From positions 99,748-163,747 of the forward strand of contig CAJULE010000001.1 in NCBI GenBank assembly GCA_910587445.1: DNA of 64,000 nt, written 5' to 3'. Positions 1 through 64,000 of the stretch are shown here, piece after piece; within the stretch, counting starts at the first letter, position 1, and the number at the start of each line of letters is the position of its first letter. Both the position numbers and the translations under genes were made by a program. The notes beneath the pieces are model-generated. The model searched no databases. It was not told the origin of the DNA and saw only the letters and a program-made list of their open reading frames with translations. This DNA is from an uncultured Christensenellaceae bacterium (GTDB taxonomy: Bacteria; Bacillota; Clostridia; Christensenellales; Pumilibacteraceae).

Positions 1-6
1 AAGATT

Positions 7-1656
7 ATGGCAAGCCTTATACTTTTGCTCGGCTCTCTCTCTTACATAATGATTTTAGCCGTTATAAACGGCAGTATCGGTTTTATATGCGCTATGGGCG
101 TTACCGTGTTCGGTGCGGTGGGCGTGGCAAAAGCGCTCGGTGAAACGATTGCGATGTCTTACGGCTTAATAATCGGTCTTGCCGTAGGTTGCGGCGTTCT
201 GCGCGGTATCTTGCGCTATTTCGAGCAGTACAGCAATCACTTTATAGCGTTCAAACTATTGGCGGTTTTGCGCGATAAGATATTCGGTGCGCTTCGCACA
301 TTGTGTCCGGCAAAACTCGAAAGCAAACAAAAGGGCAGTATCATTGCTATGATAACAAGCGACATAGAAACGCTCGAAGTGTTCTATGCGCACACCATTT
401 CACCTATATGTATCGCGGTTTTGGTATCTACGGCGGTGTTCCTGTTTGTCGGTTTTGTATCGTCTTGGTATCTTGCGCTTGCGGCGGTTGTCGGATATAT
501 AATGATCGGTATCGTCGTACCTATGATTTCTTCGTCAAGGCTTAAAGAGAGCGGCGTTAAATACCGTGCCGAATTTGCGTCTTTCAATGCGTACTTTCTT
601 GACAGTATAAAGGGCATTAAAGACATCGTATTGAACAACGCGGGAGCGGAGCGCGAAAAGGAAGTAAACCGCCGCAGTGAACTCTTGCTCAAAGAAACAA
701 AGAAAATGAAACACAACTCTACCCGTGCGGCGGCGGCAACCGAACTTACGGTATCGCTGTTCATAATAGCGACGCTTATCGTCGGCATCGTGCTTGTGCA
801 TTTCGATATGCTCTCTATCGGTAAAATGATAATCGGCGTTGTGGCGGTGTTCGGCTCGTTCGGTCCCGTTATTGCAATATCGGCATTGCCGAGCAATCTT
901 ACGCAGACGTTCGCAAGCGGCGACAGAGTGCTGAATTTGCTTGCGGAAAAACCTGCCGTAACGGAAGTAACAAGCAGCGAGAATATCGAATACGAAAATT
1001 TGAACGTGTCCGACTTATCGTTTAGTTACGACGGGCAGACGGAAGTTTTGCAAGATATTAGAATGCACGCCGAAAAGGGCGAGATAATCGGAATCGTCGG
1101 CGAGAGCGGTTGCGGTAAATCTACATTCTTAAAACTGTTGCTTCGTTTTTGGCAGAAGAACGGCGGTGAGATTGCTTACAACGGAATCGACATTGATAAA
1201 GTGAACTCGGAAAATCTTTTAGACAACGTAACAATGGTAAGTCAAACGACGTACCTTTTCGACGAAACGATAGAAGATAACTTGCGAATCGCAAAACCGA
1301 ATGCAAGCAGGGAAGAACTCGAAGCGGCGTGCCGTCTTGCTTCCGTTCACGACTTTATTATGACGTTGCCTGACGGCTACAAAACGCAAGTGGGTGCGCT
1401 CGGCGACAATCTATCTGCCGGCGAAAAACAGCGCATAGGACTTGCGAGAGCGTTTTTGAAAGGTAGCGAACTGATCCTTTTGGACGAGCCGACGAGCAAC
1501 GTGGACAGTATCAACGAGGGCATTATCTTAAAAGCCTTAAAAGAGCAAAAGAGCAAAAAGAGCATTATACTCGTTTCACACCGTGAGTCTACAATGGCGA
1601 TTGCCGACCGTATCTACCGTGTGGCTGACGGAAAAATGCAAGAGGTAACGATATGA
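7..1656 (+). CDS. ABC exporter, fused permease + ATP-binding subunit (CydC/CydD-like); may begin at or just upstream of window start
   Basis: N-terminal half has about 6 TM helices. Walker A GESGCGKST, ABC signature LSAGEKQRIGLARA, Walker B ILLDEPTSNVD, H-loop SHR. Stop overlaps next start (ATGA). Confidence 0.8.
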   Translation: MASLILLLGSLSYIMILAVINGSIGFICAMGVTVFGAVGVAKALGETIAMSYGLIIGLAVGCGVLRGILRYFEQYSNHFIAFKLLAVLRDKIFGALRTLCPAKLESKQKGSIIAMITSDIETLEVFYAHTISPICIAVLVSTAVFLFVGFVSSWYLALAAVVGYIMIGIVVPMISSSRLKESGVKYRAEFASFNAYFLDSIKGIKDIVLNNAGAEREKEVNRRSELLLKETKKMKHNSTRAAAATELTVSLFIIATLIVGIVLVHFDMLSIGKMIIGVVAVFGSFGPVIAISALPSNLTQTFASGDRVLNLLAEKPAVTEVTSSENIEYENLNVSDLSFSYDGQTEVLQDIRMHAEKGEIIGIVGESGCGKSTFLKLLLRFWQKNGGEIAYNGIDIDKVNSENLLDNVTMVSQTTYLFDETIEDNLRIAKPNASREELEAACRLASVHDFIMTLPDGYKTQVGALGDNLSAGEKQRIGLARAFLKGSELILLDEPTSNVDSINEGIILKALKEQKSKKSIILVSHRESTMAIADRIYRVADGKMQEVTI

Positions 1657-2345
1657 CGCCGAGAGAAAAAGCAATACTCGAACTTGTAAGACTGTCAGAC
1701 GAAGAAGAAAAGCAAGCCGAGCAACAGGCAAAAGCCGAAGCGGAAGCAGTACAGTCGAATGATGCGGCGGTCAAGAAAGAAAAGGTTTTCAAGAAGTACA
1801 TGATAAAGGACATAGTGTTCCTTGCTATCATTACGGCTTGTACTTTGGTTACGGGCGCGATTATGCCATTGTTGGTAAACGTGCCGCTGTTCGGTATCAT
1901 ACAGTTGGGACTTGGGATTCAGTTTTCGCTGTTTCCCGTTATAGGAATGATGAAAGTAAAAAAGCCGTTCGCGCTTTTATTGCAATCGATGTTTATTTCG
2001 ATATTCCTTGTGTTTATGTTTCCGCCTATGGTGCTATTGATTGCGTGCGCCCTTGTAGCGGAACTGTTGACTCTGCTCATATTCAGAGGGTATAAAAACG
2101 ATTGGGCGTGCGTGTTTGCAGGAACGCTGTATATGCCGCTCACTCTGCCGCTACTCTATATGTATTACAACGTGTTCTATACGGTAAGCGGAGAAGAAAA
2201 GGCGGCGGTGTCTATGTTTATCGGCGGCGGTAACGTAGGATTGACTGTCGGAATATCGTTCGCCGTAGTTGCCGTTTGTTTTGTCGGCTCGGTCATCGGT
2301 ATGGTTATTGCGCGCGAACTCAAAAAGGCGGGTAAATTGAAGTAA
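1653..2345 (+). CDS. polytopic membrane protein, putative ECF-transporter substrate-specific (S) component (Trep_Strep-like) with charged about 50-aa N-terminal extension
   Basis: About 6 hydrophobic helices. Immediately followed (stop/start overlap) by EcfT and a fused double ECF ATPase. Family assignment from gene context and size only. Confidence 0.5.
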   Translation: MTPREKAILELVRLSDEEEKQAEQQAKAEAEAVQSNDAAVKKEKVFKKYMIKDIVFLAIITACTLVTGAIMPLLVNVPLFGIIQLGLGIQFSLFPVIGMMKVKKPFALLLQSMFISIFLVFMFPPMVLLIACALVAELLTLLIFRGYKNDWACVFAGTLYMPLTLPLLYMYYNVFYTVSGEEKAAVSMFIGGGNVGLTVGISFAVVAVCFVGSVIGMVIARELKKAGKLK

Positions 2346-3022
2346 TGGCGTTTTTCAGATACAAAAGAAATCTATATCCGCTTATAGCGATAGCGTCGGC
2401 GTTACTCATTATGGTGTTCGGTCTTGTTATGGCGCGGACGGAAAAGTGTTCGTATTTTTTGCTCGGCGCACTTGTGTGGGTGATACTTTTCGGTTGCTAT
2501 AAACAGGCGCTAAAAGCGTTGCCGCTTTTTATCGTGTTCGGCGGCGTGTTCTCGCTTATAGCGTACTTTTCAAGCGGCAAAAATTTCGACAGCGCACTTG
2601 CTATGGCTAATCGTTTAGGCGCGGTGTTTTTGGCGATAATTCCGAGTATGAGCATACAAGCAGTCGCTATGACGAGAAATTTATCGCAGTTACATACGCC
2701 GCGAGGAATAACGCTCGGTATGCTTATAACGATGTCGTTCATTCCCGTACTTCGAGCGGAAATAAAACGCGTGCGCGAAGCGATGAAAACACGCGGTGCA
2801 GGGAGTATTCTCAATCCGAAAATCTTTTACCGTGCGTTCTTGATTCCGCTTGTAACACGGCTTGTCGATATATCCGATACGCTTAGCGTCTCTATCGAAA
2901 CGCGCGGTTTTACGCTCGGAAAATCAAAGTACACGGTCTATAAAAAGGAAGCAATAAATTATATGGATGTAGTGTATTTGCTCGGTCTGATTGCAGGCGT
3001 GGTTTTGTGCGTCGTCTTATAA
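2345..3022 (+). CDS. ecfT: energy-coupling factor transporter transmembrane (T) component, CbiQ/EcfT family
   Basis: Multi-TM protein between the S-component candidate and the duplicated ATPase. Conserved EcfT-like C-terminal coupling region (RAEIKRVREAMKTRG). Confidence 0.65.
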   Translation: MAFFRYKRNLYPLIAIASALLIMVFGLVMARTEKCSYFLLGALVWVILFGCYKQALKALPLFIVFGGVFSLIAYFSSGKNFDSALAMANRLGAVFLAIIPSMSIQAVAMTRNLSQLHTPRGITLGMLITMSFIPVLRAEIKRVREAMKTRGAGSILNPKIFYRAFLIPLVTRLVDISDTLSVSIETRGFTLGKSKYTVYKKEAINYMDVVYLLGLIAGVVLCVVL

Positions 3023-3146
3023 GCGTCGCAATACAGCGTTGCGGTGCGCTTTTCTCGGGTCATTTACGTTTAAGTAAACTCCCCATCGAAAATGCTCCCG
3101 CGCCTTGTCTTGCTTGCTTCTAAAACGACTTATTTGAGAGGTAATT

Positions 3147-4571
3147 ATGAAAGCAATCGAATTAAAGAATGTAAGTTTTTCATATAGCGGTTTTGCCGAT
3201 AAGGTTTTATCGGACGTGGACTTTTATGCCCTCTACGGCGAAGTTGCGCTGTTGTCCGGACTGTCGGGCGAGGGTAAAAGCACGTTGCTTTCGATTGTGT
3301 CGGGCATTATACCGAATATCGTAAAGGGCGACATTACGGGCGAAGTGCTTGTTGACGGTAAATCTATTATAGGACAAAAGTTGGCGGCAGTCTGCCGTAA
3401 GGTGGGCGTGGTTTTGCAGAACGCCGACAGTCAGATAATACATAAAACGGTAGACGACGAGATCGCGTTCGGGTGCGAGAATTTTGCGATTGAATCGAAT
3501 AAAATCGGGGAGCAAATAGAAAGAGTATGCACGATAGTCGAACTCGATAAATCGGCAGGAACGCGAACGCTGTCGGGCGGTCAAAAACAACGGCTTATAA
3601 CCGCGTCAACGCTTGCGACAAGGCAACGCATTTTGATACTCGACGAGCCGCTTGCAAATCTCGACGTTGAGAGTGCGAATCTTTTAATGGATACATTGCG
3701 TAGGCTTGCAAAGGCAGGGTACGCCGTTTTAATAGTGGAACACAGGCTCGATATGGTGTTGCCGTTCGTTGACAGCGTTTGGAACATTCGCGCCGGCGTT
3801 GTTACGAAAATAGAGAATAAGCAGGAATATTTGCTGTCGCAGACGGTGGCTATCAAAGATAACAGCGACGACCACGCAAGAGGAGCAAAGATTTTCGACG
3901 TTGAGAACGTAGCGTTTTCGATAAAGAAAAAAGAGATATTAAATGACGTAAGTTTTGAAGTTTACGAGGGCGAACGGCTGTTGCTTCTCGGCGAAAACGG
4001 CTCAGGTAAAACTACGCTTATGCGGTTACTCGCAAGGCTGTATAAGCCGACTTTAGGCAAGATAGAGCAAATGCTCAACCCGAAGTTCGGCAAACGCTAT
4101 CGCGGAAAGAAATGGTTCAAAGCAGTCGGCGTGGTGTATCAAAATCCCAACTATCAGTTGTTTATGCCGACCGTAGAACAGGAGATTGCATTCGGCGCGG
4201 TAAACAAAGAATACGCCGAAGAAATGATAAAACTCTTTGGCTTGGAGCACTTGCGGAAACGGCATCCGCAGTCGCTCAGCGAAGGACAAAAGCGCAGAGT
4301 GTCCATAGCGGCGGTGGCGGCAACTAACCCGAAAGTGCTACTTCTCGACGAGCCGACGGTAGGGCAGGACTACAAAGGACTTTGCGAACTTGTAAAGATT
4401 CTCGATATGCTGCACGACAAGAGCGGTAATACAATGATTACGATTACTCACGATATGCGTTGTGCCGAAGCCTTGTGCGATAGGGCAATACTTATTGCGG
4501 ACGGAACGGTAAAAGAGCAGGGCGGCAAGGAACTCGCACACAGATATTTTTTCGATAGGAATTTTCAGTAA
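3147..4571 (+). CDS. ECF transporter ATPase, two fused ABC ATP-binding domains (EcfA1-EcfA2-like)
   Basis: Two complete ABC cassettes. First: SGEGKST Walker A, LSGGQKQR signature, LILDEP Walker B. Second: GENGSGKTT Walker A, LSEGQKRR signature, LLLDEP Walker B. Confidence 0.85.
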   Translation: MKAIELKNVSFSYSGFADKVLSDVDFYALYGEVALLSGLSGEGKSTLLSIVSGIIPNIVKGDITGEVLVDGKSIIGQKLAAVCRKVGVVLQNADSQIIHKTVDDEIAFGCENFAIESNKIGEQIERVCTIVELDKSAGTRTLSGGQKQRLITASTLATRQRILILDEPLANLDVESANLLMDTLRRLAKAGYAVLIVEHRLDMVLPFVDSVWNIRAGVVTKIENKQEYLLSQTVAIKDNSDDHARGAKIFDVENVAFSIKKKEILNDVSFEVYEGERLLLLGENGSGKTTLMRLLARLYKPTLGKIEQMLNPKFGKRYRGKKWFKAVGVVYQNPNYQLFMPTVEQEIAFGAVNKEYAEEMIKLFGLEHLRKRHPQSLSEGQKRRVSIAAVAATNPKVLLLDEPTVGQDYKGLCELVKILDMLHDKSGNTMITITHDMRCAEALCDRAILIADGTVKEQGGKELAHRYFFDRNFQ

Positions 4572-4613
4572 GCGGTAGCTTTTGTCGGTTTGGCTAATCT
4601 TGAGGATAGGGGC

Positions 4614-4652
4614 AAAAGAAAACGCGGCTCTCTCGGAGCCGCGTTTGTCTTT
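4614..4652. terminator. bidirectional rho-independent terminator between convergent ecfA and rubredoxin genes
   Basis: Perfect 11-bp stem aaacgcggctc / gagccgcgttt (4620-4630 / 4636-4646) with T-rich tracts on both strands. Confidence 0.55.
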
Positions 4653-4662
4653 CGCAGTAATG

Positions 4663-4830
4663 TCAGAGCACGCCGCCTGCGGGGGCGAATTGGTCTTTGC
4701 CTACGCCGCACCAGGGGCAGGCAAAATCTTCGGGGACGTTTTCCCACGGCGTTCCGGGCGCGATCCCGCAGTCGGGACAGCCCGCGCTTTCGTCGTATTT
4801 CCAGCCGCATACTTCACATACATATATCAT
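4663..4830 (-). CDS. rubredoxin (55 aa). Not in the supplied ORF track, presumably because it is below the track's minimum ORF length.
   Basis: Reverse-strand translation MIYVCEVCGWKYDESAGCPDCGIAPGTPWENVPEDFACPWCGVGKDQFAPAGGVL. Has the two CxxCG / CPxCG iron-binding knuckles and the GVGKDQF motif. GGAGG 7 nt upstream of the ATG, and TATAAT / TATACT -10-like boxes further upstream. Confidence 0.85.
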   Translation of the reverse strand: MIYVCEVCGWKYDESAGCPDCGIAPGTPWENVPEDFACPWCGVGKDQFAPAGGVL

Positions 4831-5226
4831 GGTAAGCCTCCTTGTGCCGATCGGTCGGCAGTTCTTTATTAGTATAGCGTGTACTGCGGATATTATACTT
4901 ATTCACCGAACGAAAAGTAGGGACGGAAAGGCTTGCTTTCGTCGTGGTTTAATGCTAAAATAAAAGCGGCGGCTCTTTCGCATTGAGCGGCGACGCGGGC
5001 GAAGCGGAAAAATAACACGAAATTTTCACTTTCGCATCATTGATTTTTCGCCGTTCGATGTTAGAATACGGGTGTAAATCGAATTTACGATTCCTTTTTC
5101 GGCGAGAACATTTTGCTTGCGAGATAGAATGGTTCCGCAACGGATGATTTATAAAATTCGGTTTGTACGGTAAAAATATATAAACGGTCGTCCGTCATGA
5201 ATGATGACGGAGCAAAGGAGATTGCG

Positions 5227-6699
5227 ATGAAAAAGAAATTCCGAAATGCGTTTGCGGTGTGCCTTGTCGCGCTTACGGTTGCGCTTGTCGCCGTTTTGGG
5301 CGTCGGTTGCGGCGGAACGCAAAAGTATATCGTCTCGATAGAGGCGGGGCAGGAGTCGGGCACATACATAGTCACATATTCCGACGGAGAAACGCAGACT
5401 ATGGTTCTGCCGGGTAAGGACGGCAGGGACGGGAAGGACGGAAAAGACGTCACGATAACCGATATATACGAAACCTACGTCAAGGAGACGGGCGAGGATA
5501 TTTCATATTCGGAATTTATCGACAAGTATCTGTCGCTCAGTGTCCAAAGCGACAATTCCGCGACAATCGCGCAGTGTCTGCGTTCGGTAGGCAAGGTATA
5601 CGCCGAGTTTGTCGAACAGGTGTCCGGATCGTTTTTCGGCCGTCCCGTATATGACATAGCGATTTATACGGGCGCGGCGGTCGTGTGGTCTATGGACGAA
5701 GCTCAAGACGGATATACATACTTCGTGACAAACGCTCACGTAATATACGATTCCAAAGCCGTTTCGAGCGAGAACGACGGAAAAATAGCGCGCAAAGTCG
5801 TACTTTATATGTACGGCAGCGAAAGCTCACCCTACACGGTGGACGGAGACGGCGACGGCAGAGCGGACGCTGACGAGAACGGATACACCCTCTACGATTA
5901 CGGCGATTACGGTATCGAATGTGAAATAGTCGGCTATACTTTCGAAAAGGATCTTGCCGTAATAAAAGCAAAGACTGACGACGTGAAAAAGGTCAACCCG
6001 AACGTCTGCGCCGTGGAGCTTGCCGACGAATATCATGTGGGTGAGACGGCGATCGCCATAGGCAATCCCGACGACGGCGGCATAAGCGTAACCGAAGGAA
6101 TAGTCAGCGTCGACAACGACGACATAGAGCTCACGATAGACGCAAAGCGCACCTATCGTTCCATTCGTATGGATACCGCGCTTTACGGCGGAAATTCGGG
6201 CGGCGGTCTGTTCAATTCGTCGGGCAAGCTTATCGGCATAGCGAACGCGGGCAGCACTCAGGAAGAGAACATAAATTACGCGATACCTCTCGAGATAGTG
6301 CGCGGTACGGTGGAAAACATTCTCTATTGGGACGCGGACGGCAGTTCGGCGACGAGCGGAGCTTATAAGGTTACTCTCGGCGTGACGGTGCTTTCGAGCG
6401 GCTCGAAATATATCTATGATTCTTCGCTCGGCTACGGCAAGATAGTCGAAGACGTAGTCGTCCGCTCCGTCGTCGAAAACTCCATTGCTTCCCGCTTGGG
6501 CTTATCGAACGACGACGTGATAACCGCCGTAGTCGTCAACGAAAAGAAAACGGAAGTAAAGCGCAGTTTCGATATATCGGACATAATTCTCACCATGCGC
6601 CCCGGCGACGAAATAGCCGTCGGGTACACGCGCGGCGGCGAGACTTATACGAGCGAAAGCTATACGCTTGCTTCTTCCGACTTCGAAAAGCTTGCCTGA
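5227..6699 (+). CDS. secreted lipoprotein, trypsin-like (S1C / HtrA-DegP-like) serine peptidase with C-terminal PDZ-like region
   Basis: Signal peptide + lipobox (LAVLGVGC). Catalytic triad His (TNAHVIYD), Asp (DLAVIKA) and Ser (GNSGGGLFNSSGKLIGIANAG). Short collagen-like GKDGRDGKDGKD repeat. Start taken at ATG 5227 (AAGGAG 7 nt upstream) rather than the ORF-track start at 5197. Confidence 0.75.
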   Translation: MKKKFRNAFAVCLVALTVALVAVLGVGCGGTQKYIVSIEAGQESGTYIVTYSDGETQTMVLPGKDGRDGKDGKDVTITDIYETYVKETGEDISYSEFIDKYLSLSVQSDNSATIAQCLRSVGKVYAEFVEQVSGSFFGRPVYDIAIYTGAAVVWSMDEAQDGYTYFVTNAHVIYDSKAVSSENDGKIARKVVLYMYGSESSPYTVDGDGDGRADADENGYTLYDYGDYGIECEIVGYTFEKDLAVIKAKTDDVKKVNPNVCAVELADEYHVGETAIAIGNPDDGGISVTEGIVSVDNDDIELTIDAKRTYRSIRMDTALYGGNSGGGLFNSSGKLIGIANAGSTQEENINYAIPLEIVRGTVENILYWDADGSSATSGAYKVTLGVTVLSSGSKYIYDSSLGYGKIVEDVVVRSVVENSIASRLGLSNDDVITAVVVNEKKTEVKRSFDISDIILTMRPGDEIAVGYTRGGETYTSESYTLASSDFEKLA

Positions 6700-6726
6700 A
6701 ACCTGCCGATAAAATATAGGATAAAT

Positions 6727-6758
6727 CTCCCTCCTCGTCGAACGCGGAGGGTTTTTTA
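6727..6758 (+). terminator. rho-independent terminator after protease gene
   Basis: ccctcc...ggaggg stem followed by TTTTTT. Confidence 0.5.
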
Positions 6759-6892
6759 TTGTAATTTATATCCTCGGAACCGACAATGCGGGCAAAAAAA
6801 ATCACAAAGCGGGGCATATCCGTTTGCAAAAAAGCAAGTTTATGTTAAAATAGAATAAAGTGCTTCGGCTGTGTCGGGGAGGAAGAAACATC

Positions 6893-7603
6893 ATGCTGAA
6901 AATAGCGATGGTAGAAGATGAGAAGGAAGCTCGCGAGTCGCTCGGAAAGCTCATAAGGAGCTATTTCGACACACGCGGCGCGGGCGATTATACTGTAAAC
7001 GAATTTCAGAATGCCGTACTTTTTCTGTCGAAGCAAAAAGCCGATCACGATATTGTATTCATGGATATAGAAATGCCGGATTTCGACGGACTTACCGCGG
7101 CAAAGAAACTGCGCGAGACCGATCCGCTTGTGCTTCTTGTCTTTGTCACGAATATGCGCAGATATGCGACAAAAGGCTACAGCGTGGACGCGCTCGATTT
7201 CATAGTCAAACCGCCGACCGAGAACGCGCTGTTTTCGGTGCTCGACAAAGCCCGCAGAGTGCTTGCTTCCCGCACTGGGCGCGACATAATAATAAAGACG
7301 GCTCACGGCATGAGAAGAGTGCCCGTGTCCGAAATACGCTATATAGAGGTCAACCGCCATCGCCTTACGATACATCTCGAAACCGACGCCTTCGAGGCGT
7401 GGGGAAGTCTGAAGGAGTTGGAAGCGCAGCTGCCCGCCGATAAATTTTCGCGGTGCAACATAGGGTATTTGATCAGTCTCGAACACCTTTCGGGGATAGA
7501 CGGAGACGAAGTGGTCATGGGCGAAGATCGGCTCAAAATAAGTCGGCCGAAAAGAAAAGAATTTCTTGCCGACGTTGCCGCATATTTCGGGAGCGTGAGA
7601 TAA
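6893..7603 (+). CDS. LytTR-family response regulator (REC + LytTR DNA-binding domain)
   Basis: N-terminal receiver domain (acidic pocket DEKEA, FMDIEMPDFDG phosphoacceptor region). C-terminal LytTR domain (IRYIEVNRHRLTIHLETD). Start at ATG 6893 preceded by GGGGAGGAAG. ORF-track start 6860 is an upstream GTG. Confidence 0.85.
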   Translation: MLKIAMVEDEKEARESLGKLIRSYFDTRGAGDYTVNEFQNAVLFLSKQKADHDIVFMDIEMPDFDGLTAAKKLRETDPLVLLVFVTNMRRYATKGYSVDALDFIVKPPTENALFSVLDKARRVLASRTGRDIIIKTAHGMRRVPVSEIRYIEVNRHRLTIHLETDAFEAWGSLKELEAQLPADKFSRCNIGYLISLEHLSGIDGDEVVMGEDRLKISRPKRKEFLADVAAYFGSVR

Positions 7604-8955
7604 TGTTCGATTTTTCCGCACCGCTTTTTTGGTATAAGCTCATATTCATGGCAGAACTCCTAATAAGCGAAGCGCTTGCGACCTATACGCTCAAAAAGAA
7701 ATCTCGCTTTGCTTTGCGCGCGCCGCTAAGCGTGCTCGGCTGTCTTGCGACGGCTTTTTTATATCCGCTGCTTTCTTTTTCCTACAACGCCGCCTATACG
7801 TCGGTGATGTTTTTCGTGCTTTTCGGAGTCACTCTCGTCGGAATGAAGATGTGTTACGATGAAACGTGGGTCAACCTGATTTTTTGCGGAATCATCGCGT
7901 ATACCACACAGCATATAGCCTATGAAATAAACTCGCTTGTAACGACGGTGTTCGACCTCGGAGATATAGGCTCGTACTATGGCGGCGCACCCACCGGCGA
8001 GAGTAACCCGCTTATGTATATTACTTATTTCTGCGCATACTTTTTCACCTATTGGTTCGTGTGGGCTTTCATAGAATACAGAATAAGAAGGCGGCAGAGC
8101 TTGAAGATAGAAAACCTGTCTTTGTTCTTTTTCTGCGCGGTCATAGTGGTGATAGACATAGTTCTGTCTACGGTGGTGACCTATCTTCCGTATTCGCCCG
8201 AAGTCAAGTCTTACACGGCGGTGATAGGAATATACAATATACTTTCGTGCGGTCTTGCCGTGGGAATGCTGTTTTCCATGCTCGGCAAGCACCTTGTCGA
8301 GCAAGAACTCGAGACGGTCGAAGAGCTTTGGAAGCGCGACAAAAAGCAGTACGAGATGAGCAGTAAGAACGTCGAACTCATAAACATAAAGTGCCATGAC
8401 CTCAAAAAACAGATACGCGCTCTTTCCGAGGGCAACAGGGTGATTGACGGCGCGGCGCTCAGGGAGATAGAAGAGGCGGTCAACATCTACGACGGGGCGG
8501 TCAAGACGGGCAACGACGTAATAGACGTAGCGCTCGCGGAAAAGAGCCTTATTTGCGAGAGGGAAGGCATAGACTTCACCGTCATTGCCGAGGGCGAAGC
8601 GCTGTTTTTTGTAAGCTCGAACGATTTGTATTCGCTTGTCGAAAACGCTTTGTCGAATGCGGTGGAGAGCTGTCTTAAAACGGACGACAAAAAGGAACGG
8701 TTTATAAAACTGTATATACGTTCGGTGCGCGGCATGGCGAGTATTCACGTCGAAAATTTTTGCGGAAAAGAGCCGAAATTCGTAAACGGCTTGCCCGAGA
8801 CGAGTAAGGACGATAAAGACAGCCACGGCTACGGAATGAGGAGTATGCAGCTTATATCCGAGAAGTACGGCGGCGGACTCAAGGCGTCGTACTCGGACGG
8901 AGTTTTTACGCTCGACGTCATACTTCCCATGCAAACGGGGCAAAAATCGAACTAA
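7603..8955 (+). CDS. membrane sensor histidine kinase, GHKL ATPase of the AgrC/ComD-like (HATPase_c_5) type
   Basis: Start ATG overlaps RR stop (TAATG). Six to seven N-terminal TM helices. C-terminal ATP-binding region (ENFCGKE...SHGYGMRSMQLISEKYGG) typical of LytTR-partner kinases. ORF-track start 7453 runs through the RR gene and is rejected. Confidence 0.75.
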   Translation: MFDFSAPLFWYKLIFMAELLISEALATYTLKKKSRFALRAPLSVLGCLATAFLYPLLSFSYNAAYTSVMFFVLFGVTLVGMKMCYDETWVNLIFCGIIAYTTQHIAYEINSLVTTVFDLGDIGSYYGGAPTGESNPLMYITYFCAYFFTYWFVWAFIEYRIRRRQSLKIENLSLFFFCAVIVVIDIVLSTVVTYLPYSPEVKSYTAVIGIYNILSCGLAVGMLFSMLGKHLVEQELETVEELWKRDKKQYEMSSKNVELINIKCHDLKKQIRALSEGNRVIDGAALREIEEAVNIYDGAVKTGNDVIDVALAEKSLICEREGIDFTVIAEGEALFFVSSNDLYSLVENALSNAVESCLKTDDKKERFIKLYIRSVRGMASIHVENFCGKEPKFVNGLPETSKDDKDSHGYGMRSMQLISEKYGGGLKASYSDGVFTLDVILPMQTGQKSN

Positions 8956-9059
8956 AGCGGGAAAAGAGTATTGAAATCGACGAAACCTTATTTTATAATG
9001 CAAGCGTCTTCGGCAAATGCCAAAATGCTTGGGGATAATAAAAAATAAGGAGAAAAGAG

Positions 9060-12000
9060 ATGGCAAAGGATAAGCTCAGGATGAGCAACAAAAGGTTCAT
9101 GGCGATCATGATACCCGTAGGAGTATTCTTGCTTGCGCTCATAATCGTTGCGGTGTGCGTAATGAATTCTTTTGCGCCGGTCATGGACGCATTCTTCGGA
9201 AGAGGAAAGCGCCACATAGCCAACGTGGAAGGAACGGAAAATTGGGACACGAATTACTATGACGTAAAATACAAGAGTTATGACGAGTCCATAAAGGCGG
9301 CTACGCAAAACGCCAAGAAAGTTACCGACGAAGGATTTGTTCTTATGAAGAACGACGCGCCCGCAGGCAAAGAAAAGTCGCTTCTTCCGCTCGAACCCAA
9401 GGCAACGGTTACGCCGCTGGGAATGCGTTATGACGAAGCTGTCTACGGTATATACGGCTCGGGCTCGCCGCACGACGGCATGGGCATGAAAATGTATTTC
9501 GGCAGTGTCGTTTACGACGATAACTATAAAGTTACGAATCCGTGTTCGGTGGACATTCCCGAGGCGCTCGACGCGGAGTTTACGGTAAACAAAGCGCCGT
9601 TCGAGAAAATGAAGGCTTCCGAATGGGAAGTGATCGGGGAAGCTGACGGAACAATACCGTGCAAAGAAATCGATTCTATAAACGGTTGCGCGGGCAGTAA
9701 TACTTTCCTGTACGAATATAACCCGTCGATTTACGCAGGTACCGAGACAAGCTGCGCAAACAGCGTCGGTCTCGTGTTTATCGGCAGAGACGCGAGCGAG
9801 GGCGGAGATCTCAAGCTCGACGGTTACACGGACGGAACGCCTCACGAGCTTGCGCTCTCGAAGAACGAGCGCGATACGGTGAAGTTCGCAAAGCAGAACT
9901 GCACAGGCGGCGTAGTGGCGATCATAAACTCCTGCAACCCCATGGAACTCGGCGTACTCATGTCGGGCGAGCTCGAGGTGGACGCAATCGTTTGGATAGG
10001 CTTCCCGGGCAGCAACGGCGCGGAGTCGCTTGCCGACATTCTCTGCGGTAAGGTCAATCCTTCGGGCAGAACCGCCGACATCTGGGTAAGCAACCTTATG
10101 AACGACCCTACGTATAAGAACTACGGTTCGTACATCTATTCGTCTGCCGAAGTCGCAAACAGCAAGGCAATCGGCACTTCGTTTGTAGAGTACGAAGAGG
10201 GCGTATATGTGGGCTATCGCTACTATGAGACGGCGGCTGTCATGGACGGCTCGTTCGATTACGACAAAGCCGTAGTATTCCCGTTCGGCTACGGACTTTC
10301 CTACACCGAGTTCGAGCAGAAAATAACTTCGTTCGATACGTTCGGCGACGATATAACCGTCAAAGTTACGGTGACGAACAAAGGGGCAGTGGACGGCAAG
10401 GACGTCGTACAGCTCTATTACACAGCACCCTATACGCAGTGGGACATTGACAAAAAGATCGAAAAGCCGGTCAAAAACCTCGTTGCGTTTGCAAAGACGG
10501 ACATCATAAAGGGCGGACAAAGCGAAGAAGTGACGCTCACGTTCTCGAAAGAGGACATGGCTTCATACTGCTATACCCGCGAAAACAAGAACGGAACTAA
10601 GGGTGCATACGTGCTCGAGAGCGGCGATTATACGGTTACGCTCGGTAAAAACAGCCATGAAGAATGGGATAAAAAAACCGTACATATAAATGAAGAATGG
10701 TTCGACGAGTCCAATCCCCGTCGGAGCGAAAAGAACGGACAGTCAAAGCTCGACGACGAGGGCAACCCCATGGGAGTGACTGCTGTCGGAGGCGATCTCG
10801 ATTTCATAGCCGCAAGCAATCTTTTCGAGGACAGCAACACGTATATGAACTCTTCCACGGTAACGCTTCTTTCCCGTGCGGATTGGAAGAATACCCAACC
10901 TACGACTCCGACGGGCGAATCGTTTAAAGCCCCGAAAGCCGTTTGCGACACGATAGACGCATACAGCAGAGATACGTTCGACTATAAAGCAGATAAGCTT
11001 CTCGGAAACGTCGAAGGCAGTGCAATCTACAAAGCAACCGCACCGACGTCGAAGGCGCAGAACGGTCTGACCGTTGCGGATATGCGCGGACTCGACTACT
11101 ACGACGAGAGTTGGGAACTTCTTCTCGATCAGATTGATTACTCTAAGACCGAAGAGATAAACAAATTGCTTTACGGCGGCGCATACGGTCTCGGTGCACT
11201 CGATTCGATAGGATTGCCTGCTACGAGCAGTGCGGAAGGACCTGCGGGCATAGGATTGTTTGCTCATCTGTTTTACGGAGATACCCGACTTACGAAGATA
11301 CCGAAGATGTGCGGCTATGCGGCTAACACCGTGCTTGCGAGCACGTTTAACGAAGAGCTTGCCTATCTTACGGGCGCGTCGGTAGGGCAGGAAGCATATT
11401 GGTTCAGAAAGGAAGGCGAGACCACTTATCTCAACGGTTGGACAGGGCCGGCGATGAACCTTCACCGCAACGCGTTCTGCGGACGTAACGCCGAGTACTA
11501 CAGCGAAGATCCGGTGCTTGCCGGCGCAATGGGCAGAAACGAAATTTCGGGTGCGGGCGACAACGGACTCTATACGATATTCAAGCACTTTGCCATCAAC
11601 AACATAGAGACGGCTAAGACGGCGGGCGACGGCATATGTACTTGGGCAACCGAACAGACCATGAGAGAAATATATTTCAAGGTATTCGAGGACGTGTTCA
11701 AGAACTCCCGCCGCGAGGTCAAGTACATCGCTGACGATAACGGCACGGTTAAGACGAGAGTGGTTCGCGGCGCAACGGCGGTCATGACGTCGTTCAACCG
11801 TGTGGGTGCGATTCCCGCAGGTTCGAACTATGCGCTCATAACCGAACTTTTGAAAAACGAATGGGGCTTCCAGGGCTTCGTACAGTCCGATATGCCGAGT
11901 CAATCCAATAAGGATCAAATGCTCAGAGCGGGCGGCGCGGTGGAAATGAACTCTTCGGTTTCCGTAGCGGAGGATCTTTCCAGCCCGACCGCTCAGTGGC

Positions 12001-12233
12001 AGATTCGCAGAGCCGTTCACGACATAGCTTTTGCCGTCGCAAACTCCAATGCAATGCAGGGCGCGGCTCCCGGCGCGATTATTTACTACGATATGTCGCC
12101 GTGGGCGATCGGACTCATAATCGCGGGCGTAATCATCGGACTTATCGACGCGGCGATAATCGTGCTCATCGTCCTTCGTGTTCTCGACGCGAAAAAGCAC
12201 CCCGAAAACTACAGACAGAATCAAAAGGTATAG
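9060..12233 (+). CDS. glycoside hydrolase family 3 (beta-glucosidase-like) with permuted domain order and N- and C-terminal TM anchors
   Basis: The GH3 C-terminal sandwich-like region (LVFIGRDASEGGDLK) comes first. Then an Fn3-like region (DVVQLYYTAPYTQ), then the GH3 catalytic TIM-barrel region (RVGAIP..., GFQGFVQSDM with catalytic Asp). Hydrophobic helices at residues about 15-35 and about 1010-1040. Confidence 0.8.
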   Translation: MAKDKLRMSNKRFMAIMIPVGVFLLALIIVAVCVMNSFAPVMDAFFGRGKRHIANVEGTENWDTNYYDVKYKSYDESIKAATQNAKKVTDEGFVLMKNDAPAGKEKSLLPLEPKATVTPLGMRYDEAVYGIYGSGSPHDGMGMKMYFGSVVYDDNYKVTNPCSVDIPEALDAEFTVNKAPFEKMKASEWEVIGEADGTIPCKEIDSINGCAGSNTFLYEYNPSIYAGTETSCANSVGLVFIGRDASEGGDLKLDGYTDGTPHELALSKNERDTVKFAKQNCTGGVVAIINSCNPMELGVLMSGELEVDAIVWIGFPGSNGAESLADILCGKVNPSGRTADIWVSNLMNDPTYKNYGSYIYSSAEVANSKAIGTSFVEYEEGVYVGYRYYETAAVMDGSFDYDKAVVFPFGYGLSYTEFEQKITSFDTFGDDITVKVTVTNKGAVDGKDVVQLYYTAPYTQWDIDKKIEKPVKNLVAFAKTDIIKGGQSEEVTLTFSKEDMASYCYTRENKNGTKGAYVLESGDYTVTLGKNSHEEWDKKTVHINEEWFDESNPRRSEKNGQSKLDDEGNPMGVTAVGGDLDFIAASNLFEDSNTYMNSSTVTLLSRADWKNTQPTTPTGESFKAPKAVCDTIDAYSRDTFDYKADKLLGNVEGSAIYKATAPTSKAQNGLTVADMRGLDYYDESWELLLDQIDYSKTEEINKLLYGGAYGLGALDSIGLPATSSAEGPAGIGLFAHLFYGDTRLTKIPKMCGYAANTVLASTFNEELAYLTGASVGQEAYWFRKEGETTYLNGWTGPAMNLHRNAFCGRNAEYYSEDPVLAGAMGRNEISGAGDNGLYTIFKHFAINNIETAKTAGDGICTWATEQTMREIYFKVFEDVFKNSRREVKYIADDNGTVKTRVVRGATAVMTSFNRVGAIPAGSNYALITELLKNEWGFQGFVQSDMPSQSNKDQMLRAGGAVEMNSSVSVAEDLSSPTAQWQIRRAVHDIAFAVANSNAMQGAAPGAIIYYDMSPWAIGLIIAGVIIGLIDAAIIVLIVLRVLDAKKHPENYRQNQKV

Positions 12234-12254
12234 AAGAAATTATATAGCCCATAT

Positions 12255-12287
12255 AAAAACAGGACGCGTCTTGCGTCCTGTTTTTAT
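12255..12287 (+). terminator. rho-independent terminator after GH3 gene
   Basis: aaaaacaggacgc gtct tgcgtcctgttttt: 12-bp stem followed by a T-run. Confidence 0.7.
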
Positions 12288-12320
12288 ATGGTAATTAGAA
12301 AAAAAAATTTGCAAAAGCGG

Positions 12321-12350
12321 TTGACAAATCGAGCAATGTTCAGGTATATA
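12321..12350 (+). promoter_or_regulatory. sigma-A-like promoter for S8 protease gene (TTGACA-N18-TATATA)
   Basis: TTGACA at 12321-12326, TATATA at 12345-12350. Confidence 0.4.
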
Positions 12351-12382
12351 TTACGGAACATATTTAAAAAGGGGCAAAGATA

Positions 12383-14370
12383 ATGAAAAAGGCAATTTAC
12401 TCATTATGTGCGCTATGTATGGCGCTTGCAATCGTACTTATTCCCGTGAGTACTCTTGACGCTTTCGCTCTTAACGCGGACGCGGAGCCTATGGAAAAAA
12501 AGTGTTCTGCAGCGTGACTCTCGAGGACGACTTTGCGGAAGACGAAGTGGTAGTTACGATAAAAAATAAGGAAAGTTTAAAGTTCAAAAAATATGTAGCA
12601 AGTGATTTCGTCGATATCGGTTGTGAGTCGGTTGATGATTTGTCGATCGCATATGCCGATGATGTGCGAATACATAAGGATCATGCTTGTAAAAAGTCGG
12701 CTTTTGCAAAAGATTATAATCAGCTTCTTAGTCTTAAATTGAAAGAAAAGAGCAAAGAGAATGTTCTCGCGGCAATTAAGGTGCTTGAAAAGCGTGATGA
12801 TGTGCTTTCTGCTGAGCCGAGTTATATTTTGGATTCATTCGATAGTAATGTTGAGGAAAATAACGGGCATGGAATCGAACCAAATAAGGCAATAGGTGGT
12901 GGATTGCCTATAAATCCCGTGTTACCTGTAGTAAAGCCCACAAAGCTTCCTAACGACCCCGGGCGATCTCGGCAGTGGGCAATTGCAAGAATAAAGCTGC
13001 CCGAGGCATGGAACTATACCACGGGTTCGAGTGATGTTGTTGTTGGGGTTATAGACAGCGGTGTTGATTCTACGCATCCCGATTTACAAGGCAAAATCGA
13101 TACGTCGCTTAGCTATGATTTCGTAAATAATACATCTGCTATGCCTGCTACGTCAAGTCTTTTTTATCATGGGACAATGGTTGCGGGAATTATAGCTGCT
13201 CAGACCGACAATGGAGAATGAATTGCAGGCGCAGGGTGGAACGTAAGAATAGCTTCGCTAAGAGTTGGTGACAGCTTGGGTGGAATTAAAACCCCTTATG
13301 TCGTGTCGGCGATAGAATATGCTAGAATAAAAGGGATTCCTATTATCAATCTTAGTCTCGGGGGTAAACAAGACGACAGTAGGCTTCGCAGTGCAATAGA
13401 AAAATATACAGGGGTAATAGTGTGTGCAGCCGGAAATGCCGAAGCGGATAATGATGACAGCAAAAATGCAGTTTATCCGGCGAGTTATAGCTATAGAGAA
13501 AACTTAATATCCGTAGGAGCAAGTGATACAGAGGATAAAAGATTTATAAATGGCGGCACAGGTTCCAATTATGGGAAAACGACAGTAGATTTATTTGCTC
13601 CGGGAGCCAACATATATTCTACGATGATACAAGGGCGTTATCAAGGGTCATGCTCCGGTACGAGTTATTATGAGTCGGACTCCGGGACGTCGTATGCCGC
13701 ACCATATGTTTCGGGTGTTGCCGCATTGTTGCTTTCAAGATTTCCGGAACTTACTGCTGCGGAAATTAAAGACGCTATAAAGAACAATGTCAGTAAAGTG
13801 AGCGCACTCAGTGACCTGTGTGTTTCGGGTGGTAGACTTAATGCCTTAAATGCGCTTATTGGTTTACATTCGGGTCATAGATACGGGCAATCCTATTCAT
13901 TTGTATCGCAAACACAACATGCATCATTCTGCGAATGTGGGGATCATAAACTTGAGCCACATTGGGCATATTCTTCTTCCTTACGTATGTACAACGGACA
14001 TCGATATGCTACTTGTGCGTGCTGTAAATATGAAATAAATATCGATAATAATCCCATAATTGTAATAAGCAATTCAGCTCCCGGAGAGCTTGAACTTATG
14101 GGGCTTAAAGTGGTAGAAAGTCCAAAGCAGCTTGTGCAGGCGCTTTCTCAAAATTTTCGGCAAACAAGTTCTTTGAAAATGGAAGCTGTCCTGTCATATT
14201 ATGATGAAGAGTTTTTTGAGACATATGCAATAGTCCTGTCCGATGATTTTGATATGGAACGTGTCGTAGAGTCTCTGTATTCGAATATAATAGAGTGTAG
14301 AAAATACATTGACAAAGAAGGAAATTTTTGGTATGATACAGACAATAACTATGAGGAGATATATGCATGA
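12383..14370 (+). pseudogene. secreted subtilisin-like (peptidase S8) serine protease, disrupted by a frameshift in an A7 run and an in-frame TGA; C-terminal about 120 aa is a novel tail domain
   Basis: Signal peptide ORF (12383-12510) ends after an A7 run. Adding one A fuses it in frame to the I9 propeptide-like region of the 12502 ORF. The Asp box VVGVIDSGVD and the His box HGTMVAGIIAA are followed directly by TGA (13219-13221) at the position of the conserved Gly of the subtilisin NxxGxG(V/I)AG motif. The same frame continues into ORF 13276-14370 with the Asn (LSLGG) and Ser (GTSYAAPYVSG) boxes. AT-rich relative to its flanks. Confidence 0.7.
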
Positions 14371-14825
14371 AAAAGAGACTGATTCCTATATTGATTGCGC
14401 TTGCATTGTGTATGAGCATAGTTTTTTGTGCTTGCGGTTCGACAAGTGAAACTCCTATATGCGACTATGAAGAGCTGTCTGCGGAAACAAGAACAAAAAT
14501 TGCTCAGGCATATTGCGACTTATATGAGTTAGATGAAAATGAAGAAAAGAACTTTGAGGTCGAGGAGTTTTATACCTCAAGGGAAGGCGTCTATGTATTC
14601 TATACGCATTATGCGGTATTTGCTTTTCTGGCATTACGAAGTGAGAAAATCGGCGGTGTCCGAATCGAGTATCCCGATAGTATAGGATTTAATGTTTATA
14701 TAGAGCAGACCGACGAAATAATCGGACTTGCTAATGCTTATGAACAGGGTTTGGTTACAAAGAAAGATATAAAGCTCATAAACGAAAAGCACAAAAAAGC
14801 GCGTTCGTATCTTTACAAAGATTGA
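14367..14825 (+). CDS. repeat lipoprotein, copy 1 of a duplicated cassette (paralog of 27181-28338)
   Basis: Start inside the stop of the protease ORF (ATGA). Signal + lipobox SIVFCACG. Shares the IxxAYCD(L/I)xY block and one xAYExGxLxxxDI repeat with the 385-aa paralog. Confidence 0.6.
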   Translation: MKKRLIPILIALALCMSIVFCACGSTSETPICDYEELSAETRTKIAQAYCDLYELDENEEKNFEVEEFYTSREGVYVFYTHYAVFAFLALRSEKIGGVRIEYPDSIGFNVYIEQTDEIIGLANAYEQGLVTKKDIKLINEKHKKARSYLYKD

Positions 14826-14850
14826 ATCATACCTAAAATCTAACTTCCGA

Positions 14851-14888
14851 GCCTCGCGGCGACGGTAACGTCGCGCGAGGCTTCTTTA
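14851..14888 (+). terminator. rho-independent terminator
   Basis: gcctcgcggcgac ggtaa cgtcgcgcgaggc hairpin followed by a T-rich tract. Confidence 0.55.
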
Positions 14889-14969
14889 TATAATTTCTCG
14901 AATTGCTTGCAAAATTTCATGTGGTGTGGTACACTATATAAGATATGATAACTTTCGGAGGCAAAACCA

Positions 14970-16181
14970 ATGAGTGAGAAAAGAGCGATTGTCGTCGGAG
15001 CCGGACTTTCGGGTGCGACGGTTGCGCGCACGCTTGCCGAAGGCGGCGTGAAGGTCACGGTTTGGGAGAAGGAAAAGTATGTCGGAGGCGCGATTTCCGA
15101 CTATAGAAAGGACGACTATTTCGTTCAGCGTCACGGTCCGCACCTCTTCCATACGAGCAGCGAAGCGGCGTACGCCTTTCTTTCGCGCTTCACCGAGTGG
15201 TTCGACTATCGCCACACGGTGCGCGCGCACATAACGAGCAAGTATATCGATCGCTACACATTAAGCACGGACATAAAAGACAAGTATATTCCCGTGCCGT
15301 TCAATTTTACTTCGCTTGAAGCGCTCTATCCCGCGGACAAGGCGAAGAAGATAGAGAGCGCGCTTGTCGGCAAGTACGGTGCGGACGCTGCCGTTTCCAT
15401 TTCCGAGCTTCGTTTGAATCCCGATCCCGAAATAAAGGAGTTTGCGGAATTTGTCTACGTAACCGTTTTTAAGTACTATTCGTTCAAGCAGTGGGGGCTT
15501 GACATGGCGGCGATAGATCCCGCCGTATTTAAGCGGGTGCCCGTAAGGACGGGATACATCGACGGTTATTTTGCGGATAAATACCAGGCTATGCCGAAAG
15601 ACGGATTTTCCGCAATAATCGAGAATATGCTAAAGAGTGAGAACATAACCGTCAAAACGGGCGTGGACGCGATCTCCCGTCTCGCGGTAAAGGACGGAAA
15701 GCTCGAGATCGACGGAAAGCCCGCAGATTGTCCCGTCATATTTACGGGCTGTATAGACGAGCTGTGCGGCGACAGGTTCGGGCGGCTTCCGTACCGTACG
15801 CTTCGCTTCGATCTCAAGGAAGAGAATACGCCGTCTTTCCAGCCGTACGGAGTCGTAAACTACACCGTCACCGAACCCTTTACGCGCATATCCGAATTCA
15901 AGAAGTTTACGGTCGAGAACTCGAAAGCAAAGACGAGCGTTACGGTGCGCGAGTACCCGCGCTCATACGATCGCGAAAGCGAACTTTCTCCTTACTATCC
16001 CATGCCGACTGCGGACGCAAAGGAGAGCTACGCAAAGTATGCCGAGTATGTAAAGGACATAAAAAATCTTTACTTCGCAGGTCGACTCGGCAGTTATGTG
16101 TATGTCAATATGGATAAAGCGGTGGACAGGGCTCTCGATTTGGGAAAGCATCTGCTCGAAACCGCTTTTGCCGCAAAATAG
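14970..16181 (+). CDS. glf: UDP-galactopyranose mutase
   Basis: N-terminal FAD-binding GAGLSG motif. Glf-characteristic blocks: YSFKQWG, KRVPVRTGYIDGYFADKYQAMPKDG, GRLPYRTLRFD and C-terminal FAGRLGSYVYVNMD. Confidence 0.85.
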   Translation: MSEKRAIVVGAGLSGATVARTLAEGGVKVTVWEKEKYVGGAISDYRKDDYFVQRHGPHLFHTSSEAAYAFLSRFTEWFDYRHTVRAHITSKYIDRYTLSTDIKDKYIPVPFNFTSLEALYPADKAKKIESALVGKYGADAAVSISELRLNPDPEIKEFAEFVYVTVFKYYSFKQWGLDMAAIDPAVFKRVPVRTGYIDGYFADKYQAMPKDGFSAIIENMLKSENITVKTGVDAISRLAVKDGKLEIDGKPADCPVIFTGCIDELCGDRFGRLPYRTLRFDLKEENTPSFQPYGVVNYTVTEPFTRISEFKKFTVENSKAKTSVTVREYPRSYDRESELSPYYPMPTADAKESYAKYAEYVKDIKNLYFAGRLGSYVYVNMDKAVDRALDLGKHLLETAFAAK

Positions 16182-16356
16182 TCGGGCAAAAAAGTTATAA
16201 AGACACAAACGAAGTCGCAGTCGCGTCGCAGGACGGCGGCAGGCGGCGAGACGTAAGGGAGTGTACTGTCCGTACATGACCGAACAAGCGAGTCGCGCGT
16301 AGCCGTCATGAGGCGATGAATGCGACTTGGTAAAGAAAGGTTCAAAGGAGTGAAAC

Positions 16357-17523
16357 ATGGATAAACCCAGAGTGGTATTTCCGTTTGTCGAAGCGGGTTT
16401 CGGACACATAATGCCGATGACCGCCGTTTCGCAGGCGTTCGAGGAAAAGTACGGCGACAGGTGCGAAGTCGTCAAGACCTATTTCTATCAGGATACGGGA
16501 AATCCCGTAATGAAAGCCATAGAGGACGATCTCATAAACGAAGTGCGCAAGCACAATCACCACAAGATAAACGGCATAATGCAGTTTGCGCTTATGGCGC
16601 TCGTCGGGCAGAAGGCGTCGATGTCCTATCTTTTCAACACGCGCTATAAAAAAGGCAGACAGGCGTGCATGGACTATATGATGAGCTTAAAGCCCGACCT
16701 TATACTGAACACGCACTTTTCGACGCTGTATTTTGCCAACCAGTGCCGCGAAAAGCTCGGTCTCGATACGGATATAGTCGCGTACTGTCCCGACCCGATC
16801 GTAGGGCGGCAGTGGGACAAACGCACGGATCTCATAGTATTGAGCTCGGAAAACGGCAAAAAACAGGCGATAAAGAAATTGAAGCTCAAGCCCGAACAGC
16901 TTGCTACCGTGCCTTTCATGCTCCGAAAAACGGTCGAAAACTACGACAAGGGCAAGCAGTACTATCGCGAGCTTCACGGTCTCGACAAGGATAAATTCAC
17001 CGTGCTTTTGGTAGACGGAGCATACGGAGAGGGCAAGCTCGAAAAGACTGCCGAAGCGCTTTCAAAGACCGATATGAACCTCAACGTCGTTGCCGTCTGC
17101 GGCAAAAACGAGCCGCTGTACGAACGGCTGAGCAAGCTCGAAACGAAGGAAAACATCACGTTCAAGGCGTACGGTTTCACCGATAAGATGCTCGAACTCA
17201 ATGCGGCGGCGGATCTTTTCGTCGGAAAAAGCGGCGCGAGCAATCTTGCCGAATCGAGCTATCTCGAGGTGCCGCAGATAATTACGCTTTACGCTACGCC
17301 CATAGAAAAGTGGATAGGCGAGTACTATATCGACGAGGTGGGTACGGCGATAAAGCTCGACAAGATAGACGATATAGTGAAAAAGATAGGCGAGTACTAC
17401 TCTTCGCCCGAAAAGATGCAGCCGTATATCGACGCGTGCAAGACCGTCAAGACGACTGCCGGCGGGGAAATGCTTGCCGATATATTGTTCGAGCGGCTCA
17501 AAGTCCGTTTTCCCGAGCTTTAA
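16357..17523 (+). CDS. GT28-family glycosyltransferase, MGDG-synthase / UgtP(YpfP)-like (glycolipid synthase candidate)
   Basis: N-terminal MGDG_synth-like region with GFGH motif, and a C-terminal GT-B nucleotide-sugar-binding half. Adjacent to glf. Confidence 0.65.
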   Translation: MDKPRVVFPFVEAGFGHIMPMTAVSQAFEEKYGDRCEVVKTYFYQDTGNPVMKAIEDDLINEVRKHNHHKINGIMQFALMALVGQKASMSYLFNTRYKKGRQACMDYMMSLKPDLILNTHFSTLYFANQCREKLGLDTDIVAYCPDPIVGRQWDKRTDLIVLSSENGKKQAIKKLKLKPEQLATVPFMLRKTVENYDKGKQYYRELHGLDKDKFTVLLVDGAYGEGKLEKTAEALSKTDMNLNVVAVCGKNEPLYERLSKLETKENITFKAYGFTDKMLELNAAADLFVGKSGASNLAESSYLEVPQIITLYATPIEKWIGEYYIDEVGTAIKLDKIDDIVKKIGEYYSSPEKMQPYIDACKTVKTTAGGEMLADILFERLKVRFPEL

Positions 17524-17544
17524 AAAAGAAAATTTTGTGTTTCG

Positions 17545-18741
17545 GTGCAGAATATGAGAGATGATTTTACAATCGAAGACGGTGTGCTTGTCGAATATCT
17601 GGGCGACGAAGCTGTCCCGGAGATTCCCGGCGGCGTGCGCGAAATAGGCGAAGATGCATTTTTCGGCGCGAATATCGAGGGCGTAATCATTCCCGAAGGC
17701 GTGACGAAAATAGGCGAGTCGGCGTTTTACTCGTGCTCCGATCTTAAGGAGATCCGATTTCCCGACAGTATCGAAGAGATATGCGAGGACGCTTTTTCCG
17801 AGTGCGAAAGCCTCTTGAGGGTGGCGCTTCCTCCGAAGCTCAAAAAGGTGGGAGACAATGCGTTTAACGGCTGCACTTCTCTCGAAGAGGTGGTTTTCAA
17901 CGATGGGCTCGAGGAGATAGGCGACGACGCGTTTATGTTCGGCGGCGTGTTCGACAAAATAACGCTGCCTTCGACCTTGAAAACCATAGGCGATTGGGCT
18001 TTTGCCGAATGCGAGCGTCTGACCGAGGTGGTTATGCCGAGCGGCGTACATATCGGCAGTAGTGCGTTTTCGGGCACTCCGTATGCGGAGGAGAAACAAA
18101 AGGCGGAACGAGCGGCGAGAAGAAAGTCTTTCGACGTTTCGCGTTTTAATCGCGAAGAGGAGCCGGCGAGCAAGACCGTAAAAAAACGCTATCTCAAGGG
18201 AAAGGGCGGACACGCCGCGTCGGAGTATGTCGCTTCCGGCGAAAGAGTGTACATAGAGCTCGGCGCAAAGGGCAAAAAGCCTGTCAGAAAAGCCGTATTC
18301 GGCGGGATTTTCCCGTTTGTCGTGATTTGGATGTTGTTCGACTTCGGCATCCTCGGCGGAATGGCGGTAAGCGGTGTGTTTGCGAAGAATCCGTTTATGC
18401 TTTTCATACTGTTGTTTTTCGCCGTTCACCTTATGCCCGTTTGGATATGGATCGGGGGCATTGTCAAAGCCGTGCGCGGATATACGGACACTTCGTATAC
18501 GGTGACCGATAAAAGGCTGTATCTTTGCGATGGCGGCACGCTCAAATACTGCGAGCTCGAGGACATCCGAAGCGCCGAGGAAAAGGGCGCCGACGGAGTG
18601 AACGTCGTTATGACCGACGGTTGCGAACTCGCTCTTACGGGGATAAAGTTCCCTCGGGATTTTGCTTCGCGCCTCGACGGGCTTGCGGAGAAAAAGCGCG
18701 CCGAAGCCGAGAAAAATTCCGCTTCGGACGAAACGAAATAA
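17545..18741 (+). CDS. BspA-type leucine-rich-repeat (LRR_5) protein with C-terminal two-TM + PH-like (YdbS/YdbT-like) membrane domain
   Basis: Several about 23-aa repeats (IPEGVTKIGESAF..C..L..I.FP). Then a hydrophobic hairpin (FPFVVIWMLFDFGILGG..., FMLFILLFFAVHLMPVWIWIGG) and a TDKRLYL... tail. Confidence 0.6.
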   Translation: MQNMRDDFTIEDGVLVEYLGDEAVPEIPGGVREIGEDAFFGANIEGVIIPEGVTKIGESAFYSCSDLKEIRFPDSIEEICEDAFSECESLLRVALPPKLKKVGDNAFNGCTSLEEVVFNDGLEEIGDDAFMFGGVFDKITLPSTLKTIGDWAFAECERLTEVVMPSGVHIGSSAFSGTPYAEEKQKAERAARRKSFDVSRFNREEEPASKTVKKRYLKGKGGHAASEYVASGERVYIELGAKGKKPVRKAVFGGIFPFVVIWMLFDFGILGGMAVSGVFAKNPFMLFILLFFAVHLMPVWIWIGGIVKAVRGYTDTSYTVTDKRLYLCDGGTLKYCELEDIRSAEEKGADGVNVVMTDGCELALTGIKFPRDFASRLDGLAEKKRAEAEKNSASDETK

Positions 18742-18748
18742 AACAGCG

Positions 18749-18780
18749 TAAAGCGCGGCTTCTTGTCGCGCTTTAGTTTT
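18749..18780 (+). terminator. rho-independent terminator
   Basis: taaagcgcg...cgcgcttta stem followed by agtttt. Confidence 0.55.
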
Positions 18781-18875
18781 ACTATATGTTTGACTTTTTA
18801 CTCTTTTTGTGGTAAGATATATAAAAGACGGTTCGGCTTTGCCGATACGCAAAGAATATCAGAGGTGTCGAAAGT

Positions 18876-20507
18876 ATGGACGCAACGGAAAAGCAACAGT
18901 TGTATTTAAGGGCGCAGGAGCATTTCAGGAATAACGAGCTTGACAAGGCTTTTGCGGAGTTCGACGAGCTCGGCGGTTATCGCGACAGCTACACCTATCT
19001 CGGCTTTATCTCGATGAAGCATCCGCACCCCGGCGTTACGCTCGAATTTACGGCGCAGTGCTTTGCTCTCGGAAGGAAGAAGGGAGACGCCAAAGCCGTG
19101 CTGCTGACCGCGGACTTTGCCCGCAGGATAGGCGAGGGGGAAAAAGCTCTCGGCTATGCGAAACAGGCGATAGACGGTCTCGAGGTGCTTTCGGCAAGCG
19201 ACGACTTCTTTGCGACATACCTGCTCGCGCAGTATTATTCTTATACGGGAAATCCCGAAAAGGCATTCACGCTTGCGCTCAAGGCGGCGGAACGCGGCTA
19301 TTGTGCGGCGGAGTTCTTGGTATCGCAGATGTATGCCGAGGGAAGCGGAACCAATGTCGACGAGGTCAAGGCGGTCAACTACATCGAAAAGTCCGCATAT
19401 AAAAATTACGGCGAAGCGCAGTATGCGCTCGGCTTCCGTTATTCGAAAGGCAACGGCGTACCGCAAGACGACGACATGGCGCTCAAGCTCTATCAAATGG
19501 CGGCGGAGAGCGGCATAAGCGGCGCGGCTTACAATCTCGCGCTTTGGTACGAGAGAAATTACGACAATGCAAATTGCTTCCGCTGGCTCAGGCGCGCGGC
19601 GCTTCTCGGCGACGTGCCCGCGATGATGAAGCTTGCGATGTTCTACGAGGGCGAGAGCGAGCACGACAGCTCTTCCGCTTGCCTGTGGTACGACATGGCG
19701 GCGAGCAAGGGCAGCAGCGAAGCCATATTCCTGCTCGGCGAGCATTTCGAGAGCGGCGAGGGCGTGCCCAAAGATATGAAGCGCGCAGTCGAGTGCTTCG
19801 AGACGGCGGCTCAGGCGGGATATAACCCTGCGCAGAGCAAGCTCGGATATATTTACAAAAACGAAACCGCCTTTCTCAATCCCGAACGCAGTATCTATTG
19901 GAACAACAAGGCGGCGGAGAACGGCGATATGCGCGCCCTGTGCAATCTCGGTCTTGCTTACGAGTTCGGCAACGGCGTGGAAAAGGATCCGAAAAAGGCA
20001 TTCGATCTGTATTTGAAGTCGGCTCGGCTCGGATACGACAGAGGTATGTACAATCTCGCATTCTGCTACATGAAGGGCAACGGCACTCGCGAGGATCATT
20101 GGCAGGCGGCGCAGTACTTCGAAAAGGCGGCGCAGAAAGGCCACGTGAACGCCATGTACAATATCGGCGTCATGTATCTTAACGGAGACGGCGTGAACAA
20201 AGATTGCAAGCGTGCGGCGGAATGGTTCTACAAAGCCGCGCAGAACAACAATATTGAATCGATTTTCTATCTCGGCTATTGCTACCTTAACGGTCTCGGC
20301 GTCAAGAAATATCCGGCAATGGCTGTGCACTATTTCCGCAAGGCGGCCGACGGCGGCGACGTGGAAGCCATGTTCAACCTCGGCTATTGCTATTACAACG
20401 GCAACGGCGTCGGCGAGGACAGAGTAATGGCAAAAAAGCTGTGGAAAAAGGCTGCGGCGGAAGGTCACGCATATGCGCGTGAAGTCCTCGATTCCATAGG
20501 CGAATAA
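18876..20507 (+). CDS. Sel1-like repeat (SLR/TPR-like) protein
   Basis: At least 10 tandem about 36-aa repeats of the Sel1 type (A.YNLG..Y..G.GV..D...A..W..KAA..G). Confidence 0.8.
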   Translation: MDATEKQQLYLRAQEHFRNNELDKAFAEFDELGGYRDSYTYLGFISMKHPHPGVTLEFTAQCFALGRKKGDAKAVLLTADFARRIGEGEKALGYAKQAIDGLEVLSASDDFFATYLLAQYYSYTGNPEKAFTLALKAAERGYCAAEFLVSQMYAEGSGTNVDEVKAVNYIEKSAYKNYGEAQYALGFRYSKGNGVPQDDDMALKLYQMAAESGISGAAYNLALWYERNYDNANCFRWLRRAALLGDVPAMMKLAMFYEGESEHDSSSACLWYDMAASKGSSEAIFLLGEHFESGEGVPKDMKRAVECFETAAQAGYNPAQSKLGYIYKNETAFLNPERSIYWNNKAAENGDMRALCNLGLAYEFGNGVEKDPKKAFDLYLKSARLGYDRGMYNLAFCYMKGNGTREDHWQAAQYFEKAAQKGHVNAMYNIGVMYLNGDGVNKDCKRAAEWFYKAAQNNNIESIFYLGYCYLNGLGVKKYPAMAVHYFRKAADGGDVEAMFNLGYCYYNGNGVGEDRVMAKKLWKKAAAEGHAYAREVLDSIGE

Positions 20508-20525
20508 GCTTTATAAAAGAAATAA

Positions 20526-20556
20526 GACGCGAGGACTTTCGGGTTCTCGCGTTTTG
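20526..20556 (+). terminator. rho-independent terminator
   Basis: acgcgag...ctcgcgt stem followed by TTTT. Confidence 0.5.
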
Positions 20557-20652
20557 CGTATTCGGCTTTCTTCTTGTCGCAATTCGCAAATTGTGTAAGT
20601 CTCATGTGACTTATCAAGTCTTTTCGGACTTGAAAACGGTTACAATATAGAC

Positions 20653-20853
20653 ATGGAGTTTGCAAGTATATTGAAAGAGTTGAGAAAATCCCACGGATTG
20701 AGCCAAATGGCGCTGGCAAAGCAGACGGGAATAAGTCAGTCCGCGATAGCAAAATGGGAGCTGGGCAAAACCGAGCCGACGGCGACTTCGCTCATCTACC
20801 TGGCAAAGTTTTTCAACGAAAGCGTAGATTATCTTCTCGGTCTTCAATCGTAG
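20653..20853 (+). CDS. XRE-family helix-turn-helix transcriptional regulator (66 aa)
   Basis: LSQMALAKQTGISQSAIAKWELGKTEP is a canonical Cro/C1 HTH. Confidence 0.8.
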   Translation: MEFASILKELRKSHGLSQMALAKQTGISQSAIAKWELGKTEPTATSLIYLAKFFNESVDYLLGLQS

Positions 20854-20867
20854 CATCGAGGATCGTA

Positions 20868-20905
20868 AAAACTCCCGACGGGTGAGTCGGGAGTGCTTTT
20901 GCGTG
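20868..20905. terminator. bidirectional terminator between XRE gene and convergent degV
   Basis: actcccgac gggtga gtcgggagt hairpin with T-runs on both sides. Confidence 0.6.
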
Positions 20906-20945
20906 TCTTTTTTTTGCATGTAATGCTTATCTGTTGTATTAGGCT

Positions 20946-21824
20946 TTATTTGTCCGAAAGCCTGCCCTTGCCGCGGAACACGAAGCCGAGCATACCTCCG
21001 CCCGTGTGTGCGCCGATGACGGGACCGACCCAGCCGATTTTTACCTTGCAACCGTAAGTCGATTCGAGTTCTTCCTTGAACATTAAAGCTACGTCGTTCG
21101 AGTCGGCGCTCGGCAGATATACGTCGCCCTTGAGATCCACCGCGTATTTTTCGTATTGCTCGGTAAAGTATTTAAGCGCGTTTCTCACGCCCTTTGCCTT
21201 ATATACGACGGCGAGTTTACCCTCGTCGTTTATTATCAAGACCGGCTTTATTTTCAGAATGGTGCCGAGCACTGCGCTTACTTTCGATACCCGTCCTCCG
21301 CGGCAGAGGTGGAACAGGTCGTCCGCATAGAACCAGTGATGTACGTTTTGCGCCGTGTCGCGTATAAAGGGGAGCGCGTCCTCGACGGAAAGTCCCTCGT
21401 CTCTGCGACGGATAGCTTCGTCGACGACGAAGTTTTGTCCCTGCGTGGCGGAAAGGCTGTCCACGACGTAGATCTTTGCTCCGGGGTGGCTTTCCATTGC
21501 TTCCGCAGCGCCCATGACCGCGCTGTTGTAGGTGTTCGAAAGTCCGCTCGAAAGAGTGAGATGCACGATATTGTCCGCGCCGTTTTCTATGAGCGAGGAG
21601 AAATATTCGGAGTGAGCGGCGGGCGTGATCTGCGAAGTCGTCGGCATTTTCTTTGCGCGAAGCTGATCGTAAAAGTTCTTGTAAACATCGTCGCTGTCGA
21701 AATCGTCGTCGTACGTTACTCCGTCTATCGTGAAGGTGAGAGGAATATACGAAACGCGGTTTGCCTTCAGATCCGATTTGAAGGCGTCGCAGGAAGTGTC
21801 GGTCGAAATTAAAAACTTGTCCAT
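20946..21824 (-). CDS. DegV-family fatty-acid-binding protein
   Basis: Reverse-strand ORF MDKFLISTDTSCD... with DegV hallmarks (STDTSCD, GPVIGAHTGGG). The overlapping + and - ORFs are rejected. Confidence 0.85.
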   Translation of the reverse strand: MDKFLISTDTSCDAFKSDLKANRVSYIPLTFTIDGVTYDDDFDSDDVYKNFYDQLRAKKMPTTSQITPAAHSEYFSSLIENGADNIVHLTLSSGLSNTYNSAVMGAAEAMESHPGAKIYVVDSLSATQGQNFVVDEAIRRRDEGLSVEDALPFIRDTAQNVHHWFYADDLFHLCRGGRVSKVSAVLGTILKIKPVLIINDEGKLAVVYKAKGVRNALKYFTEQYEKYAVDLKGDVYLPSADSNDVALMFKEELESTYGCKVKIGWVGPVIGAHTGGGMLGFVFRGKGRLSDK

Positions 21825-22164
21825 ATGTGTATTTGTTTCTCCGAAAGCGCGTCGAACGCGTATTTTTATTGACGGTGCAATTATACATTACGAGTGTGCG
21901 ATTACGCAAACAAATTTCGTATGTATTCGCTTTTTTTAATCTGTTTTTAATGTTAGGCGCCCTTTTCGCTTTCGTCTATATCTTATATATATGTGGATAA
22001 AACGCGATAAAAATACAATTAGAAAGATTAGAAATTGATTAAATATTGTAAAAGGGCTTTATTTTATCCGAAAAATATGCTATACTGTACGCGTAGGTCG
22101 AAGGGAGAATACGCGCCCGAATGGCGGCAGCTCATTTTCCCGATTCGAACCGAAGGAGTAAGGT

Positions 22165-22923
22165 ATGAACGAATGGTGGCAGGCATTGTCTGCGCTTCAG
22201 CAGGTCATGTTCGTGATAGGGGCGGCAACGCTTCTGTTTATGATTGCGCAGATAGTAATGATGCTCGTAGGGCTCGGGGATAACGACCTTTCTACGGACG
22301 CCGATTTGTCGGGTGTTTCCGACGCGGGCGGCGATTTGGACGCGGACGTTTCCGGGATCGACGCGGGCGACGGAAGTTTCGACGTAAGCTCGGGCGGCAT
22401 CGGAGACGTGGGCGGCGACGTCGGCGGAGCGGGTCATGCGATTGAGCCGCACTGTCCTCATCCGGGCGGCTTCCACGCCCTCGGCATGAGACTGCTTTCG
22501 CTTCGCTGTATAATAGCGTTTTTCTGTTTCGGCTCTTGGGTAGTGTTCATTATGGACGCGCTCGTAGATTGGTACTTCGCTCTTATTATAGGCGTGGTTG
22601 CGGGCTTCGCAGCCGCAGTCTTAATGGCGCTTATCATGAACCAGATCATGAAGCTTCAGGGCGACGGAACCATCAAAATGAAGAACTGCATAGGTAAGGA
22701 AGGCGAGGTGTACCAGATAATTCCCGCCTCGCGCGAAGGAATCGGTAAGGTCAATATTCTCATTCAGGAACGCTTTAAGGAGTTCGACGCAATGACCGAC
22801 GACGACGATTCCATAGGCGCGGGAGAAACGGTGCGCGTCGTAAAAGTGGATTCGTCTTCCGCGGTAGTCGTCGAGCGCGTCAAGGACAAAAACAGACAGT
22901 CGCGTCACGACAAAGAGAATTAA
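22165..22923 (+). CDS. NfeD/YuaF-like membrane protein (OB-fold C-terminal domain) with Asp/Gly-rich low-complexity linker
   Basis: N-terminal TM helix, then a D/G-rich about 70-aa acidic stretch. Two more TM helices, then a C-terminal NfeD-like beta-barrel (GKEGEVYQIIPASREGIGKVNILIQERF). Directly upstream of flotillin. Confidence 0.65.
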   Translation: MNEWWQALSALQQVMFVIGAATLLFMIAQIVMMLVGLGDNDLSTDADLSGVSDAGGDLDADVSGIDAGDGSFDVSSGGIGDVGGDVGGAGHAIEPHCPHPGGFHALGMRLLSLRCIIAFFCFGSWVVFIMDALVDWYFALIIGVVAGFAAAVLMALIMNQIMKLQGDGTIKMKNCIGKEGEVYQIIPASREGIGKVNILIQERFKEFDAMTDDDDSIGAGETVRVVKVDSSSAVVVERVKDKNRQSRHDKEN

Positions 22924-22970
22924 AAAGGCAATGTTTAAGGATAATAGATAGGAGGTATAAATAAAAGAAC

Positions 22971-24395
22971 ATGGCAAACATAATTTCGGCAATCCCTATG
23001 GGCGGAGTGATCGGCATAATCGTCGGCGCGGTTGCGGTCGCGATAATCCTTATTCTCATTATAGCAAGCCGCTATAAGAAGTGTCCGTCCGACAAGATAA
23101 TGGTAATCTACGGTGCCGTAGGCAAGACGAAAGACGGCTCGGCGAGAGCTTCGCGCTGTATACACGGCGGCGGTGCGTTCGTATGGCCCGTCGTGCAGTC
23201 GTACAGCTTTCTCGACCTCACGCCCATATCGATAAACGTCGACCTTAAGGGTGCGCTGTCCCGTCAGCAGATACGTATCGACGTGCCTTCGCGTTTTACC
23301 GTCGGCATATCGACGACGCCAGGCGTCATGCAGAACGCGGCAGAGCGTCTGCGCGGCTTGAGACTCGGCGACATACAGGAGCTCGCGAAGGACATAATCC
23401 TCGGTCAGCTCAGACTCGTAGTCGCGCTCATGGACATAGAGGAAATAAACTCCGACAGAGATAAGTTCCTCGACGCAATCACGCGCAACGTAGAGGGCGA
23501 GCTCAAGAAGATAGGTCTTCAGCTCATAAACGTCAACATAACCGATATTTCCGACGAGTCCGGCTATATCGACGCTCTCGGTAAGGAAGCTGCGGAACGT
23601 GCGAACAGCGACGCTCGCCGTGCGGTCGCCGAAAAGAGAAGAGACGGCGCGATCGGCGAAGCCAACGCGCAGATGGAAGAAAGAATACGCGTCGCCGAAG
23701 CAAACTCCAAAGCGGTGGAAGGCGAGAACACTTCGCAAGCCGAAGTAAGTAAGTCGAACGCAATTCGCCGCGAGGCGGAGGCAGAAGCCGAAAGAAGAGC
23801 TACGGTCGCCGAAATGACGGCGGAGGCAAAGGCGAAAGCCGAGGCGTACAAGGCGGAGCAGCTTGCCGAGCAGGTGCGTGCCGAGAGAGAAAAGAGCACG
23901 CTTGAAGCCGACGTCATCGTAAAAGTAGAGGTCGAAAAGCGCAAGCGCGAGCTCGAAGCCGAAGCCGAAGCGGAAATGATCCGCAGAAAGGCGCAAGGCG
24001 AGGCGGACGCTCTCATGGCGATGAAGATTGCGGAAGCAAAAGGTATGTACGAAGTGCTCAGCAAGCAGGCGGAAGGTTTCGAAAGGATCGTAAAGGCCGC
24101 GGGCGGCGCGGACGCCGCCGTGCAGATGCTTCTCACCGACAAGATGGAAGAGCTCGTCAAGCTTCAGGTCGAAGCCATCAAGAACGTGAAGATAGACAAG
24201 GTCACCGTTTGGGACAACATGAACGGCAAGGACGGTTCGTCCACGACCTCTAACTTCATTTCGAGTATGCTGAACGTCGTGCCGCCGATGAACGAAATTT
24301 TCAAGATGAACGGCATGAAGTTGCCCGAATATCTCGGAAAGGAAGCCGAGGTAAAGGCGCTTGCGGAACCCGAAGCAAAGCGGGCGAAGAAGTAA
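22971..24395 (+). CDS. floT: flotillin-like SPFH/band-7 protein (FloT/YuaG-like)
   Basis: N-terminal TM anchor and SPFH domain. Long Ala/Glu-rich EA-repeat coiled coil. Conserved C-terminal flotillin tail. Confidence 0.85.
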   Translation: MANIISAIPMGGVIGIIVGAVAVAIILILIIASRYKKCPSDKIMVIYGAVGKTKDGSARASRCIHGGGAFVWPVVQSYSFLDLTPISINVDLKGALSRQQIRIDVPSRFTVGISTTPGVMQNAAERLRGLRLGDIQELAKDIILGQLRLVVALMDIEEINSDRDKFLDAITRNVEGELKKIGLQLINVNITDISDESGYIDALGKEAAERANSDARRAVAEKRRDGAIGEANAQMEERIRVAEANSKAVEGENTSQAEVSKSNAIRREAEAEAERRATVAEMTAEAKAKAEAYKAEQLAEQVRAEREKSTLEADVIVKVEVEKRKRELEAEAEAEMIRRKAQGEADALMAMKIAEAKGMYEVLSKQAEGFERIVKAAGGADAAVQMLLTDKMEELVKLQVEAIKNVKIDKVTVWDNMNGKDGSSTTSNFISSMLNVVPPMNEIFKMNGMKLPEYLGKEAEVKALAEPEAKRAKK

Positions 24396-24430
24396 GGCAA
24401 TATCGGTTTACGGAGAAATAACACAAGCAT

Positions 24431-24462
24431 AAAGAGTAGCGGCAAAACCGCTACTCTTTGCG
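24431..24462 (+). terminator. putative terminator hairpin
   Basis: aaagagtagcgg caaaa ccgctactcttt: 12-bp perfect stem. Downstream T-run is weak. Confidence 0.5.
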
Positions 24463-24510
24463 GGTGTTTAAGCGGTGACGAAAAAGCCGAAACGATAAGG
24501 AGAAGATATT

Positions 24511-26685
24511 ATGAGCGAAACGGTTTTCGAAAACAGCAAATGGATCTGGGCGGAACAGGTCGATTCTTCCGCAGACGACGTGGTGATATTTCGTCGTCCG
24601 TTTAACGTGGATAAGCCTCCTAAAACGGCTGTCGCAAGAATTGCCGCCGAAAACAGATACTTTCTGTATCTCAACGGAAAAGAGGTCGTTGTCGGAGGAG
24701 GAATGCTTCGCACGGGGCGCTCCGGCAAGGGATTTTACGACGAAATCGATCTGTCCGGGTACATCGAAAAGGGCGAGAACGTCATAAGCGTAATAGCCAT
24801 GTTCTACGGCGCTGCGGACAATAAACTTTCCGCGGGCAAGGCGGGATTGCTTTTCGAGTGTCCGGAACTGTCCGTAAGCTCGGACAGCGGCTTTACGGTC
24901 TATAGGGACAGAGCGTATTCTGCGCACCCCGATTATGCGAAGCCCAAGGCGGCAGGCATAAACATCAAATACGACGCGACTCTCGAGAGTATGCTTACCG
25001 GCTATCAAAAGCCCGAGTTCGTGTCCAATCTGTTTGTCGCCGCGACGGAACTCGGCGAATACGGCGCGGAGCCGTGGGGCGAAGTCGTGAAGCGTCCCGT
25101 ACCCCTCTTTGCCGGCAAGCTTGTGGAGAAGTGCCGCAAAATAGACAAGCGCACGAACGTCCTCATGGGCGACAGGTACGCGGACGAGTACACGCTTACG
25201 CTTCCGCGTGCGATGAACGTATATCCCAGACTTTCGGTCACGGCAAACAGCGGCGACAGGATAGAGGTGAAAAGCGAGCGCTACGAGGTCGGCGGCTGTT
25301 ATGAGGACGAGGGCAAGAGTACGAACGGTTTTCGCTTCGAGTACATCTGCAAAGCCGAATCGCAGACCTTCGAATTTCCGCAGACTCTGTACGGCGAGCG
25401 CCTCATATTCTCGATAACGCCCGGCGTGAAGGTTCAGGCGCTCGGTTATCGGGAAAGCCTGTACGGATCGGTCGATGACGGCGAGCTTCGCACGGACGAC
25501 GAGTTTCTCGGGGCGCTTCAGGAGAAGTGCGCTGACACGCTTGTCGGCTGTATGCGCGAAGGATTCGTCGATACGCCCGAGCGCGGCAACTATGTTTTGC
25601 CTGCGGCGGCTTCCGTGGGCGCCGACGGCGCGTTCTATCTTTTCGAGGACGGCGGAGTCGCGCTTGCCGAAAAGTTTATGGCGGATACTTTGGAGCTTGC
25701 CGAAAACGACATTCTTTATGCGAGCGTCTACGGCGAGCGCAAGGAACTTCCTTCGCAGATGCTGATCGCGCTTTCGGAATTCGGCATTGCGGCGAAATAT
25801 TACGCATACGTCGGGATGAATGAAAAGCTTGCGGCTTTCGTCGTTGCGGGACTTAAATACCTTGCGAAGTGGGAGCAGGGAGAGGACGGCTTTATTGCGC
25901 CTCGTACGCAGGCAAAGTGCGACGATCTTTTCAATTGCGATGAAAAACTCGTGCTGAATATGCTCTACTATTCGGCGCTCAACAACGTCTGCCGACTCAT
26001 GGAAGCGACGGGCGACGATACTCATTCGGGTTTTCTCGACGATAGGGCGCAAAGCCTTAAGGCGGCGTTGGACGCGTGTTACGACGGCATGGGCTATTCG
26101 AGCGTCAAAGGTTTTTACGACGACAGGGCAAACGCGTTCGCCGTGCTCTCGGGTATAGCGGACAATGAAGAATACACGGGACTTACGAGGATTCTCGAGT
26201 CGGTCGCTTGCGCAACTCCTCTGTACGAAGGCTATGTGCTCGAGGCGCTTTGCGTTATGGGCGAAGGAAACATAGCGCTACGCCGCATGAAGAGCCGCTA
26301 TCACGACATGGTCGAAAACGGCAGGTCCACGCTTTCCGAGGACTTTGCGGGACGAGGTGCGAAAAGCTATCTCGGATCGGTCGCTCCGCTGCCTATCATG
26401 TATCGCTATTTCGCGGGCATAAACTTCGACGAGGGGCTCGGCAAAATAGTCATAACTCCCGATCTGCGCTCTCTCGGCGTCATAGATTTCCGTTTGACGC
26501 TTGAAGGCGGAAAACTTTCGGGCAGGTTCGCCAAGGTAAAAGACCGCGTGGAAGTTTTCGTCGATAACTCTACGGGGAAAGAAGTCCTGTTGCTTTTAAA
26601 GAGCGAGTTTATAGGCAAGGACATAGACGGCATGAGCGAAAAGGGCTTTAAGCTTACGAAAGGCAAAAACAAGTTTACGATTTAA
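24511..26685 (+). CDS. glycoside hydrolase, putative alpha-L-rhamnosidase-like (GH78-type, six-hairpin)
   Basis: N-terminal SKWIW...YFLYLNGKEVVVGG block resembles the rhamnosidase N-domain motif. No signal peptide. Family call is tentative. Confidence 0.4.
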   Translation: MSETVFENSKWIWAEQVDSSADDVVIFRRPFNVDKPPKTAVARIAAENRYFLYLNGKEVVVGGGMLRTGRSGKGFYDEIDLSGYIEKGENVISVIAMFYGAADNKLSAGKAGLLFECPELSVSSDSGFTVYRDRAYSAHPDYAKPKAAGINIKYDATLESMLTGYQKPEFVSNLFVAATELGEYGAEPWGEVVKRPVPLFAGKLVEKCRKIDKRTNVLMGDRYADEYTLTLPRAMNVYPRLSVTANSGDRIEVKSERYEVGGCYEDEGKSTNGFRFEYICKAESQTFEFPQTLYGERLIFSITPGVKVQALGYRESLYGSVDDGELRTDDEFLGALQEKCADTLVGCMREGFVDTPERGNYVLPAAASVGADGAFYLFEDGGVALAEKFMADTLELAENDILYASVYGERKELPSQMLIALSEFGIAAKYYAYVGMNEKLAAFVVAGLKYLAKWEQGEDGFIAPRTQAKCDDLFNCDEKLVLNMLYYSALNNVCRLMEATGDDTHSGFLDDRAQSLKAALDACYDGMGYSSVKGFYDDRANAFAVLSGIADNEEYTGLTRILESVACATPLYEGYVLEALCVMGEGNIALRRMKSRYHDMVENGRSTLSEDFAGRGAKSYLGSVAPLPIMYRYFAGINFDEGLGKIVITPDLRSLGVIDFRLTLEGGKLSGRFAKVKDRVEVFVDNSTGKEVLLLLKSEFIGKDIDGMSEKGFKLTKGKNKFTI

Positions 26686-26819
26686 AAGACGCAAAAGTAA
26701 TAACAAAAATTTAAACGTCGGTTGGCTTCGGGCTCTTAAGGGCTAGAGTTCTGACGTTTTTTTTGACGTTTTCCGTGGCTCTCCCCATGAATTTATCCTT
26801 ATTTTTTCCAAAAGTCCCC

Positions 26820-26848
26820 TTGACGAGCTCACGAAAGCATGATATAAT
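26820..26848 (+). promoter_or_regulatory. strong sigma-A-like promoter (TTGACG-N17-TGATATAAT, extended -10)
   Basis: TTGACG at 26820-26825, TATAAT at 26843-26848 preceded by TGa. Confidence 0.5.
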
Positions 26849-26902
26849 TTAAGTACGATATTACTTATAATTACTCTTCCCGGGTCTTTTTCGGTCGGAG
26901 AG

Positions 26903-27184
26903 TTGGAGACTATGGGACTGAGAGTAATAGAAAGTCCTACCGAGCTTGCAAATGAAATATGTACTTTGGAAAATGTTTCGGAATACTATCGAATAAATGA
27001 GATATTATCGCATTATGATGAACTGTTTTTTGAAAAGTATAATATTGTAATAGCCGATAATACGGATAAGAGCAATATCATAGATAATTTGCATATGAAT
27101 ACAGTAGAGAATAGTAAAAATATCGGACAAAAAGAAAGTATATTATTCGGCAAAGATTGTGAGTTCGAGGAGGTATATGTATGA
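26903..27184 (+). CDS. small cytoplasmic protein (93 aa) homologous to the C-terminal tail of the S8 protease at 13990-14370; first gene of cassette copy 2
   Basis: MGLRVIESPTELANE...LSHYDELFFEKYNIVIADN... aligns with LMGLKVVESPKQLVQ...LSYYDEEFFETYAIVLSDDF... of the protease tail. RBS GGAGAGTTGGAG. Confidence 0.55.
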   Translation: METMGLRVIESPTELANEICTLENVSEYYRINEILSHYDELFFEKYNIVIADNTDKSNIIDNLHMNTVENSKNIGQKESILFGKDCEFEEVYV

Positions 27185-28338
27185 AAAAGAAAATAATTTC
27201 GTTATTTGTCGTATTGACGTTTTGCATAAGCGTTGTTTTTTGTGCGTGCGGCGGCGCGGGCAATAAGTCGGGTAAAGACGATATACCTTTAACTTCGGAA
27301 GAGATACTAGAGATAAAAAAGGCATATTGCGATATAATGTATAACGGCAGGAAAACAGCCGTAGCGGACGAAATTATCGAGATATTTTCTTATTACGGAA
27401 ATTACGACGGGGCAATCGTAGTCACTGTCGACGGCAAGACGGGGATAAGTTCTTATCGGTCCAACCGTTTCACGGCGATGGGATATGAGTTTGTCGGGAC
27501 GCCGAAATCACTTTTTAAAGTGTATAAAGACGGCGAGATGAAGAGTTTGGATGAGGCGTGCGAAAACGGGTGGCTTAAGGAAGAAGACATAAAAGCCGTT
27601 CATGAAATATATGCCGAGGAATATGCAGTATATTACAAAGACGCTTCGGCAACCGAAGATTACGAAAAGATAAGAGTACAGTTCAACGAACAAATCGGTG
27701 CGGCTTCAAGCGATTGCGATGTTTTTTATACGAGCTTGGGCAGCTACGCTTCTACCGAAGTGCTTTCTCTCGAATCGGAGGATTTTTGGAGAAATTCTCA
27801 TTCCGCGACTTGTAAGGCGGGAGAAGCGACGTTTAATCTTTCGGGAATGACTGAACTTCGGGCGTACAGAGACGGCGTATTGCATACGGTGGAATCCGCT
27901 TATGAAAACGGGTGGCTTACGGCGCAGGATATCGAAAAAGCGCTTGCATTGCATAAAGCCATGTACCCGTATGTGTATATAAGCCGAGAAGAAGCGCCGA
28001 GCGCAGACGAAAAGACCAAAGAGAAAATGGCGCGGGAATACTATGAGAAAAGTTTAAAACTCAATTACGAGAACGTAAAAGCAAGCCAAGTGCAAGCAGA
28101 CGCTTTTTACGGGGAATATTCGGGCGCAAGCGTTTATCATTTTACTACTCCGCTTGCGAGCGTTACTGCGTGCGTAACTTGCATTTTGGGCGGAGTGGTG
28201 TTCGGATTCGGATCGCCCATGCAAGTTCTCGAAGTATATAAAGACGGAAGCTTTTTGAGCTTAGAAGCGGCATACAGAACGGGGTGGCTTTCGGTAAGCG
28301 ATTTGAGAGCGTTGCAGTCTTTGTATTACTTGCGCTGA
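27181..28338 (+). CDS. repeat lipoprotein, copy 2 (385 aa) with three about 35-aa Y[KR]DG...A[YC]ENGWL..DI repeats
   Basis: Start overlaps the previous stop (ATGA). Signal + lipobox SVVFCACG nearly identical to 14367-14825. Repeats at about residues 113-150, 228-265 and 352-385. Confidence 0.65.
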   Translation: MKKKIISLFVVLTFCISVVFCACGGAGNKSGKDDIPLTSEEILEIKKAYCDIMYNGRKTAVADEIIEIFSYYGNYDGAIVVTVDGKTGISSYRSNRFTAMGYEFVGTPKSLFKVYKDGEMKSLDEACENGWLKEEDIKAVHEIYAEEYAVYYKDASATEDYEKIRVQFNEQIGAASSDCDVFYTSLGSYASTEVLSLESEDFWRNSHSATCKAGEATFNLSGMTELRAYRDGVLHTVESAYENGWLTAQDIEKALALHKAMYPYVYISREEAPSADEKTKEKMAREYYEKSLKLNYENVKASQVQADAFYGEYSGASVYHFTTPLASVTACVTCILGGVVFGFGSPMQVLEVYKDGSFLSLEAAYRTGWLSVSDLRALQSLYYLR

Positions 28339-28381
28339 ATCATAGCTCAGTAAGGTTTAAACCGAATAAAGAAAAACTCGT

Positions 28382-28417
28382 ATCCCCTCGAGCGTATCGA
28401 GGGGATATGTGTTTTTG
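28382..28417 (+). terminator. rho-independent terminator
   Basis: atcccctcga gcgt atcgagggga t, then atgtgttttt. Confidence 0.6.
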
Positions 28418-28547
28418 CGGCAAATTGCAATTTCACCGAAAAATCACGGTATAACAATTGATTTTTTTGCTCTGCTATGGTAAAATGTATATGATGTAGA
28501 TTTATACACTTTATGGGTATGGACCCTCGGAGGCAAAGTTTTACGAC

Positions 28548-29750
28548 ATGAAAATCAGCGAAAGAGCAAAAAGGATCGCACCGTCGCTTACACTCGAGAT
28601 AACGGCAAAGGCCAATAGGCTTAAGGCGGACGGAGAGGATGTGATTTCGTTCGGTGCGGGCGAGCCGGATTTCAACACTCCCGATTTTATAGTCGAGGCG
28701 GCGGACGTCGCGCTCAAAGAGGGCATGACGAGGTATACGCCGGCTGCCGGTACAATGACGCTACGCCGTGCCATTGCCGGCAAGCTCGAAAGAGAAAACG
28801 GCTTAAGATATGCGCCCGAGGAAATAGTGGTTTCTAACGGCGCAAAGCACAGCCTTCACAATGCCATTCAGGTAATAGTAGACCCCGGGGAAGAGGTCAT
28901 AATCCCCGCGCCGTATTGGCTCACGTATCCGGAGCTCGTAAAACTTGCGGACGGCGTGCCCGTGATAGTCGAAACAAAGAAGGAAAACGATTTTAAGATC
29001 ACGGCGGCGGAGCTTGAAAAAGCGATTACGAAAAAGACCCGCGCAATCATTCTGAACAGTCCCAACAATCCCACGGGCGCCGTGTATTCGAAGGAAGAGT
29101 TTGCGGCTCTTGCGCGCGTTCTCGAAAAGTACGGGGACATATACATAATCTCCGACGAGATATATGAAAACCTCGTCTATGACGGAGCGGAGACGGTGTC
29201 GTTCGCGCTGTACTCGAACGAGATAAAAAATCGCACGATACTCGTAAACGGCGTGTCCAAGACCTTTTCCATGACGGGTTGGCGCATAGGTTATACCGCT
29301 TCCAATAGGGAGCTTGCTCGGGCAATGTCGAGTATGCAGAGCCACATGACGTCGAATCCCAATTCCATTGCTCAATACGCTACGGAAATAGCGTTCAACG
29401 ACATTCGCGGAGAGCAGTTCGTGCAGAGTATGCAGACGCAGTTCGGCGAGAGAAGAAAGCTCATAATCGACGAGCTCAAAAAGAGCGAGACGCTTTCCGT
29501 AGTCGAACCCGAAGGCGCGTTTTATTGCCTCGTGTGCGTAAAGAGCCGCTTCGGCAAAAGCGCGGACGGCGTCGTTATAGACAGTGCAAAGAAGTTTGCC
29601 GAGACCCTTCTCGAAAAAGAGAAGGTTGCCGTTATTCCGTGCGAATCGTTCGGGGCGCCCGATTATATAAGGCTCAGCTATGCGATTTCGCCGCGCGACA
29701 TAGAACGCGGAGTAAAAAGATTGGTGAGGTTTGCGGACGGCTTGAAGTGA
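28548..29750 (+). CDS. aspB: aspartate/aromatic aminotransferase (class I PLP aminotransferase)
   Basis: PLP-lysine motif SKTFSMTGWRIGY. NSPNNPTGAVY. Overall AspC/AspB architecture. Confidence 0.85.
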   Translation: MKISERAKRIAPSLTLEITAKANRLKADGEDVISFGAGEPDFNTPDFIVEAADVALKEGMTRYTPAAGTMTLRRAIAGKLERENGLRYAPEEIVVSNGAKHSLHNAIQVIVDPGEEVIIPAPYWLTYPELVKLADGVPVIVETKKENDFKITAAELEKAITKKTRAIILNSPNNPTGAVYSKEEFAALARVLEKYGDIYIISDEIYENLVYDGAETVSFALYSNEIKNRTILVNGVSKTFSMTGWRIGYTASNRELARAMSSMQSHMTSNPNSIAQYATEIAFNDIRGEQFVQSMQTQFGERRKLIIDELKKSETLSVVEPEGAFYCLVCVKSRFGKSADGVVIDSAKKFAETLLEKEKVAVIPCESFGAPDYIRLSYAISPRDIERGVKRLVRFADGLK

Positions 29751-29770
29751 AATTTTAAAAGAGAGGCAGA

Positions 29771-31180
29771 ATGGAAAAGAAAAACGTAATAAAGAATAAG
29801 CGCACGGGACTTTTGGAGGCAAAGGAGTTCGATTACGAGCTCCAGAATGTTTCCGAGCCTCAGCTTTACCGCGGTATGTTCGATTACGAGCACGTTCCCA
29901 AAATCGTGTTCAACGACCGCCTTGTGCCCATGCACACGCCCGAGCGCATATTTATTACGGACACCACTTTCCGTGACGGGCAGCAGTCCACCGCGCCCCT
30001 GTCCGTAGAACAGATTCGCAGGCTTTATACGCTTATGTCGAAGCTCGGCGGAAAGAAAGGGCTTATAAGGCAGACCGAATTTTTCCTATATTCGGATAAG
30101 GACAAGGAAGCCGTGCGCGTCTGCCGAGAGGCGGGACTCGAGTTTCCCGAGATAACGAGTTGGATACGCGCCGACGAAAAGGACTTCAAACTCGTAAAGG
30201 AAATGGAAATAAAGGAGACTGGCATACTCGTCTCGTGCAGCGACTACCATATCTATAAAAAAATGGGGCTCGACAGAAAGCAGGCTCTCGACAAATATCT
30301 CGGAATAGTCAAGTCGGCGCTTTCGTACGGTATTGTGCCGCGCTGTCATTTCGAGGACATTACGAGGGCGGATTTTTACGGCTTTGTCGTCCCGTTCGCG
30401 CACGAGCTTATGGACCTTGCGGTTGAGTCGGGCATACCTATAAAGATACGCGCTTGCGACACTCTCGGTTACGGCGTCGCGTTCCCGGGCTGCGCGCTTC
30501 CCAGGAGCGTTCAGGGCATAATTTACGGGCTCAACAACTATGCGGGCGTGCCGAGCGCTCAACTCGAGTGGCACGGTCACAACGACTTCTATAAGGCGGT
30601 CACGAACGCGACCACGGCTTGGCTGTACGGCTGCGGAGGCGTCAACTGCTCGCTGCTCGGCATAGGCGAGCGAACGGGCAATTGTCCGACGGAAGCTATG
30701 TGCATAGAGTACGCACAGCTAAAAGGTACTACCGACGGCATGAACCTTTCGTGCATTACGGAAATAGCCGAATACTTCGAACATGAAATAGGATATGCCA
30801 TACCGCCGCGCACGCCGTTTGCGGGTCGCGCGTTCAATGCGACGCGCGCGGGCATTCACGCCGACGGACTCTTGAAGGATCAGGAGATATACAATATATT
30901 CGATACGAACAAGATACTCGGAAAAAAGCCCGTCGTGTCCATAAACAACGCTTCGGGGCTTGCGGGAATAGCCTATTGGATAAATTCGTATTACGACCTC
31001 GAGGGCGACGATATGATCTCCAAGGGCGACGAGCTTGTCGCTCGGGTCAAACAGCTCGTGGATATGCAGTATGCGGAGGGCAGAAATACGGTCATGGGCG
31101 ACGATGAGCTCGATACGCTCGTACGATTAGCCGACAAGCGTCGGCACAAGCTTCTTACTGTCGGTGAAAGCGGCAGATAA
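29771..31180 (+). CDS. HMGL-like / LeuA-family acyltransferase (isopropylmalate-citramalate-homocitrate synthase relatives; candidate Re-citrate synthase or citramalate synthase), lacking the LeuA C-terminal regulatory domain
   Basis: DTTFRDGQQS substrate-binding motif (LeuA: DTTLRDGEQ). HGHNDF...GIGERTGNC metal site. GIHADGLLKDQEIYNIFD matches the LeuA GIHQDGVLK block. Length 469 aa. Confidence 0.7.
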   Translation: MEKKNVIKNKRTGLLEAKEFDYELQNVSEPQLYRGMFDYEHVPKIVFNDRLVPMHTPERIFITDTTFRDGQQSTAPLSVEQIRRLYTLMSKLGGKKGLIRQTEFFLYSDKDKEAVRVCREAGLEFPEITSWIRADEKDFKLVKEMEIKETGILVSCSDYHIYKKMGLDRKQALDKYLGIVKSALSYGIVPRCHFEDITRADFYGFVVPFAHELMDLAVESGIPIKIRACDTLGYGVAFPGCALPRSVQGIIYGLNNYAGVPSAQLEWHGHNDFYKAVTNATTAWLYGCGGVNCSLLGIGERTGNCPTEAMCIEYAQLKGTTDGMNLSCITEIAEYFEHEIGYAIPPRTPFAGRAFNATRAGIHADGLLKDQEIYNIFDTNKILGKKPVVSINNASGLAGIAYWINSYYDLEGDDMISKGDELVARVKQLVDMQYAEGRNTVMGDDELDTLVRLADKRRHKLLTVGESGR

Positions 31181-31216
31181 GACGAATCACAAGGTAAAAC
31201 CCCAAAAATATATATA

Positions 31217-31630
31217 ATGGAGGACAAGAAAATGATACATCTCATCTACGGGGCAAAAGGCAGCGGCAAGACGGTAAAGATTATGGACGCCGTCAACGAC
31301 AAGTGCAAGGGGGCGGACGCAAACGTCGTGTTTATAACCGACAACGACCGTTCGCTCGGCATAGACAAAGCGGTGCGTTTCGTAAACGTCAAGGAGTACG
31401 ACATCAAGTGGGATTGCTGTCTCGTCGCATTCTTAAAAGGTATGCTCGCGGCAAACAGCGACAATACGGCTTTTTACATCGACGGCATTTCGCGCTTTAC
31501 GAAGAAGAAGCCCGAGGAGCTCGAGGAACTCATGACCGAGCTTGAAGATATCTCCGCAAAGTTCGGCGTCGATCTCACTCTCACTATTTCGACGGATACT
31601 TTGCCTAAGTTTATGATGAAGTACGTTTAA
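31217..31630 (+). CDS. small (137 aa) P-loop NTPase-like protein of unknown function
   Basis: Walker A GAKGSGKT near the N-terminus. A Walker-B-like hhhhDG (AFYIDGIS) occurs about 85 residues later. RBS GGAGGAC upstream. Confidence 0.45.
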   Translation: MEDKKMIHLIYGAKGSGKTVKIMDAVNDKCKGADANVVFITDNDRSLGIDKAVRFVNVKEYDIKWDCCLVAFLKGMLAANSDNTAFYIDGISRFTKKKPEELEELMTELEDISAKFGVDLTLTISTDTLPKFMMKYV

Positions 31631-31657
31631 TGCCCGGAGCCGTATTCATCGTCTAAG

Positions 31658-31884
31658 ACGGGTTGCGTGTGACGCTTTGCCTCGGTTGTGTACATCAAAG
31701 TACACGCCCTCGGCACACGTCGCCTGCTACCCGCCTTAGACGCGACTACGGCTTCGGGAGTGTCGGGAATAGTGGCAACGGGTTGCGTGCTTCTTGCCGC
31801 TCGGGCGCTGTACGGTGTGGTACAGCAACCCGAGCGTCTCGTCGCCTGCTACCCGCCTTAGGCGCGACTACGGCTTCGGGAGTG
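31658..31884 (+). repeat. tandem pair (about 105 nt units, period about 120) of GC-rich structured intergenic repeats upstream of thrC
   Basis: Unit A is 31658-31762, unit B is 31778-31884. Shared blocks: acgggttgcgtg...tcgcctgctacccgccttag(a/g)cgcgactacggcttcgggagtg. Each unit carries a central gtacN6gtac hairpin with compensatory changes (gtgtac/gtacac vs ctgtac/gtacag). Confidence 0.5.
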
Positions 31885-31969
31885 ATTTGGTATAAAGCAA
31901 TCGGCTATGTGCGGCGCACGTAATATGCCGAACGTGCACACGAATTTACGGTGCTTGGAGGAGCAGACA

Positions 31970-33448
31970 ATGAACTATATTTCCACGAGAAACGCGTCCT
32001 TGAAAGTGAGCGGCGCAGAAGCGATCGTCGGCGGCATAGCTCCCGACGGCGGTCTTTATGTGCCCGAGGTCATACCCGAGGTCACGGCGAAGGAAAGGGA
32101 AGCCCTTGCTGAAATGGACTATCCCGCGCGTGCCGCTTTCATAATCGGAAAGTATTTGCCCGAGCTTAAGGACGAGCTTCTTTCTTGGTGCGAAAAGGCG
32201 TATTCGCGGTTCGACGGAGATCCCGCGCCGCTCGTGAAAATAGAGGACAATTTCTATCTTCTCGAACTGTGGCACGGACCGACGCACGCATTTAAGGATA
32301 TGGCGCTCACGCTTTTGCCCTATCTCCTTACGGGAAGCAAGCGCGTGCTAAAACGCACGGACAGGACGCTCATACTCGTCGCGACGAGCGGCGACACGGG
32401 CAAAGCGGCGCTCGAGGGGTTTAGAGACGTCGACGGCACGGATTGTATAGTGTTCTATCCGAGCGGCGGAGTAAGCGAGCTTCAGCAGCTTCAAATGCAG
32501 ACGCAGAAGGGCGGAAACGTATACGTGTCGGCAATCGAAGGTAATTTCGACGACGCGCAGAGCGCAGTCAAAAAGATATTCACGGACGATTCCGTAAGGA
32601 ATAATCTTGCCTCACTCGGATATAATCTGTCGAGTGCGAACTCGATAAATTGGGGACGGCTCGTGCCGCAAATAGCTTACTATTTTTCGGCGTATGCGGA
32701 CCTTGTGTCGAGCGGAGAGATCGAGGACGGCGACAAGGTCGCGTTCAGCGTTCCGACGGGCAATTTCGGGAACATCCTCGCGTGCTATTACGCGATGCGC
32801 ATGGGACTTCCCGTCGAGCGCCTCGTGTGTGCTTCCAACGACAACAACGTGCTCACCGACTTTTTCGATACGGGCATATACGACGTGCACCGCGAATTTT
32901 ATAAGACGATAAGTCCGTCCATGGACATACTTGTCTCGTCGAATTTCGAAAGGCTTCTGTTCGAAGTCTCGGGTCGTGACGATGAGCTTACGGCTCGCCG
33001 CATGAACGAACTGAAAGAGAACGGAAAGTATGTCGTGAGCGACGGGGAGCTTGCAAAGCTGTCGGAGCTGTTCTTTGCCGACTATGCAAGCGACGAAATA
33101 ACGAAAGAGACGATAGGGGGCTTTTTCGAGGACACCGGCTATATTCTCGATCCTCACAGCGCCGTCGCGGTTTCCGCCGCCGACGCATATGTCGGAAGCG
33201 ACGAGATCCCCATTGTCACGGTTTGTACGGCAAGCCCATATAAATTCGTCGGCTCGGTGCTCGAAGCCATAGGCGAAAGCGTGCCGAAAAGCGCTATTAA
33301 GGCTCTCGTAAAGCTCGAGAACGAAACGGCTTTGCCGCTTCCCGAAAGTCTTAAGGAGCTCGAAACGCTCGAAAAGAGATTTACGGGCGTAGTCGGCAGG
33401 GACGGTATAGAGGGCGTTGTCATGAAATACGCAAAGGAGCGGGCATAG
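31970..33448 (+). CDS. thrC: threonine synthase
   Basis: PLP-lysine motif PTHAFKDMAL. SGDTGKAA. Overall ThrC length and domain order. Start ATG 31970 with GGAGGAGCAGACAATG. The ORF-track start 31907 lacks an RBS. Confidence 0.85.
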   Translation: MNYISTRNASLKVSGAEAIVGGIAPDGGLYVPEVIPEVTAKEREALAEMDYPARAAFIIGKYLPELKDELLSWCEKAYSRFDGDPAPLVKIEDNFYLLELWHGPTHAFKDMALTLLPYLLTGSKRVLKRTDRTLILVATSGDTGKAALEGFRDVDGTDCIVFYPSGGVSELQQLQMQTQKGGNVYVSAIEGNFDDAQSAVKKIFTDDSVRNNLASLGYNLSSANSINWGRLVPQIAYYFSAYADLVSSGEIEDGDKVAFSVPTGNFGNILACYYAMRMGLPVERLVCASNDNNVLTDFFDTGIYDVHREFYKTISPSMDILVSSNFERLLFEVSGRDDELTARRMNELKENGKYVVSDGELAKLSELFFADYASDEITKETIGGFFEDTGYILDPHSAVAVSAADAYVGSDEIPIVTVCTASPYKFVGSVLEAIGESVPKSAIKALVKLENETALPLPESLKELETLEKRFTGVVGRDGIEGVVMKYAKERA

Positions 33449-33450
33449 AA

Positions 33451-34452
33451 TTGGAACAGGATAAGAAAAGAGTTTTCTCCGCGATACAGCCCACAGGCGG
33501 TATCACGATAGGCAACTATATAGGCGCGGTGCGCAACATGGTCGCAATGCAGGACGAATACGAGTGTCTGTATGCGGTCGCCGATCTCCACAGCCTCACC
33601 GTGGACATAGCGCCGGCGGCGCTGCGCAAGAATACTATCGAGCTTGCCGCTCTTCTGATCGCGGCGGGTATCGATCCCGAAAAGAGCATATTTTTCGTGC
33701 AGTCGCAGGTGCACGAACACGCCGAGCTCGGCTGGGTGCTCAACTGCTATGCGCAGTTCGGCGAAGCGCGCAGAATGACGCAGTTCAAGGACAAGAGCGC
33801 CAAGGCTCCCGAAAACGTAAACGTCGGACTGTTCGACTATCCCGTTTTGATGGCTGCGGACATACTCCTTTATATGACGGACTACGTCCCCGTAGGCAAG
33901 GACCAGGTACAGCACCTCGAACTGAGCCGCACGATTGCCGAGCGCTTCAACAACCGCAATTCGCCGACGTTTAAGGTTCCCGAGGCAATACTTCCGAAGT
34001 TCGGACAGAAGGTGCGCTCGCTTGTCGATCCGACGGCGAAGATGTCGAAGTCGGACAGCGACCCGAACGGATATGTGCTCGTGCTCGACAGACCGGAGGA
34101 CATTGCGAGAAAGTTCAAGCGCGCCGTCACGGACAGCGACGCAAGGATCGTATATGCGCCCGAGGAAAAGCCGGGCATAAGCAATCTTCTTACGATATAT
34201 TCGGCGTTTGCGGACGCGGATATGGAGGAGAGCGTGAAGCGTTTCGAGGGAAGGGATTACGCCTATCTCAAGTCGACCGTCGCCGACGCGGTGATAGAGG
34301 GCTTGCGTCCGATACGCGAAAGCTTCGACATGATCATGCGGGATAAGAACGAGCTGATGAAAAAGCTCGAAACAGGCGCGGAAAAGGCGTCTTACATCGC
34401 TCGGCGCACGATGTCCAAGGTCTGGCGAAAGCTCGGCTGCGTTAGACCGTAA
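33451..34452 (+). CDS. trpS: tryptophan--tRNA ligase
   Basis: Class I HIGH-like TGGITIGNY and KMSKS motifs. 333 aa. Confidence 0.9.
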   Translation: MEQDKKRVFSAIQPTGGITIGNYIGAVRNMVAMQDEYECLYAVADLHSLTVDIAPAALRKNTIELAALLIAAGIDPEKSIFFVQSQVHEHAELGWVLNCYAQFGEARRMTQFKDKSAKAPENVNVGLFDYPVLMAADILLYMTDYVPVGKDQVQHLELSRTIAERFNNRNSPTFKVPEAILPKFGQKVRSLVDPTAKMSKSDSDPNGYVLVLDRPEDIARKFKRAVTDSDARIVYAPEEKPGISNLLTIYSAFADADMEESVKRFEGRDYAYLKSTVADAVIEGLRPIRESFDMIMRDKNELMKKLETGAEKASYIARRTMSKVWRKLGCVRP

Positions 34453-35324
34453 TGTACGGCTACGTCGTCCCCGACAAGAGCGTCTTAAAGGTGCAGGACT
34501 TCGTGCTGTACCGCGCGTTTTATTGCGGGCTTTGCAAGAGTATAGGGCGGCAGTTCGGTCAGTTTCCGCGCTATACGACGAACTACGACTTTACGTTCTT
34601 CAGCGTGTTTTTGCACGATTGTATGAGTGCGGACGTGACCATCTCCGAAGAGAAGTGCGTCGGCAATCCGTTCCGAAAGAAAGCCGTCGTAAAAAACAGC
34701 GAGCTTCTCGACACCGTTGCCGCGGTCAATATAATCCTTTCGTACTATAAGGCGGTTGACGGCGTGCGCGACGGTGAAGGCGGCAAAATGCGCGTCGCGA
34801 GACGTATGCTCAAAAGACCGTTCGAGAGGGCAAAGGCAAGGTGTCCCGAAGTGGAAGAGATCGCGCGCGTCGGATACGAAAAACTTTACGCGCTCGAACA
34901 GGCAAAAGAGGTCGGTACGGACAGACTTGCCGATTGCTTTGCGTCCATGCTCAGAGACATTGCAAAAGTCCTTTTAAAGGACAAGAGCGACGGATTCAAG
35001 GAAGGCGTCATGTACAACGTCGGAAAGTTCGTCTATCTTACGGACGCTCTCGACGATGTGACCGAGGATTTCAAAAAGAAACGGTACAATCCGCTTCTTG
35101 CGGAGTTCGGAAACTTTACTACGCGCGAGAAGTTCATCGCCGACAATTACGACGATTTGAGCTTTATGCTCACGGCGACGCTCAACCGCGCGATCGCCGA
35201 CTTCAACAACATAAGCTTTACGCAGAGCTACGACCTCATGCGGAACATACTTTACAACGGTATGCGGGCAAAAGTAAAAGAATTGCTTTCAAGTAAGAAA
35301 AAATTGCCGAAGCCGAAGATATAA
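34452..35324 (+). CDS. conserved hypothetical protein (Cys-containing N-terminus FYCGLCKSIG; possibly a DUF5685-like Clostridial family)
   Basis: Start overlaps trpS stop. No recognisable catalytic motifs. The family guess comes from memory, not from a search. Confidence 0.5.
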   Translation: MYGYVVPDKSVLKVQDFVLYRAFYCGLCKSIGRQFGQFPRYTTNYDFTFFSVFLHDCMSADVTISEEKCVGNPFRKKAVVKNSELLDTVAAVNIILSYYKAVDGVRDGEGGKMRVARRMLKRPFERAKARCPEVEEIARVGYEKLYALEQAKEVGTDRLADCFASMLRDIAKVLLKDKSDGFKEGVMYNVGKFVYLTDALDDVTEDFKKKRYNPLLAEFGNFTTREKFIADNYDDLSFMLTATLNRAIADFNNISFTQSYDLMRNILYNGMRAKVKELLSSKKKLPKPKI

Positions 35325-35395
35325 TATAAGAGGCTTAAGGCGAAAATAAATAATATTCCGCGCTTCGCCGGATAAAGCGAAGCAAAAGGAGAGAG

Positions 35396-36007
35396 ATGGT
35401 AAACAACCCTTACGAAATATTGGACTTACCCGAGGACAGCAGCGAGGAGCTGTTGCGCGCGCGCTATAACGAGCTCAAGACCAAGTACTCCGAACAGCGT
35501 TTCGAAGCGGGCGAAGCCGGCAACGAAGGCGCAAACAAGCTCATGGAGCTCGAGGAAGCCTGGAACATAATTTCCGCCGAGCTCGACAAGAAGCGCACGA
35601 AGGAGCGTTACGGCGACAATCTCGGCGGCATAGACGAGCTCATAAAAAAGGGCAAGTACGACGAAGCGCAAGCCCTTCTCGACGCGCACACGGAGCGCGG
35701 CGCGGAATGGCACTATCTTCAGTCGATAATTTTCTATAAGCGAGATTGGCTCACCGAAAGCCGCAAACAACTCAAAATGGCTGTCGAGCTCGCGCCCGAA
35801 GTGGAGAAGTATCGCGAGTCGCTCACGAAGCTCGAGATGGTCATGGGCAATCCGAACGCGCAGGCGCAGAACCTCGGCAGGCAGGGGAACGGTCCCGTCA
35901 TGGACAACGGCGGAGACGCGCAGCAGGCGGGCAACTGTCTTTCGAGTTGCTGCATGGCTTACTGCCTTACGGACTGTTGCTGTAACGCAATGCGCTGCTG
36001 CGGATAA
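35396..36007 (+). CDS. J-domain-like protein with degenerate HPD (SEQ) motif, helical middle and poly-Cys C-terminal tail
   Basis: PYEILDLPEDSSEELLRARYNELKTKYSEQR aligns with the DnaJ region YYEILGV...IRKAYKRLAMKYHPDR, with HPD replaced by SEQ. C-terminus is NCLSSCCMAYCLTDCCCNAMRCCG. Confidence 0.55.
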   Translation: MVNNPYEILDLPEDSSEELLRARYNELKTKYSEQRFEAGEAGNEGANKLMELEEAWNIISAELDKKRTKERYGDNLGGIDELIKKGKYDEAQALLDAHTERGAEWHYLQSIIFYKRDWLTESRKQLKMAVELAPEVEKYRESLTKLEMVMGNPNAQAQNLGRQGNGPVMDNGGDAQQAGNCLSSCCMAYCLTDCCCNAMRCCG

Positions 36008-36012
36008 TCGCA

Positions 36013-36741
36013 ATGTCCGAAAACCCGAACAACAAAGAGGTCGGCGAAAAAGACGCCGATAAAACCGGCGGGGCGGAGAGTAAAGAAAAATCCGTTTCCG
36101 AAGAGAGTGCGGCGACAGCAGAAAAGAAGCCGTTCGAAGAAGCGGCAGATCCGTTCGACGGATATGACGCACCGAAAGCGGTCTCGGACAAAAAGCCCGA
36201 CAAACGCTTCGAGAAAGCGGAAAAGCAGTCGGCGCGCATAGCGTATGCGGCTGCGGGCACGGCGATTGCTATAATCGCGTCGGTCGTAACCGTCTATTTG
36301 CCCGTAAGGATAATGCCCCTCGTGCTCGCGGCGTTCTGCTTTTTTCTCGTACATACGAAGTGCGGGATAGTATACGGGAGCATATCCGCCGCAGCCACCG
36401 TGCTCGTGACGGGACTTTGCGGGGGCATATGTTCGTCGCTCGTGCTGCTTGCGGTATGTTTTTTTCCGTACAGTCTCGTCTGTATTCCGCTCAGAAGATT
36501 CGATTACCGCTCGGTGGGCGGGGCGCTTCTGCGCGCGGCGGTTTCGATAGTCATAGTAAACATAGCTTTCGTCGTCGTATATTTCGTGGCGAAGTATACG
36601 GTGCTCGGCGGGATCGACGTCATGGAAGCGGTGGGAAAGCTCGGCTATCTCATAATAGCGCTCGTCGCAAGCGCCGTCGCCGTCATAACCGACGTTCTGT
36701 TCGTGCTCTGCGACAAGGTTATAACGCCGAAGATAAGGTAA
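36013..36741 (+). CDS. polytopic membrane protein with acidic/Lys-rich N-terminal tail, Cys-rich helices
   Basis: Starts 6 nt after the previous stop. About 5 TM helices containing CGGIC and VCIPL motifs. Confidence 0.5.
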   Translation: MSENPNNKEVGEKDADKTGGAESKEKSVSEESAATAEKKPFEEAADPFDGYDAPKAVSDKKPDKRFEKAEKQSARIAYAAAGTAIAIIASVVTVYLPVRIMPLVLAAFCFFLVHTKCGIVYGSISAAATVLVTGLCGGICSSLVLLAVCFFPYSLVCIPLRRFDYRSVGGALLRAAVSIVIVNIAFVVVYFVAKYTVLGGIDVMEAVGKLGYLIIALVASAVAVITDVLFVLCDKVITPKIR

Positions 36742-36842
36742 AGGCGACGGGGACTTACGGGAATTGCGAACTTGTCTTAAAAAATCATTCAAGCCGTATC
36801 AAAATGCTTGACAAGCCTTGATGTTTATGGTAATCTTATAAA

Positions 36843-36868
36843 GCACCACTAATCGGGTGGTGTTTTTA
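36843..36868 (+). terminator. rho-independent terminator upstream of rpmG
   Basis: caccac taatcgg gtggtg, then TTTTT. Confidence 0.55.
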
Positions 36869-36892
36869 TGTCACGACAAGGAGACAAAGAAT

Positions 36893-37042
36893 ATGAGAAC
36901 GCGTATTACACTTGCCTGCACGGAATGCAAACAGCGCAATTACGACAATATGAAAAACAAGAAGAACGATCCCGACAGAATCGAACTCAAGAAGTACTGC
37001 CGTTTTTGCCGCAAGCACACCGTTCACAAAGAGACGAAGTAA
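36893..37042 (+). CDS. rpmG: 50S ribosomal protein L33
   Basis: [49 protein letters not shown]. The 4-Cys zinc ribbon is typical of L33. RBS AAGGAG. Confidence 0.9.
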
Positions 37043-37061
37043 TCTTTTAAGGAGCTTTTAA

Positions 37062-37382
37062 ATGGCAAAGAACACAAACAACAATACGGCCGTAAAGGGT
37101 GAAGCTCCCAAGAAGAAGCGCGGAATAGGCCGCTGGTTCAAGGAGCTGTTTTCCGAGCTCAAAAAAGTCAGCTGGCCGTCTTTTCTCACGGTTGTCAAGC
37201 AGACGGGCGTAGTGCTTCTCGTCACCTTGTTCTTCCTTCTCGTCCTCATGGGCGTAGACGCGGGTCTCGGCGCGCTGTACAGGCTTTTGATGACGGGCGT
37301 AAACGATATGCCCACGACGTCCGCCGTGGCAAACTTATTGACGGGCGCTTTGTCCACACCGATATTCGGAGCGTTGCTATGA
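37062..37382 (+). CDS. secE: preprotein translocase subunit SecE
   Basis: Small protein with a single C-terminal TM helix, immediately upstream of and overlapping nusG. Canonical secE-nusG synteny. Confidence 0.75.
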   Translation: MAKNTNNNTAVKGEAPKKKRGIGRWFKELFSELKKVSWPSFLTVVKQTGVVLLVTLFFLLVLMGVDAGLGALYRLLMTGVNDMPTTSAVANLLTGALSTPIFGALL

Positions 37383-37921
37383 GCGAGCAGGAGATAATGG
37401 AACAGGAGCCGAAGTGGTACGTTTTACATACGTACAGCGGCTATGAAAACATGGTCAAGGACAACCTTGTCATGGTCTTTAAAAAGAACAGCCTCACCGA
37501 GCGTCTTTTCGACATAACCATTCCCATGGAGGACGTTGTGGAAGAGAAGAACGGAAAGCGAAAGCTCGTTCAGCGCAAGATGTTCCCCTCGTATGTGTTC
37601 ATCAAGATGATCTACGACAACAGTATGTGGCACGTCATCACGAACACCCGCGGAGTTACGGGCTTTGTCGGTCCGCAGGGCAGACCGCTTCCGCTCACTC
37701 CCGAGGAAGTAAAACGTATGAGAATAGACCTCACGGTGTTCGACACGAACATCAAAGAGGGCGACAGGGTTAAGGTCACGGACGGCGCGCTTCAGGGCTT
37801 CGTCGGAGAAGTCGAAGCCGTCGACAAGACAAACGCGAAGTGCCGCGTGAACGTCTCGATGTTCGGTCGTCCGACGCCTGTGGATCTCGAGCTCAATCAG
37901 ATAGAGCTCATAGTCGATTAA
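37379..37921 (+). CDS. nusG: transcription termination/antitermination factor NusG
   Basis: NGN domain (KWYVLHTYSGYENMV). C-terminal KOW (GDRVKVTDGALQGFVGEV). Confidence 0.9.
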   Translation: MSEQEIMEQEPKWYVLHTYSGYENMVKDNLVMVFKKNSLTERLFDITIPMEDVVEEKNGKRKLVQRKMFPSYVFIKMIYDNSMWHVITNTRGVTGFVGPQGRPLPLTPEEVKRMRIDLTVFDTNIKEGDRVKVTDGALQGFVGEVEAVDKTNAKCRVNVSMFGRPTPVDLELNQIELIVD

Positions 37922-38003
37922 CAAGGCAACAACAGGAGATAAATAGCGATATTTATCGTTTGTACTGCGATTGTAATAAATTTTTTACAAGGAGAAAGCA
38001 AGA

Positions 38004-38429
38004 ATGGCAAAGAAACTTCAAGCGGTTGTAAAACTTCAGCTGCCTGCCGGAAAAGCTACCCCGGGACCTCCCGTAGGTTCGTCCCTCGGTCCCCACGGTA
38101 TCAATATCCCGGCATTCACGAAGGAATTCAACGAAAAGACGAGAGGTCAGGAAGGACTTATAATTCCCTGCGTAATTTCCATATTCGCAGACCGCTCGTT
38201 TACGTTCGTGTTGAAGACCCCGCCCGCACCCGTACTTATCAAAAAGGCGTGCAAGATAGAGAGCGGATCGGCTAAACCGAACAAGGATAAGGTTGCGACT
38301 ATCACGAGCGAGCAGATCAAGGAAATAGCTACCTTGAAGATGCCCGACCTCAATGCGGCATCGCTCGAGAGCGCAATGAGCATGATAGCGGGAACGGCGC
38401 GCAGTATGGGCGTCGTGGTCAAGGACTAA
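38004..38429 (+). CDS. rplK: 50S ribosomal protein L11
   Basis: [35 protein letters not shown] is canonical L11. Confidence 0.95.
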
Positions 38430-38441
38430 GGAGGGCGCAAT

Positions 38442-39131
38442 ATGAAACACGGAAAGAAATATATGGCGTCTATGAAAGAAGTCGATTTGACCGTCGCTTA
38501 CGACACCGCAGAGGCCGTAAACAACGTGCTTAATACGGCAAAGGCGAAATTCGACGAAACGATAGAGCTTCACGTTCGCCTCGGCGTAGATCCCCGTCAG
38601 GCGGACCAGCAGGTGCGCGGCACCGTCGTCCTTCCCAACGGAACGGGTAAAACGGTTAAGGTGCTCGTAATAGCAAAGGGCGATAAAGCCGACATAGCTA
38701 CGAAGGCGGGAGCGGACATCGTAGGTGCGGAAGAGATAATCGCAAAGATCATGAACGAAAACTTCCTCGACTTCGACGTGTGCATAACCTCGCCCGACAT
38801 GATGGGTCAGATGGGTAGAGTGGCAAGAATCCTCGGTCCCCGCGGACTTATGCCTTCGCCTAAGAGCGGCACGGTCACGACCGACATCGCAAAGGCGATT
38901 GCCGACACCAAGGCAGGTAAGGTCGAGTACCGCGTAGACAAGACGGCTATCATTCACTGCCCGATAGGCAAGAAGTCGTTCGGCACGGAGAAGCTCGTCG
39001 AGAACCTCAACGCGCTTATGGACGCTATCGTTCGCGCAAAGCCCGCTGCGGCAAAAGGCACGTACGTAAAGAGCGTGTACTGTGCGTCGACTATGGGCCC
39101 CGGCGTTAAGGTCAATTATAAAATAAACTAA
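38442..39131 (+). CDS. rplA: 50S ribosomal protein L1
   Basis: Canonical L1 sequence, 229 aa. Confidence 0.95.
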
Positions 39132-39162
39132 CCCAAAGCCGACAGCGTATGCATCGACGGAT

Positions 39163-39260
39163 ACGGGCTACGTTCGGCTCGCCGTCTCGGTTACGTACGA
39201 GTAAGTACGCGCCCTCGGCGTCTCGCCGACAGTTGCCCGTCTGCGCCGCGCCTCCGCTGT
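39163..39260 (+). repeat. third copy of the GC-rich hairpin repeat family (see 31658-31884), upstream of the rplJ promoter
   Basis: acgggctacg...tcggttacgtacgagtaagtacgcgccctcggcgtctcgcc... parallels unit A of the thrC-upstream repeats: acggg, tcggtt, gtacN6gtac hairpin, cgccctcggc, tcgcc. Confidence 0.4.
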
Positions 39261-39374
39261 CGTACAAACATTAGTTTGTAGTTCTTTGTGTAGAAATGGC
39301 GCTTTATGTGCCGTAAATTACACCAACACAACAAAATATCCCTTTCGTAGAAAACAAGTGTCCGTACGGATATA

Positions 39375-39484
39375 ATGGGAAACCGCTTGTCGAGAAAGAT
39401 CGGATTTAAATCGATACGGTTTATCTTTTCGGTCTCGGCGCGTTTATTGCGAAGGGACCGAATTTTTAAAGGAGGTAAAACAAA
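39375..39484 (+). promoter_or_regulatory. putative rplJ (L10) autoregulatory leader region downstream of a TATAAT -10 box
   Basis: TATAAT at about 39368-39373. The structured, GC-rich leader that follows sits upstream of the L10 leader. Identity inferred from context, no structure computed. Confidence 0.35.
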
Positions 39485-39979
39485 GTGTCCGAACAGATAA
39501 TGAAGCTTAAACAGCAGGAAGTCGAAGGGCTTTCCGAAAAGTTCGCCAAGGCAAAAGGTATCGTGCTCGTGGATTACCGCGGCATGACGGTTGCCGAGGA
39601 CACCGCTCTGCGCAACGAAATGCGCAAGAACAACGTGGAGTACAAGGTCGTCAAAAACCGCATAATGCTCCGTGCGTTCGAAAAGGCGGGTTATACGGGA
39701 CTCGAGGACGTACTTCAGGGAACGACGGCAGTCGCAATTTCTTACGACGACCCCGTTACGCCCGCGAAGGTGCTTTCCGACAATGCGAAGAAGATAAACA
39801 AGACGGCGCTTAAAGGCGGCGTAATAGAAGGAAGCGTGATGGACGAGAAGGCGATCAAGTCGGTTGCCGCTATCCCGCCCAAGACGGTGCTTCTGTCCCA
39901 GCTTGTGGGACTGCTCACTTCGCCCATGCGTTCGCTCGCGGTCGGTCTTTCCGAAGTCGCAAAGAAGCAGAGCGCGTAA
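39485..39979 (+). CDS. rplJ: 50S ribosomal protein L10
   Basis: GTG start 10 nt after AAGGAGG. Canonical L10 sequence. Confidence 0.9.
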   Translation: MSEQIMKLKQQEVEGLSEKFAKAKGIVLVDYRGMTVAEDTALRNEMRKNNVEYKVVKNRIMLRAFEKAGYTGLEDVLQGTTAVAISYDDPVTPAKVLSDNAKKINKTALKGGVIEGSVMDEKAIKSVAAIPPKTVLLSQLVGLLTSPMRSLAVGLSEVAKKQSA

Positions 39980-40079
39980 GGCAAGGCGCAGCTTGAATTC
40001 GTACTGTAAAACATTGCCTATAGCGGCAATCCGAAATCAAAAAAAATAAAATCGAAAAATCAATCGGAGGATTATAAAA

Positions 40080-40457
40080 ATGGCAGATTTGAATAAACTT
40101 CTCGAAGAAGTTAAGGGCATGACCGTCCTTGAACTCAACGAGTTCGTTAAGATGATAGAAACCGAGTTCGGCGTAAGCGCGGCGGCTATGGCGGTTGCGG
40201 CTCCCGCGGCAGGCGGCGCAGCGGCAGCTCCCGCAGAGGAAGAGCAGACGGAATTCACCGTCGTCCTCAAGGAAATCGGACCCAACAAGATACCCGTTAT
40301 CAAGGTGGTCCGCGAGGCAACCGGTCTCGGTCTCGGCGAAGCAAAGGCTGTCGTCGACGGCGCTCCTTCCAACGTAAAGGAAGGTATCAGCAAAGAGGCG
40401 GCTACCGAGCTTGTCAACAAGTTCAAGGAAGTCGGCGCAGTTGCGGAAATGAAGTAA
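40080..40457 (+). CDS. rplL: 50S ribosomal protein L7/L12
   Basis: Ala-rich hinge and C-terminal [22 protein letters not shown] motif. Confidence 0.95.
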
Positions 40458-40473
40458 ATTCGTTTCGGGAAAA

Positions 40474-40554
40474 AAGCTCGCAATTCGGTTTGCGGGCTTT
40501 TTTTATAGGGATAAAAAGCAAGGAAAGACAGCTATGGCTTTCCTTGCTTTTTTG
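40474..40554 (+). terminator. tandem rho-independent terminators after rplL
   Basis: gctcgcaa ttcggtt tgcgggc followed by TTTTTTT. Then aagcaaggaaag...ctttccttgctt followed by TTTTT. Confidence 0.6.
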
Positions 40555-40609
40555 CTGTGATTTTGCTATACTGTAACTGCGATAAACAGTAATTTAACGG
40601 AGAAAGTCT

Positions 40610-41074
40610 ATGCGGTTTACGGCTTATGAAATGAAAACAGACATAGCAAAGATTGAACGCAATGTCAGCATACATTGTATTCCGTTTGAAGAGCGCTTTT
40701 TTGAAGAATATAAAAAAATGTATAATGAAAGTTTTCGGGAAATGAGAAAGTGTTTAGATATTAAGCCATATAACTTTTTGTCCAACTATGCTCAAATTAA
40801 AGATAAAGCCGATGATATTTTTATTCTCGTAGATAACGGCGGATTAGTGGGTTCCGTTGCCTGTTATGGTAACGAAATAGACGATTTGTTTGTAGGTAAA
40901 CAATTTCAAGGAAAAGGAATCGGTAAACAACTGCTTTTGTGGGGAATGAATTATATGAGGATTAAAAACAATTCATCGATACATTTACACGTTGCGGAAT
41001 GGAACAAAAAAGCCGTAATGCTTTATAGAAGCGTAGGCTTTACTATTGTAAAAACAGAGATAGTCGAAAGATAA
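40610..41074 (+). CDS. GNAT-family N-acetyltransferase (AT-rich gene)
   Basis: Acetyl-CoA-binding motif QFQGKGIGKQLL. 154 aa. Markedly lower GC than its flanks. Confidence 0.8.
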   Translation: MRFTAYEMKTDIAKIERNVSIHCIPFEERFFEEYKKMYNESFREMRKCLDIKPYNFLSNYAQIKDKADDIFILVDNGGLVGSVACYGNEIDDLFVGKQFQGKGIGKQLLLWGMNYMRIKNNSSIHLHVAEWNKKAVMLYRSVGFTIVKTEIVER

Positions 41075-41091
41075 ATTTCAATTTCGCAATA

Positions 41092-41214
41092 CAGGCTCCA
41101 CTTAATAAGGGGAGCTCCGCGAAGCGATGAGGGGATGTGAAATATGTCGGGAAAACAAATCCCCTCAATCACTCGTACCTCGTGACAGCTCCCATTGCTA
41201 AGGGGAGCCTAATG
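41092..41214. mobile_element. MITE-like / palindromic structured element (about 120 bp) with about 24-bp imperfect terminal inverted repeats
   Basis: Left end aggctccacttaataaggggagct. Reverse complement of the right end is aggctccccttagcaatgggagct. Internal 8-bp stem gaggggat...atcccctc. Confidence 0.35.
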
Positions 41215-41243
41215 CAAGAAAATTCAATTTAACGGAGAACACT

Positions 41244-41849
41244 ATGAAATTGGAAATGAAAGCGATGAAGTGGACGCGGAAACCGAAAGATTACAACATC
41301 ACTTCGGATAAGGTCGAAATTATAACGGCGCCGCATACGGATTTATGGCAACGCACTTATTATCATTTCAGAAACGATAATGCGCCCGTTCTGCAAATAT
41401 CCACAGACGAAAAGTATTTTTCGTTTATAGTCAAAACGGAATTCGAGTCGAAAAAACGATTCGATCAATGCGGCGTTGTGATGTATTTGGACGGCGAAAA
41501 TTGGCTGAAAGGCTCTATTGAATACGAAAACGAGCAATTTCAGCATTTGGGCAGCGTGGTGACAAACATGGGTTATTCCGATTGGGCAACAACAGTCATC
41601 GACGCTTCGGTAAAATCAATGTGGTATCGATTCAGCCGCAGGGAAGACGATTATTGTATCGAGTGTTCCGATGACGGAATACATTTTAAGCAAATGCGTA
41701 TTTGCCATATGTGGAATGGGCAGGGAACAATCAGTTTCGGCATTTATGCGTGCAGTCCCGAAGATTCTTCATTTAAGGCGACTTTTACGAATATGCAAAT
41801 TACGGAATGTCAATGGTATGCGCATGACGGACAGTCGCCGGACGATTAA
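41244..41849 (+). CDS. hypothetical protein, possibly DUF1349-like (concanavalin-like fold); AT-rich gene
   Basis: 201 aa, soluble. The DUF1349 family guess is from memory only. Confidence 0.4.
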   Translation: MKLEMKAMKWTRKPKDYNITSDKVEIITAPHTDLWQRTYYHFRNDNAPVLQISTDEKYFSFIVKTEFESKKRFDQCGVVMYLDGENWLKGSIEYENEQFQHLGSVVTNMGYSDWATTVIDASVKSMWYRFSRREDDYCIECSDDGIHFKQMRICHMWNGQGTISFGIYACSPEDSSFKATFTNMQITECQWYAHDGQSPDD

Positions 41850-42052
41850 CGAACGATTAAATTTCGATTTACCTTACTGTAGTTATTCGCAGTCGAAAGG
41901 TCTCGACCGATGTGTCCGTAGGCGTTTTGTCGTCGCTTAAAGTGCAACTTTCTAAAATTCGGCGTTTTAATTTCCCGAACGCGCAATAGCGAAAGCGAGT
42001 TCGCTTCTTTGTGAAAAATAGACGAAACTTTGCCGTTTGGTCCGCTTCGGAA

Positions 42053-42080
42053 TTGACAAAAATCCGTATAGGGGATATAA
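42053..42080 (+). promoter_or_regulatory. consensus sigma-A promoter TTGACA-N16-TATAAT
   Basis: TTGACA at 42053-42058, TATAAT at 42075-42080, then AAAGGAGG RBS before 42120. Confidence 0.5.
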
Positions 42081-42119
42081 TGGGCATGACCCGAACAAAA
42101 ACCAAAAGGAGGGTGTCGT

Positions 42120-42887
42120 ATGCAGAATGTGATCTCGTCGTTTGCGAAAGTGTTTTCTACGGCAAATACTTTCGACGCTTATCTTCTGTACATCATAGTA
42201 ACCGCGCTTATAATCCCGATATTTTTGTTGGGCATAATCGCAAACGTCAAAGTCAATTCCACTTTTTCCAAATACAGCCGAGTGGATTCGCGAACAAACC
42301 TTACGGCGGCGGAGGCCGCGAGAAAGGTGCTGGACAGCGAGGGACTCGCGAATGTAACGATTCGCCGTATTCGCGGCAATCTGACCGACAATTACAATCC
42401 TTCGACGAACGTATTGTCGCTTTCCGAATCGGTGTACGATTCGACGTCGGTTGCGGCGCTCGGCGTTGCCTGCCACGAGGCGGGGCACGCCATACAGCAC
42501 GCGAAGAAATATCCGTTTGCGACGTTGAGAATCAAGCTCGTGCCGCTCCTGAACTTTGCGAATACGTTTTTATGGCCGCTGTTCATAATAGGGCTCATAT
42601 TCGGTTTCGTCGGCTTCGGCGGAATTTTGGGCGACGTGTTTCTTATTATCGGCATGGTCATTTTCGGCGGTTCGCTGTTGTTTGCGCTTGTCACGCTGCC
42701 GACGGAATTCGACGCTTCGCGAAGAGCTCTTGCCGTTCTCGGCAACGGTTATATGAGCGGGAACGAACTGAAAGGCGCGAAAAAGGTTCTTCGCGCCGCC
42801 GCAATGACTTATGTTGCAAGCTTTTTGATGTCCGCAATACAGTTCCTTCGTATGCTTTCGATTTTCCTCATGAACCGCAGGGACTGA
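42120..42887 (+). CDS. membrane zinc metallopeptidase, YugP-like (Zn_peptidase_2)
   Basis: HEAGHAIQH zinc-binding HExxH motif. N- and C-terminal TM helices. 255 aa. Confidence 0.8.
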   Translation: MQNVISSFAKVFSTANTFDAYLLYIIVTALIIPIFLLGIIANVKVNSTFSKYSRVDSRTNLTAAEAARKVLDSEGLANVTIRRIRGNLTDNYNPSTNVLSLSESVYDSTSVAALGVACHEAGHAIQHAKKYPFATLRIKLVPLLNFANTFLWPLFIIGLIFGFVGFGGILGDVFLIIGMVIFGGSLLFALVTLPTEFDASRRALAVLGNGYMSGNELKGAKKVLRAAAMTYVASFLMSAIQFLRMLSIFLMNRRD

Positions 42888-42960
42888 GCGTAAGTTTCGA
42901 AAACGCAAAAGCCGACCGCTGTTCGCTCGAAAGACGGTAAGCAAGGATTACACCGCGAAT

Positions 42961-43527
42961 TTATTCGGTTTCGTCGATATTGTCGATGAGACCGTTTTTA
43001 TATTCTACGCGAAAAAGAGCCGCTTCTCCCTCGGCGGCGGGAATCAAAAAGAACGAGTTTATTTCGCCCGAGACATATCCGTTGTTTTCCACGAGATCGC
43101 AGTATCCGTCGAAAAAGGCGAGCAGAGAATTGTCGTCTACGGAAGCGGAGAGCTCCGGGGTCAGAAGCGCCCTTGCCGAGGTGACGTCGCGCCGCGAGAT
43201 CGCGTCGAAGAGCCGCCGCGCCGCGCCCGCGTCGGTTTTGGGATGCTCGTGTCTTACGGGCGTATATACGTAATTGAAGCGAGGCAGAAAGCGCGCGAGA
43301 TACCGCTCTCCCTTCAGTCTGTAAAAGACGGTGAGCGCGGCATTGGCATAGACCGCTCCGCCGCCTATGCGCACGGTGTACGGCAAATACACGGCGTCGA
43401 GAGGCAGGACGGTTATGTAGAGGCTGTCGCTCGGCTCGGCTTTCAGGCGGGTGAGCGAGGGGAAGAACACGCCGTTTACGAGAAAGACGGCAGGGAATTC
43501 ACATTCGAAAAAATAGAGGGTTTCCAT
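42961..43527 (-). CDS. hypothetical protein (188 aa, acidic C-terminus)
   Basis: Longest ORF in this interval. Composition is protein-like, unlike the overlapping + frames. No strong RBS. Confidence 0.45.
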   Translation of the reverse strand: METLYFFECEFPAVFLVNGVFFPSLTRLKAEPSDSLYITVLPLDAVYLPYTVRIGGGAVYANAALTVFYRLKGERYLARFLPRFNYVYTPVRHEHPKTDAGAARRLFDAISRRDVTSARALLTPELSASVDDNSLLAFFDGYCDLVENNGYVSGEINSFFLIPAAEGEAALFRVEYKNGLIDNIDETE

Positions 43528-43623
43528 GTGTTATAAGTATGAAAAAGTTTGCCCGTTTATGTATAAACCGACTTACTTAAGGGCAATATCCGTGTACAGT
43601 AAAGCAATATCGGAGGACTACAC

Positions 43624-44208
43624 ATGGACAATAATTGGACGTTGCCGCAAACAAAAGAGCTGTTTTCGCTGGTCGAACAGGCGAACAAGTCGGGCAAGGG
43701 GCTCGGCACGGCATTCGACAAGATGTCGAAAAAGTGCGGGCGCTCTGCCAACAGCGTTCGTAATTTCTACTATTCCCAGCTTAAGATGTTCCAGCTTCTT
43801 CCCACGCTTGCGAGCGACCTCGAAATAAAACTTCCCGAAAGCAAGCGCAACAGTTTCGAGCTTTTCACGGACGCGGAAATACGCACGCTTATCGAAAACA
43901 TTCTCGTAGGCAAAGCCGCGGGCAAGAGCGTCCGCGCCGTCATAGCCGCTATGGCGGAAGGCGATTCGAAGCGCGCGCTCAGGCTTCAGAACAAGTATCG
44001 CAGTATGCTCACTCATCACCGCGCCTATGTCGAACGCGTAATGGACGAGCTGAAAGAGCGCGACATCGCGTACTACGATCCGTACCGTCGCACGCTCGGA
44101 AAAAATACCGATAAGGACGACAATCTCAAGAAGCTCGGAGAATACATTTCCCGTCTCGACGAGCAGGAGGCCGGCAGCTTTTTACAGCTGATCCGCAAGC
44201 TTATTTAG
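43624..44208 (+). CDS. RsfA-like Myb/SANT-domain transcription regulator (sporulation-associated family), putative
   Basis: Two Myb-like repeats (NWTLPQTKELFSLVEQ...SVRNFYYSQLK and FTDAEIRTLIENI...LRLQNKYRSM). GGAGG 8 nt upstream of the ATG. Confidence 0.45.
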   Translation: MDNNWTLPQTKELFSLVEQANKSGKGLGTAFDKMSKKCGRSANSVRNFYYSQLKMFQLLPTLASDLEIKLPESKRNSFELFTDAEIRTLIENILVGKAAGKSVRAVIAAMAEGDSKRALRLQNKYRSMLTHHRAYVERVMDELKERDIAYYDPYRRTLGKNTDKDDNLKKLGEYISRLDEQEAGSFLQLIRKLI

Positions 44209-44238
44209 ACCGACGCCGTTTTACGGTTTGCAATCGCA

Positions 44239-44268
44239 CGCCCCGAAACTCGATTTCGGGGTTTTTTC
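44239..44268 (+). terminator. rho-independent terminator
   Basis: ccccgaaa ctcga tttcgggg, then TTTTTT. Confidence 0.65.
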
Positions 44269-44346
44269 TTTGCGAAAAAGTATGTCGAAATTTCCCGTAT
44301 ACGGATTTTCCAAACGCGAAAGCTATAAGTACAAATATTATATTAT

Positions 44347-44376
44347 TTGACAATATACATTATTTTGATGTATACT
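44347..44376 (+). promoter_or_regulatory. sigma-A-like promoter TTGACA-N18-TGtTATACT (extended -10)
   Basis: TTGACA at 44347-44352, TATACT at 44371-44376 preceded by TG. Confidence 0.45.
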
Positions 44377-44412
44377 GTTTCGAGTGGCAGTAAAAAAAGC
44401 ATATATTTCCTT

Positions 44413-44440
44413 GACTTTTTTTCGGGGGGGGGTATACTTA
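44413..44440 (+). promoter_or_regulatory. second promoter TTGACT-N16-TATACT with a G9 homopolymer in the spacer (candidate phase-variable promoter)
   Basis: TTGACT at 44413-44418. Spacer ttttttc + G9 (44426-44434). TATACT at 44435-44440. About 55 nt upstream of the lipoprotein ATG at 44495. Confidence 0.45.
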
Positions 44441-44494
44441 GTCTGTCACTGCGTGATTCGGTGTTTCGCGGCATTTCGCGAAAAGGAGGATTGA

Positions 44495-46963
44495 ATGAAA
44501 AAATTTCGGTACAGCCTTTTGCTTGTCGTCGTTCTTGCGCTATGCGCGGGAGTCTTTGCGGCTTGCGACGGCGAAAAGGTGTCGGTGTCGCTCGACGCAA
44601 ACGGCGGCACGTGTACGGTGCAGACGGTTACGGCGCAGGTGGGCAAAAAGCTCGCGCCCGTGCCGGCAGCCGAGCGCGACGGTTATGTGTTCGAGGGCTG
44701 GTTTAAAAGCGCTTCGGGCGGCGAGCGGTGGAACTTCGAGACGGATAAGGTCAAGGGCTCAATGACGCTTTACGCGGGTTTCCGCCCTCAGACGAGCGAT
44801 TTTGTCGGCGTCACTTACCATGTGGGCGACGGAGTCGATTCCGCACCCGTAAGCCGTGACGTGAGAAAGGGCAATCTTTTGCCCGTGCCGTCCGACCCCG
44901 TGAAAGACGGCTATCGTTTCGACGGCTGGTTCAAAGACAGCGAGTGTAAATCGGCTTGGGATTTCGGTTCCGATACCGTGGACAGCGAACTTACGCTGTA
45001 CGCAAAGTGGTCGAAGATACATACGGTTACGGTCATGCACGGACAGGAGCGTATCGCGAGCGTAGCATACGAGGACGGCGCGGCGCTCAGGAACATATTG
45101 CCGCTTATAGACGGACTTGTGTATACGGGGCTTTACGAGGACGCGGAGTTTAATTCCGAAGCCATGGCGAACTCTGCCGTCACTAAGGACGTCACATATT
45201 ATGCTCGGTACGAAAAGCCGACGCCCGAAAGCTTTTTCGATTACGAAAGCGAATACGGATATGTGAATATAAAAGGTCTTAAGGACGAATTCGATGGAGA
45301 CGAGGTGATCATTCCCGAATCCATTTTGGGAATACCGGTAAGAAACGTGTCGTTCGATTCGTCCGACAGGTACAATCGCGTAGTCATCTCTTCGAATGTC
45401 ATCAGTTTCGATACCCATGTCAGTACCGAAAAGCTTGTCATTTCACCCGCCAACGTAAATTACGCCACATACGACGATTGCATATACAGGAAGGAATCCC
45501 ACGGCAATCGTTGTTATCTCATGCACATTCCCGAAAATAAGCGTGTAATAACCGTAATGCCGGGTGCGCAAATAAGCGGAACAAGTAGTGACGGGAAAAT
45601 TTTCGTTCTTTCCGACGACGCATATGCTCATGAAAACGATTCTCTCGATTATAAACGCATAGTTGTTCCCGACGAGTATTACAACGATTATTCCGGACTT
45701 ATGTCGAACGTCGAAGGTTATTTGTTCCGTAAGTCGGAGATGACGGGCACGATGCTTGCGAAAAACGGCAAGCTGTATATGTGGATCGAGGGAGACAAGG
45801 CGACGGTCGGAACGGACGACGACGGCATAACCGAAATAGTCGACGGAGCTCTTTACGGCGTGCACGAAGTGACGTTCGGCGAAAACATAACCTCTATAGA
45901 GGGCAAGCTGTTTTCGAATTGGTCGAGCACGAACGGGAAAGCCGACAGCTATAAGTATACTTTTCTCGGAAGCGTGCCGCAAAGAACGACGGCTTACGAG
46001 TTCTTTCCGCAAGTTTACGATGTCGAGGGCGATACTTTGGAGATAAAGGTCAAGAAAGAGTACGTCACGGCTTATAAAGACGATTGGAATATGGACTATT
46101 ATCAGTTCAAGCTTGTGAGCGGCGAAACCTCTCTTGTGGAGGACGGCAAGCTCATCGCCTGGTTCGGAGGCGACACCGCCGTCGTGGGCACTGCGACGGA
46201 CGGCATAACCGTGATAGGCGACGGTGCGCTTTACGGTGTGCACGACATCACCATAGACGAGGGAATAGCCGAAATCGAGGGATATAATATACTCGCCGGT
46301 TACGAATACGGGCGTATTCATAATATAAGCGTAACTTTCTTGGGCGATTTGCCCGTCCTGAACGGATTATATTGTCCCATAAACACGAGAAACGGAAGCA
46401 CGTTTGTCGTGAACATTCCCGAGCAGTACGTAGAAAAATACGCGAAAAAGCTTGTCGATGTATGGAAGTATGTGAAGATCGACACCGAGGACGAATTTAC
46501 CGTAATAAACGGCGAGCTTTACAAGTATAACGGCAACGATACGGAGATCCATATTCCCGCAGGCGTCGTCGACGTAAGGAACAACGCGCTTCCCGAAAAC
46601 ATGACAAAGCTGTATTTAGCAAGGACGGAAACGAACAGAGATCTTGATATAAGTATTTTCGGCTTGAATCTTATTTCGGACCGACTCGACGTATATGTGT
46701 CGAACGGACATTTTACCGTTTCCGAAGGAAGCGGAACTCGCGACGTATATGTAAGGTATAGATTCGATTACCTGCGGTTCTTTTCGGTAGACGAGATCGG
46801 TAACGAAAACGACAAGGCGGGAACGGTCACATTCCACGTCGATACGTCGGATACGACGGCGCTCGAATACTATACGAAATATTGTAAGGACGCGGAATCG
46901 AATTCTTCGTCTGTTTATACGAAATACGAAGCTGTAGAGTGGGAGGCGGACGCTAATGCTTGA
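44495..46963 (+). CDS. large surface lipoprotein with Listeria-Bacteroides (Flg_new/InlB-B-like) repeats followed by BspA-type LRR_5 repeats
   Basis: Signal + lipobox LALCAGVFAAC. Three about 70-aa repeats with GY.F.GWF....W.F motif. Later repeats of the DGALYGVHE/DITF type. 822 aa. Confidence 0.7.
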   Translation: MKKFRYSLLLVVVLALCAGVFAACDGEKVSVSLDANGGTCTVQTVTAQVGKKLAPVPAAERDGYVFEGWFKSASGGERWNFETDKVKGSMTLYAGFRPQTSDFVGVTYHVGDGVDSAPVSRDVRKGNLLPVPSDPVKDGYRFDGWFKDSECKSAWDFGSDTVDSELTLYAKWSKIHTVTVMHGQERIASVAYEDGAALRNILPLIDGLVYTGLYEDAEFNSEAMANSAVTKDVTYYARYEKPTPESFFDYESEYGYVNIKGLKDEFDGDEVIIPESILGIPVRNVSFDSSDRYNRVVISSNVISFDTHVSTEKLVISPANVNYATYDDCIYRKESHGNRCYLMHIPENKRVITVMPGAQISGTSSDGKIFVLSDDAYAHENDSLDYKRIVVPDEYYNDYSGLMSNVEGYLFRKSEMTGTMLAKNGKLYMWIEGDKATVGTDDDGITEIVDGALYGVHEVTFGENITSIEGKLFSNWSSTNGKADSYKYTFLGSVPQRTTAYEFFPQVYDVEGDTLEIKVKKEYVTAYKDDWNMDYYQFKLVSGETSLVEDGKLIAWFGGDTAVVGTATDGITVIGDGALYGVHDITIDEGIAEIEGYNILAGYEYGRIHNISVTFLGDLPVLNGLYCPINTRNGSTFVVNIPEQYVEKYAKKLVDVWKYVKIDTEDEFTVINGELYKYNGNDTEIHIPAGVVDVRNNALPENMTKLYLARTETNRDLDISIFGLNLISDRLDVYVSNGHFTVSEGSGTRDVYVRYRFDYLRFFSVDEIGNENDKAGTVTFHVDTSDTTALEYYTKYCKDAESNSSSVYTKYEAVEWEADANA

Positions 46964-49736
46964 AGTCAAAAACGTAACCAAAGTATACGGCGGCGGACGG
47001 AACGCATTTAAGGCGCTCGACGACGTAAGCATAAATTTCGGCTCTCGAGGGCTGGTGGTCGTGCTCGGCAAATCGGGCTGCGGCAAGTCGACGCTCCTCA
47101 ACATAATGGGCGGACTCGATTCTCCGACGAAGGGCGAAGTCGTAATAAACGGAAGAAGCACGAAAAGCTTTAAGCGCGCAGACTTCGACGCCTACCGCAA
47201 CACCTTTGTCGGCATAGTCTTTCAGGAGTTCAACCTCATAGACGAGATAAGCGTGTTCGACAACATAAACATGACGATGAAACTCCAGGAAAAGAGCGCC
47301 GACGTCAACACGGTCGACGAGGCGCTTGCCATGGTCGGACTCGCAAACCTCGGCTATCGCAAGCCGAGCGAGCTTTCGGGCGGACAGAGGCAGCGCGTCG
47401 CGCTTGCGAGAGCGCTTCTCAAAAAGCCCGAAATAATCCTTGCCGACGAACCTACGGGCGCGCTCGATTCGGTCACGAGCGAAGAGGTGTTCGAGACCTT
47501 AAAGCGTATTGCCCAAAGCAAGCTCGTCATAGTCGTCACGCACAACCGCGAGCTTGCTCACGCTTATGCCGACAGAATAGTCGAGATAGTCGACGGAAAA
47601 ATCGTCGGCGACAGAGTGCGCGAGACGGCGGCGGACGACGGCGTAAAGGAACTCGAAGCCGGCGTAATAGAGGTCGGCGCGGGCGGCAGGGTCACTGCGG
47701 AGCAACTCAACGCGCGGCTCAAAAAGGGCAAAACCAACTACATAGGCTTAAGCCACGAAAAGGACAGAATAGCTCTTGCCTATCCCGAAACGGTCGACGG
47801 ATTTTACGAGGCGCAGGATTCCGCGGCTTACAAAAAGACCGAACAGACCGACATAAAGACGGACAACAAGGAGTTTAAGCTCTCGAAAGGCGGGCTCACC
47901 TTTAAGGATTCGTTCAAGCTTGCGAGGGAGGGCACCAAGCGCGCGAAAAAGCGCTATCGCTTCCTTACCGCAATAACGACCATATGCTTTACGATGTTCT
48001 CGCTTGCCCTCATAATCGGCATGGTGAATCTTCCGTCGGTTGCGGCGAAATCGGCATTCGACAGCGGCGCGCAACCGCTTGTCGCGGTGGGCTATATAGT
48101 CGAAGATTCGACTATGCTCACTAAGATGACCGAAGAAAGGATAGACGCAGTGCGCGGAATAATGGGAGAGGACGGTGTGTGCGCTTCACTCGTATACACC
48201 ACGCCCATGTTTGCGGACAGGAGCGCCGACGAATACTACAACACAAACAATTGGGACGGGTTCTATCAGGAAGACGAAAGCTATTATTTCGGATCGGGAC
48301 TTACGGGATTTTCGTTCGACTGTTTCAACAACGTCATAGACTGCAACGACATTACGCAATTGGGACTGAATGCGGTCGTCGGCAAGACGACTTGCGCGGA
48401 CATGAGCGAAATCATAATCTCCGACTTTGCGGCGTACGTCATGACGCGCCGAGGCATAGTCGGCTACGACAAAGCCGGCAAGTACGGGATTCTCTATCCC
48501 GAAACGGTCGCAGACGTCGTAGGCTGCCGAATAGAGCTCGGCGAGACGGAGAAGTTCTACACCGTCGTCGGACTTTTCGGGACCGATTACGAAAGCTATA
48601 AGTCGATAATCGGAGGAAGTTCGCTCGACCCGAAAACTCAAGAGCTCACCGAGACGCTGGGCATAAACAGCGCCTTCCTTTACCGCACGATGATAGGCAA
48701 GATCGGTTTCGGTGCGGAACTCGCTTCGCAAAAGAAGACGAGCGGTCAGTCGTCGAACTATTCATATACCATATCGGCGTCGAATGTGCAAGGATATGTG
48801 CCGTTCAATTCGGTGGATAATTCCGATTTCACTTACAATCGCGAGAAATTCGAGCGCAATATGTATTGGTCCGCTACGGGCGATAATCATGACGAAGCGC
48901 CCGAAAAGCTCGGAGACGACGAAGTCATCGTCACTCTCGACGTCATAAGGGATCTTCTCGGTCTATACGACGTGGACGAGGCGAACATAAAAAACAACGC
49001 GCAGTTTATCACGCTTATGAACGCGCCTTGCACCTTCAAGCTGTATATGCGTTGGGACAGCAGCGTGGGAGAAGAAAAGCAGGTCAAAATCGCAGGCGTA
49101 ATGTACGATAACTACCCGAGAGAGCTCTATATGAGCGACAACATGATAGACGAGTACAGCAAAGGAATTACGTCGTACGATTTGATGTTCTTTTCTAAGG
49201 GCTCGACGCGCACGGGACTCGAAAGCAAGTTCTCGGCGCTCAAGAAGGACGGCTTCGTGTTCGGTACGGCTACGGCGGACTTGCAGAGATTGCGCGAATT
49301 CGACGATATGCTCAACATAATGGGACAGGTGTTCTTCTACATTGCCATAGCGATGTTGGTGCTTGCCTTCCTGATTACGTTCAACTATATGACATCGTCC
49401 ATACGCTTCAGGACCAAGGAGATAGCCGTATATCGCGTCATAGGCGCAAAGACTTTCGACGTATCGAAAATATTCCTTACGGAAGGCGGCTTCATTGTCG
49501 TAAAGACCACGATCGCGGCGATAATCCTTTCGTTCGTGATGTCGCTTATTCTGAACAGCATTATGGGAAGCATATTGTCGGCGTTCGGACTTGCCGTGAC
49601 CCTCATAAACTTCAATTGGCTCATAGAGCCCATAGTGATACTTATCGGCAGTGCGATCACGGTGTTCTTGTCCTCTATAATACCCATTATGCGTGTGTGC
49701 GGAAAGAAACCCGTCGAAGCGGTAAAATTGATATAA
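46956..49736 (+). CDS. ABC transporter, fused ATP-binding domain + FtsX/MacB-type permease (926 aa)
   Basis: Walker A GKSGCGKST, signature LSGGQRQRVALARA, Walker B ILADEPTGALD. C-terminal 4-TM FtsX-like domain with a large extracytoplasmic loop. Start overlaps the lipoprotein stop. Confidence 0.85.
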   Translation: MLEVKNVTKVYGGGRNAFKALDDVSINFGSRGLVVVLGKSGCGKSTLLNIMGGLDSPTKGEVVINGRSTKSFKRADFDAYRNTFVGIVFQEFNLIDEISVFDNINMTMKLQEKSADVNTVDEALAMVGLANLGYRKPSELSGGQRQRVALARALLKKPEIILADEPTGALDSVTSEEVFETLKRIAQSKLVIVVTHNRELAHAYADRIVEIVDGKIVGDRVRETAADDGVKELEAGVIEVGAGGRVTAEQLNARLKKGKTNYIGLSHEKDRIALAYPETVDGFYEAQDSAAYKKTEQTDIKTDNKEFKLSKGGLTFKDSFKLAREGTKRAKKRYRFLTAITTICFTMFSLALIIGMVNLPSVAAKSAFDSGAQPLVAVGYIVEDSTMLTKMTEERIDAVRGIMGEDGVCASLVYTTPMFADRSADEYYNTNNWDGFYQEDESYYFGSGLTGFSFDCFNNVIDCNDITQLGLNAVVGKTTCADMSEIIISDFAAYVMTRRGIVGYDKAGKYGILYPETVADVVGCRIELGETEKFYTVVGLFGTDYESYKSIIGGSSLDPKTQELTETLGINSAFLYRTMIGKIGFGAELASQKKTSGQSSNYSYTISASNVQGYVPFNSVDNSDFTYNREKFERNMYWSATGDNHDEAPEKLGDDEVIVTLDVIRDLLGLYDVDEANIKNNAQFITLMNAPCTFKLYMRWDSSVGEEKQVKIAGVMYDNYPRELYMSDNMIDEYSKGITSYDLMFFSKGSTRTGLESKFSALKKDGFVFGTATADLQRLREFDDMLNIMGQVFFYIAIAMLVLAFLITFNYMTSSIRFRTKEIAVYRVIGAKTFDVSKIFLTEGGFIVVKTTIAAIILSFVMSLILNSIMGSILSAFGLAVTLINFNWLIEPIVILIGSAITVFLSSIIPIMRVCGKKPVEAVKLI

Positions 49737-49749
49737 GGAGGGAAGTACG

Positions 49750-52437
49750 ATGTTATTGGAACTTAAAAACATACAGAAAACCTATTCCACGAAAAACGGC
49801 GTGACCTTCAGGGCGCTCAACAACGTGAGCCTCACCTTCGAAAGTTCGGGTCTCGTCTACATCGTCGGTGCCTCCGGCAGCGGCAAATCCACGCTTTTAA
49901 ACGTCATAGGCGGGCTCGATTCGTACGACAGCGGCGAATACGTTCTCGCGGGCAAGCGCATGAACGCCCTGCGAGGCTCGGAAGTGGACAGCCTCAGAAA
50001 CAAGCTTATGGGCTTTGTCTTTCAGGAGTTTAACCTGATAGACACGCTTTCCGTATTCGAAAACGTGAAGCTTGCTTTGGATATGCAGAGCCGAAAGGAC
50101 AATAAGGCGGTGCACGAAGCGCTTGCCGCCATGGGCATAGACGACAAGGCGAAGAATAAAACGAAGGATCTTTCCGGCGGTCAGCGCCAACGCGTTTCCA
50201 TTGCGCGCGCTCTCGTCAAGGATCCGAGAATCATTCTCGCAGACGAGCCCACGGGTGCGCTCGATTCGGCGACTACCGACGAAGTCGTCAAGATATTGAA
50301 GGATCTGTCGAAGGACCGTCTCGTAATAGTCGTCACGCACGACATGGACATGGCGGCAAAGACGGGCGACCGCATAATAGAAATGAAGGACGGTTGCGTA
50401 TATCGCGACGTGCGCAGAAAAGCGGAGGGCGAAAGCGTCGTGACCACCGACACGCAGCTGTTCTCCGACACGCTCATGAGCGTGCCCGCAGGCGTCAAAG
50501 TGAGCGATAGCGACGTAGAAGAGATAAACGAAATAATGGCTCAGTCCATGCGCAAGACGTACATAAACGTAGAGTCCGACCCGCGAAAGGTAAAAGCCAT
50601 GTTCCCCAATCTTCGCGAAGCCGTCAACAGCGACGGCAAGAAGCCGAAAGCGGGCGAAGACGAAGCTCTATCTTCCGAAGCGTTCGTTCCGCATAAGCGT
50701 GTAGACAGCCCCATGGAAAGCGTGGAGTTCAAAAAGAGCCGTCTGCCTCTTTTGAAGTCGATGAGGCTTGCTTTAAATAATCTCAACTTCAAAAAAGCGC
50801 GCCTTGCGCTCACCATAATCATTTCGTTCATAGCCTTCATACTGTTCGGCGTGGCGCAGTCGTTTACGTCGTTCGACGTGCGCGCAGCGTATACGGCGAC
50901 TCTTGTCCGAGAGGATTTTAAAAGCATGGCGGTCACAACCGCGGGCAGCGAATTTTCTTCCGCAAAGAAGCGTATCGCCTCGAGCGACTTTATAAAGCTT
51001 TCGGAAACCGTCGAGGGAGTAAAGTATTCTCAGGTTTACGACATGACGTTTATACCCGTTCCCGGAGACGGGCTTTCGATACCGAACGCGCTCTCATCGT
51101 TCGACGGCGTTATCGAAATCGACGATATATCCGACTGCGGTTTTTCCGTAATGTACGGCTCGAGCAGCCCCAAGGGGACGGACGGCGCGATCATTTCGGA
51201 ATATGCGGCGCGTTCGCTTTTGGAAACGGGTGCGGTAAAGGGCAAGGACATATCCGACCTTATAGGCATGACGCTCAATCTTATGAGCGGACCGAACTTC
51301 ATTATAGACGGAATTTTCGAATGCGGCGACATAGACGATCTTTTGTACGGGAACAACGTCGATTGGCAGGCTTTTAAGTCGAAGCTGGAAGGCGGTTGGG
51401 CGCAACTGTACGTTTCGAAAGGATTTATCGATTCGTACGGCAAGAATATGTTCGAAAGCGGATCGAGCGTGCAATACAAGCTTAAAGATTCGTCGGCTTC
51501 GAACAACTCCTCTTACGATACGCGCGCGACGCTCGAGTTCCTGCCCGTAGGTTCGTTCCCCGAAGGTTACAACGTCGTGCCCGTCGAAGGCATGGGCGTC
51601 ATCGAACGCCCGGGCGACATTATCGTTTCTCAAAACGTCATAAGCGGCATTACGTCGGTATCGCCATCGAGCGATTACGTATCGCTGCTTCGTGAGTTCA
51701 ATGCCGACCCCGAACGCAGATTTACCGTATATTTCGACAAGACCGGCGGAAACTCCAAGATTCCCGGCTATGCGACGGCTGATTTCCGTATCGTCGGAGT
51801 CATTGACGGCAAGGAAGGTTCCGACGGATATTTCAACGACAGCGTCATTTTCATGCTCGAGAGCGAACGGGAAAATATCATAGACAACGTATTCTATCCC
51901 GTCAAACTCATTGCCGCGCTCGACGGCGTTGACGCGGCTCGATTCGTCGACGCGGTATACGACAACGGCTTCGGTCTGTCTGCGGAGTTTATAAGCAATT
52001 ACGATATGGCGCTCACGTTCATATCCGTACTCAGGTATGTGCTTTTGGGTCTGTCGCTGTTGTTCTGTATTCTTGTAATCGTGCTGTTGTACGGCTTTAT
52101 CTCCACGTCCATTCGTATGACGAGAAAGCAAATAGGCATACTGCGCGCGCTCGGCGCAAAGAAGGCCGACACGTTCAAAATTTATGCGGTGGAAGGATTT
52201 ATCGTCACGATATTCTCGCTTGTGCTTGCTATCGTCGCCATTATGATAGGCGCACCCATGCTCAACGCCCTTGTCGGTACGATGTTCGGACATTACTTCT
52301 CGCTGTTCACGATAGGCGCGATAGTTTATGTCACGATGGCGGCGCTTGCCCTCGCCGTGACGCTTGTATCCGTATTTATACCGCTTCGGAAGTTCAACAA
52401 AATAACTCCCGTTTCCGCGATAAGCGGCAAAGATTAA
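49750..52437 (+). CDS. ABC transporter, fused ATP-binding domain + FtsX/MacB-type permease (895 aa), tandem paralog
   Basis: GASGSGKST, LSGGQRQRVSIARA, ILADEPTGALD. C-terminal FtsX-like permease. RBS AAGGAGGGAAG. Confidence 0.85.
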   Translation: MLLELKNIQKTYSTKNGVTFRALNNVSLTFESSGLVYIVGASGSGKSTLLNVIGGLDSYDSGEYVLAGKRMNALRGSEVDSLRNKLMGFVFQEFNLIDTLSVFENVKLALDMQSRKDNKAVHEALAAMGIDDKAKNKTKDLSGGQRQRVSIARALVKDPRIILADEPTGALDSATTDEVVKILKDLSKDRLVIVVTHDMDMAAKTGDRIIEMKDGCVYRDVRRKAEGESVVTTDTQLFSDTLMSVPAGVKVSDSDVEEINEIMAQSMRKTYINVESDPRKVKAMFPNLREAVNSDGKKPKAGEDEALSSEAFVPHKRVDSPMESVEFKKSRLPLLKSMRLALNNLNFKKARLALTIIISFIAFILFGVAQSFTSFDVRAAYTATLVREDFKSMAVTTAGSEFSSAKKRIASSDFIKLSETVEGVKYSQVYDMTFIPVPGDGLSIPNALSSFDGVIEIDDISDCGFSVMYGSSSPKGTDGAIISEYAARSLLETGAVKGKDISDLIGMTLNLMSGPNFIIDGIFECGDIDDLLYGNNVDWQAFKSKLEGGWAQLYVSKGFIDSYGKNMFESGSSVQYKLKDSSASNNSSYDTRATLEFLPVGSFPEGYNVVPVEGMGVIERPGDIIVSQNVISGITSVSPSSDYVSLLREFNADPERRFTVYFDKTGGNSKIPGYATADFRIVGVIDGKEGSDGYFNDSVIFMLESERENIIDNVFYPVKLIAALDGVDAARFVDAVYDNGFGLSAEFISNYDMALTFISVLRYVLLGLSLLFCILVIVLLYGFISTSIRMTRKQIGILRALGAKKADTFKIYAVEGFIVTIFSLVLAIVAIMIGAPMLNALVGTMFGHYFSLFTIGAIVYVTMAALALAVTLVSVFIPLRKFNKITPVSAISGKD

Positions 52438-52457
52438 GCATTTTGCAAAACTGCGGA

Positions 52458-52490
52458 AAGTGTGCGGACATTTCGGTCCGCGCACTTTTT
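52458..52490 (+). terminator. terminator hairpin after ABC operon
   Basis: aagtgtgcggac atttc ggtccgcgcactt, then TTTT. Confidence 0.55.
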
Positions 52491-52536
52491 GATTTACGCG
52501 AACATTGTCGTTTCGAGATATTTCTTTTACGTACTC

Positions 52537-52565
52537 TTGACAAAACGGGCGTAGTACCGTATACT
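52537..52565 (+). promoter_or_regulatory. consensus-like promoter TTGACA-N17-TATACT
   Basis: TTGACA at 52537-52542, TATACT at 52560-52565. Confidence 0.5.
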
Positions 52566-52597
52566 TAAGACATATTCTTGCAGCGCGGGAGACTTTT

Positions 52598-52885
52598 ATG
52601 GAGTTCGGAAATATTATTTCTGCGGCGGAAGGCTTCGAATGGACGAGCATACTTGTCGCGATCGGCGTCATAGCCGCGGTATTTATAGTGCTGAAGCTGT
52701 TGAAATCGGGAGTAAAGAAGATCATAGGCTTCATAATAAACGCCGTAGTCGGATGCGTGATATTATATGTGTTTTCGCTGTTTCCGTCCATAGAGTTTTC
52801 GATCGTTTGGTGGCACGCGCTTGTGACCGGACTCTTCGGCATTCCCGCCGCCGTAATAATAATCGTCTGCTATTTCGTTCTTTGA
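52598..52885 (+). CDS. bofA: BofA-like small membrane protein (pro-sigma-K processing inhibitor family)
   Basis: 95 aa with two TM helices. C-terminal LVTGLFGIPAAVIIIVCYF resembles the BofA ...GILGIPG...VV motif. Confidence 0.55.
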   Translation: MEFGNIISAAEGFEWTSILVAIGVIAAVFIVLKLLKSGVKKIIGFIINAVVGCVILYVFSLFPSIEFSIVWWHALVTGLFGIPAAVIIIVCYFVL

Positions 52886-52973
52886 AAGCCCGTATTTATT
52901 CGGGAGCGAATTCATACTTTACAATTCGCTTGATTTTTTATTCGGACTGTGTTAGAATATAGAATACTTCGAT

Positions 52974-53606
52974 ATGTCGGAGTATAAGGAGATAAAGACC
53001 GTCATGGCTTTAGTGGATTCGAACGGAAAAACCGAAGAAGAATTTTTGCGTGAATACGACCGTACTGCGTGGGACAGACCGTCGCTTACTTCCGACATCG
53101 TGCTGTTTTCCATAGACGCGCAGAATAAACCCGTCGTGCTTCTCATAAAAAGAGGCGGTCATCCGTATATCGGCTGTTGGGCATTTCCCGGCGGCTTTGT
53201 TTCGGACGGCGAATCTACGGAGGAAGCCGCGGCGCGCGAGCTTGAGGAAGAGACGGGGCTTAAGGGCATCTATCTCGACCAAATGTATTGCGTGAGCACT
53301 CCGGGCAGAGATCCGCGCGGATGGACGGCGACCGTCGTCTATATGGCTGTCATGGACAGGGGCGCGGAGACTCCGAAGGCGGGCGACGACGCGGAAGAAG
53401 CGTGCTGGTTCAACATCGACTATGTGAGAAACGGCAACATTTACGAGGTGCGCCTTACGAGCGGCGAAACCGTGCTCACGGCGGAGCTCGACGTAAAGCG
53501 CGACAAAATGGGAACGATAGACGTAAACGGAACCGAAATTCTTTCGTGCGACGGACTTGCGTTCGACCACGTGAAGCTTTTGCTGTACGCTATAGAGAAG
53601 CTTTAG
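52974..53606 (+). CDS. NUDIX hydrolase
   Basis: Nudix box [23 protein letters not shown]. Confidence 0.8.
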
Positions 53607-53611
53607 AAATC

Positions 53612-54538
53612 ATGAGACTTACCGTAATAAGAACGGGCGGCACAATAGGCTGCGCGACGGGCAAGGACGGAGTGATAACTCTCGACGAAAGCTCGAGCGT
53701 CGTGCATTTTTCGGGCTTCGATACGAAAACGGTCACGCCGTTTTACGAGCTGTCCGAACGGCTCGGCATTACCCATTACGATGCGCTTTTGAAGTGCGTG
53801 CTAAAAGAGCAGAACGATTGCGACGCCGTCATAATAACGCACGGAAGCGACACACTTCCGTATACGGCGAGCATAATTGCGTTCGCTCTCGGGAAAATCG
53901 ACATTCCCGTCGTGTTCGTGTGCAGCGACAAACCCATGTCCGACCCCATGGCGAGCGGACATCAATCGCTGTTATCGGCGGCGGCATTCGTAAAAACGGG
54001 CGAGGGCGGAGTGTACGTTGCGGACGGCAGAGACATTCACTTTGCGGTGAGACTGCTTGAGGAGCGCGCGTACGAGGAAGGATTCTTTTCGGCGTACGAC
54101 AGCGTGTGCGCACGCGTCATAGGGCTCAAAGTAAAATTCGCCGAGCACATTACGCAATCGGATGCGTATCCGCCGCTCGAAAAGCTCGAAGCCAAAAAGA
54201 TACTTTACATGAAGCCCTATCCCGATATAGACTACGGCGCGTTCGACGCGAGCAGTTATGACTGCGTGCTTCACGACAGCTATCATTCGGGAACGGCGGA
54301 CGAGAGAAAACTCAATGCCTTTGCCGAAAAATGCGGTTGCCCGCTTTATCTCGTAGGGGGCTCGAACGGCAGAGTGTATTCTTCGAAAGCTGGTTTTTCG
54401 AGCGCGGTCGATTTCGTCGACAACATAACTCAGCCCGCGATGTACGCAAAGCTCGTCGTGGGACTAAATCGCGGACTTTCGGGAAAAGAACTCGATACTT
54501 ATTTGAAAACAAACCTTTGCGGCGAAATTTTCGCCTGA
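53612..54538 (+). CDS. L-asparaginase / glutaminase-asparaginase family protein (type I-like)
   Basis: N-terminal TGGTIG threonine-nucleophile motif. 309 aa. Start ATG 53612. The ORF-track start 53288 overlaps the NUDIX gene in another frame and is rejected. Confidence 0.7.
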   Translation: MRLTVIRTGGTIGCATGKDGVITLDESSSVVHFSGFDTKTVTPFYELSERLGITHYDALLKCVLKEQNDCDAVIITHGSDTLPYTASIIAFALGKIDIPVVFVCSDKPMSDPMASGHQSLLSAAAFVKTGEGGVYVADGRDIHFAVRLLEERAYEEGFFSAYDSVCARVIGLKVKFAEHITQSDAYPPLEKLEAKKILYMKPYPDIDYGAFDASSYDCVLHDSYHSGTADERKLNAFAEKCGCPLYLVGGSNGRVYSSKAGFSSAVDFVDNITQPAMYAKLVVGLNRGLSGKELDTYLKTNLCGEIFA

Positions 54539-54578
54539 ATAAAATCACATATAAAAGGAGCGGAGCATTTAAAAAATC

Positions 54579-55946
54579 ATGCACCCACAACAGGTCACAT
54601 CGACGGTAAACTTACTTTCGGCAATGGGAACGACTCAGATAGTACTTCTCATAGTTCTCATTGCCCTCATAGCGCTATCGGCATTCTTCTCGGCTACCGA
54701 GACGGCATATTCTTCGTGCAACAAGATACGCCTTAAAAGTCTCGAAAGCGGCGGGAGCAAGCGTGCGGCGCGCGCTTTAAAGCAGCTCGACCACTACGAC
54801 CGCGTAATAAGCACCGTGCTTGTCGGAAACAACATCGTCAACATTACGATGACTTCCATTGCCACGGTATTCTTCATAGAACTTTTGAGAAACACGACCG
54901 CCGAGCAGGTCGCCGTAACGGTTTCAACCATTGTCATGACCGTGCTTGTGCTCATATTCGGGGAGATAACTCCTAAGACGCTCGCAAAGGAGCACGCCGA
55001 AGGTTGGGTGTGCGCGGTCGCGCCCGTAATGAGTGCGATAATGGTCGTACTGTTTCCGATAAATTGGCTTTTCTCGATGTGGAAAAAGCTCATGAATAAG
55101 GTGTTCAAGAAAAAAGAGGAACAGCCGTACACCGAAGACGAACTCATAACCATAGTCGAGACGGCGCACTCCGAGGGCGGAATAGACGAGCACGAATCGC
55201 AGCTCATACGCTCGGCGATAGAGTTCGAGGACATGGACGTGGACGACATCATGGTTCCGAGAGTAAACGTCGCGGCTTTCGAGGAGACCGCGCCTCTCGA
55301 CGAGATTTCCGAACTGTTCGCTTCGAGCGGCTTTTCGCGATTGCCCGTCTACAACAAGACGATCGACACCATTGTCGGTGTCTTGCACGAAAAGGATTTT
55401 TACCAGCTTCTGCGTGAGAACGGACGCGACATACGGGAAAAGATCACGCCCTGTATCTGCGTGTCGCTCAATATGAAAATTTCCAAGGTTCTCCGTATGC
55501 TCCAGAAAGCAAAGGTCCATATGGCGATCGTCGTGGATGAGTTCGGCGGCACCGCGGGCATTGTTACGCTCGAGGATATACTCGAGGAGCTTGTCGGCGA
55601 GATTTGGGACGAACACGACGAGGTCGAAGTCCTGTATAAGCGCATAGACGACAATACTTTCCTTGTGCAGGGCAACGAGAATCTCGAGGATATGTTCGAC
55701 GAGCTGGACGTCGAGACGAAAGAGGAATTCGATTCGACTACCGTCGGCGGCTGGGTGACCGAGCAAATGCAGAAGATCCCCGTGTCGGGAGAGAGCTTCG
55801 AATTCGAGAATCTCGACATAACCGTGACGAAAGCAAACTCGCGCCGCGTGCTCGAGGTCAAAATCAAAGTAAACGAAAAGCCCGAGCAAGAGGAAGAGGA
55901 AGGTCCTCTTCAAAAGGTCATAAAGAGAATAGAAGAAAAAGATTAG
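54579..55946 (+). CDS. CNNM/HlyC-CorC family transporter (DUF21 + CBS pair + CorC_HlyC), Glu-rich tail
   Basis: N-terminal 4-TM DUF21 (NAFFSATETAY). Tandem CBS domains. C-terminal CorC/HlyC transporter-associated domain. 455 aa. Confidence 0.85.
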   Translation: MHPQQVTSTVNLLSAMGTTQIVLLIVLIALIALSAFFSATETAYSSCNKIRLKSLESGGSKRAARALKQLDHYDRVISTVLVGNNIVNITMTSIATVFFIELLRNTTAEQVAVTVSTIVMTVLVLIFGEITPKTLAKEHAEGWVCAVAPVMSAIMVVLFPINWLFSMWKKLMNKVFKKKEEQPYTEDELITIVETAHSEGGIDEHESQLIRSAIEFEDMDVDDIMVPRVNVAAFEETAPLDEISELFASSGFSRLPVYNKTIDTIVGVLHEKDFYQLLRENGRDIREKITPCICVSLNMKISKVLRMLQKAKVHMAIVVDEFGGTAGIVTLEDILEELVGEIWDEHDEVEVLYKRIDDNTFLVQGNENLEDMFDELDVETKEEFDSTTVGGWVTEQMQKIPVSGESFEFENLDITVTKANSRRVLEVKIKVNEKPEQEEEEGPLQKVIKRIEEKD

Positions 55947-55988
55947 TCATGAGCGGGCTTTTCGCCCCTCTCGAGGAAGGTTCACCGT

Positions 55989-57941
55989 ATGAAAAAACCG
56001 ACATATTACATCACTACGCCCATATACTATCCGAGTGGGCATTGGCACCTCGGACACACCTACACGACGGTTGCGTGCGACGCCGCCGCGCGCTTTAAGC
56101 GCATGAGCGGCTTCGACGTGTTCTATCTTACGGGTACGGACGAGCACGGGCAGAAGATAGAAAAGCGCGCCGCCGAAAGCGGAACGAGCCCCAAAGCGTT
56201 TGTCGACGGACTTGTGACGGAGATCAAACAGCTGTGGGAAAAACTCGGCATAACCTACGATAAGTTCATACGCACGACCGACGGCTATCACGTCAAAGCC
56301 GTGCAGAAGATATTCAAAAAGCTGTACGAGCAAGGCGACATCTACAAGTCGAAGTACAAGGGCAAGTACTGCACGCCGTGCGAAGCCTTTTGGACGAGTT
56401 CGCAGCTTGTGGACGGCAAGTGCCCCGACTGCGGCAGAGAGGTGTCTGACGCAGAGGAGGAAAGCTATTTCTTCCGTCTATCGAAGTATGCGGACCGTGT
56501 GCGCAAGCTTCTTACCGAAACCGATTTTCTTCAGCCCGCGAGCCGCGTCAATGAAATGGTCGGCAACTTCATCGACAAGGGACTCAGCGATCTGTGCGTG
56601 TCGCGTACTTCGTTCAAGTGGGGTATTCCCGTAGACTTCGACGAGGGACACATAGTATACGTCTGGGTGGATGCGCTGTCGAATTACATCACGGCTCTCG
56701 GCGCTTTCTCGAACGACGAAAAGCTTCTTAAAAAGTATTGGCCCGCAGACCTTCATATGGTGGGCAAGGAAATAGTCCGCTTTCACTCGATCGTCTGGCC
56801 CGCCATTCTCATGGCGCTCGGTCTTCCGCTTCCGAAGAAGGTGTTCGGTCACGGCTGGCTGCTCTTGGACGGCGACAAGATGAGTAAGTCCAAAGGCAAT
56901 GTCGTGGATCCGTTTATTCTCATAGACCGTTACGGACGCGACGCTTTAAGATATTATCTTCTTCGCGAAATACCCTTCGGTGCGGACGGAGTGTACTCGA
57001 ACGCCGCGTTTATTACGCGTCTTAACGCCGATATAGTAAACGATTTGGGCAATCTTCTGCGCCGTACGCTTGCCATGATCGAAAAATATTTCGACGGCAA
57101 AATCGAAAAGGGCGGAAAGAAAGAGCCTTTGGACGACGACTTCGTTTCGTGTATCGACGGGCTGTACGACAAAGTCAACGCGCGCATGGAAAGTCTCGAA
57201 TATACGCGTGCGCTCGAGGAGATATTCGCCGTAGTCGGAAGAGCCAACAAATATATAGACGAGACAATGCCGTGGGCGCTTGCGAAAGACGAAACTAAGC
57301 GCAGCCGCCTGCAAGCCGTTTTGTATAACCTTGCCGAAGCCTTGAGGGTGTCGGCGGTGCTGTTGAAGCCGTTTTTGACCGAGTATCCGTCGAGGATTTT
57401 CGAAGGGCTGGGAGTAAAAGAGCCCGAACTTTTCGACGGCAACGCGAAATACGGAAAGGAAAGCGAATATAAAATAAAGAGTATACCGCCGCTTATGGAA
57501 AGGCTCGACTTGAAAAAGGAGCTCGACGAGCTCGGCGCGATTGCCGCCGAAAAGGAAGGCGGAGAAAAGAAAGAGGAGAAAAAGAAAGTGGAAGAGAATG
57601 TCAGGCACGAGGATGACGGCATAGTTACGATAGACGAGTTTTTCAAAACGAAACTTAAGGTGGCAAAGGTCGTTGCCTGCGAAAAGGTGGAAAAGACCGA
57701 AAAGCTTTTGAAGCTTACGCTCGATGTGGGCGGAGAGGAACGCACGGTTGTTTCGGGTATAGCTAAGTTCTACACGCCCGAAGAGATGATAGGCAAAAGC
57801 GTCGTGCTCGTTTCCAATCTCAAGCCCGCGAAGCTCCGCGGCATAGAGAGCCGCGGAATGATCCTCTGCGCAAGCCACGGCGACAAGCTCTGCCTCGTCA
57901 CGCCCGAACAGGCAATGGAGGCGGGCGCGGAAGTATGCTGA
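55989..57941 (+). CDS. metG: methionine--tRNA ligase with C-terminal tRNA-binding (EMAP/Trbp111-like) domain
   Basis: HLGHTYT (HIGH) and KMSKSKGN motifs. Zn knuckle CPDCG. C-terminal OB-fold tRNA-binding domain. 650 aa. Confidence 0.95.
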   Translation: MKKPTYYITTPIYYPSGHWHLGHTYTTVACDAAARFKRMSGFDVFYLTGTDEHGQKIEKRAAESGTSPKAFVDGLVTEIKQLWEKLGITYDKFIRTTDGYHVKAVQKIFKKLYEQGDIYKSKYKGKYCTPCEAFWTSSQLVDGKCPDCGREVSDAEEESYFFRLSKYADRVRKLLTETDFLQPASRVNEMVGNFIDKGLSDLCVSRTSFKWGIPVDFDEGHIVYVWVDALSNYITALGAFSNDEKLLKKYWPADLHMVGKEIVRFHSIVWPAILMALGLPLPKKVFGHGWLLLDGDKMSKSKGNVVDPFILIDRYGRDALRYYLLREIPFGADGVYSNAAFITRLNADIVNDLGNLLRRTLAMIEKYFDGKIEKGGKKEPLDDDFVSCIDGLYDKVNARMESLEYTRALEEIFAVVGRANKYIDETMPWALAKDETKRSRLQAVLYNLAEALRVSAVLLKPFLTEYPSRIFEGLGVKEPELFDGNAKYGKESEYKIKSIPPLMERLDLKKELDELGAIAAEKEGGEKKEEKKKVEENVRHEDDGIVTIDEFFKTKLKVAKVVACEKVEKTEKLLKLTLDVGGEERTVVSGIAKFYTPEEMIGKSVVLVSNLKPAKLRGIESRGMILCASHGDKLCLVTPEQAMEAGAEVC

Positions 57942-58711
57942 TAGATACTCACGCGCATCTTACGGACGAGCGGTACGGCTCGCCCGAGGAGATAATCGCC
58001 GGCATGAGAGCGGACGGGCTCGAGCGTATCGTAAGCGTTGGCTTCGATATGGCGTCGTCTCTCGGCGCACACGCGATCGCCGAGGCAAACGAGGACGTTT
58101 ACTGTGCGGTCGGCTTTCACCCGTGCGACGTCGGCGGAATGAGGGAGGGCGATTACGAAAGACTTTTGAGCCTGTCGAAAAGCGACAAGTGCGTCGCGAT
58201 AGGCGAGATAGGACTCGACTATCACTACCCCGACACAGATAAGCCCGTACAGCATAAGGGGCTCGAGACGATGTTCGAGCTTGTGAAAGAAGCCGAGCTC
58301 CCCGCGATATTTCATATACGCGACGCCGACGGAGATATGCTCGATTGTGTTAAGAGAAACCGCGATAAGTTTTCAAAGACGGGAGTGGTACACTGCTTTT
58401 CCGGCTCGAAAGAGACGGCGAAGGAGTACGTCGACATGGGCTTTTACATCTCGTTCACGGGCGCGATAACCTTTAAAAACGCGGCGAAGTTTCCCGAGAT
58501 AATAAAGAGCATTCCTCTCGACAGGATACTCGTGGAGACCGATTGCCCGTATCTTACGCCCGTGCCGCACAGGGGAGAGATAAACTATCCGAAGTACGTG
58601 AAGTATCAGTCCATGTATATAGCGGGCGTTCTCGGAAAGTCCTCGGAAGAGGTCGCGAATATCACTACGGAAAACGCATACCGTCTGTTTTCCAAAATGA
58701 AGCGCGCGTAG
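57935..58711 (+). CDS. tatD: TatD-family metal-dependent hydrolase (DNase)
   Basis: MLIDTHAHL start and conserved His/Glu/Asp ligands. Overlaps the metG stop. Confidence 0.85.
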   Translation: MLIDTHAHLTDERYGSPEEIIAGMRADGLERIVSVGFDMASSLGAHAIAEANEDVYCAVGFHPCDVGGMREGDYERLLSLSKSDKCVAIGEIGLDYHYPDTDKPVQHKGLETMFELVKEAELPAIFHIRDADGDMLDCVKRNRDKFSKTGVVHCFSGSKETAKEYVDMGFYISFTGAITFKNAAKFPEIIKSIPLDRILVETDCPYLTPVPHRGEINYPKYVKYQSMYIAGVLGKSSEEVANITTENAYRLFSKMKRA

Positions 58712-58738
58712 AGAATAACATCTGTGCAAGGAGACAGC

Positions 58739-59359
58739 ATGAAAAAACGCGACAACGTATACGCCTATATGTTCGGCGGAAATATCTACGTCAATCTTAC
58801 GAACCGCTGTTGCAACAACTGCACGTTCTGTTTGAGAAACACGGGCGACGGCGTGAGCGGAAACGTACTGTGGCTCGAAAGAGAGCCGACGGCTTCGGAG
58901 GCGAAAGCCGCAGTCGAAAAACTGCTTGGCGAAAATCCGAGTGTGAAAGAGGTCGTTTTCTGCGGCTACGGCGAGCCGACTTACAAGCTCGGCGAAATGC
59001 TCGAGGTCGCAAAAGCGGCGCACGCAAAGGGGCTTAAGACTCGTCTCAATACGAACGGTCTCGGCAGTCTCGTAAACGGCAGAGACATAACGCCCGAGCT
59101 TAGGGGTGCAATCGACGTCGTGTCGGTATCGCTGAACGAATCGAGCGCCGAAAAGTACGACAACGTATGCAAGAGCATTTACGGAGAAAAGGCGTTCGAC
59201 GAGCTCAAAGACTTTGCCGCAAGGTGCGCGGCGCTCGGAATAGACACCGTAATGAGCGTCGTTGACGTCATAGGCGAGGAAGCGGTGCGGGAGTGCGAAG
59301 CGATCGCAAATAAATGCGGCGCGCGTTTGAGAGTGAGGAGGTATGAACCGAAATGGTAG
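58739..59359 (+). CDS. radical SAM protein of the TatD-associated type
   Basis: CNNCTFC cluster within NRCCNNCTFC, giving Cx3Cx2C. About 207 aa. Directly downstream of tatD. Start ATG 58739 after AAGGAGACAGC. Confidence 0.6.
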   Translation: MKKRDNVYAYMFGGNIYVNLTNRCCNNCTFCLRNTGDGVSGNVLWLEREPTASEAKAAVEKLLGENPSVKEVVFCGYGEPTYKLGEMLEVAKAAHAKGLKTRLNTNGLGSLVNGRDITPELRGAIDVVSVSLNESSAEKYDNVCKSIYGEKAFDELKDFAARCAALGIDTVMSVVDVIGEEAVRECEAIANKCGARLRVRRYEPKW

Positions 59360-59886
59360 ATGAAAAGCTTAAGGACATGACCTTGCGCCTTTCGGGCATC
59401 GTGTCCGAATCGGTCGTGGACGGCGTGGGCTTTCGTATGGCGATATTCACCCAAGGGTGCAAACACAATTGCAAGGGCTGCCAAAATCCGCAGACGCACG
59501 CACTCGACGGCGGCGAAGTTACCGATTTGAAGTTTGTGCTCGAGGAAATAGAAAAGGATCCTTTGCTCGACGGAGTGACGCTTTCGGGCGGCGAGCCTTT
59601 TTTGCAGGCGAAGCCTCTCGCCGAGCTCTGCCGGCAGGTGCGCGCGCGCGGGCTCGACGTGTGGTGCTACAGCGGCTACACCTATGAGGAACTTTGCGCG
59701 CTTGCCGAAAAGGACGCGGACGTGCGGGAACTTCTCGACGGCATAGATGTGCTGATAGACGGTCGGTTTGTTTTGGAAAAGCTCGATTTGAAGCTGAAAT
59801 TCCGCGGCTCTTCCAACCAGCGTATACTCGACATGAAAAAAACGCGCGAAAGAGGCTGTCCCGTATGGCTCGAGGGTATGGAATAG
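59353..59886 (+). CDS. glycyl-radical-enzyme activase-like radical SAM protein (NrdG-like anaerobic RNR activating protein family)
   Basis: GCKHNCKGCQNPQT (Cx3Cx2C) near the N-terminus. 177 aa. LSGGEPFLQ SAM-binding motif. No nrdD in the window. Confidence 0.65.
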   Translation: MVDEKLKDMTLRLSGIVSESVVDGVGFRMAIFTQGCKHNCKGCQNPQTHALDGGEVTDLKFVLEEIEKDPLLDGVTLSGGEPFLQAKPLAELCRQVRARGLDVWCYSGYTYEELCALAEKDADVRELLDGIDVLIDGRFVLEKLDLKLKFRGSSNQRILDMKKTRERGCPVWLEGME

Positions 59887-60089
59887 CTTTGCAAACTGCG
59901 GGTGCACGCCCTTAAATGCGGCGCAGCCATGTCGTCGGTTACGGTGAAAATTCCATGAAAATCTGCACAAGGCGCGCTTAAACACTTGATAAACGGGCGC
60001 GGCTTGTGATATACTACTATAAGTGCAGAAAAGCGCGCCGTTTTTCTTTTTCCGTTCATTCGGAGGCGCCGCAATTTTCGGAGGTCGAT

Positions 60090-62018
60090 TTGGAGTCAAA
60101 AAACAGCAAAAGAATCATAATCATTGTCGTGATTGCCATAGTGCTCATTGCGGTCATTGCTCTTGTGTTCTTTTTCAACCGTCCCAAAAACGCGCTTCGT
60201 TACGACGAACTGTGGGATAAGATAGAGGACGGGCAGGTAGAAGAGATACGCATAAACAACGATATCGCGCAGATAAAGCTCGTCGGAGACAAGAACTTCA
60301 CGAAGCAGTGCTTTATTCGCGATACCATATTCATAAATGCGCTTAAGGAGTACGAGGACGCTCACGCGGAGGACGAAGGCTTCGTCCGCATAAAGATCAC
60401 GCTGAACGACCGAAATTCGGGGAGCGTGTGGAGTCTCGCCATTCCGATTGTCGGCTTTGTCGTGCTCGTCGTGCTCGCCGTCTTTATGTTCAGGGCGATG
60501 TCGGGCTCGAATAAGCAGGCAATGAATTTCGGCAAGTCCAATGCGAACGCGCAAGCCAATCTCAAGGTCCGCTTTACGGACGTTGCGGGTGCGGAAGAGG
60601 AAAAGGAAGAACTCGCCGAAGTGGTCGAGTTTTTGAAATCGCCGCAAAAATTTACGGCGGTGGGCGCAAAGATTCCCAAGGGCGTACTGCTCGTAGGTCC
60701 TCCGGGAACGGGTAAGACGCTGTTTGCGAAAGCCGTTGCGGGCGAAGCGAACGTGCCGTTCTTCTCGATTTCGGGTTCCGATTTCGTCGAAATGTTCGTC
60801 GGCGTCGGCGCTTCCCGTGTGCGCGATCTGTTCGATACGGCAAAGAAGAATATGCCGTGCATAATTTTCATAGACGAAATAGACGCCGTGGGCCGCCAGC
60901 GCGGCGCGGGGCTCGGCGGCGGTCATGACGAGCGCGAGCAGACCCTTAACCAGCTTCTTGTTCAGATGGACGGCTTCGAAACGAACGACGGCATTATAGT
61001 CATGGCGGCGACCAACCGCGCGGATATTCTCGATCCCGCGCTTCTCCGTCCCGGACGCTTCGACCGTCAGATTTACGTCAACGTGCCCGACGTGCGCGGC
61101 AGAGAAGCCATACTCAAGGTGCACGCTCGCAATAAGCCCATTTCTCCCGAGGTCGATTTCCGTGTGCTTGCGCGCATGACGTCGGGCTTCACGGGAGCGG
61201 AGATCGCCAATCTTTTGAACGAAGCGGCGATACTTTGCGCGCGCGACAACCGCAAAGAGATAACAATGGAGGACATAAACGAGGGCATAAACAAGGTGAC
61301 GCTCGGACCGCAGAAAAAGTCGCGTCTCGTCACCGAGTTCGACAAGCGCATAACGGCTTATCACGAGGCGGGTCACGCGCTCGTTGCGCTCAAGCTTTCG
61401 GGGTGCGATCCCGTACACGAGGTGTCCATAATACCGAGAGGTCCTGCGGGCGGATATACGAAAATGCGTCCCGACAACGACAACCAGTATATGACGATAA
61501 ATAAGCTCACCGACGAGCTCGCAATGAGCATGGGCGGCAGAGCGGCGGAAGAGCTCGTCATACAGGATATTTCCTCGGGCGCCGTAGGCGACATCAAGCA
61601 GGCGACGGACACGGCACGCAAAATGGTCATGGAATGGGGTATGTCCACTTCGCTCGGACCCGTATACTACGGTTCGAATCAAGAAGTGTTCCTCGGAAGA
61701 GACTACCAGTCGACGCACACTTATTCGGAAAAGGTCGCTTCCAAGATAGACGAGGAAGTTTCGAAGCTTCTCGACAAGGCGCACGAGACGGCAAGAAAGG
61801 TGCTTGCGGAAAACAGAGACGTAATGGATAAGATGGTTCGGCTTTTAATCGAGCGCGAAACGATATTCACCGAAGACGTAAATATGCTCATGGAAGGCAA
61901 GAGCGTCGAAGAGGTACGCGACGCCTACGACAAGCGCATGGCGCGTTCGGCAAAAAAGCCCGCCGTTTCGGACGGCGCTCCCGCCGCGGACGCACCCGCA
62001 AATCCTTCCGCAGTTTAA
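60090..62018 (+). CDS. ftsH: ATP-dependent zinc metalloprotease FtsH
   Basis: Two N-terminal TM helices. AAA+ Walker A GPPGTGKT and Walker [12 protein letters not shown], plus SRH. HEAGHA zinc site. Start is probably TTG 60090 (CGGAGG 5 nt upstream). The ORF-track GTG at 60006 lies inside a TGaTATACT -10 box. Confidence 0.9.
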
Positions 62019-62060
62019 TCAGCCAGGGAAACGCAAAGATACAGAGACAAAGGAGTTATT

Positions 62061-62675
62061 ATGAAAAAGAGAGTTGCTTTACCGATTATAATCACGTCGA
62101 GCGTTGCGGCGCTTATAGTGATTGCCATAATCGTGCTCAGCGTCGTTACGGTAAACCCGCTTTTGGGTATGCTCGGCGGATACAGCGACGTAACCGTTTA
62201 CAATCACGAAGCCTCCACGCCTTATCCCAACACCGATAAGACGGTAGAAAAGGTCAAAGAGGGCATAGAGGATACGAGATTTTCCGTAATGCACGCCATT
62301 CTCGAGGGAAGATGGGTATACAGCCCTAAGTTCAAGACCGAAAAGGACGAGGACGGAGAGACGGTTCGTACGAAGCTTACCGTGACGGCTACGAAAAACC
62401 TTACCGCGGACTCGAGCAATTATATGCTTCTCTTTTCGTTCGACGAGAAAAAGAGCGTTAAGATAGAAGGCGAGACCGTCGAGTTCGACCGCGCCAAGGT
62501 GCTCGTATACGACACCGTCGGCGAGATAGAGCGCATAGTTATATATCCCTATTTGCAGGAGAAGCTCGACATAACGCCCATCGACAGCTACTATTATTGC
62601 TATCCCGTCGAGATCTGGTCCACGACGAGCAAGCTTATGGGGACGCTTACCGATTACGAAACTCTTTTGAAATGA
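62061..62675 (+). CDS. hypothetical membrane-anchored protein (single N-terminal TM)
   Basis: Signal-anchor MKKRVALPIIITSSVAALIVIAIIVL, then a soluble about 170-aa domain. RBS AAAGGAG. Confidence 0.5.
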   Translation: MKKRVALPIIITSSVAALIVIAIIVLSVVTVNPLLGMLGGYSDVTVYNHEASTPYPNTDKTVEKVKEGIEDTRFSVMHAILEGRWVYSPKFKTEKDEDGETVRTKLTVTATKNLTADSSNYMLLFSFDEKKSVKIEGETVEFDRAKVLVYDTVGEIERIVIYPYLQEKLDITPIDSYYYCYPVEIWSTTSKLMGTLTDYETLLK

Positions 62676-62986
62676 TTTCGGCGATAAATCCGTATTTCAT
62701 CATTCTGCCCATAGTTTTGGTGCAGTATATATCGGCGACATTCGCGCTCGTGAGACTTGCACGGGCGCGTTTGAGTACGCCGAAATACGTCGCATGGAAT
62801 CTTTTTATACTCATTGTGTTTTTCGTCGGTTCGATCGCGTTTTTTATCTACGACGCGGTGCGGAAGAAGCCGGAGGACGATGACGGCGGAGATACGGCGC
62901 TTCAAAAAACGCAGGCGGCGGATACGGAGAAAGTTGCTCTTATCGATAAGGAGAGCGAGAATGTCGCTTCGGATAAGGGCCTATAA
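62672..62986 (+). CDS. small two-TM protein, PLDc_N (cardiolipin-synthase N-terminal domain)-like
   Basis: Two hydrophobic helices separated by a basic loop (LARARLSTPKYVAWNLF). Acidic C-terminal tail. Start ATG 62672 overlaps the previous stop. Confidence 0.45.
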   Translation: MISAINPYFIILPIVLVQYISATFALVRLARARLSTPKYVAWNLFILIVFFVGSIAFFIYDAVRKKPEDDDGGDTALQKTQAADTEKVALIDKESENVASDKGL

Positions 62987-63004
62987 AATTCAAATTTCGG
63001 ATAA

Positions 63005-63040
63005 AAACATAACCGCGGCTTGGCTTCCGCGGTTTTTGCT
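63005..63040. terminator. bidirectional terminator between convergent genes
   Basis: aaccgcgg cttggctt ccgcggtt with A-run before and T-run after. Confidence 0.6.
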
Positions 63041-63087
63041 TTAAGCGTCTTTAGATTCGCCATAGGGCGCAAGACTTAGCTCTCATT

Positions 63088-63621
63088 TCAATTTATGTTT
63101 AGGACCTGCGGGGAGCGCGCGCCGAACGCATACAAATGCTCGCCGTGGCAGACTGCGACGGGAAGAGTGAAACGCTTTTGAAGCAGTTTTACTCGCTCTT
63201 TACGCGCGTCGTCGAATGTGCGGACAATGGAAACTATGCCGTCCGATCTTTCTGCGAGTTTGCTCCAAATGAGTTCGCTGTCGATGTCGTCGTCGACGAT
63301 GAGTCCTATGTTTACGCCGTGGAAGGAATAGACCTTCAGTTCGCTTTCCTCGCCGCCCATATGAAGGTTGCAGTCGGCTACGTCGGCAAGCAGATAGTTG
63401 TGGAAGGTGACGGCGCTTACTCTTTTAAGCTCGCGCATAAAAAATTCTATGCCGTACAGACTTACGTTTTCGCCGCTCTTTATTGCCGCGTCCACGAGAA
63501 AAGACGACTGCCCCGTGAGCTCCTTTTCGAGATCGATTTTCTCCAGAGTGCCGAAGCCGTACAGCTTTACGTCGGCGAGCTCTCCGCCGACAACCAACGA
63601 TTTTATCATTGCGTATTCCAT
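63088..63621 (-). CDS. hypothetical protein (about 175 aa); start uncertain (63621 or 63609; track gives 63708)
   Basis: Minus-strand ORF ends just upstream of the bidirectional terminator. Protein-like composition. No recognisable motif. Confidence 0.4.
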   Translation of the reverse strand: MEYAMIKSLVVGGELADVKLYGFGTLEKIDLEKELTGQSSFLVDAAIKSGENVSLYGIEFFMRELKRVSAVTFHNYLLADVADCNLHMGGEESELKVYSFHGVNIGLIVDDDIDSELIWSKLAERSDGIVSIVRTFDDARKERVKLLQKRFTLPVAVCHGEHLYAFGARSPQVLNIN

Positions 63622-63733
63622 AGTCCATACTATGCGGCGTGTTCGAGACAGGTGAACTTGTAAAAGGAAAGAAATCGCAGGCTTTGACCGCGGCGCGCCG
63701 CTTGCCATGCTGTTTTGCCGCTGCAGGAGGACT

Positions 63734-64000
63734 CTATCTTATACGTAATCCTTTCGGATAGTGATTTTTCATAGATCCGCCGCTTGACTTGACAAGTCCC
63801 AAGGGATGCGAGTCGGCGCAGAGTATTCCCCAACCGGCAAAATCGGCGTCAAGCGAAAGCTCTTCGCCGCGCAGATATTTTTCTACCGCCCTTCTTCCGT
63901 TTTCGCGTGAAGTTTCTTCTCCGATTTCGTAGAAAAGATTTGCGGCGGCAATCGCTTCGTTTTCTTTCAATGCGGCAACAAAGCCGTGCGAGGGAACGAC
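63734..64000 (-). CDS. 3' part of a minus-strand gene continuing beyond the window end (function unknown)
   Basis: Open frame runs off the window at 64000. Only the C-terminal about 85 aa are visible. Confidence 0.3.
   Translation of the reverse strand, partial: VVPSHGFVAALKENEAIAAANLFYEIGEETSRENGRRAVEKYLRGEELSLDADFAGWGILCADSHPLGLVKSSGGSMKNHYPKGLRIR

Follow-up and report, generated by a model that had tools for sequence, protein, structure and literature searches.

Subtilase propeptides (MEROPS I9, fervidolysin-type N-pro) serve both as chaperones and as tight-binding inhibitors, and S8-propeptide-like domains are classical subtilase binders. In the dentilisin operon of Treponema denticola, prcB-prcA-prtP, the S8 protease PrtP is bound, stabilised and anchored by the lipoproteins PrcB and PrcA, and in a prtP C-terminal deletion mutant PrtP is undetectable and PrcA remains uncleaved (strain table, PMC8167434). 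The S8 proteinase PrtP of Lactococcus needs a dedicated lipoprotein, PrtM, for its activity (PMC3307742).

Here we compare these systems with two loci in a 64,000-nucleotide stretch of DNA from an uncultured Christensenellaceae bacterium (contig CAJULE010000001.1, positions 99,748 to 163,747), which we call the window. As in dentilisin, the operon joins a subtilisin-family protease to lipoproteins that are restricted to a lineage and fall in no known family, and the S8 protein matches the NCBIfam PrtP model in part (this match, like one to the T7SS mycosin model, lies far below threshold, and both were dropped). Unlike in dentilisin, the lipoproteins, which are built from a ~115-aa module, have no sequence similarity to PrcA or PrcB, the S8 protein is itself no lipoprotein, the host belongs to a Gram-positive-type clostridial lineage rather than carrying a spirochaete outer membrane, and any complex formed here is putative. 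An S8 gene is paired with a lipoprotein gene as in the PrtP/PrtM system; PrtM, however, belongs to the PrsA family of parvulin-type PPIases, whereas Pfam and NCBIfam models find no rotamase (parvulin PPIase) domain in either window lipoprotein. The S8 subfamily has an N-terminal propeptide of this general kind, copies of which occur separately or fused to the module on anti-sigma and BlaR1-like proteins, but the window lipoproteins consist of modules only, with no propeptide copy, and the tail of the protease is C-terminal and unrelated to the propeptide. The module is also shared with BlaR1/MecR1 (M56) and RsgI/ECF anti-sigma sensors, from which the window lipoproteins differ in having no transmembrane signalling part.

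Results

Comparison of the two loci

The S8 bodies of copies 1 and 2 are 54% identical and their tails 33%, which makes the two copies old paralogues; an earlier note, made from the letters of the window, had described them as a duplicated cassette, a description that overstates the case. The two tails (14098-14367 and the ORF at 26912-27181) align over 90 aa with no gap (E 7e-20), and the two lipoproteins at 30% identity (E 2e-15), bearing out the homologies that the note had proposed. Its other readings of the layout also stand: in both loci the lipoprotein gene starts inside the preceding stop codon (ATGA), the module HMM finds one repeat module in copy 1 and three in copy 2, the tail is no part of the catalytic domain of the subtilisin, and neither the tail nor either lipoprotein has a model in Pfam or NCBIfam (for the lipoproteins, only chance-level short matches were returned at E <= 1). 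The loci are indeed AT-rich islands: GC content is 0.41 in the operon of copy 1 and 0.43 in that of copy 2, while the remainder of the window stands at 0.51, a background of about 51% and not the 55% then given. Coordinates are collected in Table 1.

The genes neighbouring the loci carry GH3, GLF, glycosyltransferase 28 and aminotransferase domains, apart from one without a Pfam match, and neither locus borders on a gene for a sigma factor or a BlaI-type repressor. With such neighbours, a RiPP/lantibiotic LanP/LanI context was considered and dropped.

Table 1. Features of the two loci, in window positions.
Feature	Position	Strand	Remarks
Copy 1, signal-peptide fragment of S8 gene (44-aa ORF)	12383..12517	+	out of frame with gene body; MKKAIYSLCALCMALAIVLIPVSTLDAFA
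Copy 1, A7 run, site of S8 frame loss	12495..12501	+	A8 would restore frame
Copy 1, S8 subtilase body, pseudogene	12502..14370	+	propeptide, Peptidase_S8 domain, Cys/His-rich segment, tail
Copy 1, Peptidase_S8 domain	about 13030-13797	+	PF00082, E 4e-48 (Pfam)
Copy 1, in-frame TGA	13219..13221	+	in place of a conserved subtilase Gly codon (GGA)
Copy 1, Cys/His-rich segment of S8	about 13867-14040	+	
Tail 1, 90-aa C-terminal extension of copy-1 subtilase	14098..14370	+	
Lipoprotein 1, 152 aa	14367..14825	+	signal peptide and lipobox (IVFCAC/G), one ~115-aa module (14463-14822)
Copy 2, sigma-70-type promoter	26820..26848	+	TTGACG-17-TATAAT, 11/12 matches; ~60 nt upstream of remnant
Copy 2, deletion junction	26867..26867	+	from here 99.94% identical to L050:4495 onwards, inside intact S8 gene
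Tail 2 remnant, 90 aa from ATG (93 aa from TTG 26903)	26912..27184	+	last codons of deleted S8 gene
Lipoprotein 2, 385 aa	27181..28338	+	signal peptide and lipobox, three modules (27283-27642, 27643-27984, 28000-28335)
Copy 2, intrinsic terminator-like hairpin closing the operon	28379..28409	+	13-pair stem, then T run

Inactivation of the protease genes

The copy-1 S8 gene is inactivated by a frameshift after the signal peptide and by a nonsense codon. Its detached signal peptide is almost the same as the in-frame signal peptides of P0004 and of L028, a locus from a related species. The run at which the frame is lost reads A7 in every strain contig that covers the site (L002-L007), and L028 has one extra base there and is in frame. 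Base 13219, which turns the glycine codon into a stop, is T in the window and in six of the eight strain contigs and G in L002, L008 and L028; reading the TGA as glycine (code 25) or as selenocysteine was rejected, as the remaining long ORFs in the window have normal ends and GGA stands at this position in sister strains. The catalytic D, H and S and the oxyanion Asn, which mark membership of Peptidase_S8, are all kept in copy 1 and in the copy-2 gene of L050. A frame running uninterrupted from signal peptide to stop is found in neither copy of the window, since copy 1 has both the A7 frameshift and the TGA at 13219 and copy 2 has lost ~552 codons. The copy-1 peptidase had earlier been taken for an intact gene, and that view has to be given up.

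In copy 2, a deletion has cost the S8 gene ~1.66 kb net and removed roughly its first 552 codons. The parent gene survives in one strain, in the allele L050, where positions 2842-4812 encode an intact 656-aa S8 protein with tail, followed by an identical 385-aa lipoprotein. Upstream of 26867, 181 nt of the window stand where L050 has 1837 nt, and the S8 5'UTR shares a microhomology, ATAAT(T)ACT, with the bases immediately upstream of the right-hand breakpoint. The deletion left the S8 promoter, which a by-eye comparison with L050:2760-2800 identifies as the diverged counterpart of the promoter there, the last ~90 codons and the lipoprotein gene. What the earlier note had described as a free-standing ORF of 93 aa is thus the 3' end of an S8 gene, and the near-identity downstream of the junction dates its free-standing state to a very recent deletion. 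The apparent ribosome-binding site of the remnant is ordinary coding sequence (…VGELETMGL…) in the intact allele. The remnant has no signal peptide and therefore cannot meet an exported lipoprotein. The ribosome-binding site and ATGA overlap of lipoprotein 2 lie in the remnant's last codons and both survived the deletion, which matches ongoing expression of lipoprotein 2 but shows no function for the remnant itself.

In relatives, S8 function has been lost in separate events, by other frameshifts, by loss of catalytic residues or by deletion of the catalytic domain. L028 carries a 4-bp and a 1-bp deletion in the S8 gene and L006 and L007 a 2-bp deletion; in P0004 the catalytic positions are substituted (D to Y, H to R, N to Y), and L029 is without S8 residues 122-495. 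An apparent S8 break in L003 proved to be an N-run and no real lesion. Indel and nonsense lesions number five in about 1.7 kb of S8 sequence and none in 0.73 kb of tail and lipoprotein, a contrast that is suggestive but falls short of significance by itself (P about 0.1). In several strains, gene callers report a separate 90-aa gene.

The tail

The last codons of tail 1 (EEIYA) hold the GAGGAG Shine-Dalgarno sequence of the lipoprotein 1 gene, and its AlphaFold2 (AF2) model (pLDDT 74) has no fold match. The N-terminal half of the tail resembles an unnamed, widespread clostridial surface domain, YDExFFExY (profile A4), which also ends an M56 protein (L036). Only the N-terminal 48 tail columns align with A4 (hhalign probability 96.4%, E 1.2e-9), and the HMM matches of A4 on the tail are confined to profile positions 7-52; the A4 sequences were gathered by a shared-motif scan, so that the motif's part of either score is not independent evidence. 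The full domain, of ~115 aa, has C-terminal strands (…SGS…W..v.VpK) that do not occur in the tail. Judged by this alignment, the tail is a partial relative of the YDExFFExY domain and no full member.

Distant S8 relatives retain only the N-terminal half of the tail. We found no free-standing tail relatives outside this species: a word-based search returned only P0001, which is encoded on a metagenome contig, probably of the same species, and is 98% identical to the 93-aa ORF, and a genome scan with degenerate DNA motifs returned S8-linked tail copies only. A 471-aa "tail-lipoprotein fusion" in L040/L053 was rejected as an N-run scaffold artefact.

The lipoprotein module

Inspection shows a lipobox with the invariant Cys in both lipoproteins (MKKRLIPILIALALCMSIVFCAC/G in lipoprotein 1, MKKKIISLFVVLTFCISVVFCAC/G in lipoprotein 2), and homologues have LICGC/T, PFAAC/S or LVLCAC/S in its place. 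The module belongs to an unnamed family that we define by profile A5, spanning an N-terminal helix, a YYGxYxG strand and the motif VYxDGxFYxLxEAYExGxLTxxD; both lipoproteins are members, the module HMM matching lipoprotein 1 once (E 1.6e-27) and lipoprotein 2 three times (E 6e-77). Word-indexed searches for homologues of the 93-aa ORF and of the 385-aa lipoprotein found same-species proteins only, and the family came to light only by exhaustive profile search, which at E <= 1e-3 gave 1891 representative clusters. Neither profile A1 of the module nor profile A4 of the YDExFFExY domain has a relative among PDB sequences, and in Pfam and NCBIfam the window proteins match none of the known inhibitor families sought (I9 propeptide, I42 chagasin, PepSY, BsuPI, SSI). 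The AF2 model of lipoprotein 1 (pLDDT 89.8) describes the module as alpha+beta. Foldseek returned nothing significant for this fold; a low-scoring match to the N-terminal dimerisation domain of DsbC/DsbG, a helix packed on an antiparallel sheet (7-14% identity), is reported with no claim of homology, and the module differs from that domain in its extra C-terminal helices (AYExGxLTxxD…). Compared with L028, lipoprotein 1 is the slowest-evolving stretch of the copy-1 locus (0.015 substitutions per site).

Most members of the module family are lipoproteins made of modules only, and 83 of the 150 top module proteins have a lipobox-like N-terminus. The Pfam domains found on the top proteins are of surface or membrane types (M56, SLH, dockerin, RsgI_M), and the module supplies the extracytoplasmic portion of BlaR1-type M56 proteins, of an RsgI-like anti-sigma factor and of an ECF anti-sigma factor. 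Many of these module-bearing sensors and wall-bound proteins have no protease nearby. The anti-sigma factor at L038 consists, in this order, of a TM segment, the module and a copy of the propeptide of the neighbouring S8 protein; a propeptide-like domain occurs on 4 of the 150 top module proteins, including one of M56/BlaR1 type, and a chagasin I42 inhibitor domain on one family member. Propeptide copies are also found as separate lipoproteins (L015, L137).

Association of the module with one S8 subfamily

A module protein adjoins an S8 gene at window copy 1, L050, L013, L010, L016, L037 and L038, and the pair, defined as a module gene on the same strand and at most two genes from a propeptide-defined S8 gene, recurs at L086, L091 and L120. 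The ATGA overlap was found again in L013 and L015. Among 116 S8 loci that a metagenome scan found to share one motif, a module gene was adjacent at three of the four loci with the subfamily propeptide and at none of the 112 others, the surveyed loci being homologues and hence not fully independent; a genome scan found a module gene at 0 of 18 unrelated loci. The propeptide of P0007 gives a weak PF22148 match.

S8 genes of the same subfamily that have no tail still have module-protein neighbours, and neither the word-based search nor the genome scan found a free-standing tail outside this species; the conserved pair is therefore subtilase and module protein, and not tail and lipoprotein. The co-occurrence that the earlier note had proposed to survey thus exists in other genomes for a protease-linked gene and a lipoprotein gene, but the small domain is not what is conserved. 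The conserved unit is an S8 subfamily together with a membrane-anchored protein built from the ~115-aa module.

Discussion

What kind of operon do these two loci represent? Both are old paralogues of one operon type whose protease genes have decayed in this genome, and we propose, with a probability of about 0.6 for the account as a whole, that the lipoprotein is the cognate surface partner of the subtilase. The first gene of such an operon encodes a secreted pre-pro-subtilase with a segment rich in Cys and His and a short tail at the C-terminus, and the second, translationally coupled to it through the ATGA overlap, a membrane-anchored lipoprotein of one to three ~115-aa modules. The module lipoprotein may bind, retain or regulate the exported protease on the outer side of the membrane, and the tail, where present, would be an accessory C-terminal extension that may add to the contact between protease and lipoprotein. 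Several points weigh against this proposal: the contact of module and protease is putative, and in proteins that fuse the module to a decoy propeptide, the latter could provide it by itself, with the module serving as a stalk. A pure partner would also be expected to be dispensable, yet the lipoproteins outlast the S8 proteins and nothing in the copy-1 locus is better conserved than lipoprotein 1; because they are intact after S8 loss, the lipoproteins probably work also without a cis-encoded protease. The lesion contrast between S8 and the tail-lipoprotein stretch does not reach significance alone, and the S8 loci surveyed share ancestry.

A self-standing functional pair of small tail protein and lipoprotein, that is, a domain with its partner, inhibitor or immunity protein, sometimes fused to a peptidase, could be read from the shared gene order and ATGA overlap, from tail ORFs that remain open in both loci despite a dead S8 gene, from the ATG with upstream GGAG that precedes both tails, and from the separate gene calls in several strains. 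We regard this as highly improbable: the free-standing state is the product of a very recent deletion flanked by near-identity to an intact S8 allele, its ribosome-binding site is plain coding sequence there, the remnant would stay inside while the lipoprotein is exported, and neither the word-based search nor the genome motif scan found a free-standing relative outside the species. More distant S8 relatives with only half a tail, and module neighbours beside tail-less S8 genes, argue the same way. A dedicated foldase or maturation factor, acting as PrtM does for PrtP, would suit the pairing of a pre-pro-subtilase with a lipid-anchored protein (PMC3307742), and in dentilisin PrcB is required for detectable PrtP (PMC8167434); such a role is nonetheless very unlikely for proteins with no parvulin/rotamase domain and no likeness to any known chaperone, which are kept after the S8 gene is lost and whose presumed clients bear their own propeptide, the usual intramolecular chaperone.

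The module protein might instead be an inhibitor or latency factor that keeps its cognate subtilase inactive at the producer's surface, a form of self-protection akin to immunity. Translational coupling suggests one-to-one co-production, modules are fused to or stand beside S8-propeptide-like domains, and one family member carries the chagasin I42 domain; the fold similarity is weak, however, with Foldseek empty, an inhibitor should decay once its cis-protease is gone, yet the lipoproteins are intact and conserved, and modules are common on sensors and on proteins bound to the wall where no protease lies nearby, all of which makes this reading unlikely. Doubtful, though it deserves some weight, is the idea that the module serves in general for sensing or binding outside the cell (of wall, glycan or peptide ligands), or as a stalk or dimerisation unit, and is linked to S8 through shared regulation or signalling, with the protease as sensor output or site-1 protease and no stable complex. 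Its presence on M56 BlaR1-type, RsgI-like and ECF anti-sigma proteins and on SLH and dockerin proteins, a best fold match to a dimerisation domain and the survival of the lipoproteins beyond S8 would all fit, but the majority of the family are module-only lipoproteins, the association is specific to one S8 subfamily (3/4 against 0/112), and overlapping reading frames are frequent, a layout that suits physical partners better than loose co-regulation.

A broader and rather unlikely version, which we offer tentatively, is that the module, often with a decoy S8 propeptide, forms the extracellular part of a protease-coupled signalling or tethering system of gut Clostridia. The cognate S8 protease would bind or cleave module-bearing lipoproteins, ECF/RsgI-type anti-sigma factors and BlaR1-type M56 proteins, the two lipoproteins of the window would belong to it as members that stand alone and have outlasted their proteases, and selection acting on the protease, a costly "public good" released from the cell, would account for the repeated loss of S8 within species. 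If this were true, the cell would sense or control its own secreted protease.

The loci carry a lesson for annotation: a seemingly novel small gene beside a lipoprotein gene may be the deletion scar of a larger gene, and strain-level comparison settles which of the two it is at once. The module itself comprises ~1900 clusters with no Pfam, NCBIfam or PDB relative and is tied to one subtilase subfamily. Across close relatives, at least five separate protease inactivations (frameshifts, a nonsense codon, deletions and catalytic-site loss) have occurred with the partner gene retained each time, a pattern that speaks for strong and repeated selection on the activity of secreted proteases in the gut. 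The presence of the module on BlaR1-like and anti-sigma sensors, its tie to S8 and the decoy propeptides suggest an unstudied form of tethering or sensing of secreted proteases in gut Firmicutes.

Results

The likeness of the two loci described in the earlier note is borne out by alignments, module counts and GC values, and the observation is therefore real. The two small segments, the tail of the copy-1 S8 subtilase and the 93-aa ORF of copy 2, are homologous over a gapless alignment (33% identity, E 7e-20), the two lipoproteins are related (30% identity, E 2e-15) and start across the preceding stop in both copies, and a repeat-unit profile finds one module in copy 1 vs three in copy 2, as had been counted. 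Both loci are indeed AT-rich (GC 0.41 and 0.43 vs 0.51 elsewhere in the window), although the background is about 51% rather than the 55% assumed. The copy-1 S8 frame matches Peptidase_S8 in Pfam (E 4e-48); neither its last ~90 residues nor lipoprotein 1 has a Pfam or NCBIfam match, in agreement with the note, which could place neither protein in a named family.

Features of the window and of the loci compared
Locus	Coordinates	Strand	Feature
Window	12383-12517	+	Signal-peptide ORF of copy-1 S8, 44 aa
Window	12502-14370	+	Copy-1 S8 reading frame (differs from that of the signal-peptide ORF)
Window	13219-13221	+	In-frame TGA within copy-1 S8
Window	14367-14825	+	Lipoprotein 1 gene, 152 aa; ATG overlaps S8 stop as ATGA
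Window	26903 (TTG) or 26912 (ATG) to 27184	+	93-aa ORF of copy 2
Window	27181-28338	+	Lipoprotein 2 gene, 385 aa; ATGA overlap with 93-aa ORF
L013			Two-module gene downstream of S8; ATGA overlap
L010	3581-3985 and 5835-6239		Identical 134-aa one-module lipoprotein genes either side of P0007 S8
L016			Module gene upstream of S8
L037, L038			Module gene upstream of S8; S8 without tail in both
L015			Downstream gene, overlapping S8: lipoprotein with S8 propeptide copy; further lipoprotein gene cut by contig end
L038 (GCA_052829005.1, JAZLZZ010000043.1)	1576-4860		ECF sigma, anti-sigma-like protein, then S8
L015; L137	1995-2690; 3947-4393		Stand-alone lipoproteins (linker + S8 propeptide copy) immediately adjoining family S8 genes

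Decay of the copy-1 subtilase

Read earlier as an S8 peptidase with a fused tail domain, the copy-1 S8 gene is broken and is a pseudogene. An A7 run (12495-12501) shifts the frame between signal peptide and propeptide, where A8 would restore it, and codon 13219 is TGA at a site equivalent to a conserved Gly in subtilases. Eight contigs of this species, independently assembled, were compared: all six with sequence at that site have the A7 run, and 6/8 have the TGA (GGA in L002 and L008); L006 and L007 have an extra 2-bp deletion at 13612-13613. The related species "uncultured Christensenella sp. MGBC137892" (L028; 95% DNA identity) keeps its S8 signal peptide in the reading frame, with GGA in place of the TGA; 4-bp and 1-bp deletions break the gene instead. 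In P0004, an orthologue at a greater distance (43% identity), the frame is open but Asp, His and the oxyanion Asn have been lost.

A strong promoter-like site in the 3' end of tail 1 (14309-14337, TTGACA-17-TATGAT, 11/12 matches, with TG) precedes the start of lipoprotein 1 by about 30 nt and, judged by its consensus match, might allow this gene to be expressed without the dead S8. The S8 domain is separated from the C-terminal extension by a Cys/His-rich unit (H.Y……H…C.CG….H……C..C, 13867-14040) for which Pfam has no model; it recurs in the C-termini of homologues P0005-P0045, in one to four or more copies across the family, with several in the L137 S8.

Copy 2 as a deletion scar

The 93-aa ORF, taken for a free-standing gene, is the scar of an S8 gene deletion. 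Among contigs carrying the downstream aminotransferase gene, most strains share the window's arrangement. One contig, L050 (SRR22319459), has an intact 656-aa S8, with signal peptide, propeptide, catalytic D/H/N/S, Cys-rich segment and tail, flanked upstream by the 724-aa gene and downstream by the same 385-aa lipoprotein. Identity is 98.4% between window 24402-26685 and L050 373-2657 and 99.94% between window 26867-28600 and L050 4495-6228; between these blocks, 1837 nt of L050 correspond to 181 nt in the window, and the junction, read from the sequences by eye, sits at a short repeat, ATAAT(T)ACT. The near identity 3' of the junction indicates a recent deletion, so the open 90-codon frame is no evidence of function. 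Since the intact L050 S8 ends …NPIITLPGSFSVGELETMGLRVIESP…, the apparent ORF start and RBS of the remnant are plain S8 coding sequence. The remnant has no signal peptide, and a promoter at 26820-26848 (TTGACG-17-TATAAT) is similar to that preceding the L050 S8.

There is a parallel in another species: in L029 (CAMUFJ010000002.1), loss of residues 122-495 has removed the entire catalytic domain from a P0008 orthologue, and what is left (7110-7732) is the propeptide and the tail, with the module-lipoprotein gene beginning downstream at the end of the locus covered. L013 holds the intact allele of this P0008-type S8.

L009:396-731, from a contig of low coverage (1.7x), was compared with window 27181-27520. 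L009 is 98% identical across the tail remnant and the signal peptide of the lipoprotein, followed by a very different mature lipoprotein with an in-frame stop; it may be a mosaic or a variable lipoprotein allele. No Pfam family is recorded for the 724-aa gene (24511-26685); one strain, L051, has two shorter ORFs (420 and 308 aa) in its place.

Tail and module families

The tail is complete (90 aa) in P0004, one of the closest S8 homologues; others, P0006, P0007 and P0008, stop after its N-terminal half (I.S..EL..YL…YDExFFExYxLI). A degenerate DNA scan for YD[DE]xFFExY, one genome per species, gave 20 loci that include S8 tails, many clostridial lipoproteins, dockerin proteins and one M56/BlaR1-like protein. 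The non-S8 proteins have in common a ~115-aa domain, absent from Pfam and with no PDB sequence relative, that starts with the same elements as the tail. Profile-profile comparison aligns the two at 96.4% probability over 48 columns; the shared motif was the search criterion, so that only agreement in its flanks counts as independent evidence. A fold search with the tail model (pLDDT 74) gave no match. Together, the search, scan and profile evidence identifies the tail as a real C-terminal extension, carried by a minority of the subtilases and related to one half of a broader surface domain that has no name.

Queried with the four window modules, an exhaustive profile search matched 1891 representative clusters at E <= 1e-3. 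Of the best 150, most contain two or three modules and roughly half show a lipobox-like N-terminus; four (P0269, P0130, P0151, P0260) also carry an S8-propeptide-like domain, P0269 in the order Peptidase_M56 (BlaR1-type), module, propeptide copy. About 85% of the 108 members scanned have no Pfam domain; the remainder carry Peptidase_M56 (5), SLH (5), dockerin (4), RsgI_M (1) and others. The AlphaFold2 model of the module (75 sequences) is confident (pLDDT 89.8, pTM 0.83), with a predicted N-terminal helix, six-stranded antiparallel sheet and C-terminal helices. A third AT-rich stretch of the window (40500-41900, GC 0.34-0.44) holds ORFs of 154 aa (40610-41074) and 201 aa (41244-41849) that match neither tail nor module profiles.

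Conserved neighbourhood of S8 and module genes

The conserved partnership is that of S8 and module protein. A module gene adjoins S8 in every readable family locus except the truncated L015, but the tail is not required: tail-less S8 genes (L037, L038) still have module neighbours, which speaks against the functional pair of tail and lipoprotein proposed earlier. In a control, a metagenome scan for one S8 motif, the propeptide of this subfamily occurs in 4/116 S8 loci: a membrane-anchored module protein is encoded beside the S8 in three of them, the fourth has a propeptide-like lipoprotein, and modules are absent from the remaining 112.

The twin lipoprotein genes of L010 reflect a local duplication or else a feature of the assembly. 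In the L038 anti-sigma-like protein, a TM and one module are followed by a domain that closely copies the propeptide of the adjacent S8; a further sigma/anti-sigma pair comes next, and the locus looks like a protease-coupled sigma switch. One of the S8 proteins adjoining a stand-alone propeptide lipoprotein is the catalytically dead P0004.

Discussion

What might the lipoproteins do? Operon structure, decay of both S8 genes, subfamily-specific synteny and module-propeptide fusions are observations; the lipoprotein would be a surface partner of its subtilase, tethering, stabilising or regulating it. In dentilisin, the lipoproteins PrcB and PrcA bind and anchor the S8 protease PrtP, and detectable PrtP needs PrcB (PMC8167434); the likeness is that of an S8 with lipoprotein partners, a role the window lipoproteins may share. 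PrtP/PrtM parallels the window operons in logic only (PMC3307742). Against a simple partner role, however, the lipoproteins outlive their proteases, and lipoprotein 1 is the slowest-evolving part of its locus. A sensing or stalk role for the module is a serious rival, because the module is common in sensors. The pairing of tail with lipoprotein is the least supported reading.

In conclusion, the "novel cassette" consists of two subtilase-lipoprotein operons that have decayed, and the sequence similarity between them is real. A subtilase with a dedicated lipoprotein is an already known kind of arrangement; both domain families of these operons, and the operon type itself, are uncharacterised and widespread.

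What the first reader, a model, noticed from the sequence alone, without database searches (positions are those of the whole stretch)
12383..14370. Subtilisin gene carrying two lesions: -1 frameshift in an A7 run and an in-frame TGA at a conserved Gly codon
1. The signal-peptide ORF (from 12383) and the propeptide/catalytic ORF (12502-13221) are in different frames. They are joined perfectly if the run of seven A at 12495-12501 were eight: ...EPMEKKVFCSVTLEDDF....
2. The catalytic-domain frame is interrupted by a single TGA (13219-13221), exactly where subtilisins have the invariant Gly of the motif after the catalytic His (HGTMVAGIIAAQTDNGE*IAGAGWN, compare subtilisin [23 protein letters not shown]). 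A one-base change from GGA explains it.

Everything else is intact: Asp, His, Asn and Ser boxes, and the signal peptide. Possible explanations are a recent pseudogene, homopolymer or base-call errors, or slipped-strand phase variation at the A-run. TGA-as-Gly recoding is unlikely, because TGA clearly terminates many intact genes here, for example rubredoxin and the HtrA-like protease.
Basis: seen in the sequence. Interest (0 to 1): 0.6.

Follow-up and report, generated by a model that had tools for sequence, protein, structure and literature searches.

The report
Decaying subtilisin pseudogene in gut bacterium
This is a real, recently broken gene for a secreted subtilisin-type protease in an uncultured mouse-gut bacterium; the same two lesions recur in many independent samples as steps in a mutation series, so it is an ordinary pseudogene, not an error or a recoding signal.

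Summary
Neither is an assembly error. Across about 45 copies of the locus from independent metagenomes and MAGs, the alleles form a nested series: intact 662-aa gene, then loss of one G, then G>T making the TGA, then further hits in some strains (delAT 13612-13613, or a second TGA at 13505). One detail is wrong. The ancestral sequence is GAA-GAA-AAA-G, not A8, so a G was deleted; no A6 or A8 allele was seen. The TGA replaces GGA for Gly280, conserved in at least 90% of homologues. A second lineage, labelled uncultured Christensenella sp., keeps both sites intact but carries its own 4-bp and 1-bp deletions, and one otherwise intact allele has a private 2-bp deletion, so there were at least three independent inactivations. 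About 16 kb of flanking genes show no frame-breaking change. Programmed frameshifting, TGA recoding, selenocysteine and phase variation are rejected. Extras: a paralogous protease is largely deleted in the window (remnant 26867-27184), the partner lipoprotein genes stay intact, and the protease-lipoprotein cassette is near-identical between lineages whose flanks are 74-87% identical.

The parts
12260..12285 (+). Terminator-like hairpin plus T-run ending the upstream GH3 gene, so the protease gene has its own transcription unit
   Evidence: Read directly (CAGGACGC-GTCTT-GCGTCCTG-TTTTT); coordinates. The consensus scan did not list it.
12299..12307 (+). Intergenic A9 run upstream of the promoter. 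It is A8 in all intact alleles and some broken ones, and the polymorphism does not track the lesion series.
12321..12350 (+). Promoter-like TTGACA-18 nt-TATATA upstream of the protease gene
   Evidence: Read; coordinates. It does not pass the scanner's rule, so this is an inference only.
12383..12517 (+). Fragment 1: start codon, Sec-type signal peptide (MKKAIYSLCALCMALAIVLIPVSTLDAFA) and 15 more codons, ending at an out-of-frame TGA
   Evidence: Identical to residues 1-38 of the intact allele P0123.
12495..12501 (+). Lesion 1: A7 run created by loss of one G (intact alleles read GAAGAAAAAG). In the upstream frame it reads A_AAA_AAG (12496-12502), by accident a -1 slippery heptamer.
12502..13221 (+). 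Fragment 2: propeptide and first part of the catalytic domain (Asp225, His263), ending at lesion 2
13219..13221 (+). Lesion 2: TGA nonsense codon, from a G>T change in GGA (Gly280)
   Evidence: G in all intact, delta-G-only and lineage-2 alleles; conserved Gly
13222..14370 (+). Fragment 3: rest of the catalytic domain (Asn352, Ser437) and the roughly 170-aa C-terminal extension with an invariant His/Cys cluster (13918-14025), in the same frame as fragment 2
14309..14337 (+). Promoter-like site (TTGACA-17-TATGAT with TG) inside the 3' end of the protease gene. It could drive the lipoprotein gene independently.
   Evidence: 11 of 12 matches. Consensus match only.
14367..14825 (+). Partner lipoprotein gene (152 aa), overlapping the protease stop by 4 nt. 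It was called full-length in every lineage-1, lineage-2 and L011 locus that covers it, and the exact protein is listed in 133 blocks of the index.
26867..27184 (+). Remnant (last 318 nt) of a second subtilisin paralogue (P0004-type, 656 aa when intact). The 5' 1653 nt of its coding sequence are missing.
27181..28338 (+). Partner lipoprotein of paralogue B (385 aa, three repeats of the orf152 domain); intact

Best explanation
Window 12383-14370 is a genuine, evolutionarily recent pseudogene of a secreted subtilase. When intact, the gene encodes 662 aa: signal peptide, pro-subtilisin-type propeptide, thermitase-like catalytic domain, and a Cys/His-rich C-terminal extension. It belongs to an uncultured mouse-gut bacterium whose GTDB species representative is labelled 'uncultured Christensenella sp.'.

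The gene was inactivated stepwise. First, a single G was lost from GAA-GAA-AAA-G at codon 39, separating the signal peptide from the rest of the protein. Later, on that background, a G>T transversion turned Gly280 GGA into TGA. Some descendants carry third hits. The window holds the two-hit allele.

The first lesion happens to create an in-frame A_AAA_AAG heptamer, so a trace of -1 slippage (inferred to be well under 1%) could occur. It is not a programmed or conserved signal, and the downstream TGA makes it irrelevant in this allele.

Shown: the lesions, their order, their reproducibility, independent inactivations in other lineages, and past purifying selection. Inferred: that the gene product is absent, and why the gene is being lost. 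The likely reason is relaxed or reversed selection on a secreted protease in this habitat, and the loss of the paralogue fits that.
For: 1. The lesions were verified in the sequence, and the repaired protein is a Peptidase_S8.
2. An intact 662-aa allele, differing from the window only at the two lesions and one synonymous SNP, occurs on 17 contigs.
3. The allele series is nested across independent assemblies:
- delta-G only: L002, L005, L009, L059-L063; 9 contigs read.
- delta-G + TGA: window, L003, L004, L010, L049-L058; 22 contigs read. L006 also has the TGA but has Ns at the delta-G site.
- delta-G + TGA + delAT 13612-13613: L007, L008, L052, L053.
- delta-G + TGA + a second TGA at 13505: L054.
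TGA was never seen with the G retained at the A-run site.
4. There are independent first hits: delTT 13709-13710 on an otherwise intact allele (L001), and del4 12902-12905 plus delA 13012 in lineage 2, the commonest form, listed in 70 blocks of the index.
5. dN/dS between the intact lineage-1 allele and lineage 2 is 0.25 (41 synonymous, 38 nonsynonymous differences). More distant homologues are full length. The gene was therefore functional until recently.
6. Substitutions seen on broken alleles are 3 nonsynonymous to 1 synonymous, as expected without constraint.
7. In 18 lineage-1 loci, about 16 kb of flanking coding sequence contains hundreds of SNPs but no uncompensated indel or stop, while this gene has four frame-breaking changes.
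8. The intact protein models confidently (pLDDT mostly above 90 over the catalytic domain). It superposes on thermitase with TM-score 0.93 normalised to thermitase.
Against: There are no expression or protein data, so residual function of the fragments or low-level read-through cannot be excluded. For example, a signal-less 618-aa product could start at GTG 12514 in delta-G-only alleles. The window's own reads were not available. Many contigs come from a few large mouse-gut studies, so contig counts overstate the number of independent populations. The retrieval tool collapses places that have the same neighbouring proteins, which over-displays alleles with altered gene calls. The frequencies are therefore rough, and a ratio test of loss-of-function changes to SNPs would be biased.
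Confidence: 0.9

Rival explanations
1. Sequencing or assembly error: the gene is really intact, and the missing base and the T are artefacts.
For: Frameshifts at A-runs are a classic error signature, and the intact allele differs by only these two sites plus one synonymous SNP.
Against: Identical lesions recur in at least 12 samples from different projects and assemblers: ENA metaSPAdes contigs, Logan contigs and NCBI MAGs. The missing base is a G, not an A of a homopolymer. Flanking genes in the same contigs carry no indels.
Confidence: 0.02
2. Programmed -1 ribosomal frameshifting (dnaX/IS911-type) or transcriptional slippage at A_AAA_AAG joins the signal peptide to the protease, so lesion 1 is a regulatory recoding site.
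For: The upstream frame reads GA-A_AAA_AAG. A -1 slip gives exactly ...EPMEKK-VFCSV.... A_AA.A_AA.G is among the most efficient E. coli heptamers (PMC4066793). A GGAG lies 8 nt upstream.
Against: The heptamer is derived. All intact alleles, lineage 2 and all homologues at 43-65% identity read in frame with E-E/D/Q-K. There is no downstream structure beyond shuffled controls (z = -0.15) and no Rfam element. Without stimulators, heptamers give only 2-10 times a ~0.055% background. Alleles with the heptamer went on to acquire nonsense and frameshift mutations downstream, so no selection maintains the product.
Confidence: 0.03
3. The in-frame TGA is decoded, through reassignment to Gly or Trp, selenocysteine insertion, or efficient read-through.
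For: The TGA sits exactly at a conserved Gly codon, and TGA is the leakiest stop codon (general knowledge).
Against: TGA ends 13 of 38 long ORFs in the window. Intact alleles have GGA at this position. There is no tRNA gene in the window. There is no SECIS-like structure (z = -0.40) and no Rfam hit. A second TGA at a Leu codon arose in L054.
Confidence: 0.01
4. Slipped-strand phase variation: the A-run length toggles the protease on and off reversibly.
For: An A7 run lies at the 5' end of a secreted-protein gene. A separate intergenic A9/A8 run at 12299-12307 is length-polymorphic and does not track the lesion series.
Against: Among about 45 copies of the locus only two states exist at the coding site, A2-G-A5 and A7. 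No A6 or A8 was seen. The ON state is not a homopolymer, so slippage cannot restore it exactly. Delta-G tracks linked flanking SNPs (11903, 11906, 14381), which indicates a single origin.
Confidence: 0.03
5. The loss is adaptive, not neutral. Null alleles of a secreted protease are favoured and rise repeatedly, either as public-good cheats or through escape from host or competitor recognition, while the partner lipoprotein is retained.
For: There are at least three independent first hits in this gene plus deletion of the paralogue. Broken alleles outnumber intact ones in the contigs read. The lipoprotein partners are intact in every lineage-1, lineage-2 and L011 locus held that covers them. 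The delta-G+TGA allele sits on several different flanking haplotypes.
Against: The same pattern is expected from simple relaxation of selection, for example in laboratory-mouse diets. Second and third hits on a dead gene carry no information about selection. Sampling is biased (see above). In L036 the protease is intact while the lipoprotein gene is split, which argues against a strict toxin-immunity logic.
Confidence: 0.3

Closest known systems
Thermitase and AK.1 protease (subtilase family S8A, thermitase group; PDB 1thm, 1dbi)
   Same: The catalytic domain of the intact allele is 37-38% identical and superposes with TM 0.91-0.93. It has the same Asp-His-Asn-Ser arrangement and the same conserved Gly at the position hit by the TGA. 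The N-terminal propeptide resembles pro-subtilisin E (3whi).
   Different: This protein has a roughly 170-aa C-terminal extension with an invariant H-x3-C-x-C-x7-H...C-x2-C cluster that matches no Pfam family. Its gene overlaps a partner lipoprotein gene. In this window the gene is broken.
dnaX / IS911-type A_AAA_AAG programmed -1 frameshift sites
   Same: The identical heptamer, in the correct frame, with the downstream ORF in the -1 frame (PMC4066793).
   Different: The heptamer is not conserved. It arose by a deletion in one lineage, has no stimulatory structure, and is followed by further inactivating mutations. The resemblance is accidental.
Stepwise pseudogene decay and recurrent loss of secreted-protease production in bacterial populations (for example gelatinase-negative Enterococcus faecalis, lasR or agr mutants; recalled from general knowledge, not tested here)
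   Same: Several independent loss-of-function alleles of an exoprotease function segregate within one species alongside intact alleles.
   Different: Here the structural protease genes themselves are hit, not a regulator. The organism is uncultured, and no phenotype or fitness data exist.

Membership tests
Peptidase S8 (subtilase), thermitase-like | Significant match to the family profile | tested here: met
   PF00082, E 2.2e-48, 165.5 bits against a cut-off of 21.8
Peptidase S8 (subtilase), thermitase-like | Catalytic Asp-His-Ser in that order, plus the oxyanion Asn | tested here: met
   D225, H263, N352 and S437 are invariant or nearly invariant in the alignment. All four codons are intact in the window.
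Peptidase S8 (subtilase), thermitase-like | Subtilisin alpha/beta fold | tested here: met
   AlphaFold model of the intact allele, pLDDT mostly above 90 over residues 190-495. TM-score 0.93 normalised to thermitase 1thm.
Peptidase S8 (subtilase), thermitase-like | Membership of a named NCBIfam equivalog (mycosin, PrtP and others) | tested here: not met
   Best hit is mycosin at 165 bits, below the cut-off of 278.75. This is a generic S8 protein, not any named subfamily.
Pseudogene | Reading frame disrupted relative to intact orthologues or alleles | tested here: met
   Delta-G and GGA>TGA relative to the 662-aa allele P0123 and to homologues P0002-P0007
Pseudogene | Lesions reproducible in independent data, not an artefact | tested here: met
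   Delta-G+TGA on 22 contigs and delta-G only on 9 contigs, from several projects
Pseudogene | Signs of lost constraint after the first lesion | tested here: met
   Nested additional frameshift and nonsense mutations, and 3 nonsynonymous to 1 synonymous substitutions on broken alleles. The numbers are small.
Pseudogene | No functional product made | not testable with these tools
   Needs a transcriptome or proteome, or an activity assay
Programmed -1 ribosomal frameshift site | X_XXY_YYZ heptamer in the zero frame, with the continuing ORF in the -1 frame | tested here: met
   A_AAA_AAG at 12496-12502
Programmed -1 ribosomal frameshift site | Heptamer and two-frame layout conserved among homologues | tested here: not met
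   Intact alleles, lineage 2 and all homologues are in frame with no heptamer
Programmed -1 ribosomal frameshift site | Stimulatory downstream structure | tested here: not met
   Folding z-score -0.15 against shuffles; no Rfam match
Phase-variable contingency locus | Repeat-length polymorphism among strains that toggles the frame | tested here: not met
   Only A2-G-A5 or A7 among about 45 copies of the locus; no A6 or A8
TGA reassignment or selenoprotein | TGA not used as a terminator, or a SECIS element present after the TGA | tested here: not met
   TGA ends 13 of 38 long ORFs. No structure (z = -0.40). No Rfam hit. The ancestral codon is GGA.

The most novel reading that the evidence does not exclude
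The protease-lipoprotein pair may be a small exchangeable cassette. It has moved recently, and more than once, between two species-level-divergent gut lineages. It is 93-99% identical where the flanks are 74-87% identical. Its protease half is then repeatedly and adaptively discarded while the lipoprotein half is kept. That is a producer-to-non-producer dynamic like that of secreted public goods or toxin-immunity modules, here involving a subtilase with a previously undescribed Cys/His-rich C-terminal domain and an uncharacterised lipoprotein family.
Probability: 0.2. Interest if true: 0.55.

Novelty: new member of a known kind. Interest (0 to 1): 0.3.

Why it matters
For annotation, these ORF fragments should be marked as one pseudogene, not as two or three 'S8 family peptidase' genes or as a recoding candidate. 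The accidental A_AAA_AAG heptamer shows how a plain deletion can mimic a programmed frameshift site.

Biologically, the locus is a clean natural series in an uncultured mouse-gut commensal: intact, then one, two and three hits, plus independent hits in a sister lineage and a deleted paralogue. It could be used to ask whether secreted proteases are being selected against in laboratory-mouse microbiota, and what the conserved partner lipoprotein does. None of this is unexpected in kind.

Tried and rejected
- **Programmed -1 frameshifting.** The heptamer is in the right frame, but it is derived, not conserved and unstimulated.
- **TGA recoding or selenocysteine.** Rejected on stop-codon usage, the ancestral GGA, and the absence of structure, Rfam hit or tRNA.
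- **Phase variation at the A-run.** No length variants were found.
- **Assembly error.** Rejected because the lesions replicate across projects.
- **Assignment to a named S8 subfamily with NCBIfam.** Only sub-threshold hits.
- **Pfam scan of the lipoproteins, the 724-aa neighbour and the C-terminal extension.** Nothing above threshold.
- **Ratio test of loss-of-function changes to SNPs, for positive selection.** Abandoned because the retrieval tool preferentially displays alleles with altered gene calls, which biases the counts.
- **Lipoprotein as obligatory immunity partner.** Weakened by L036, where the protease is intact and the lipoprotein gene is split. This is a single contig.
- **Literature search for this organism or locus.** Nothing relevant was found.
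- **Consensus scanner.** It did not list the terminator or the promoter I read by eye upstream of the gene, so those two parts rest on inspection only.

Full report
**1. Observation**

The sequence shows a run of seven A at 12495-12501 and a TGA at 13219-13221. The ORF list gives three fragments:
- a 44-codon ORF from ATG 12383 that encodes a typical signal peptide;
- a 239-codon ORF at 12502-13221, in the -1 frame relative to the first;
- a 364-codon ORF at 13276-14370, in the same frame as the second.

Joined and repaired, they give a 662-aa protein with a strong Peptidase_S8 match (PF00082, E 2.2e-48). The codons for Asp225, His263, Asn352 and Ser437 are all intact in the window.

**2. Is TGA a stop here?**

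Among 38 long, non-overlapping ORFs in the window, 13 end in TGA, 20 in TAA and 5 in TAG. The window contains no tRNA gene. Nothing suggests a reassigned code.

**3. What related sequences show**

A protein search found a 100%-identical partial protein from another assembly. It reads EPME-E-KVFC and DNGE-G-IAG, so it is intact at both sites. Full-length homologues at 43-65% identity all read E-E/D/Q-K at the first site.

Looking up the neighbouring 152-aa protein, the cluster members and the window's own fragments brought in about 45 copies of this locus from ENA, Logan and NCBI assemblies. DNA alignment gives the following lesion catalogue in window coordinates:

| Lesion | Change | Where seen |
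|---|---|---|
| (a) | Loss of one G; intact alleles read ATGGAAGAAAAAGTG, the window reads ATGGAAAAAAAGTG | All broken lineage-1 alleles that are readable at this site, except L001 |
| (b) | 13219 G>T, GGA>TGA | Never seen with the G of (a) retained; L006 has Ns at site (a) |
| (c) | delAT 13612-13613 | On the (a)+(b) background: L007, L008, L052, L053 |
| (d) | 13505 T>G, TTA>TGA | On the (a)+(b) background: L054 |
| (e) | delTT 13709-13710 | Private to L001, on an otherwise intact allele |
| (f) | del GATT 12902-12905 and delA 13012 | All lineage-2 loci (L012-L019, L028), which keep the G and GGA |

The translation of lineage 2 needs three frames.

Contigs read per allele:

| Allele | Contigs |
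|---|---|
| Intact | 17 |
| (a) only | 9 |
| (a)+(b) | 22 |
| Lineage 2 | listed in 70 blocks of the index |

L055 (GCA_948986445.1) is identical to the window across the gene.

The GGA>TGA idea is right.

**4. Real lesions, not errors**

The same lesions occur in assemblies from different projects and assemblers. In 18 lineage-1 loci, the 4.4-24.5 kb region around the gene carries hundreds of SNPs, many in recombination-like clusters. There is no uncompensated indel or stop in any other coding sequence, against four frame-breaking changes in this 2-kb gene.

Delta-G is linked to flanking SNPs at 11903, 11906 and 14381, which indicates a single origin.

**5. Recent loss of a previously constrained gene**

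dN/dS between the intact lineage-1 allele and lineage 2 is 0.25 (41 synonymous, 38 nonsynonymous differences). The window differs from the intact allele by one synonymous change besides the lesions. Substitutions seen only on broken alleles are nonsynonymous (13357, 13559, 13975). The numbers are small but fit loss of constraint after the first hit.

**6. Recoding rivals**

In the upstream frame, lesion (a) creates GA-A_AAA_AAG, the dnaX/IS911-type heptamer. A -1 slip would give exactly the repaired protein. Several results argue against a programmed site:
- The heptamer is derived and not conserved.
- The downstream RNA folds no better than shuffled sequence (z = -0.15).
- Rfam finds nothing.
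- In E. coli, heptamers without stimulators give only 2-10 times a ~0.055% background (Sharma et al. 2014, PMC4066793).
- Alleles with the heptamer went on to collect further lesions.

I conclude that it is an accidental look-alike and leaks well under 1% at most (an inference). There is no SECIS-like structure after the TGA (z = -0.40).

**7. What the intact gene is**

The closest solved relatives by sequence are AK.1 protease and thermitase (E about 1e-36). The TGA position aligns to a Gly in AK.1 protease and is at least 90% conserved in 34 homologues (Gly280).

The AlphaFold model (mean pLDDT 79.9; catalytic domain mostly above 90) superposes on thermitase with TM-score 0.93 normalised to thermitase. 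It matches pro-subtilisin E over the propeptide plus catalytic domain. No NCBIfam subfamily is reached.

A roughly 170-aa C-terminal extension carries an invariant H513/C517/C519/H527/C545/C548 cluster and matches no Pfam family.

**8. Organism**

The only close hit among GTDB species representatives is a MAG titled 'uncultured Christensenella sp. isolate MGBC137892'. It carries the lineage-2 allele. Sample and MAG names point to mouse-gut catalogues. That is an inference from the names.

**9. Surroundings**

*Partner lipoprotein.* The protease stop overlaps by 4 nt the start of a 152-aa lipoprotein gene (14367-14825). It was called full-length in every lineage-1, lineage-2 and L011 locus that covers it.

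*Second paralogue.* A paralogous protease, P0004 (656 aa, 53% identical), lies in some strains between the 724-aa and 385-aa genes. In the window only its last 318 nt remain (26867-27184, 99.6% identical). The 5' 1653 nt of its coding sequence are gone. A TTGACG-17-TATAAT promoter (26820-26848) now sits directly upstream of the remnant and of the 385-aa gene. This deletion allele is the common one.

*A conserved pair.* The 385-aa product is a three-repeat paralogue of the 152-aa lipoprotein (E 2e-15). The same family follows another homologue in L064. Protease followed by lipoprotein is therefore a conserved two-gene unit, and in this genome both protease members are dead while both lipoprotein members are intact.

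**10. An unexplained population pattern**

Between the window and lineage 2, the flanking genes are 74-87% identical, but the cassette is far more similar:

| Part of the cassette | Identity |
|---|---|
| Protease 5' part | 93% |
| Catalytic and C-terminal parts | 97.4% |
| Lipoprotein gene | 98.5% |

L011 has a lineage-2 backbone (99.7% identical to L014). It differs from L014 at 25 sites, 24 of them inside the cassette, and its lipoprotein gene is 100% identical to the window's.

In a more distant relative (L036) the protease is more diverged than its flanks. The cassette has evidently been exchanged between the two lineages recently and more than once, and the protease was then broken independently on each side.

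Whether the losses are neutral or selected cannot be decided here. The display bias of the retrieval tool rules out a fair ratio test. L036, with an intact protease and a split lipoprotein gene, argues weakly against a strict toxin-immunity logic.

**11. Verdict**

This is a real, recent, stepwise-decaying subtilase pseudogene. It is ordinary in kind, and its population context is moderately interesting.

Noticed in passing
window 26686-27184: A second subtilisin paralogue (P0004-type, 656 aa when intact in L037, L038 and L043) is reduced to its last 318 nt (26867-27184). The junction lies at a short ATAAT(T)ACT microhomology, and a strong promoter-like site (26820-26848) now feeds the downstream 385-aa lipoprotein gene. 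The deletion allele is the common one.
   Followed up: yes
window about 12300-14830, compared with L014 and L011: The protease+lipoprotein cassette is a 2.5-kb island of 93-99% identity between lineages whose flanking genes are 74-87% identical. L011 differs from its own lineage almost only inside the cassette (24 of 25 sites). This indicates recent, repeated inter-lineage exchange of the cassette.
   Followed up: partly
window 12299-12307: An intergenic A9 run just upstream of the protease promoter is A8 in all intact alleles and in some broken ones (L004, L007, L008). The polymorphism does not track the lesion series, so it reflects recurrent slippage or recombination.
   Followed up: partly
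window 13918-14025 (residues 513-548 of the intact protein): An invariant His/Cys cluster (H-x3-C-x-C-x7-H ... C-x2-C) lies in a C-terminal extension shared by all close homologues. It matches no Pfam family and looks zinc-binding, which is unusual in a secreted protease.
   Followed up: partly
window 14367-14825 and 27181-28338; L064 3828-4355: An uncharacterised lipoprotein family (one repeat in orf152, three in orf385) always follows these subtilase genes with a 4-nt overlap. It has no Pfam or NCBIfam match.
   Followed up: partly
L065 3581-3985 and 5835-6239: In a more distant relative (P0014), two 100%-identical 134-aa lipoprotein genes flank the subtilase gene as direct repeats. This arrangement could delete the protease by recombination.
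   Followed up: no
L036 7063-7560: In a related species with an intact 643-aa orthologue, the downstream lipoprotein gene reads in two frames, followed by a stray C-terminal fragment 86% identical to the end of orf152. This rests on a single contig.
   Followed up: partly
P0008: A 633-aa homologue with the same signal peptide has RGT in place of the catalytic HGT, and an altered Asp box. It may be a catalytically dead paralogue.
   Followed up: no
L013/L016 (LRR_5 gene), L018 (histidine kinase), L042 (724-aa gene): Other genes of the neighbourhood are split in individual strains: 206+170 aa, 278+158 aa and 420+308 aa. These are sporadic strain-specific pseudogenes or assembly errors.
   Followed up: no
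window 6480-7725, compared with L022: L022 carries a highly divergent tract across the 3' end of the HtrA-like gene, the LytTR response regulator and the 5' end of the kinase. It looks like an imported recombination tract in an Agr-like two-component system next to the GH3 and protease genes.
   Followed up: no

Follow-up and report, generated by a model that had tools for sequence, protein, structure and literature searches.

A glf-linked GT28-like glycosyltransferase from an uncultured Christensenellaceae bacterium as a candidate galactofuranose-lipid synthase

The window analysed here, a stretch of 64,000 nucleotides from contig CAJULE010000001.1 of an uncultured Christensenellaceae bacterium, carries a UDP-galactopyranose mutase gene (glf) followed on the same strand by the gene for a GT-B glycosyltransferase of a GT28-like clade (hereafter GT). 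Our preferred reading, to which we give about an even chance on the strength of sequence comparison and predicted structure, is that GT is an inverting UDP-galactofuranose (UDP-Galf):lipid galactofuranosyltransferase, with diacylglycerol (DAG) as the most probable acceptor and beta-Galf-DAG as the product. Glf would turn UDP-galactopyranose into UDP-Galf. Its soluble GT-B neighbour, working on the cytoplasmic side of the membrane, would then use this donor to move Galf, with inversion, onto a membrane lipid, most probably sn-1,2-diacylglycerol. Enzymes of the CAZy family GT28 invert the anomeric configuration and glycosylate lipids; such chemistry on UDP-alpha-D-Galf would give beta-Galf, as in natural Galf-DAG, and the product could be a membrane glycolipid or could anchor a lipoglycan or a polymer resembling lipoteichoic acid. 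The anchor of the type I lipoteichoic acid of S. mitis is beta-Galf-(1,3)-DAG, and the study concerned found no candidate synthase and states that an enzyme of this kind had yet to be described (bioRxiv 10.1101/2021.05.06.441962). Our literature search found no later gene assignment for a beta-Galf-DAG synthase; the glf-GT pair is a candidate, open to testing, for a galactofuranose-lipid synthase which, as far as we could find, has had no prior gene assignment.

The glf gene (14970-16181, + strand) encodes a protein of 403 aa which in profile searches scores 324.7 bits against TIGR00031 (cut-off 303.75) and 200 bits against PF03275. Its top PDB sequence match is the D. radiodurans UGM (3hdq; E 4.7e-60), with which the motifs HGPHLFHT, YFADKYQAMP, LPYRTLRF, PYYPMP and GRLGSYVYVNMD align, and the recognition of a mutase with Glf motifs in the earlier note is thus upheld. 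The protein belongs to a divergent UDP-galactopyranose mutase lineage and would supply the furanose donor; however, it barely clears the equivalog cut-off, and a related nucleotide-furanose donor is an alternative which counts against our reading. The glf ATG is preceded at 7 nt by a GGAGG ribosome-binding site, and a terminator-like G+C-rich hairpin (14849-14887, + strand; GAGCCTCGCG...CGCGAGGCTTCTTT), recognised by eye from the sequence, probably bounds the glf transcription unit on its 5' side. This hairpin follows an upstream gene for a 152-aa lipoprotein-like protein and is missing from the list produced by the terminator scan.

The GT gene (16357-17523, + strand) encodes 388 aa and matches PF04101 with 38 bits (Pfam cut-off 22). 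Its nearest relatives by both sequence and structure are UgtP and plant MGD1, both of which are DAG glycosyltransferases. Among PDB sequences, UgtP (9wde) is matched at 1.9e-13, MGD1 (4wyi) at 1.4e-12 and MurG at 3e-4, whilst in a Foldseek search with the AlphaFold model of GT (pLDDT 93.6) the top hit is MGD1 (4x1t; E 1.5e-16, TM 0.82), with MurG and one unrelated GT-B enzyme each at about 1e-9. H17 of GT (EAGFGH) and K291...E299 (GKSGASNLAES) align with the corresponding motifs of MGD1 and UgtP, and this G-loop histidine and the K/E donor motif are invariant or almost so in the family alignment. The comparison supports placing GT, by sequence, in the lipid-glycosylating branch of GT28 with a GT-B fold. 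Identity to MGD1 is 19%, and the Pfam MGDG_synth N-terminal domain was not detected in the window GT; because of this low similarity to characterised DAG glycosyltransferases and the undetected domain, the proposed acceptor is drawn by analogy at the level of the family.

It is possible, though unlikely, that GT does use UDP-Galf but transfers the sugar to an acceptor other than DAG, either a polyprenyl-diphosphate-linked sugar, as in MurG, or a pre-formed glycolipid, and perhaps does so processively; the pair would then initiate or elongate a Galf-bearing wall polysaccharide, teichoic-acid-like polymer or lipoglycan. MurG is a clear relative of GT by sequence and fold but a weaker one: the E-values of UgtP and MGD1 are better by about 9 orders of magnitude in the sequence comparison and by about 7 in Foldseek; the PDB entry for UgtP does annotate that enzyme as processive. 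O-antigen-ligase/Wzy_C-like fusions occur in members of the sister clade, and of the ten fusion proteins of the family that were scanned, seven have an N-terminal O-antigen-ligase-like polytopic domain. A four-helix membrane protein of the GtrA-like type is encoded directly 5' of GT at four loci (L017, L019, L022 and L083), recurring near GT in other lineages, and Glf-GtrA fusion proteins exist. These lipid- and envelope-related links are part of the lipid context on which our reading draws; GtrA proteins, however, are usually tied to polyprenyl-phosphate sugars, and the ligase-like and GtrA-like links suit polyprenyl-linked intermediates as well as they suit glycerolipids, which weighs against DAG. 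Further associations favour a glycerolipid. One member of the GT family (P0384) bears a C-terminal PlsC-type acyltransferase, a fusion which suggests glycerolipids, and the clade is found in Acholeplasmataceae MAGs and, together with Glf, in Izemoplasma, both of which are wall-less lineages. The window ORFs scanned yielded no gene for a priming transferase, a flippase or a polymerase, and no other glycosyltransferase, Wzx/Wzy or LtaS.

That Glf and GT are functionally coupled, as the earlier note had proposed, is supported by comparison of gene order among relatives. In two MAGs of related gut bacteria, from separate assemblies, Glf and GT form one ORF (L002, 789 aa; L003, 779 aa), with linkers of differing length. 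Elsewhere the GT ATG directly abuts the glf stop codon (L004), the two genes are separated by 21 nt (L082), or their ORFs overlap (L011, L013). In addition to the window itself, glf adjoins GT in 9 of the 23 fetched loci of GT's own (upper) clade and in 0 of the 57 loci of its sister (lower) clade (Fisher p = 3.5e-6, a value which ignores the kinship of the loci). A second Glf lineage, with 28-34% identity to the first, is encoded next to members of this GT clade in L007, L011, L013, L015 and L018, and within the same gene cluster as GT in L083 (Izemoplasma); every tested member of both lineages clears the TIGR00031 cut-off. The orders seen include glf-GT, GT-glf and glf, two-component system, GH3, GtrA, GT. 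Against our reading, glf is missing within 10 kb in more than half of the own-clade loci, though several of these contigs end near GT.

The same comparison bears on a further alternative, which we consider improbable: that GT is a pyranose-specific glycosyl-DAG synthase of the UgtP/MGDG type, using glucose or galactose, and that glf lies nearby by chance or serves a polysaccharide pathway elsewhere. The top NCBIfam model for GT is indeed the diglucosyl-DAG synthase NF010135, and the 57 sister-clade loci, none of which has glf within 10 kb, sit among housekeeping genes. However, GT reaches 93 bits on that model against a cut-off of 500, by which it is ruled out as a UgtP equivalog, whereas 225-233 bits are reached on this model by proteins which lie nearer to true UgtP and are only about 24-25% identical to the window GT. 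The earlier description of GT as a UgtP/MGDG-synthase-type GT28 enzyme therefore holds for its nearest relatives but not as an equivalog assignment, and the grouping with glucose-specific UgtP equivalogs that had been named as grounds for refutation was not found. Chance proximity also sits poorly with a single Glf-GT polypeptide in two related genomes and with adjacency or overlap in many others, involving two Glf lineages and several gene orders. Two MAGs carry two GT paralogues, of which only one is glf-linked (L013/L014 and L007/L021), and this fits differing specificities. Some GT homologues are named 'processive 1,2-diacylglycerol beta-glucosyltransferase' by one source.

The spacing of the two genes in the window is a point in favour of this last alternative. 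As the earlier note had it, 175 nt separate glf from GT with no terminator: the site scan gave neither a terminator-like nor a promoter-like site in the spacer (16182-16356, + strand). A 175-nt spacer lies between the genes in the 93%-identical relative L001 as well, and this distance stands against our reading, in which glf, GT and the LRR gene that follows would probably form a single transcription unit.

That third gene (17545-18741, + strand) encodes a BspA-type LRR membrane protein of 398 aa (PF13306, 171.6 bits). The gap from GT, given previously as 22 nt, is 21 nt if the gene starts at GTG 17545 and 30 nt if it starts at ATG 17554; a database twin (P0241; 100% identity, 99% query coverage) has 395 aa, the length expected from the ATG start. 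The protein consists of an LRR domain, hydrophobic segments lying between residues 247 and 310, and a small domain rich in beta structure that ends in a helix. The hydrophobic segments are predicted to be transmembrane, read as a hairpin and flanked on both sides by basic residues, and there is no N-terminal signal, so that the LRR and C-terminal domains are predicted to face the cytoplasm. AlphaFold models the LRR part with a pLDDT of about 90 but stays below 50 in the C-terminal half; with no Pfam PH/bPH hit and no solved-structure match by sequence in the C-terminal part, the PH-like domain suggested earlier was not confirmed and remains a guess. A counterpart lies directly 3' of GT in L001-L004 (29-73% identity) and in L082, where the gene was called from an LRR_5 hit and its position alone. 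The LRR gene is a conserved and probably co-transcribed partner of GT in this lineage, and its lineage-specific product, predicted to be tethered to the membrane and to face the cytoplasm, is perhaps a scaffold. A terminator-like hairpin found by the site scan (18749-18775, + strand; an 11-bp stem followed by GTTTTACTAT) is likely to be the 3' end of the glf-GT-LRR unit.

The fourth gene (18876-20507, + strand) encodes a Sel1-repeat protein of 543 aa with eight Sel1 stretches (276 bits). All four ORFs are present where they had been reported, in the same direction and closely spaced, and the LRR gene is always 3' of GT in the five loci named, with Sel1 next in L001, L004 and L082. Many proteins with BspA-type LRR or Sel1 repeats act at the surface or in contact with the host, and the four genes had been put forward as a candidate surface module. 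In such a module the LRR/PH and Sel1 proteins would work with the Galf-lipid as surface or secreted parts. We regard this as very improbable. The hairpin at the end of the LRR gene and a promoter-like site from the site scan (18790-18818) split LRR from Sel1, which has its own hairpin with a U-tract 3' of the gene (about 20525-20552, read from the sequence). Sel1 is syntenic only in L001, L004 and L082, the gene being missing in L002 and L003 and separated from the LRR gene in L004 by an extra gene of 1370 aa. Signal peptides are lacking in both proteins; the hairpin of the LRR protein would leave its two soluble domains on the cytoplasmic side, and the Sel1 protein, with no predicted transmembrane helix, is itself predicted to be cytoplasmic. 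The Sel1 gene is a mere neighbour, outside the conserved unit.

Beyond its near relatives GT has different partners, and those which recur across distant lineages are a LytTR two-component system and GH3 hydrolases, encoded in the window 5' of 14970-20507. The response regulator (6860-7603, + strand; likely start ATG 6893) has Response_reg and LytTR domains, and homologues with 36-79% identity lie 5' of GH3 and GT in L001, L007 and L019; there is another in L083 and a broken copy adjoining glf in L082. Overlapping its end is the start of a GHKL (HATPase_c_5) membrane histidine kinase gene (7603-8955, + strand, start read from the translation; PF14501, 70 bits), with four hydrophobic segments between residues 90 and 273 of ORF 7453-8955 and homologues in L001, L007, L019 and L083. 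The next gene (9060-12233, + strand) encodes, by domain search, a GH3 hydrolase of 1057 aa with an N-terminal hydrophobic anchor and a permuted domain order (GH3_C 94-386, Fn3-like 448-532, GH3_N 755-880), both shared by the GH3 of L083; long homologues occur near GT in L001, L016, L017, L018 and L019. GH3 genes are present in 11 of 23 upper-clade loci versus 3 of 57 lower-clade loci, and a conserved cytoplasmic GH3 is encoded directly 5' of GT, glf or the GT-preceding GtrA-like gene in L002, L004, L007, L019 and L083. Many own-clade loci sit among sugar-catabolic genes (GH2, GH3, GH43, GH78, MFS_2 transporters, AraC/DeoR regulators and UxaC), a setting which differs from the usual surroundings of a housekeeping membrane-lipid synthase and counts against our reading. 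Under the galactofuranosyltransferase reading, the two-component system and the GH3 hydrolases may regulate or remodel the product.

Such a two-component-regulated setting, dense in glycosidases and glycoside transporters and with a cytoplasmic GH3 beside the pair, also suits the least probable reading that we weighed, a salvage route. In it GT would work backwards, making UDP-Galf from a galactofuranoside that has been imported or released, and Glf would draw this towards UDP-Galp for the Leloir pathway. The equilibrium of UGM lies strongly on the side of the pyranose, and reversibility is known for some GT-B enzymes. Against this, we know of no precedent for a pathway of this type, lipid glycosyltransferases of biosynthesis are the closest characterised relatives, the associations with acyltransferase, ligase-like and GtrA-like proteins suggest membrane products, and glycosidase genes may simply be dense in such saccharolytic genomes.

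The glf-GT spacer of the window holds a long imperfect hairpin (about 16208-16332) which lacks a U-tract, and an Rfam search of 16182-16356 gave no match. The spacer is missing in relatives where glf and GT abut or are fused, and that of L001 has another sequence which folds no better than shuffles (z = -0.44). The window spacer itself folds at -61.6 kcal/mol (z = -3.9), and a 29-nt core occurs once in the whole window.

The four genes that the earlier note had read as a candidate galactofuranose-glycolipid and surface module are borne out by ORF calls and profile matches; they all run in the same direction and match that note exactly in their coordinates. They are glf, encoding UDP-galactopyranose mutase (14970-16181, +), the gene of a 388-aa GT28-like glycosyltransferase, referred to here as the GT (16357-17523, +; Glyco_tran_28_C, PF04101, 38 bits against a gathering score of 22), a gene for a BspA-type LRR protein (17545-18741, +; PF13306, 171.6 bits against 27.7) and one for a Sel1-repeat protein (18876-20507, +; eight PF08238 stretches, 276.3 bits against 30.7). 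Upstream of glf a G+C-rich hairpin with a T-tract can be read in the sequence (approximately 14849-14887, +), and a GGAGG ribosome-binding site is located 5' of its ATG. The signal scan found neither a terminator-like nor a promoter-like site in the 175-nt gap between glf and the GT gene, in line with the earlier description of this gap as free of a terminator, and no transcription signals in the gap of only 21-30 nt between the GT and LRR genes. Between the LRR and Sel1 genes the same scan placed a terminator-like hairpin (18749-18775, +) and, 3' of it, a promoter-like site (TTGACT-17-TAAGAT; 18790-18818, +), whilst a second hairpin with a T-tract follows the Sel1 gene. Based on the hairpins, the promoter-like site and the short GT-LRR gap, the likely transcription units are glf-GT-LRR and Sel1. 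The glf-GT-LRR core, with no signals in either gap, keeps its arrangement in five of the loci encoding GT relatives (L001-L004 and L082); Sel1 is syntenic only in L001, L004 (behind an inserted 1370-aa gene) and L082. A single four-gene operon, and with it the four-gene surface module, is therefore not supported, in view of both the signals between LRR and Sel1 and the narrow synteny of the latter. Judged from this gene order, Sel1, for which neither a signal peptide nor a transmembrane helix was predicted, is a neighbour and not a component of the glf-GT unit.

The Glf of the window passes the TIGR00031 equivalog cut-off narrowly (324.7 vs. 303.75 bits) and scores 200 bits with PF03275 (cut-off 26.3); residues 8-74 match PF13450, the N-terminal FAD-binding Rossmann motif. 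An alignment with 3hdq preserves the motifs GAGxxG, HGPHxFHT, YFADxYQAMP, LPYRxLxF, PYYPxP and GRLxxYxYxNMD, in which the individual catalytic residues are presumed to be those of the UGM literature. The Glf proteins encoded next to the GT in five other loci (L007, L011, L013, L015, and L018) score 378-433 bits with TIGR00031, and in the four compared with the window-type Glf, those of L007, L013, L018 and the Izemoplasma contig L083, identity is 28-34%. A separate set of Glf proteins of 556-597 aa (P0155, P0158, P0160, P0165, P0180, and P0234) carries a GtrA-like transmembrane domain (PF04138), putatively a mutase joined to a flippase-type lipid-sugar domain.

The 80 genomic loci encoding GT relatives that we retrieved were searched for counterparts of the window proteins, and their ORFs were clustered. 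The four closest genomes, with a GT of 73-93% identity, have glf immediately upstream. In two MAGs from separate assemblies (L002 and L003), Glf and the GT form a single ORF of 789 and 779 aa, respectively, and as the linker lengths differ between the two, an artefact of assembly can be dismissed. The stop codon of glf lies directly against the GT ATG in L004, and 21 nt separate the two genes in the metagenomic contig L082. Where the GT is approximately 50% identical, glf adjoins it on either side, sometimes overlapping (L007, L011, L013, L015, and L018), and the gene cluster of L083 that holds a member of the GT clade also includes a canonical-type glf. In a neighbour-joining tree every glf-linked GT falls in one clade; besides that of the window, these are the GTs of nine of the 23 loci fetched from that clade, as opposed to 0 of 57 in the sister clade, where the neighbours are housekeeping genes (Fisher p = 3.5e-6, a value which ignores phylogeny). 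Two MAGs have two GT paralogues each, of which only one copy is glf-linked (L013/L014 and L007/L021). No Glf-GT fusion was present among the best 120 matches to either protein in large protein databases, and the multi-domain members of the GT family from the cluster scan are joined to domains other than Glf, so that L002 and L003 are the only documented cases. The fusion, the tight coupling, the several gene orders and the two mutase lineages make a donor-supply relationship, from Glf to the GT, the most economical reading of these genomes, and it is very probable that the GT takes the furanose donor made by the adjacent mutase. The suggestion that the two genes serve a galactofuranose (Galf) glycolipid, which the earlier note had drawn from this one locus, is considerably strengthened by these fusions, the close coupling and the presence of two Glf lineages, although the function itself is one that we infer.

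The GT itself was described in the earlier note as an enzyme of the UgtP/MGDG-synthase type, and of this description the lipid-glycosylating GT28 kind stands whilst equivalence to UgtP does not. Its best NCBIfam model is that of diglucosyl-diacylglycerol (DAG) synthase (NF010135; residues 4-380), with which it scores 93.1 bits against a cut-off of 500, and it scores 56.3 bits with NF010134 (cut-off 557), and so fails both of these UgtP/YpfP equivalog cut-offs. Members of its family score 30-100 bits with NF010135, and nearer UgtP-like proteins, approximately 24-25% identical to the GT, score 225-233 bits. Amongst sequences in the PDB, the GT matches UgtP of the B. subtilis type (9wde, 1.9e-13), MGD1 (4wyi, 1.4e-12, residues 2-330) and MurG (3e-4). 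The AlphaFold model, built on an alignment of 34 homologues, has a pLDDT of 93.6; its top Foldseek match is MGD1 (4x1t, E 1.5e-16, target-normalised TM 0.82, 19% identity), followed at approximately 1e-9 by MurG and an unrelated GT-B enzyme. The two-Rossmann GT-B fold is present together with PF04101 above its gathering score. The loop EAGFGH, which contains H17, aligns with the GGGH loop of MGD1, and GKSGASNLAES aligns with TKAGPGTIAEA of MGD1 and TKPGGITLTEA of UgtP, the K-x-G...E nucleotide-binding motif; across the 34 aligned family members H17 and E299 are invariant and K291 is nearly so (at least 90%). The N-terminal MGDG_synth domain PF06925 was not reported in the GT at E <= 0.01; some homologues have precomputed or weak matches to it (P0014, P0029, and P0040; P0368, P0393, and P0384 at E of approximately 1e-4). 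The family is small: an exhaustive HMMER scan of 1.84 billion representatives brought up no more than 75 clusters at E <= 1e-30, and the representatives looked up derive from metagenomes only. On profile matches and predicted structure together, the GT is a GT-B enzyme of the lipid-glycosylating GT28 kind and not a UgtP equivalog.

Comparison with the three nearest known enzymes narrows this further. UgtP/YpfP of Bacillus and Staphylococcus, a processive diglucosyl-DAG synthase which produces the glycolipid anchor of lipoteichoic acid (LTA), provides the best NCBIfam and PDB sequence matches, and shares the K...E motif with the GT, in which a transmembrane helix is likewise not predicted. However, the GT belongs to a separate, small family, and its coupling and fusion to Glf point to UDP-Galf as donor as opposed to UDP-Glc. 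Arabidopsis MGD1, an inverting enzyme that galactosylates DAG from a UDP donor, is the closest structural match and also matches in sequence, the GGGH loop included; it differs in being a plant enzyme of 19% identity with a pyranose donor and no link to a mutase gene, whereas the GT is bacterial and PF06925 is not detected in it. MurG has the GT-B fold and a C-terminal PF04101 domain in common with the GT, but is a much weaker match in both sequence (E 3e-4) and fold (1e-9); moreover, the GT clade also occurs in MAGs of Acholeplasmataceae and Izemoplasma, both of which are lineages without a cell wall.

The enzymes placed in GT28 by CAZy are inverting and use lipid acceptors, and inverting transfer from UDP-alpha-D-Galf gives beta-Galf, as in natural Galf-DAG. 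In the mechanism we propose, Glf would supply UDP-Galf and the GT would transfer Galf, with inversion, to a lipid acceptor, diacylglycerol, to give beta-Galf-DAG. The occurrence of the GT clade together with Glf in wall-less Izemoplasma argues for a membrane glycolipid over a wall polymer as the product. This and the other pointers to a membrane-lipid acceptor and an inverting mechanism, namely the PlsC-type, Wzy_C-like and GtrA-like fusions or couplings, are indirect. In P0384 a C-terminal PlsC-type acyltransferase domain is joined to the GT-family domain, and a polytopic domain resembling O-antigen ligase/Wzy_C is found N-terminal to the GT in seven of the ten fusion proteins scanned; P0380 and P0386 have instead a long hydrophobic, polytopic N-terminal extension without a Pfam match. 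We know of no description of any of these architectures. The multi-domain proteins of the sister clade are 660-933 aa in length, and the O-antigen-ligase/Wzy_C-like set comprises P0362, P0365, P0368, P0374, P0376, P0385, and P0393. A conserved GtrA-like protein of approximately 290 aa, with a soluble N-terminus, four C-terminal helices and a weak GtrA match, is encoded immediately 5' of the GT gene, which its own gene overlaps or abuts, in the Acholeplasmataceae loci L017 (1323-2189) and L019 (9150-10001), the Bacillales MAG locus L022 (1058-1954) and the Izemoplasma contig L083 (7123-8001). In L022 and L083 a conserved lipoprotein gene of approximately 183 aa lies directly 3' of the GT. To the full statement, that the GT uses UDP-Galf with diacylglycerol as acceptor, we would give even weight; should either the acceptor or the donor prove to be an ordinary one, the GT would be simply one more divergent glycolipid synthase.

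That some bacteria have Galf-DAG among their membrane lipids has been known for decades. In S. mitis, beta-Galf-(1,3)-DAG is both a free glycolipid and the anchor of type I LTA (bioRxiv 10.1101/2021.05.06.441962; cited also in PMC11565941), and the authors, who sought the synthase without finding a candidate, state that such an enzyme has never been described (bioRxiv 10.1101/2021.05.06.441962). For the Gal-DAG of M. mycoides and JCVI-syn3A, GT2 enzymes are assumed to be the makers (PMC6609329), and the only galactofuranosyltransferases in a review of 2020 are GlfT1/GlfT2, WbbI, WbbO, LPG1, and GfsA (PMC7278926). A later assignment of a Galf-DAG synthase was not found in the literature searched, outside which most subscription journals lie, nor was anything relevant to a galactofuranosyltransferase of the GT28 type. 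The GT resembles the characterised galactofuranosyltransferases in its presumed donor, UDP-Galf, and in the coupling of its gene to glf; to our knowledge, GlfT1/GlfT2, WbbI, WbbO, LPG1, and GfsA all lie outside GT28 and the GT-B enzymes and use acceptors other than diacylglycerol. The beta-Galf-DAG of S. mitis and the Gal-DAG of M. mycoides belong to the class of product predicted here, and the beta anomer would suit an inverting GT. Neither lipid has a synthase assigned to it.

The genes further upstream may place this pair in a larger setting. Ahead of glf come the genes of a response regulator of the LytTR type (6860-7603, +), a histidine kinase of the GHKL type (7603-8955, +) and a GH3 hydrolase (9060-12233, +), the last of which is anchored in the membrane at its N-terminus and apparently has its domains permuted, in the order GH3_C, Fn3-like and GH3_N. 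Homologues of the regulator and kinase, together with GH3 genes, adjoin the GT in L001, in L007 (a Eubacteriales MAG; regulator and kinase at 2949-4954), in L019 (4536-6571) and in L083 (2533-4574), in varying gene order; that of L083 is glf, regulator, kinase, GH3, GtrA-like, GT, lipoprotein gene and permuted GH3, and in L082 a broken copy of the regulator lies beside glf. Long homologues of the hydrolase, or permuted GH3 proteins of the same type, are encoded close to the GT in L001, L016-L019, and L083. A second type of GH3, which is cytoplasmic and has a highly conserved N-terminus, lies directly 5' of glf, the GT or the GtrA-like gene in L002, L004, L007, L019, and L083. In all, GH3 genes occur in 11 of the 23 loci of the GT's own clade vs. 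three of the 57 of the sister clade. The recurrence of this association between two-component system, GH3 and GT, reshuffled as it is, suggests a larger regulated system. We can propose only tentatively that gut Christensenellales, Izemoplasma and Acholeplasmataceae share an undescribed, regulated Galf-lipid system made up of Glf, the GT, the LytTR two-component system and one or two GH3 hydrolases, joined in some lineages by the GtrA-like protein. In such a system the GT would combine two roles, that of the first galactofuranosyltransferase of the GT-B/GT28 type and that of the Galf-DAG synthase so far without an assignment, and the GH3 enzymes would remodel or turn over the Galf-lipid or a polymer derived from it.

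The same association is also the chief ground for caution, as the setting looks partly catabolic: other neighbours of the GT in its own clade include GH2, GH43, and GH78 hydrolases, MFS_2 transporters, AraC and DeoR regulators, and UxaC. For the same reason we retain, at low probability, a reading in which the GT and Glf run backwards in the salvage of galactofuranosides, with the mutase pulling the equilibrium. No other envelope-polysaccharide genes were found among the 46 window ORFs scanned.

What we infer from sequence for the function of the glf-GT locus offers, through the fusions, the adjacency in two Glf lineages and the confident MGD1/UgtP-like fold, a concrete candidate for a Galf-DAG synthase activity to which no gene has been assigned. 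If true, the GT28 family would gain specificity for a furanose donor, the GT would be the first GT-B galactofuranosyltransferase known to us, and Galf-lipids would become predictable from the genomes of gut Christensenellales, which are health-associated and heritable taxa. As Galf is absent from mammals, such lipids would then be plausible immune ligands and diagnostic or drug targets.

The third gene of the core encodes what is possibly a lineage-specific, membrane-tethered partner acting as a scaffold for a peripheral GT. Counterparts of the LRR protein are found immediately 3' of the GT in L001-L004 and L082, that of L082 being recognised by an LRR_5 match and its position only. Those of L002-L004 are 29-33% identical to the window protein by tblastn and 33-37% in a MAFFT alignment, and full-length database homologues form three clusters only; to judge by these alignments the protein is fast-evolving. 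Residues 5-190 form a regular beta-strand repeat (pLDDT of approximately 90) with strong matches to BspA-like LRR structures such as 4fs7. The C-terminal half has hydrophobic segments within residues 247-310, followed by a small beta-rich domain, and a signal peptide was not found. Basic residues on either flank of the hydrophobic hairpin should place the LRR domain as well as the C-terminal one on the cytoplasmic side. The earlier note had termed this an LRR/PH protein; the BspA-type LRR is confirmed, but the PH-like label finds no support from Pfam (no match for residues of approximately 312-385 at E <= 10, PH and bPH included), from a profile search of PDB sequences, or from the AlphaFold model (pLDDT below 50, with three homologues in the alignment). 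A PH-like fold would agree with the succession of transmembrane hairpin, beta strands and a helix at the C-terminus, but is not established by it. Two antisense ORFs of 596 aa (17062-18852, -) and 520 aa (18906-20468, -) overlap the LRR and Sel1 genes, most likely as a side effect of sense-strand codon composition.

The spacer between glf and the GT gene contains a 125-nt imperfect, G+C-rich hairpin (16208-16332, +; -61.6 kcal/mol, z = -3.9) without a U-tract, the 29-nt core of which has no second copy within the window, and which is missing wherever Glf and the GT are fused. A riboswitch or leader RNA as a conserved element of this 175-nt spacer was rejected, as there is no Rfam match at E <= 1 and the close relative L001 keeps neither the sequence nor the fold of the hairpin.

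Between the GH3 hydrolase and glf lies a gene for a subtilisin-like S8 peptidase (12502-14370, +) with an in-frame TGA at 13219-13221. The stop falls in a G-x-x-G stretch after the catalytic-His region (...TDNGE*IAGAGWN...), at a usual subtilase Gly position, and the copy in L001 (6162-8025) is disrupted by a frameshift instead; the gene is probably a pseudogene in decay and not a case of stop-codon recoding. On the other side of the locus, a 66-aa XRE-type HTH regulator (20653-20853, +), followed by a strong terminator-like hairpin (20871-20894), lies between Sel1 and a gene of the fatty-acid-binding DegV family (20946-21824, -); the latter and an NfeD and SPFH/flotillin-like pair (22165-24395, +) are syntenic in L001 and L004. 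In L082, genes of the FabH, ACP and FabD types (8247-9527) are found 3' of Sel1. Three ORFs of the window, of 724 aa (24511-26685, +), 385 aa (27181-28338, +) and 309 aa (42011-42940, +), match no Pfam family at E <= 1e-4, the first having only a faint rhamnosidase-like NCBIfam match. Further downstream (44495-52437, +), an 822-aa Listeria-Bacteroides repeat protein is followed by two fusions of approximately 900 aa between an ABC ATPase and an FtsX-like permease.
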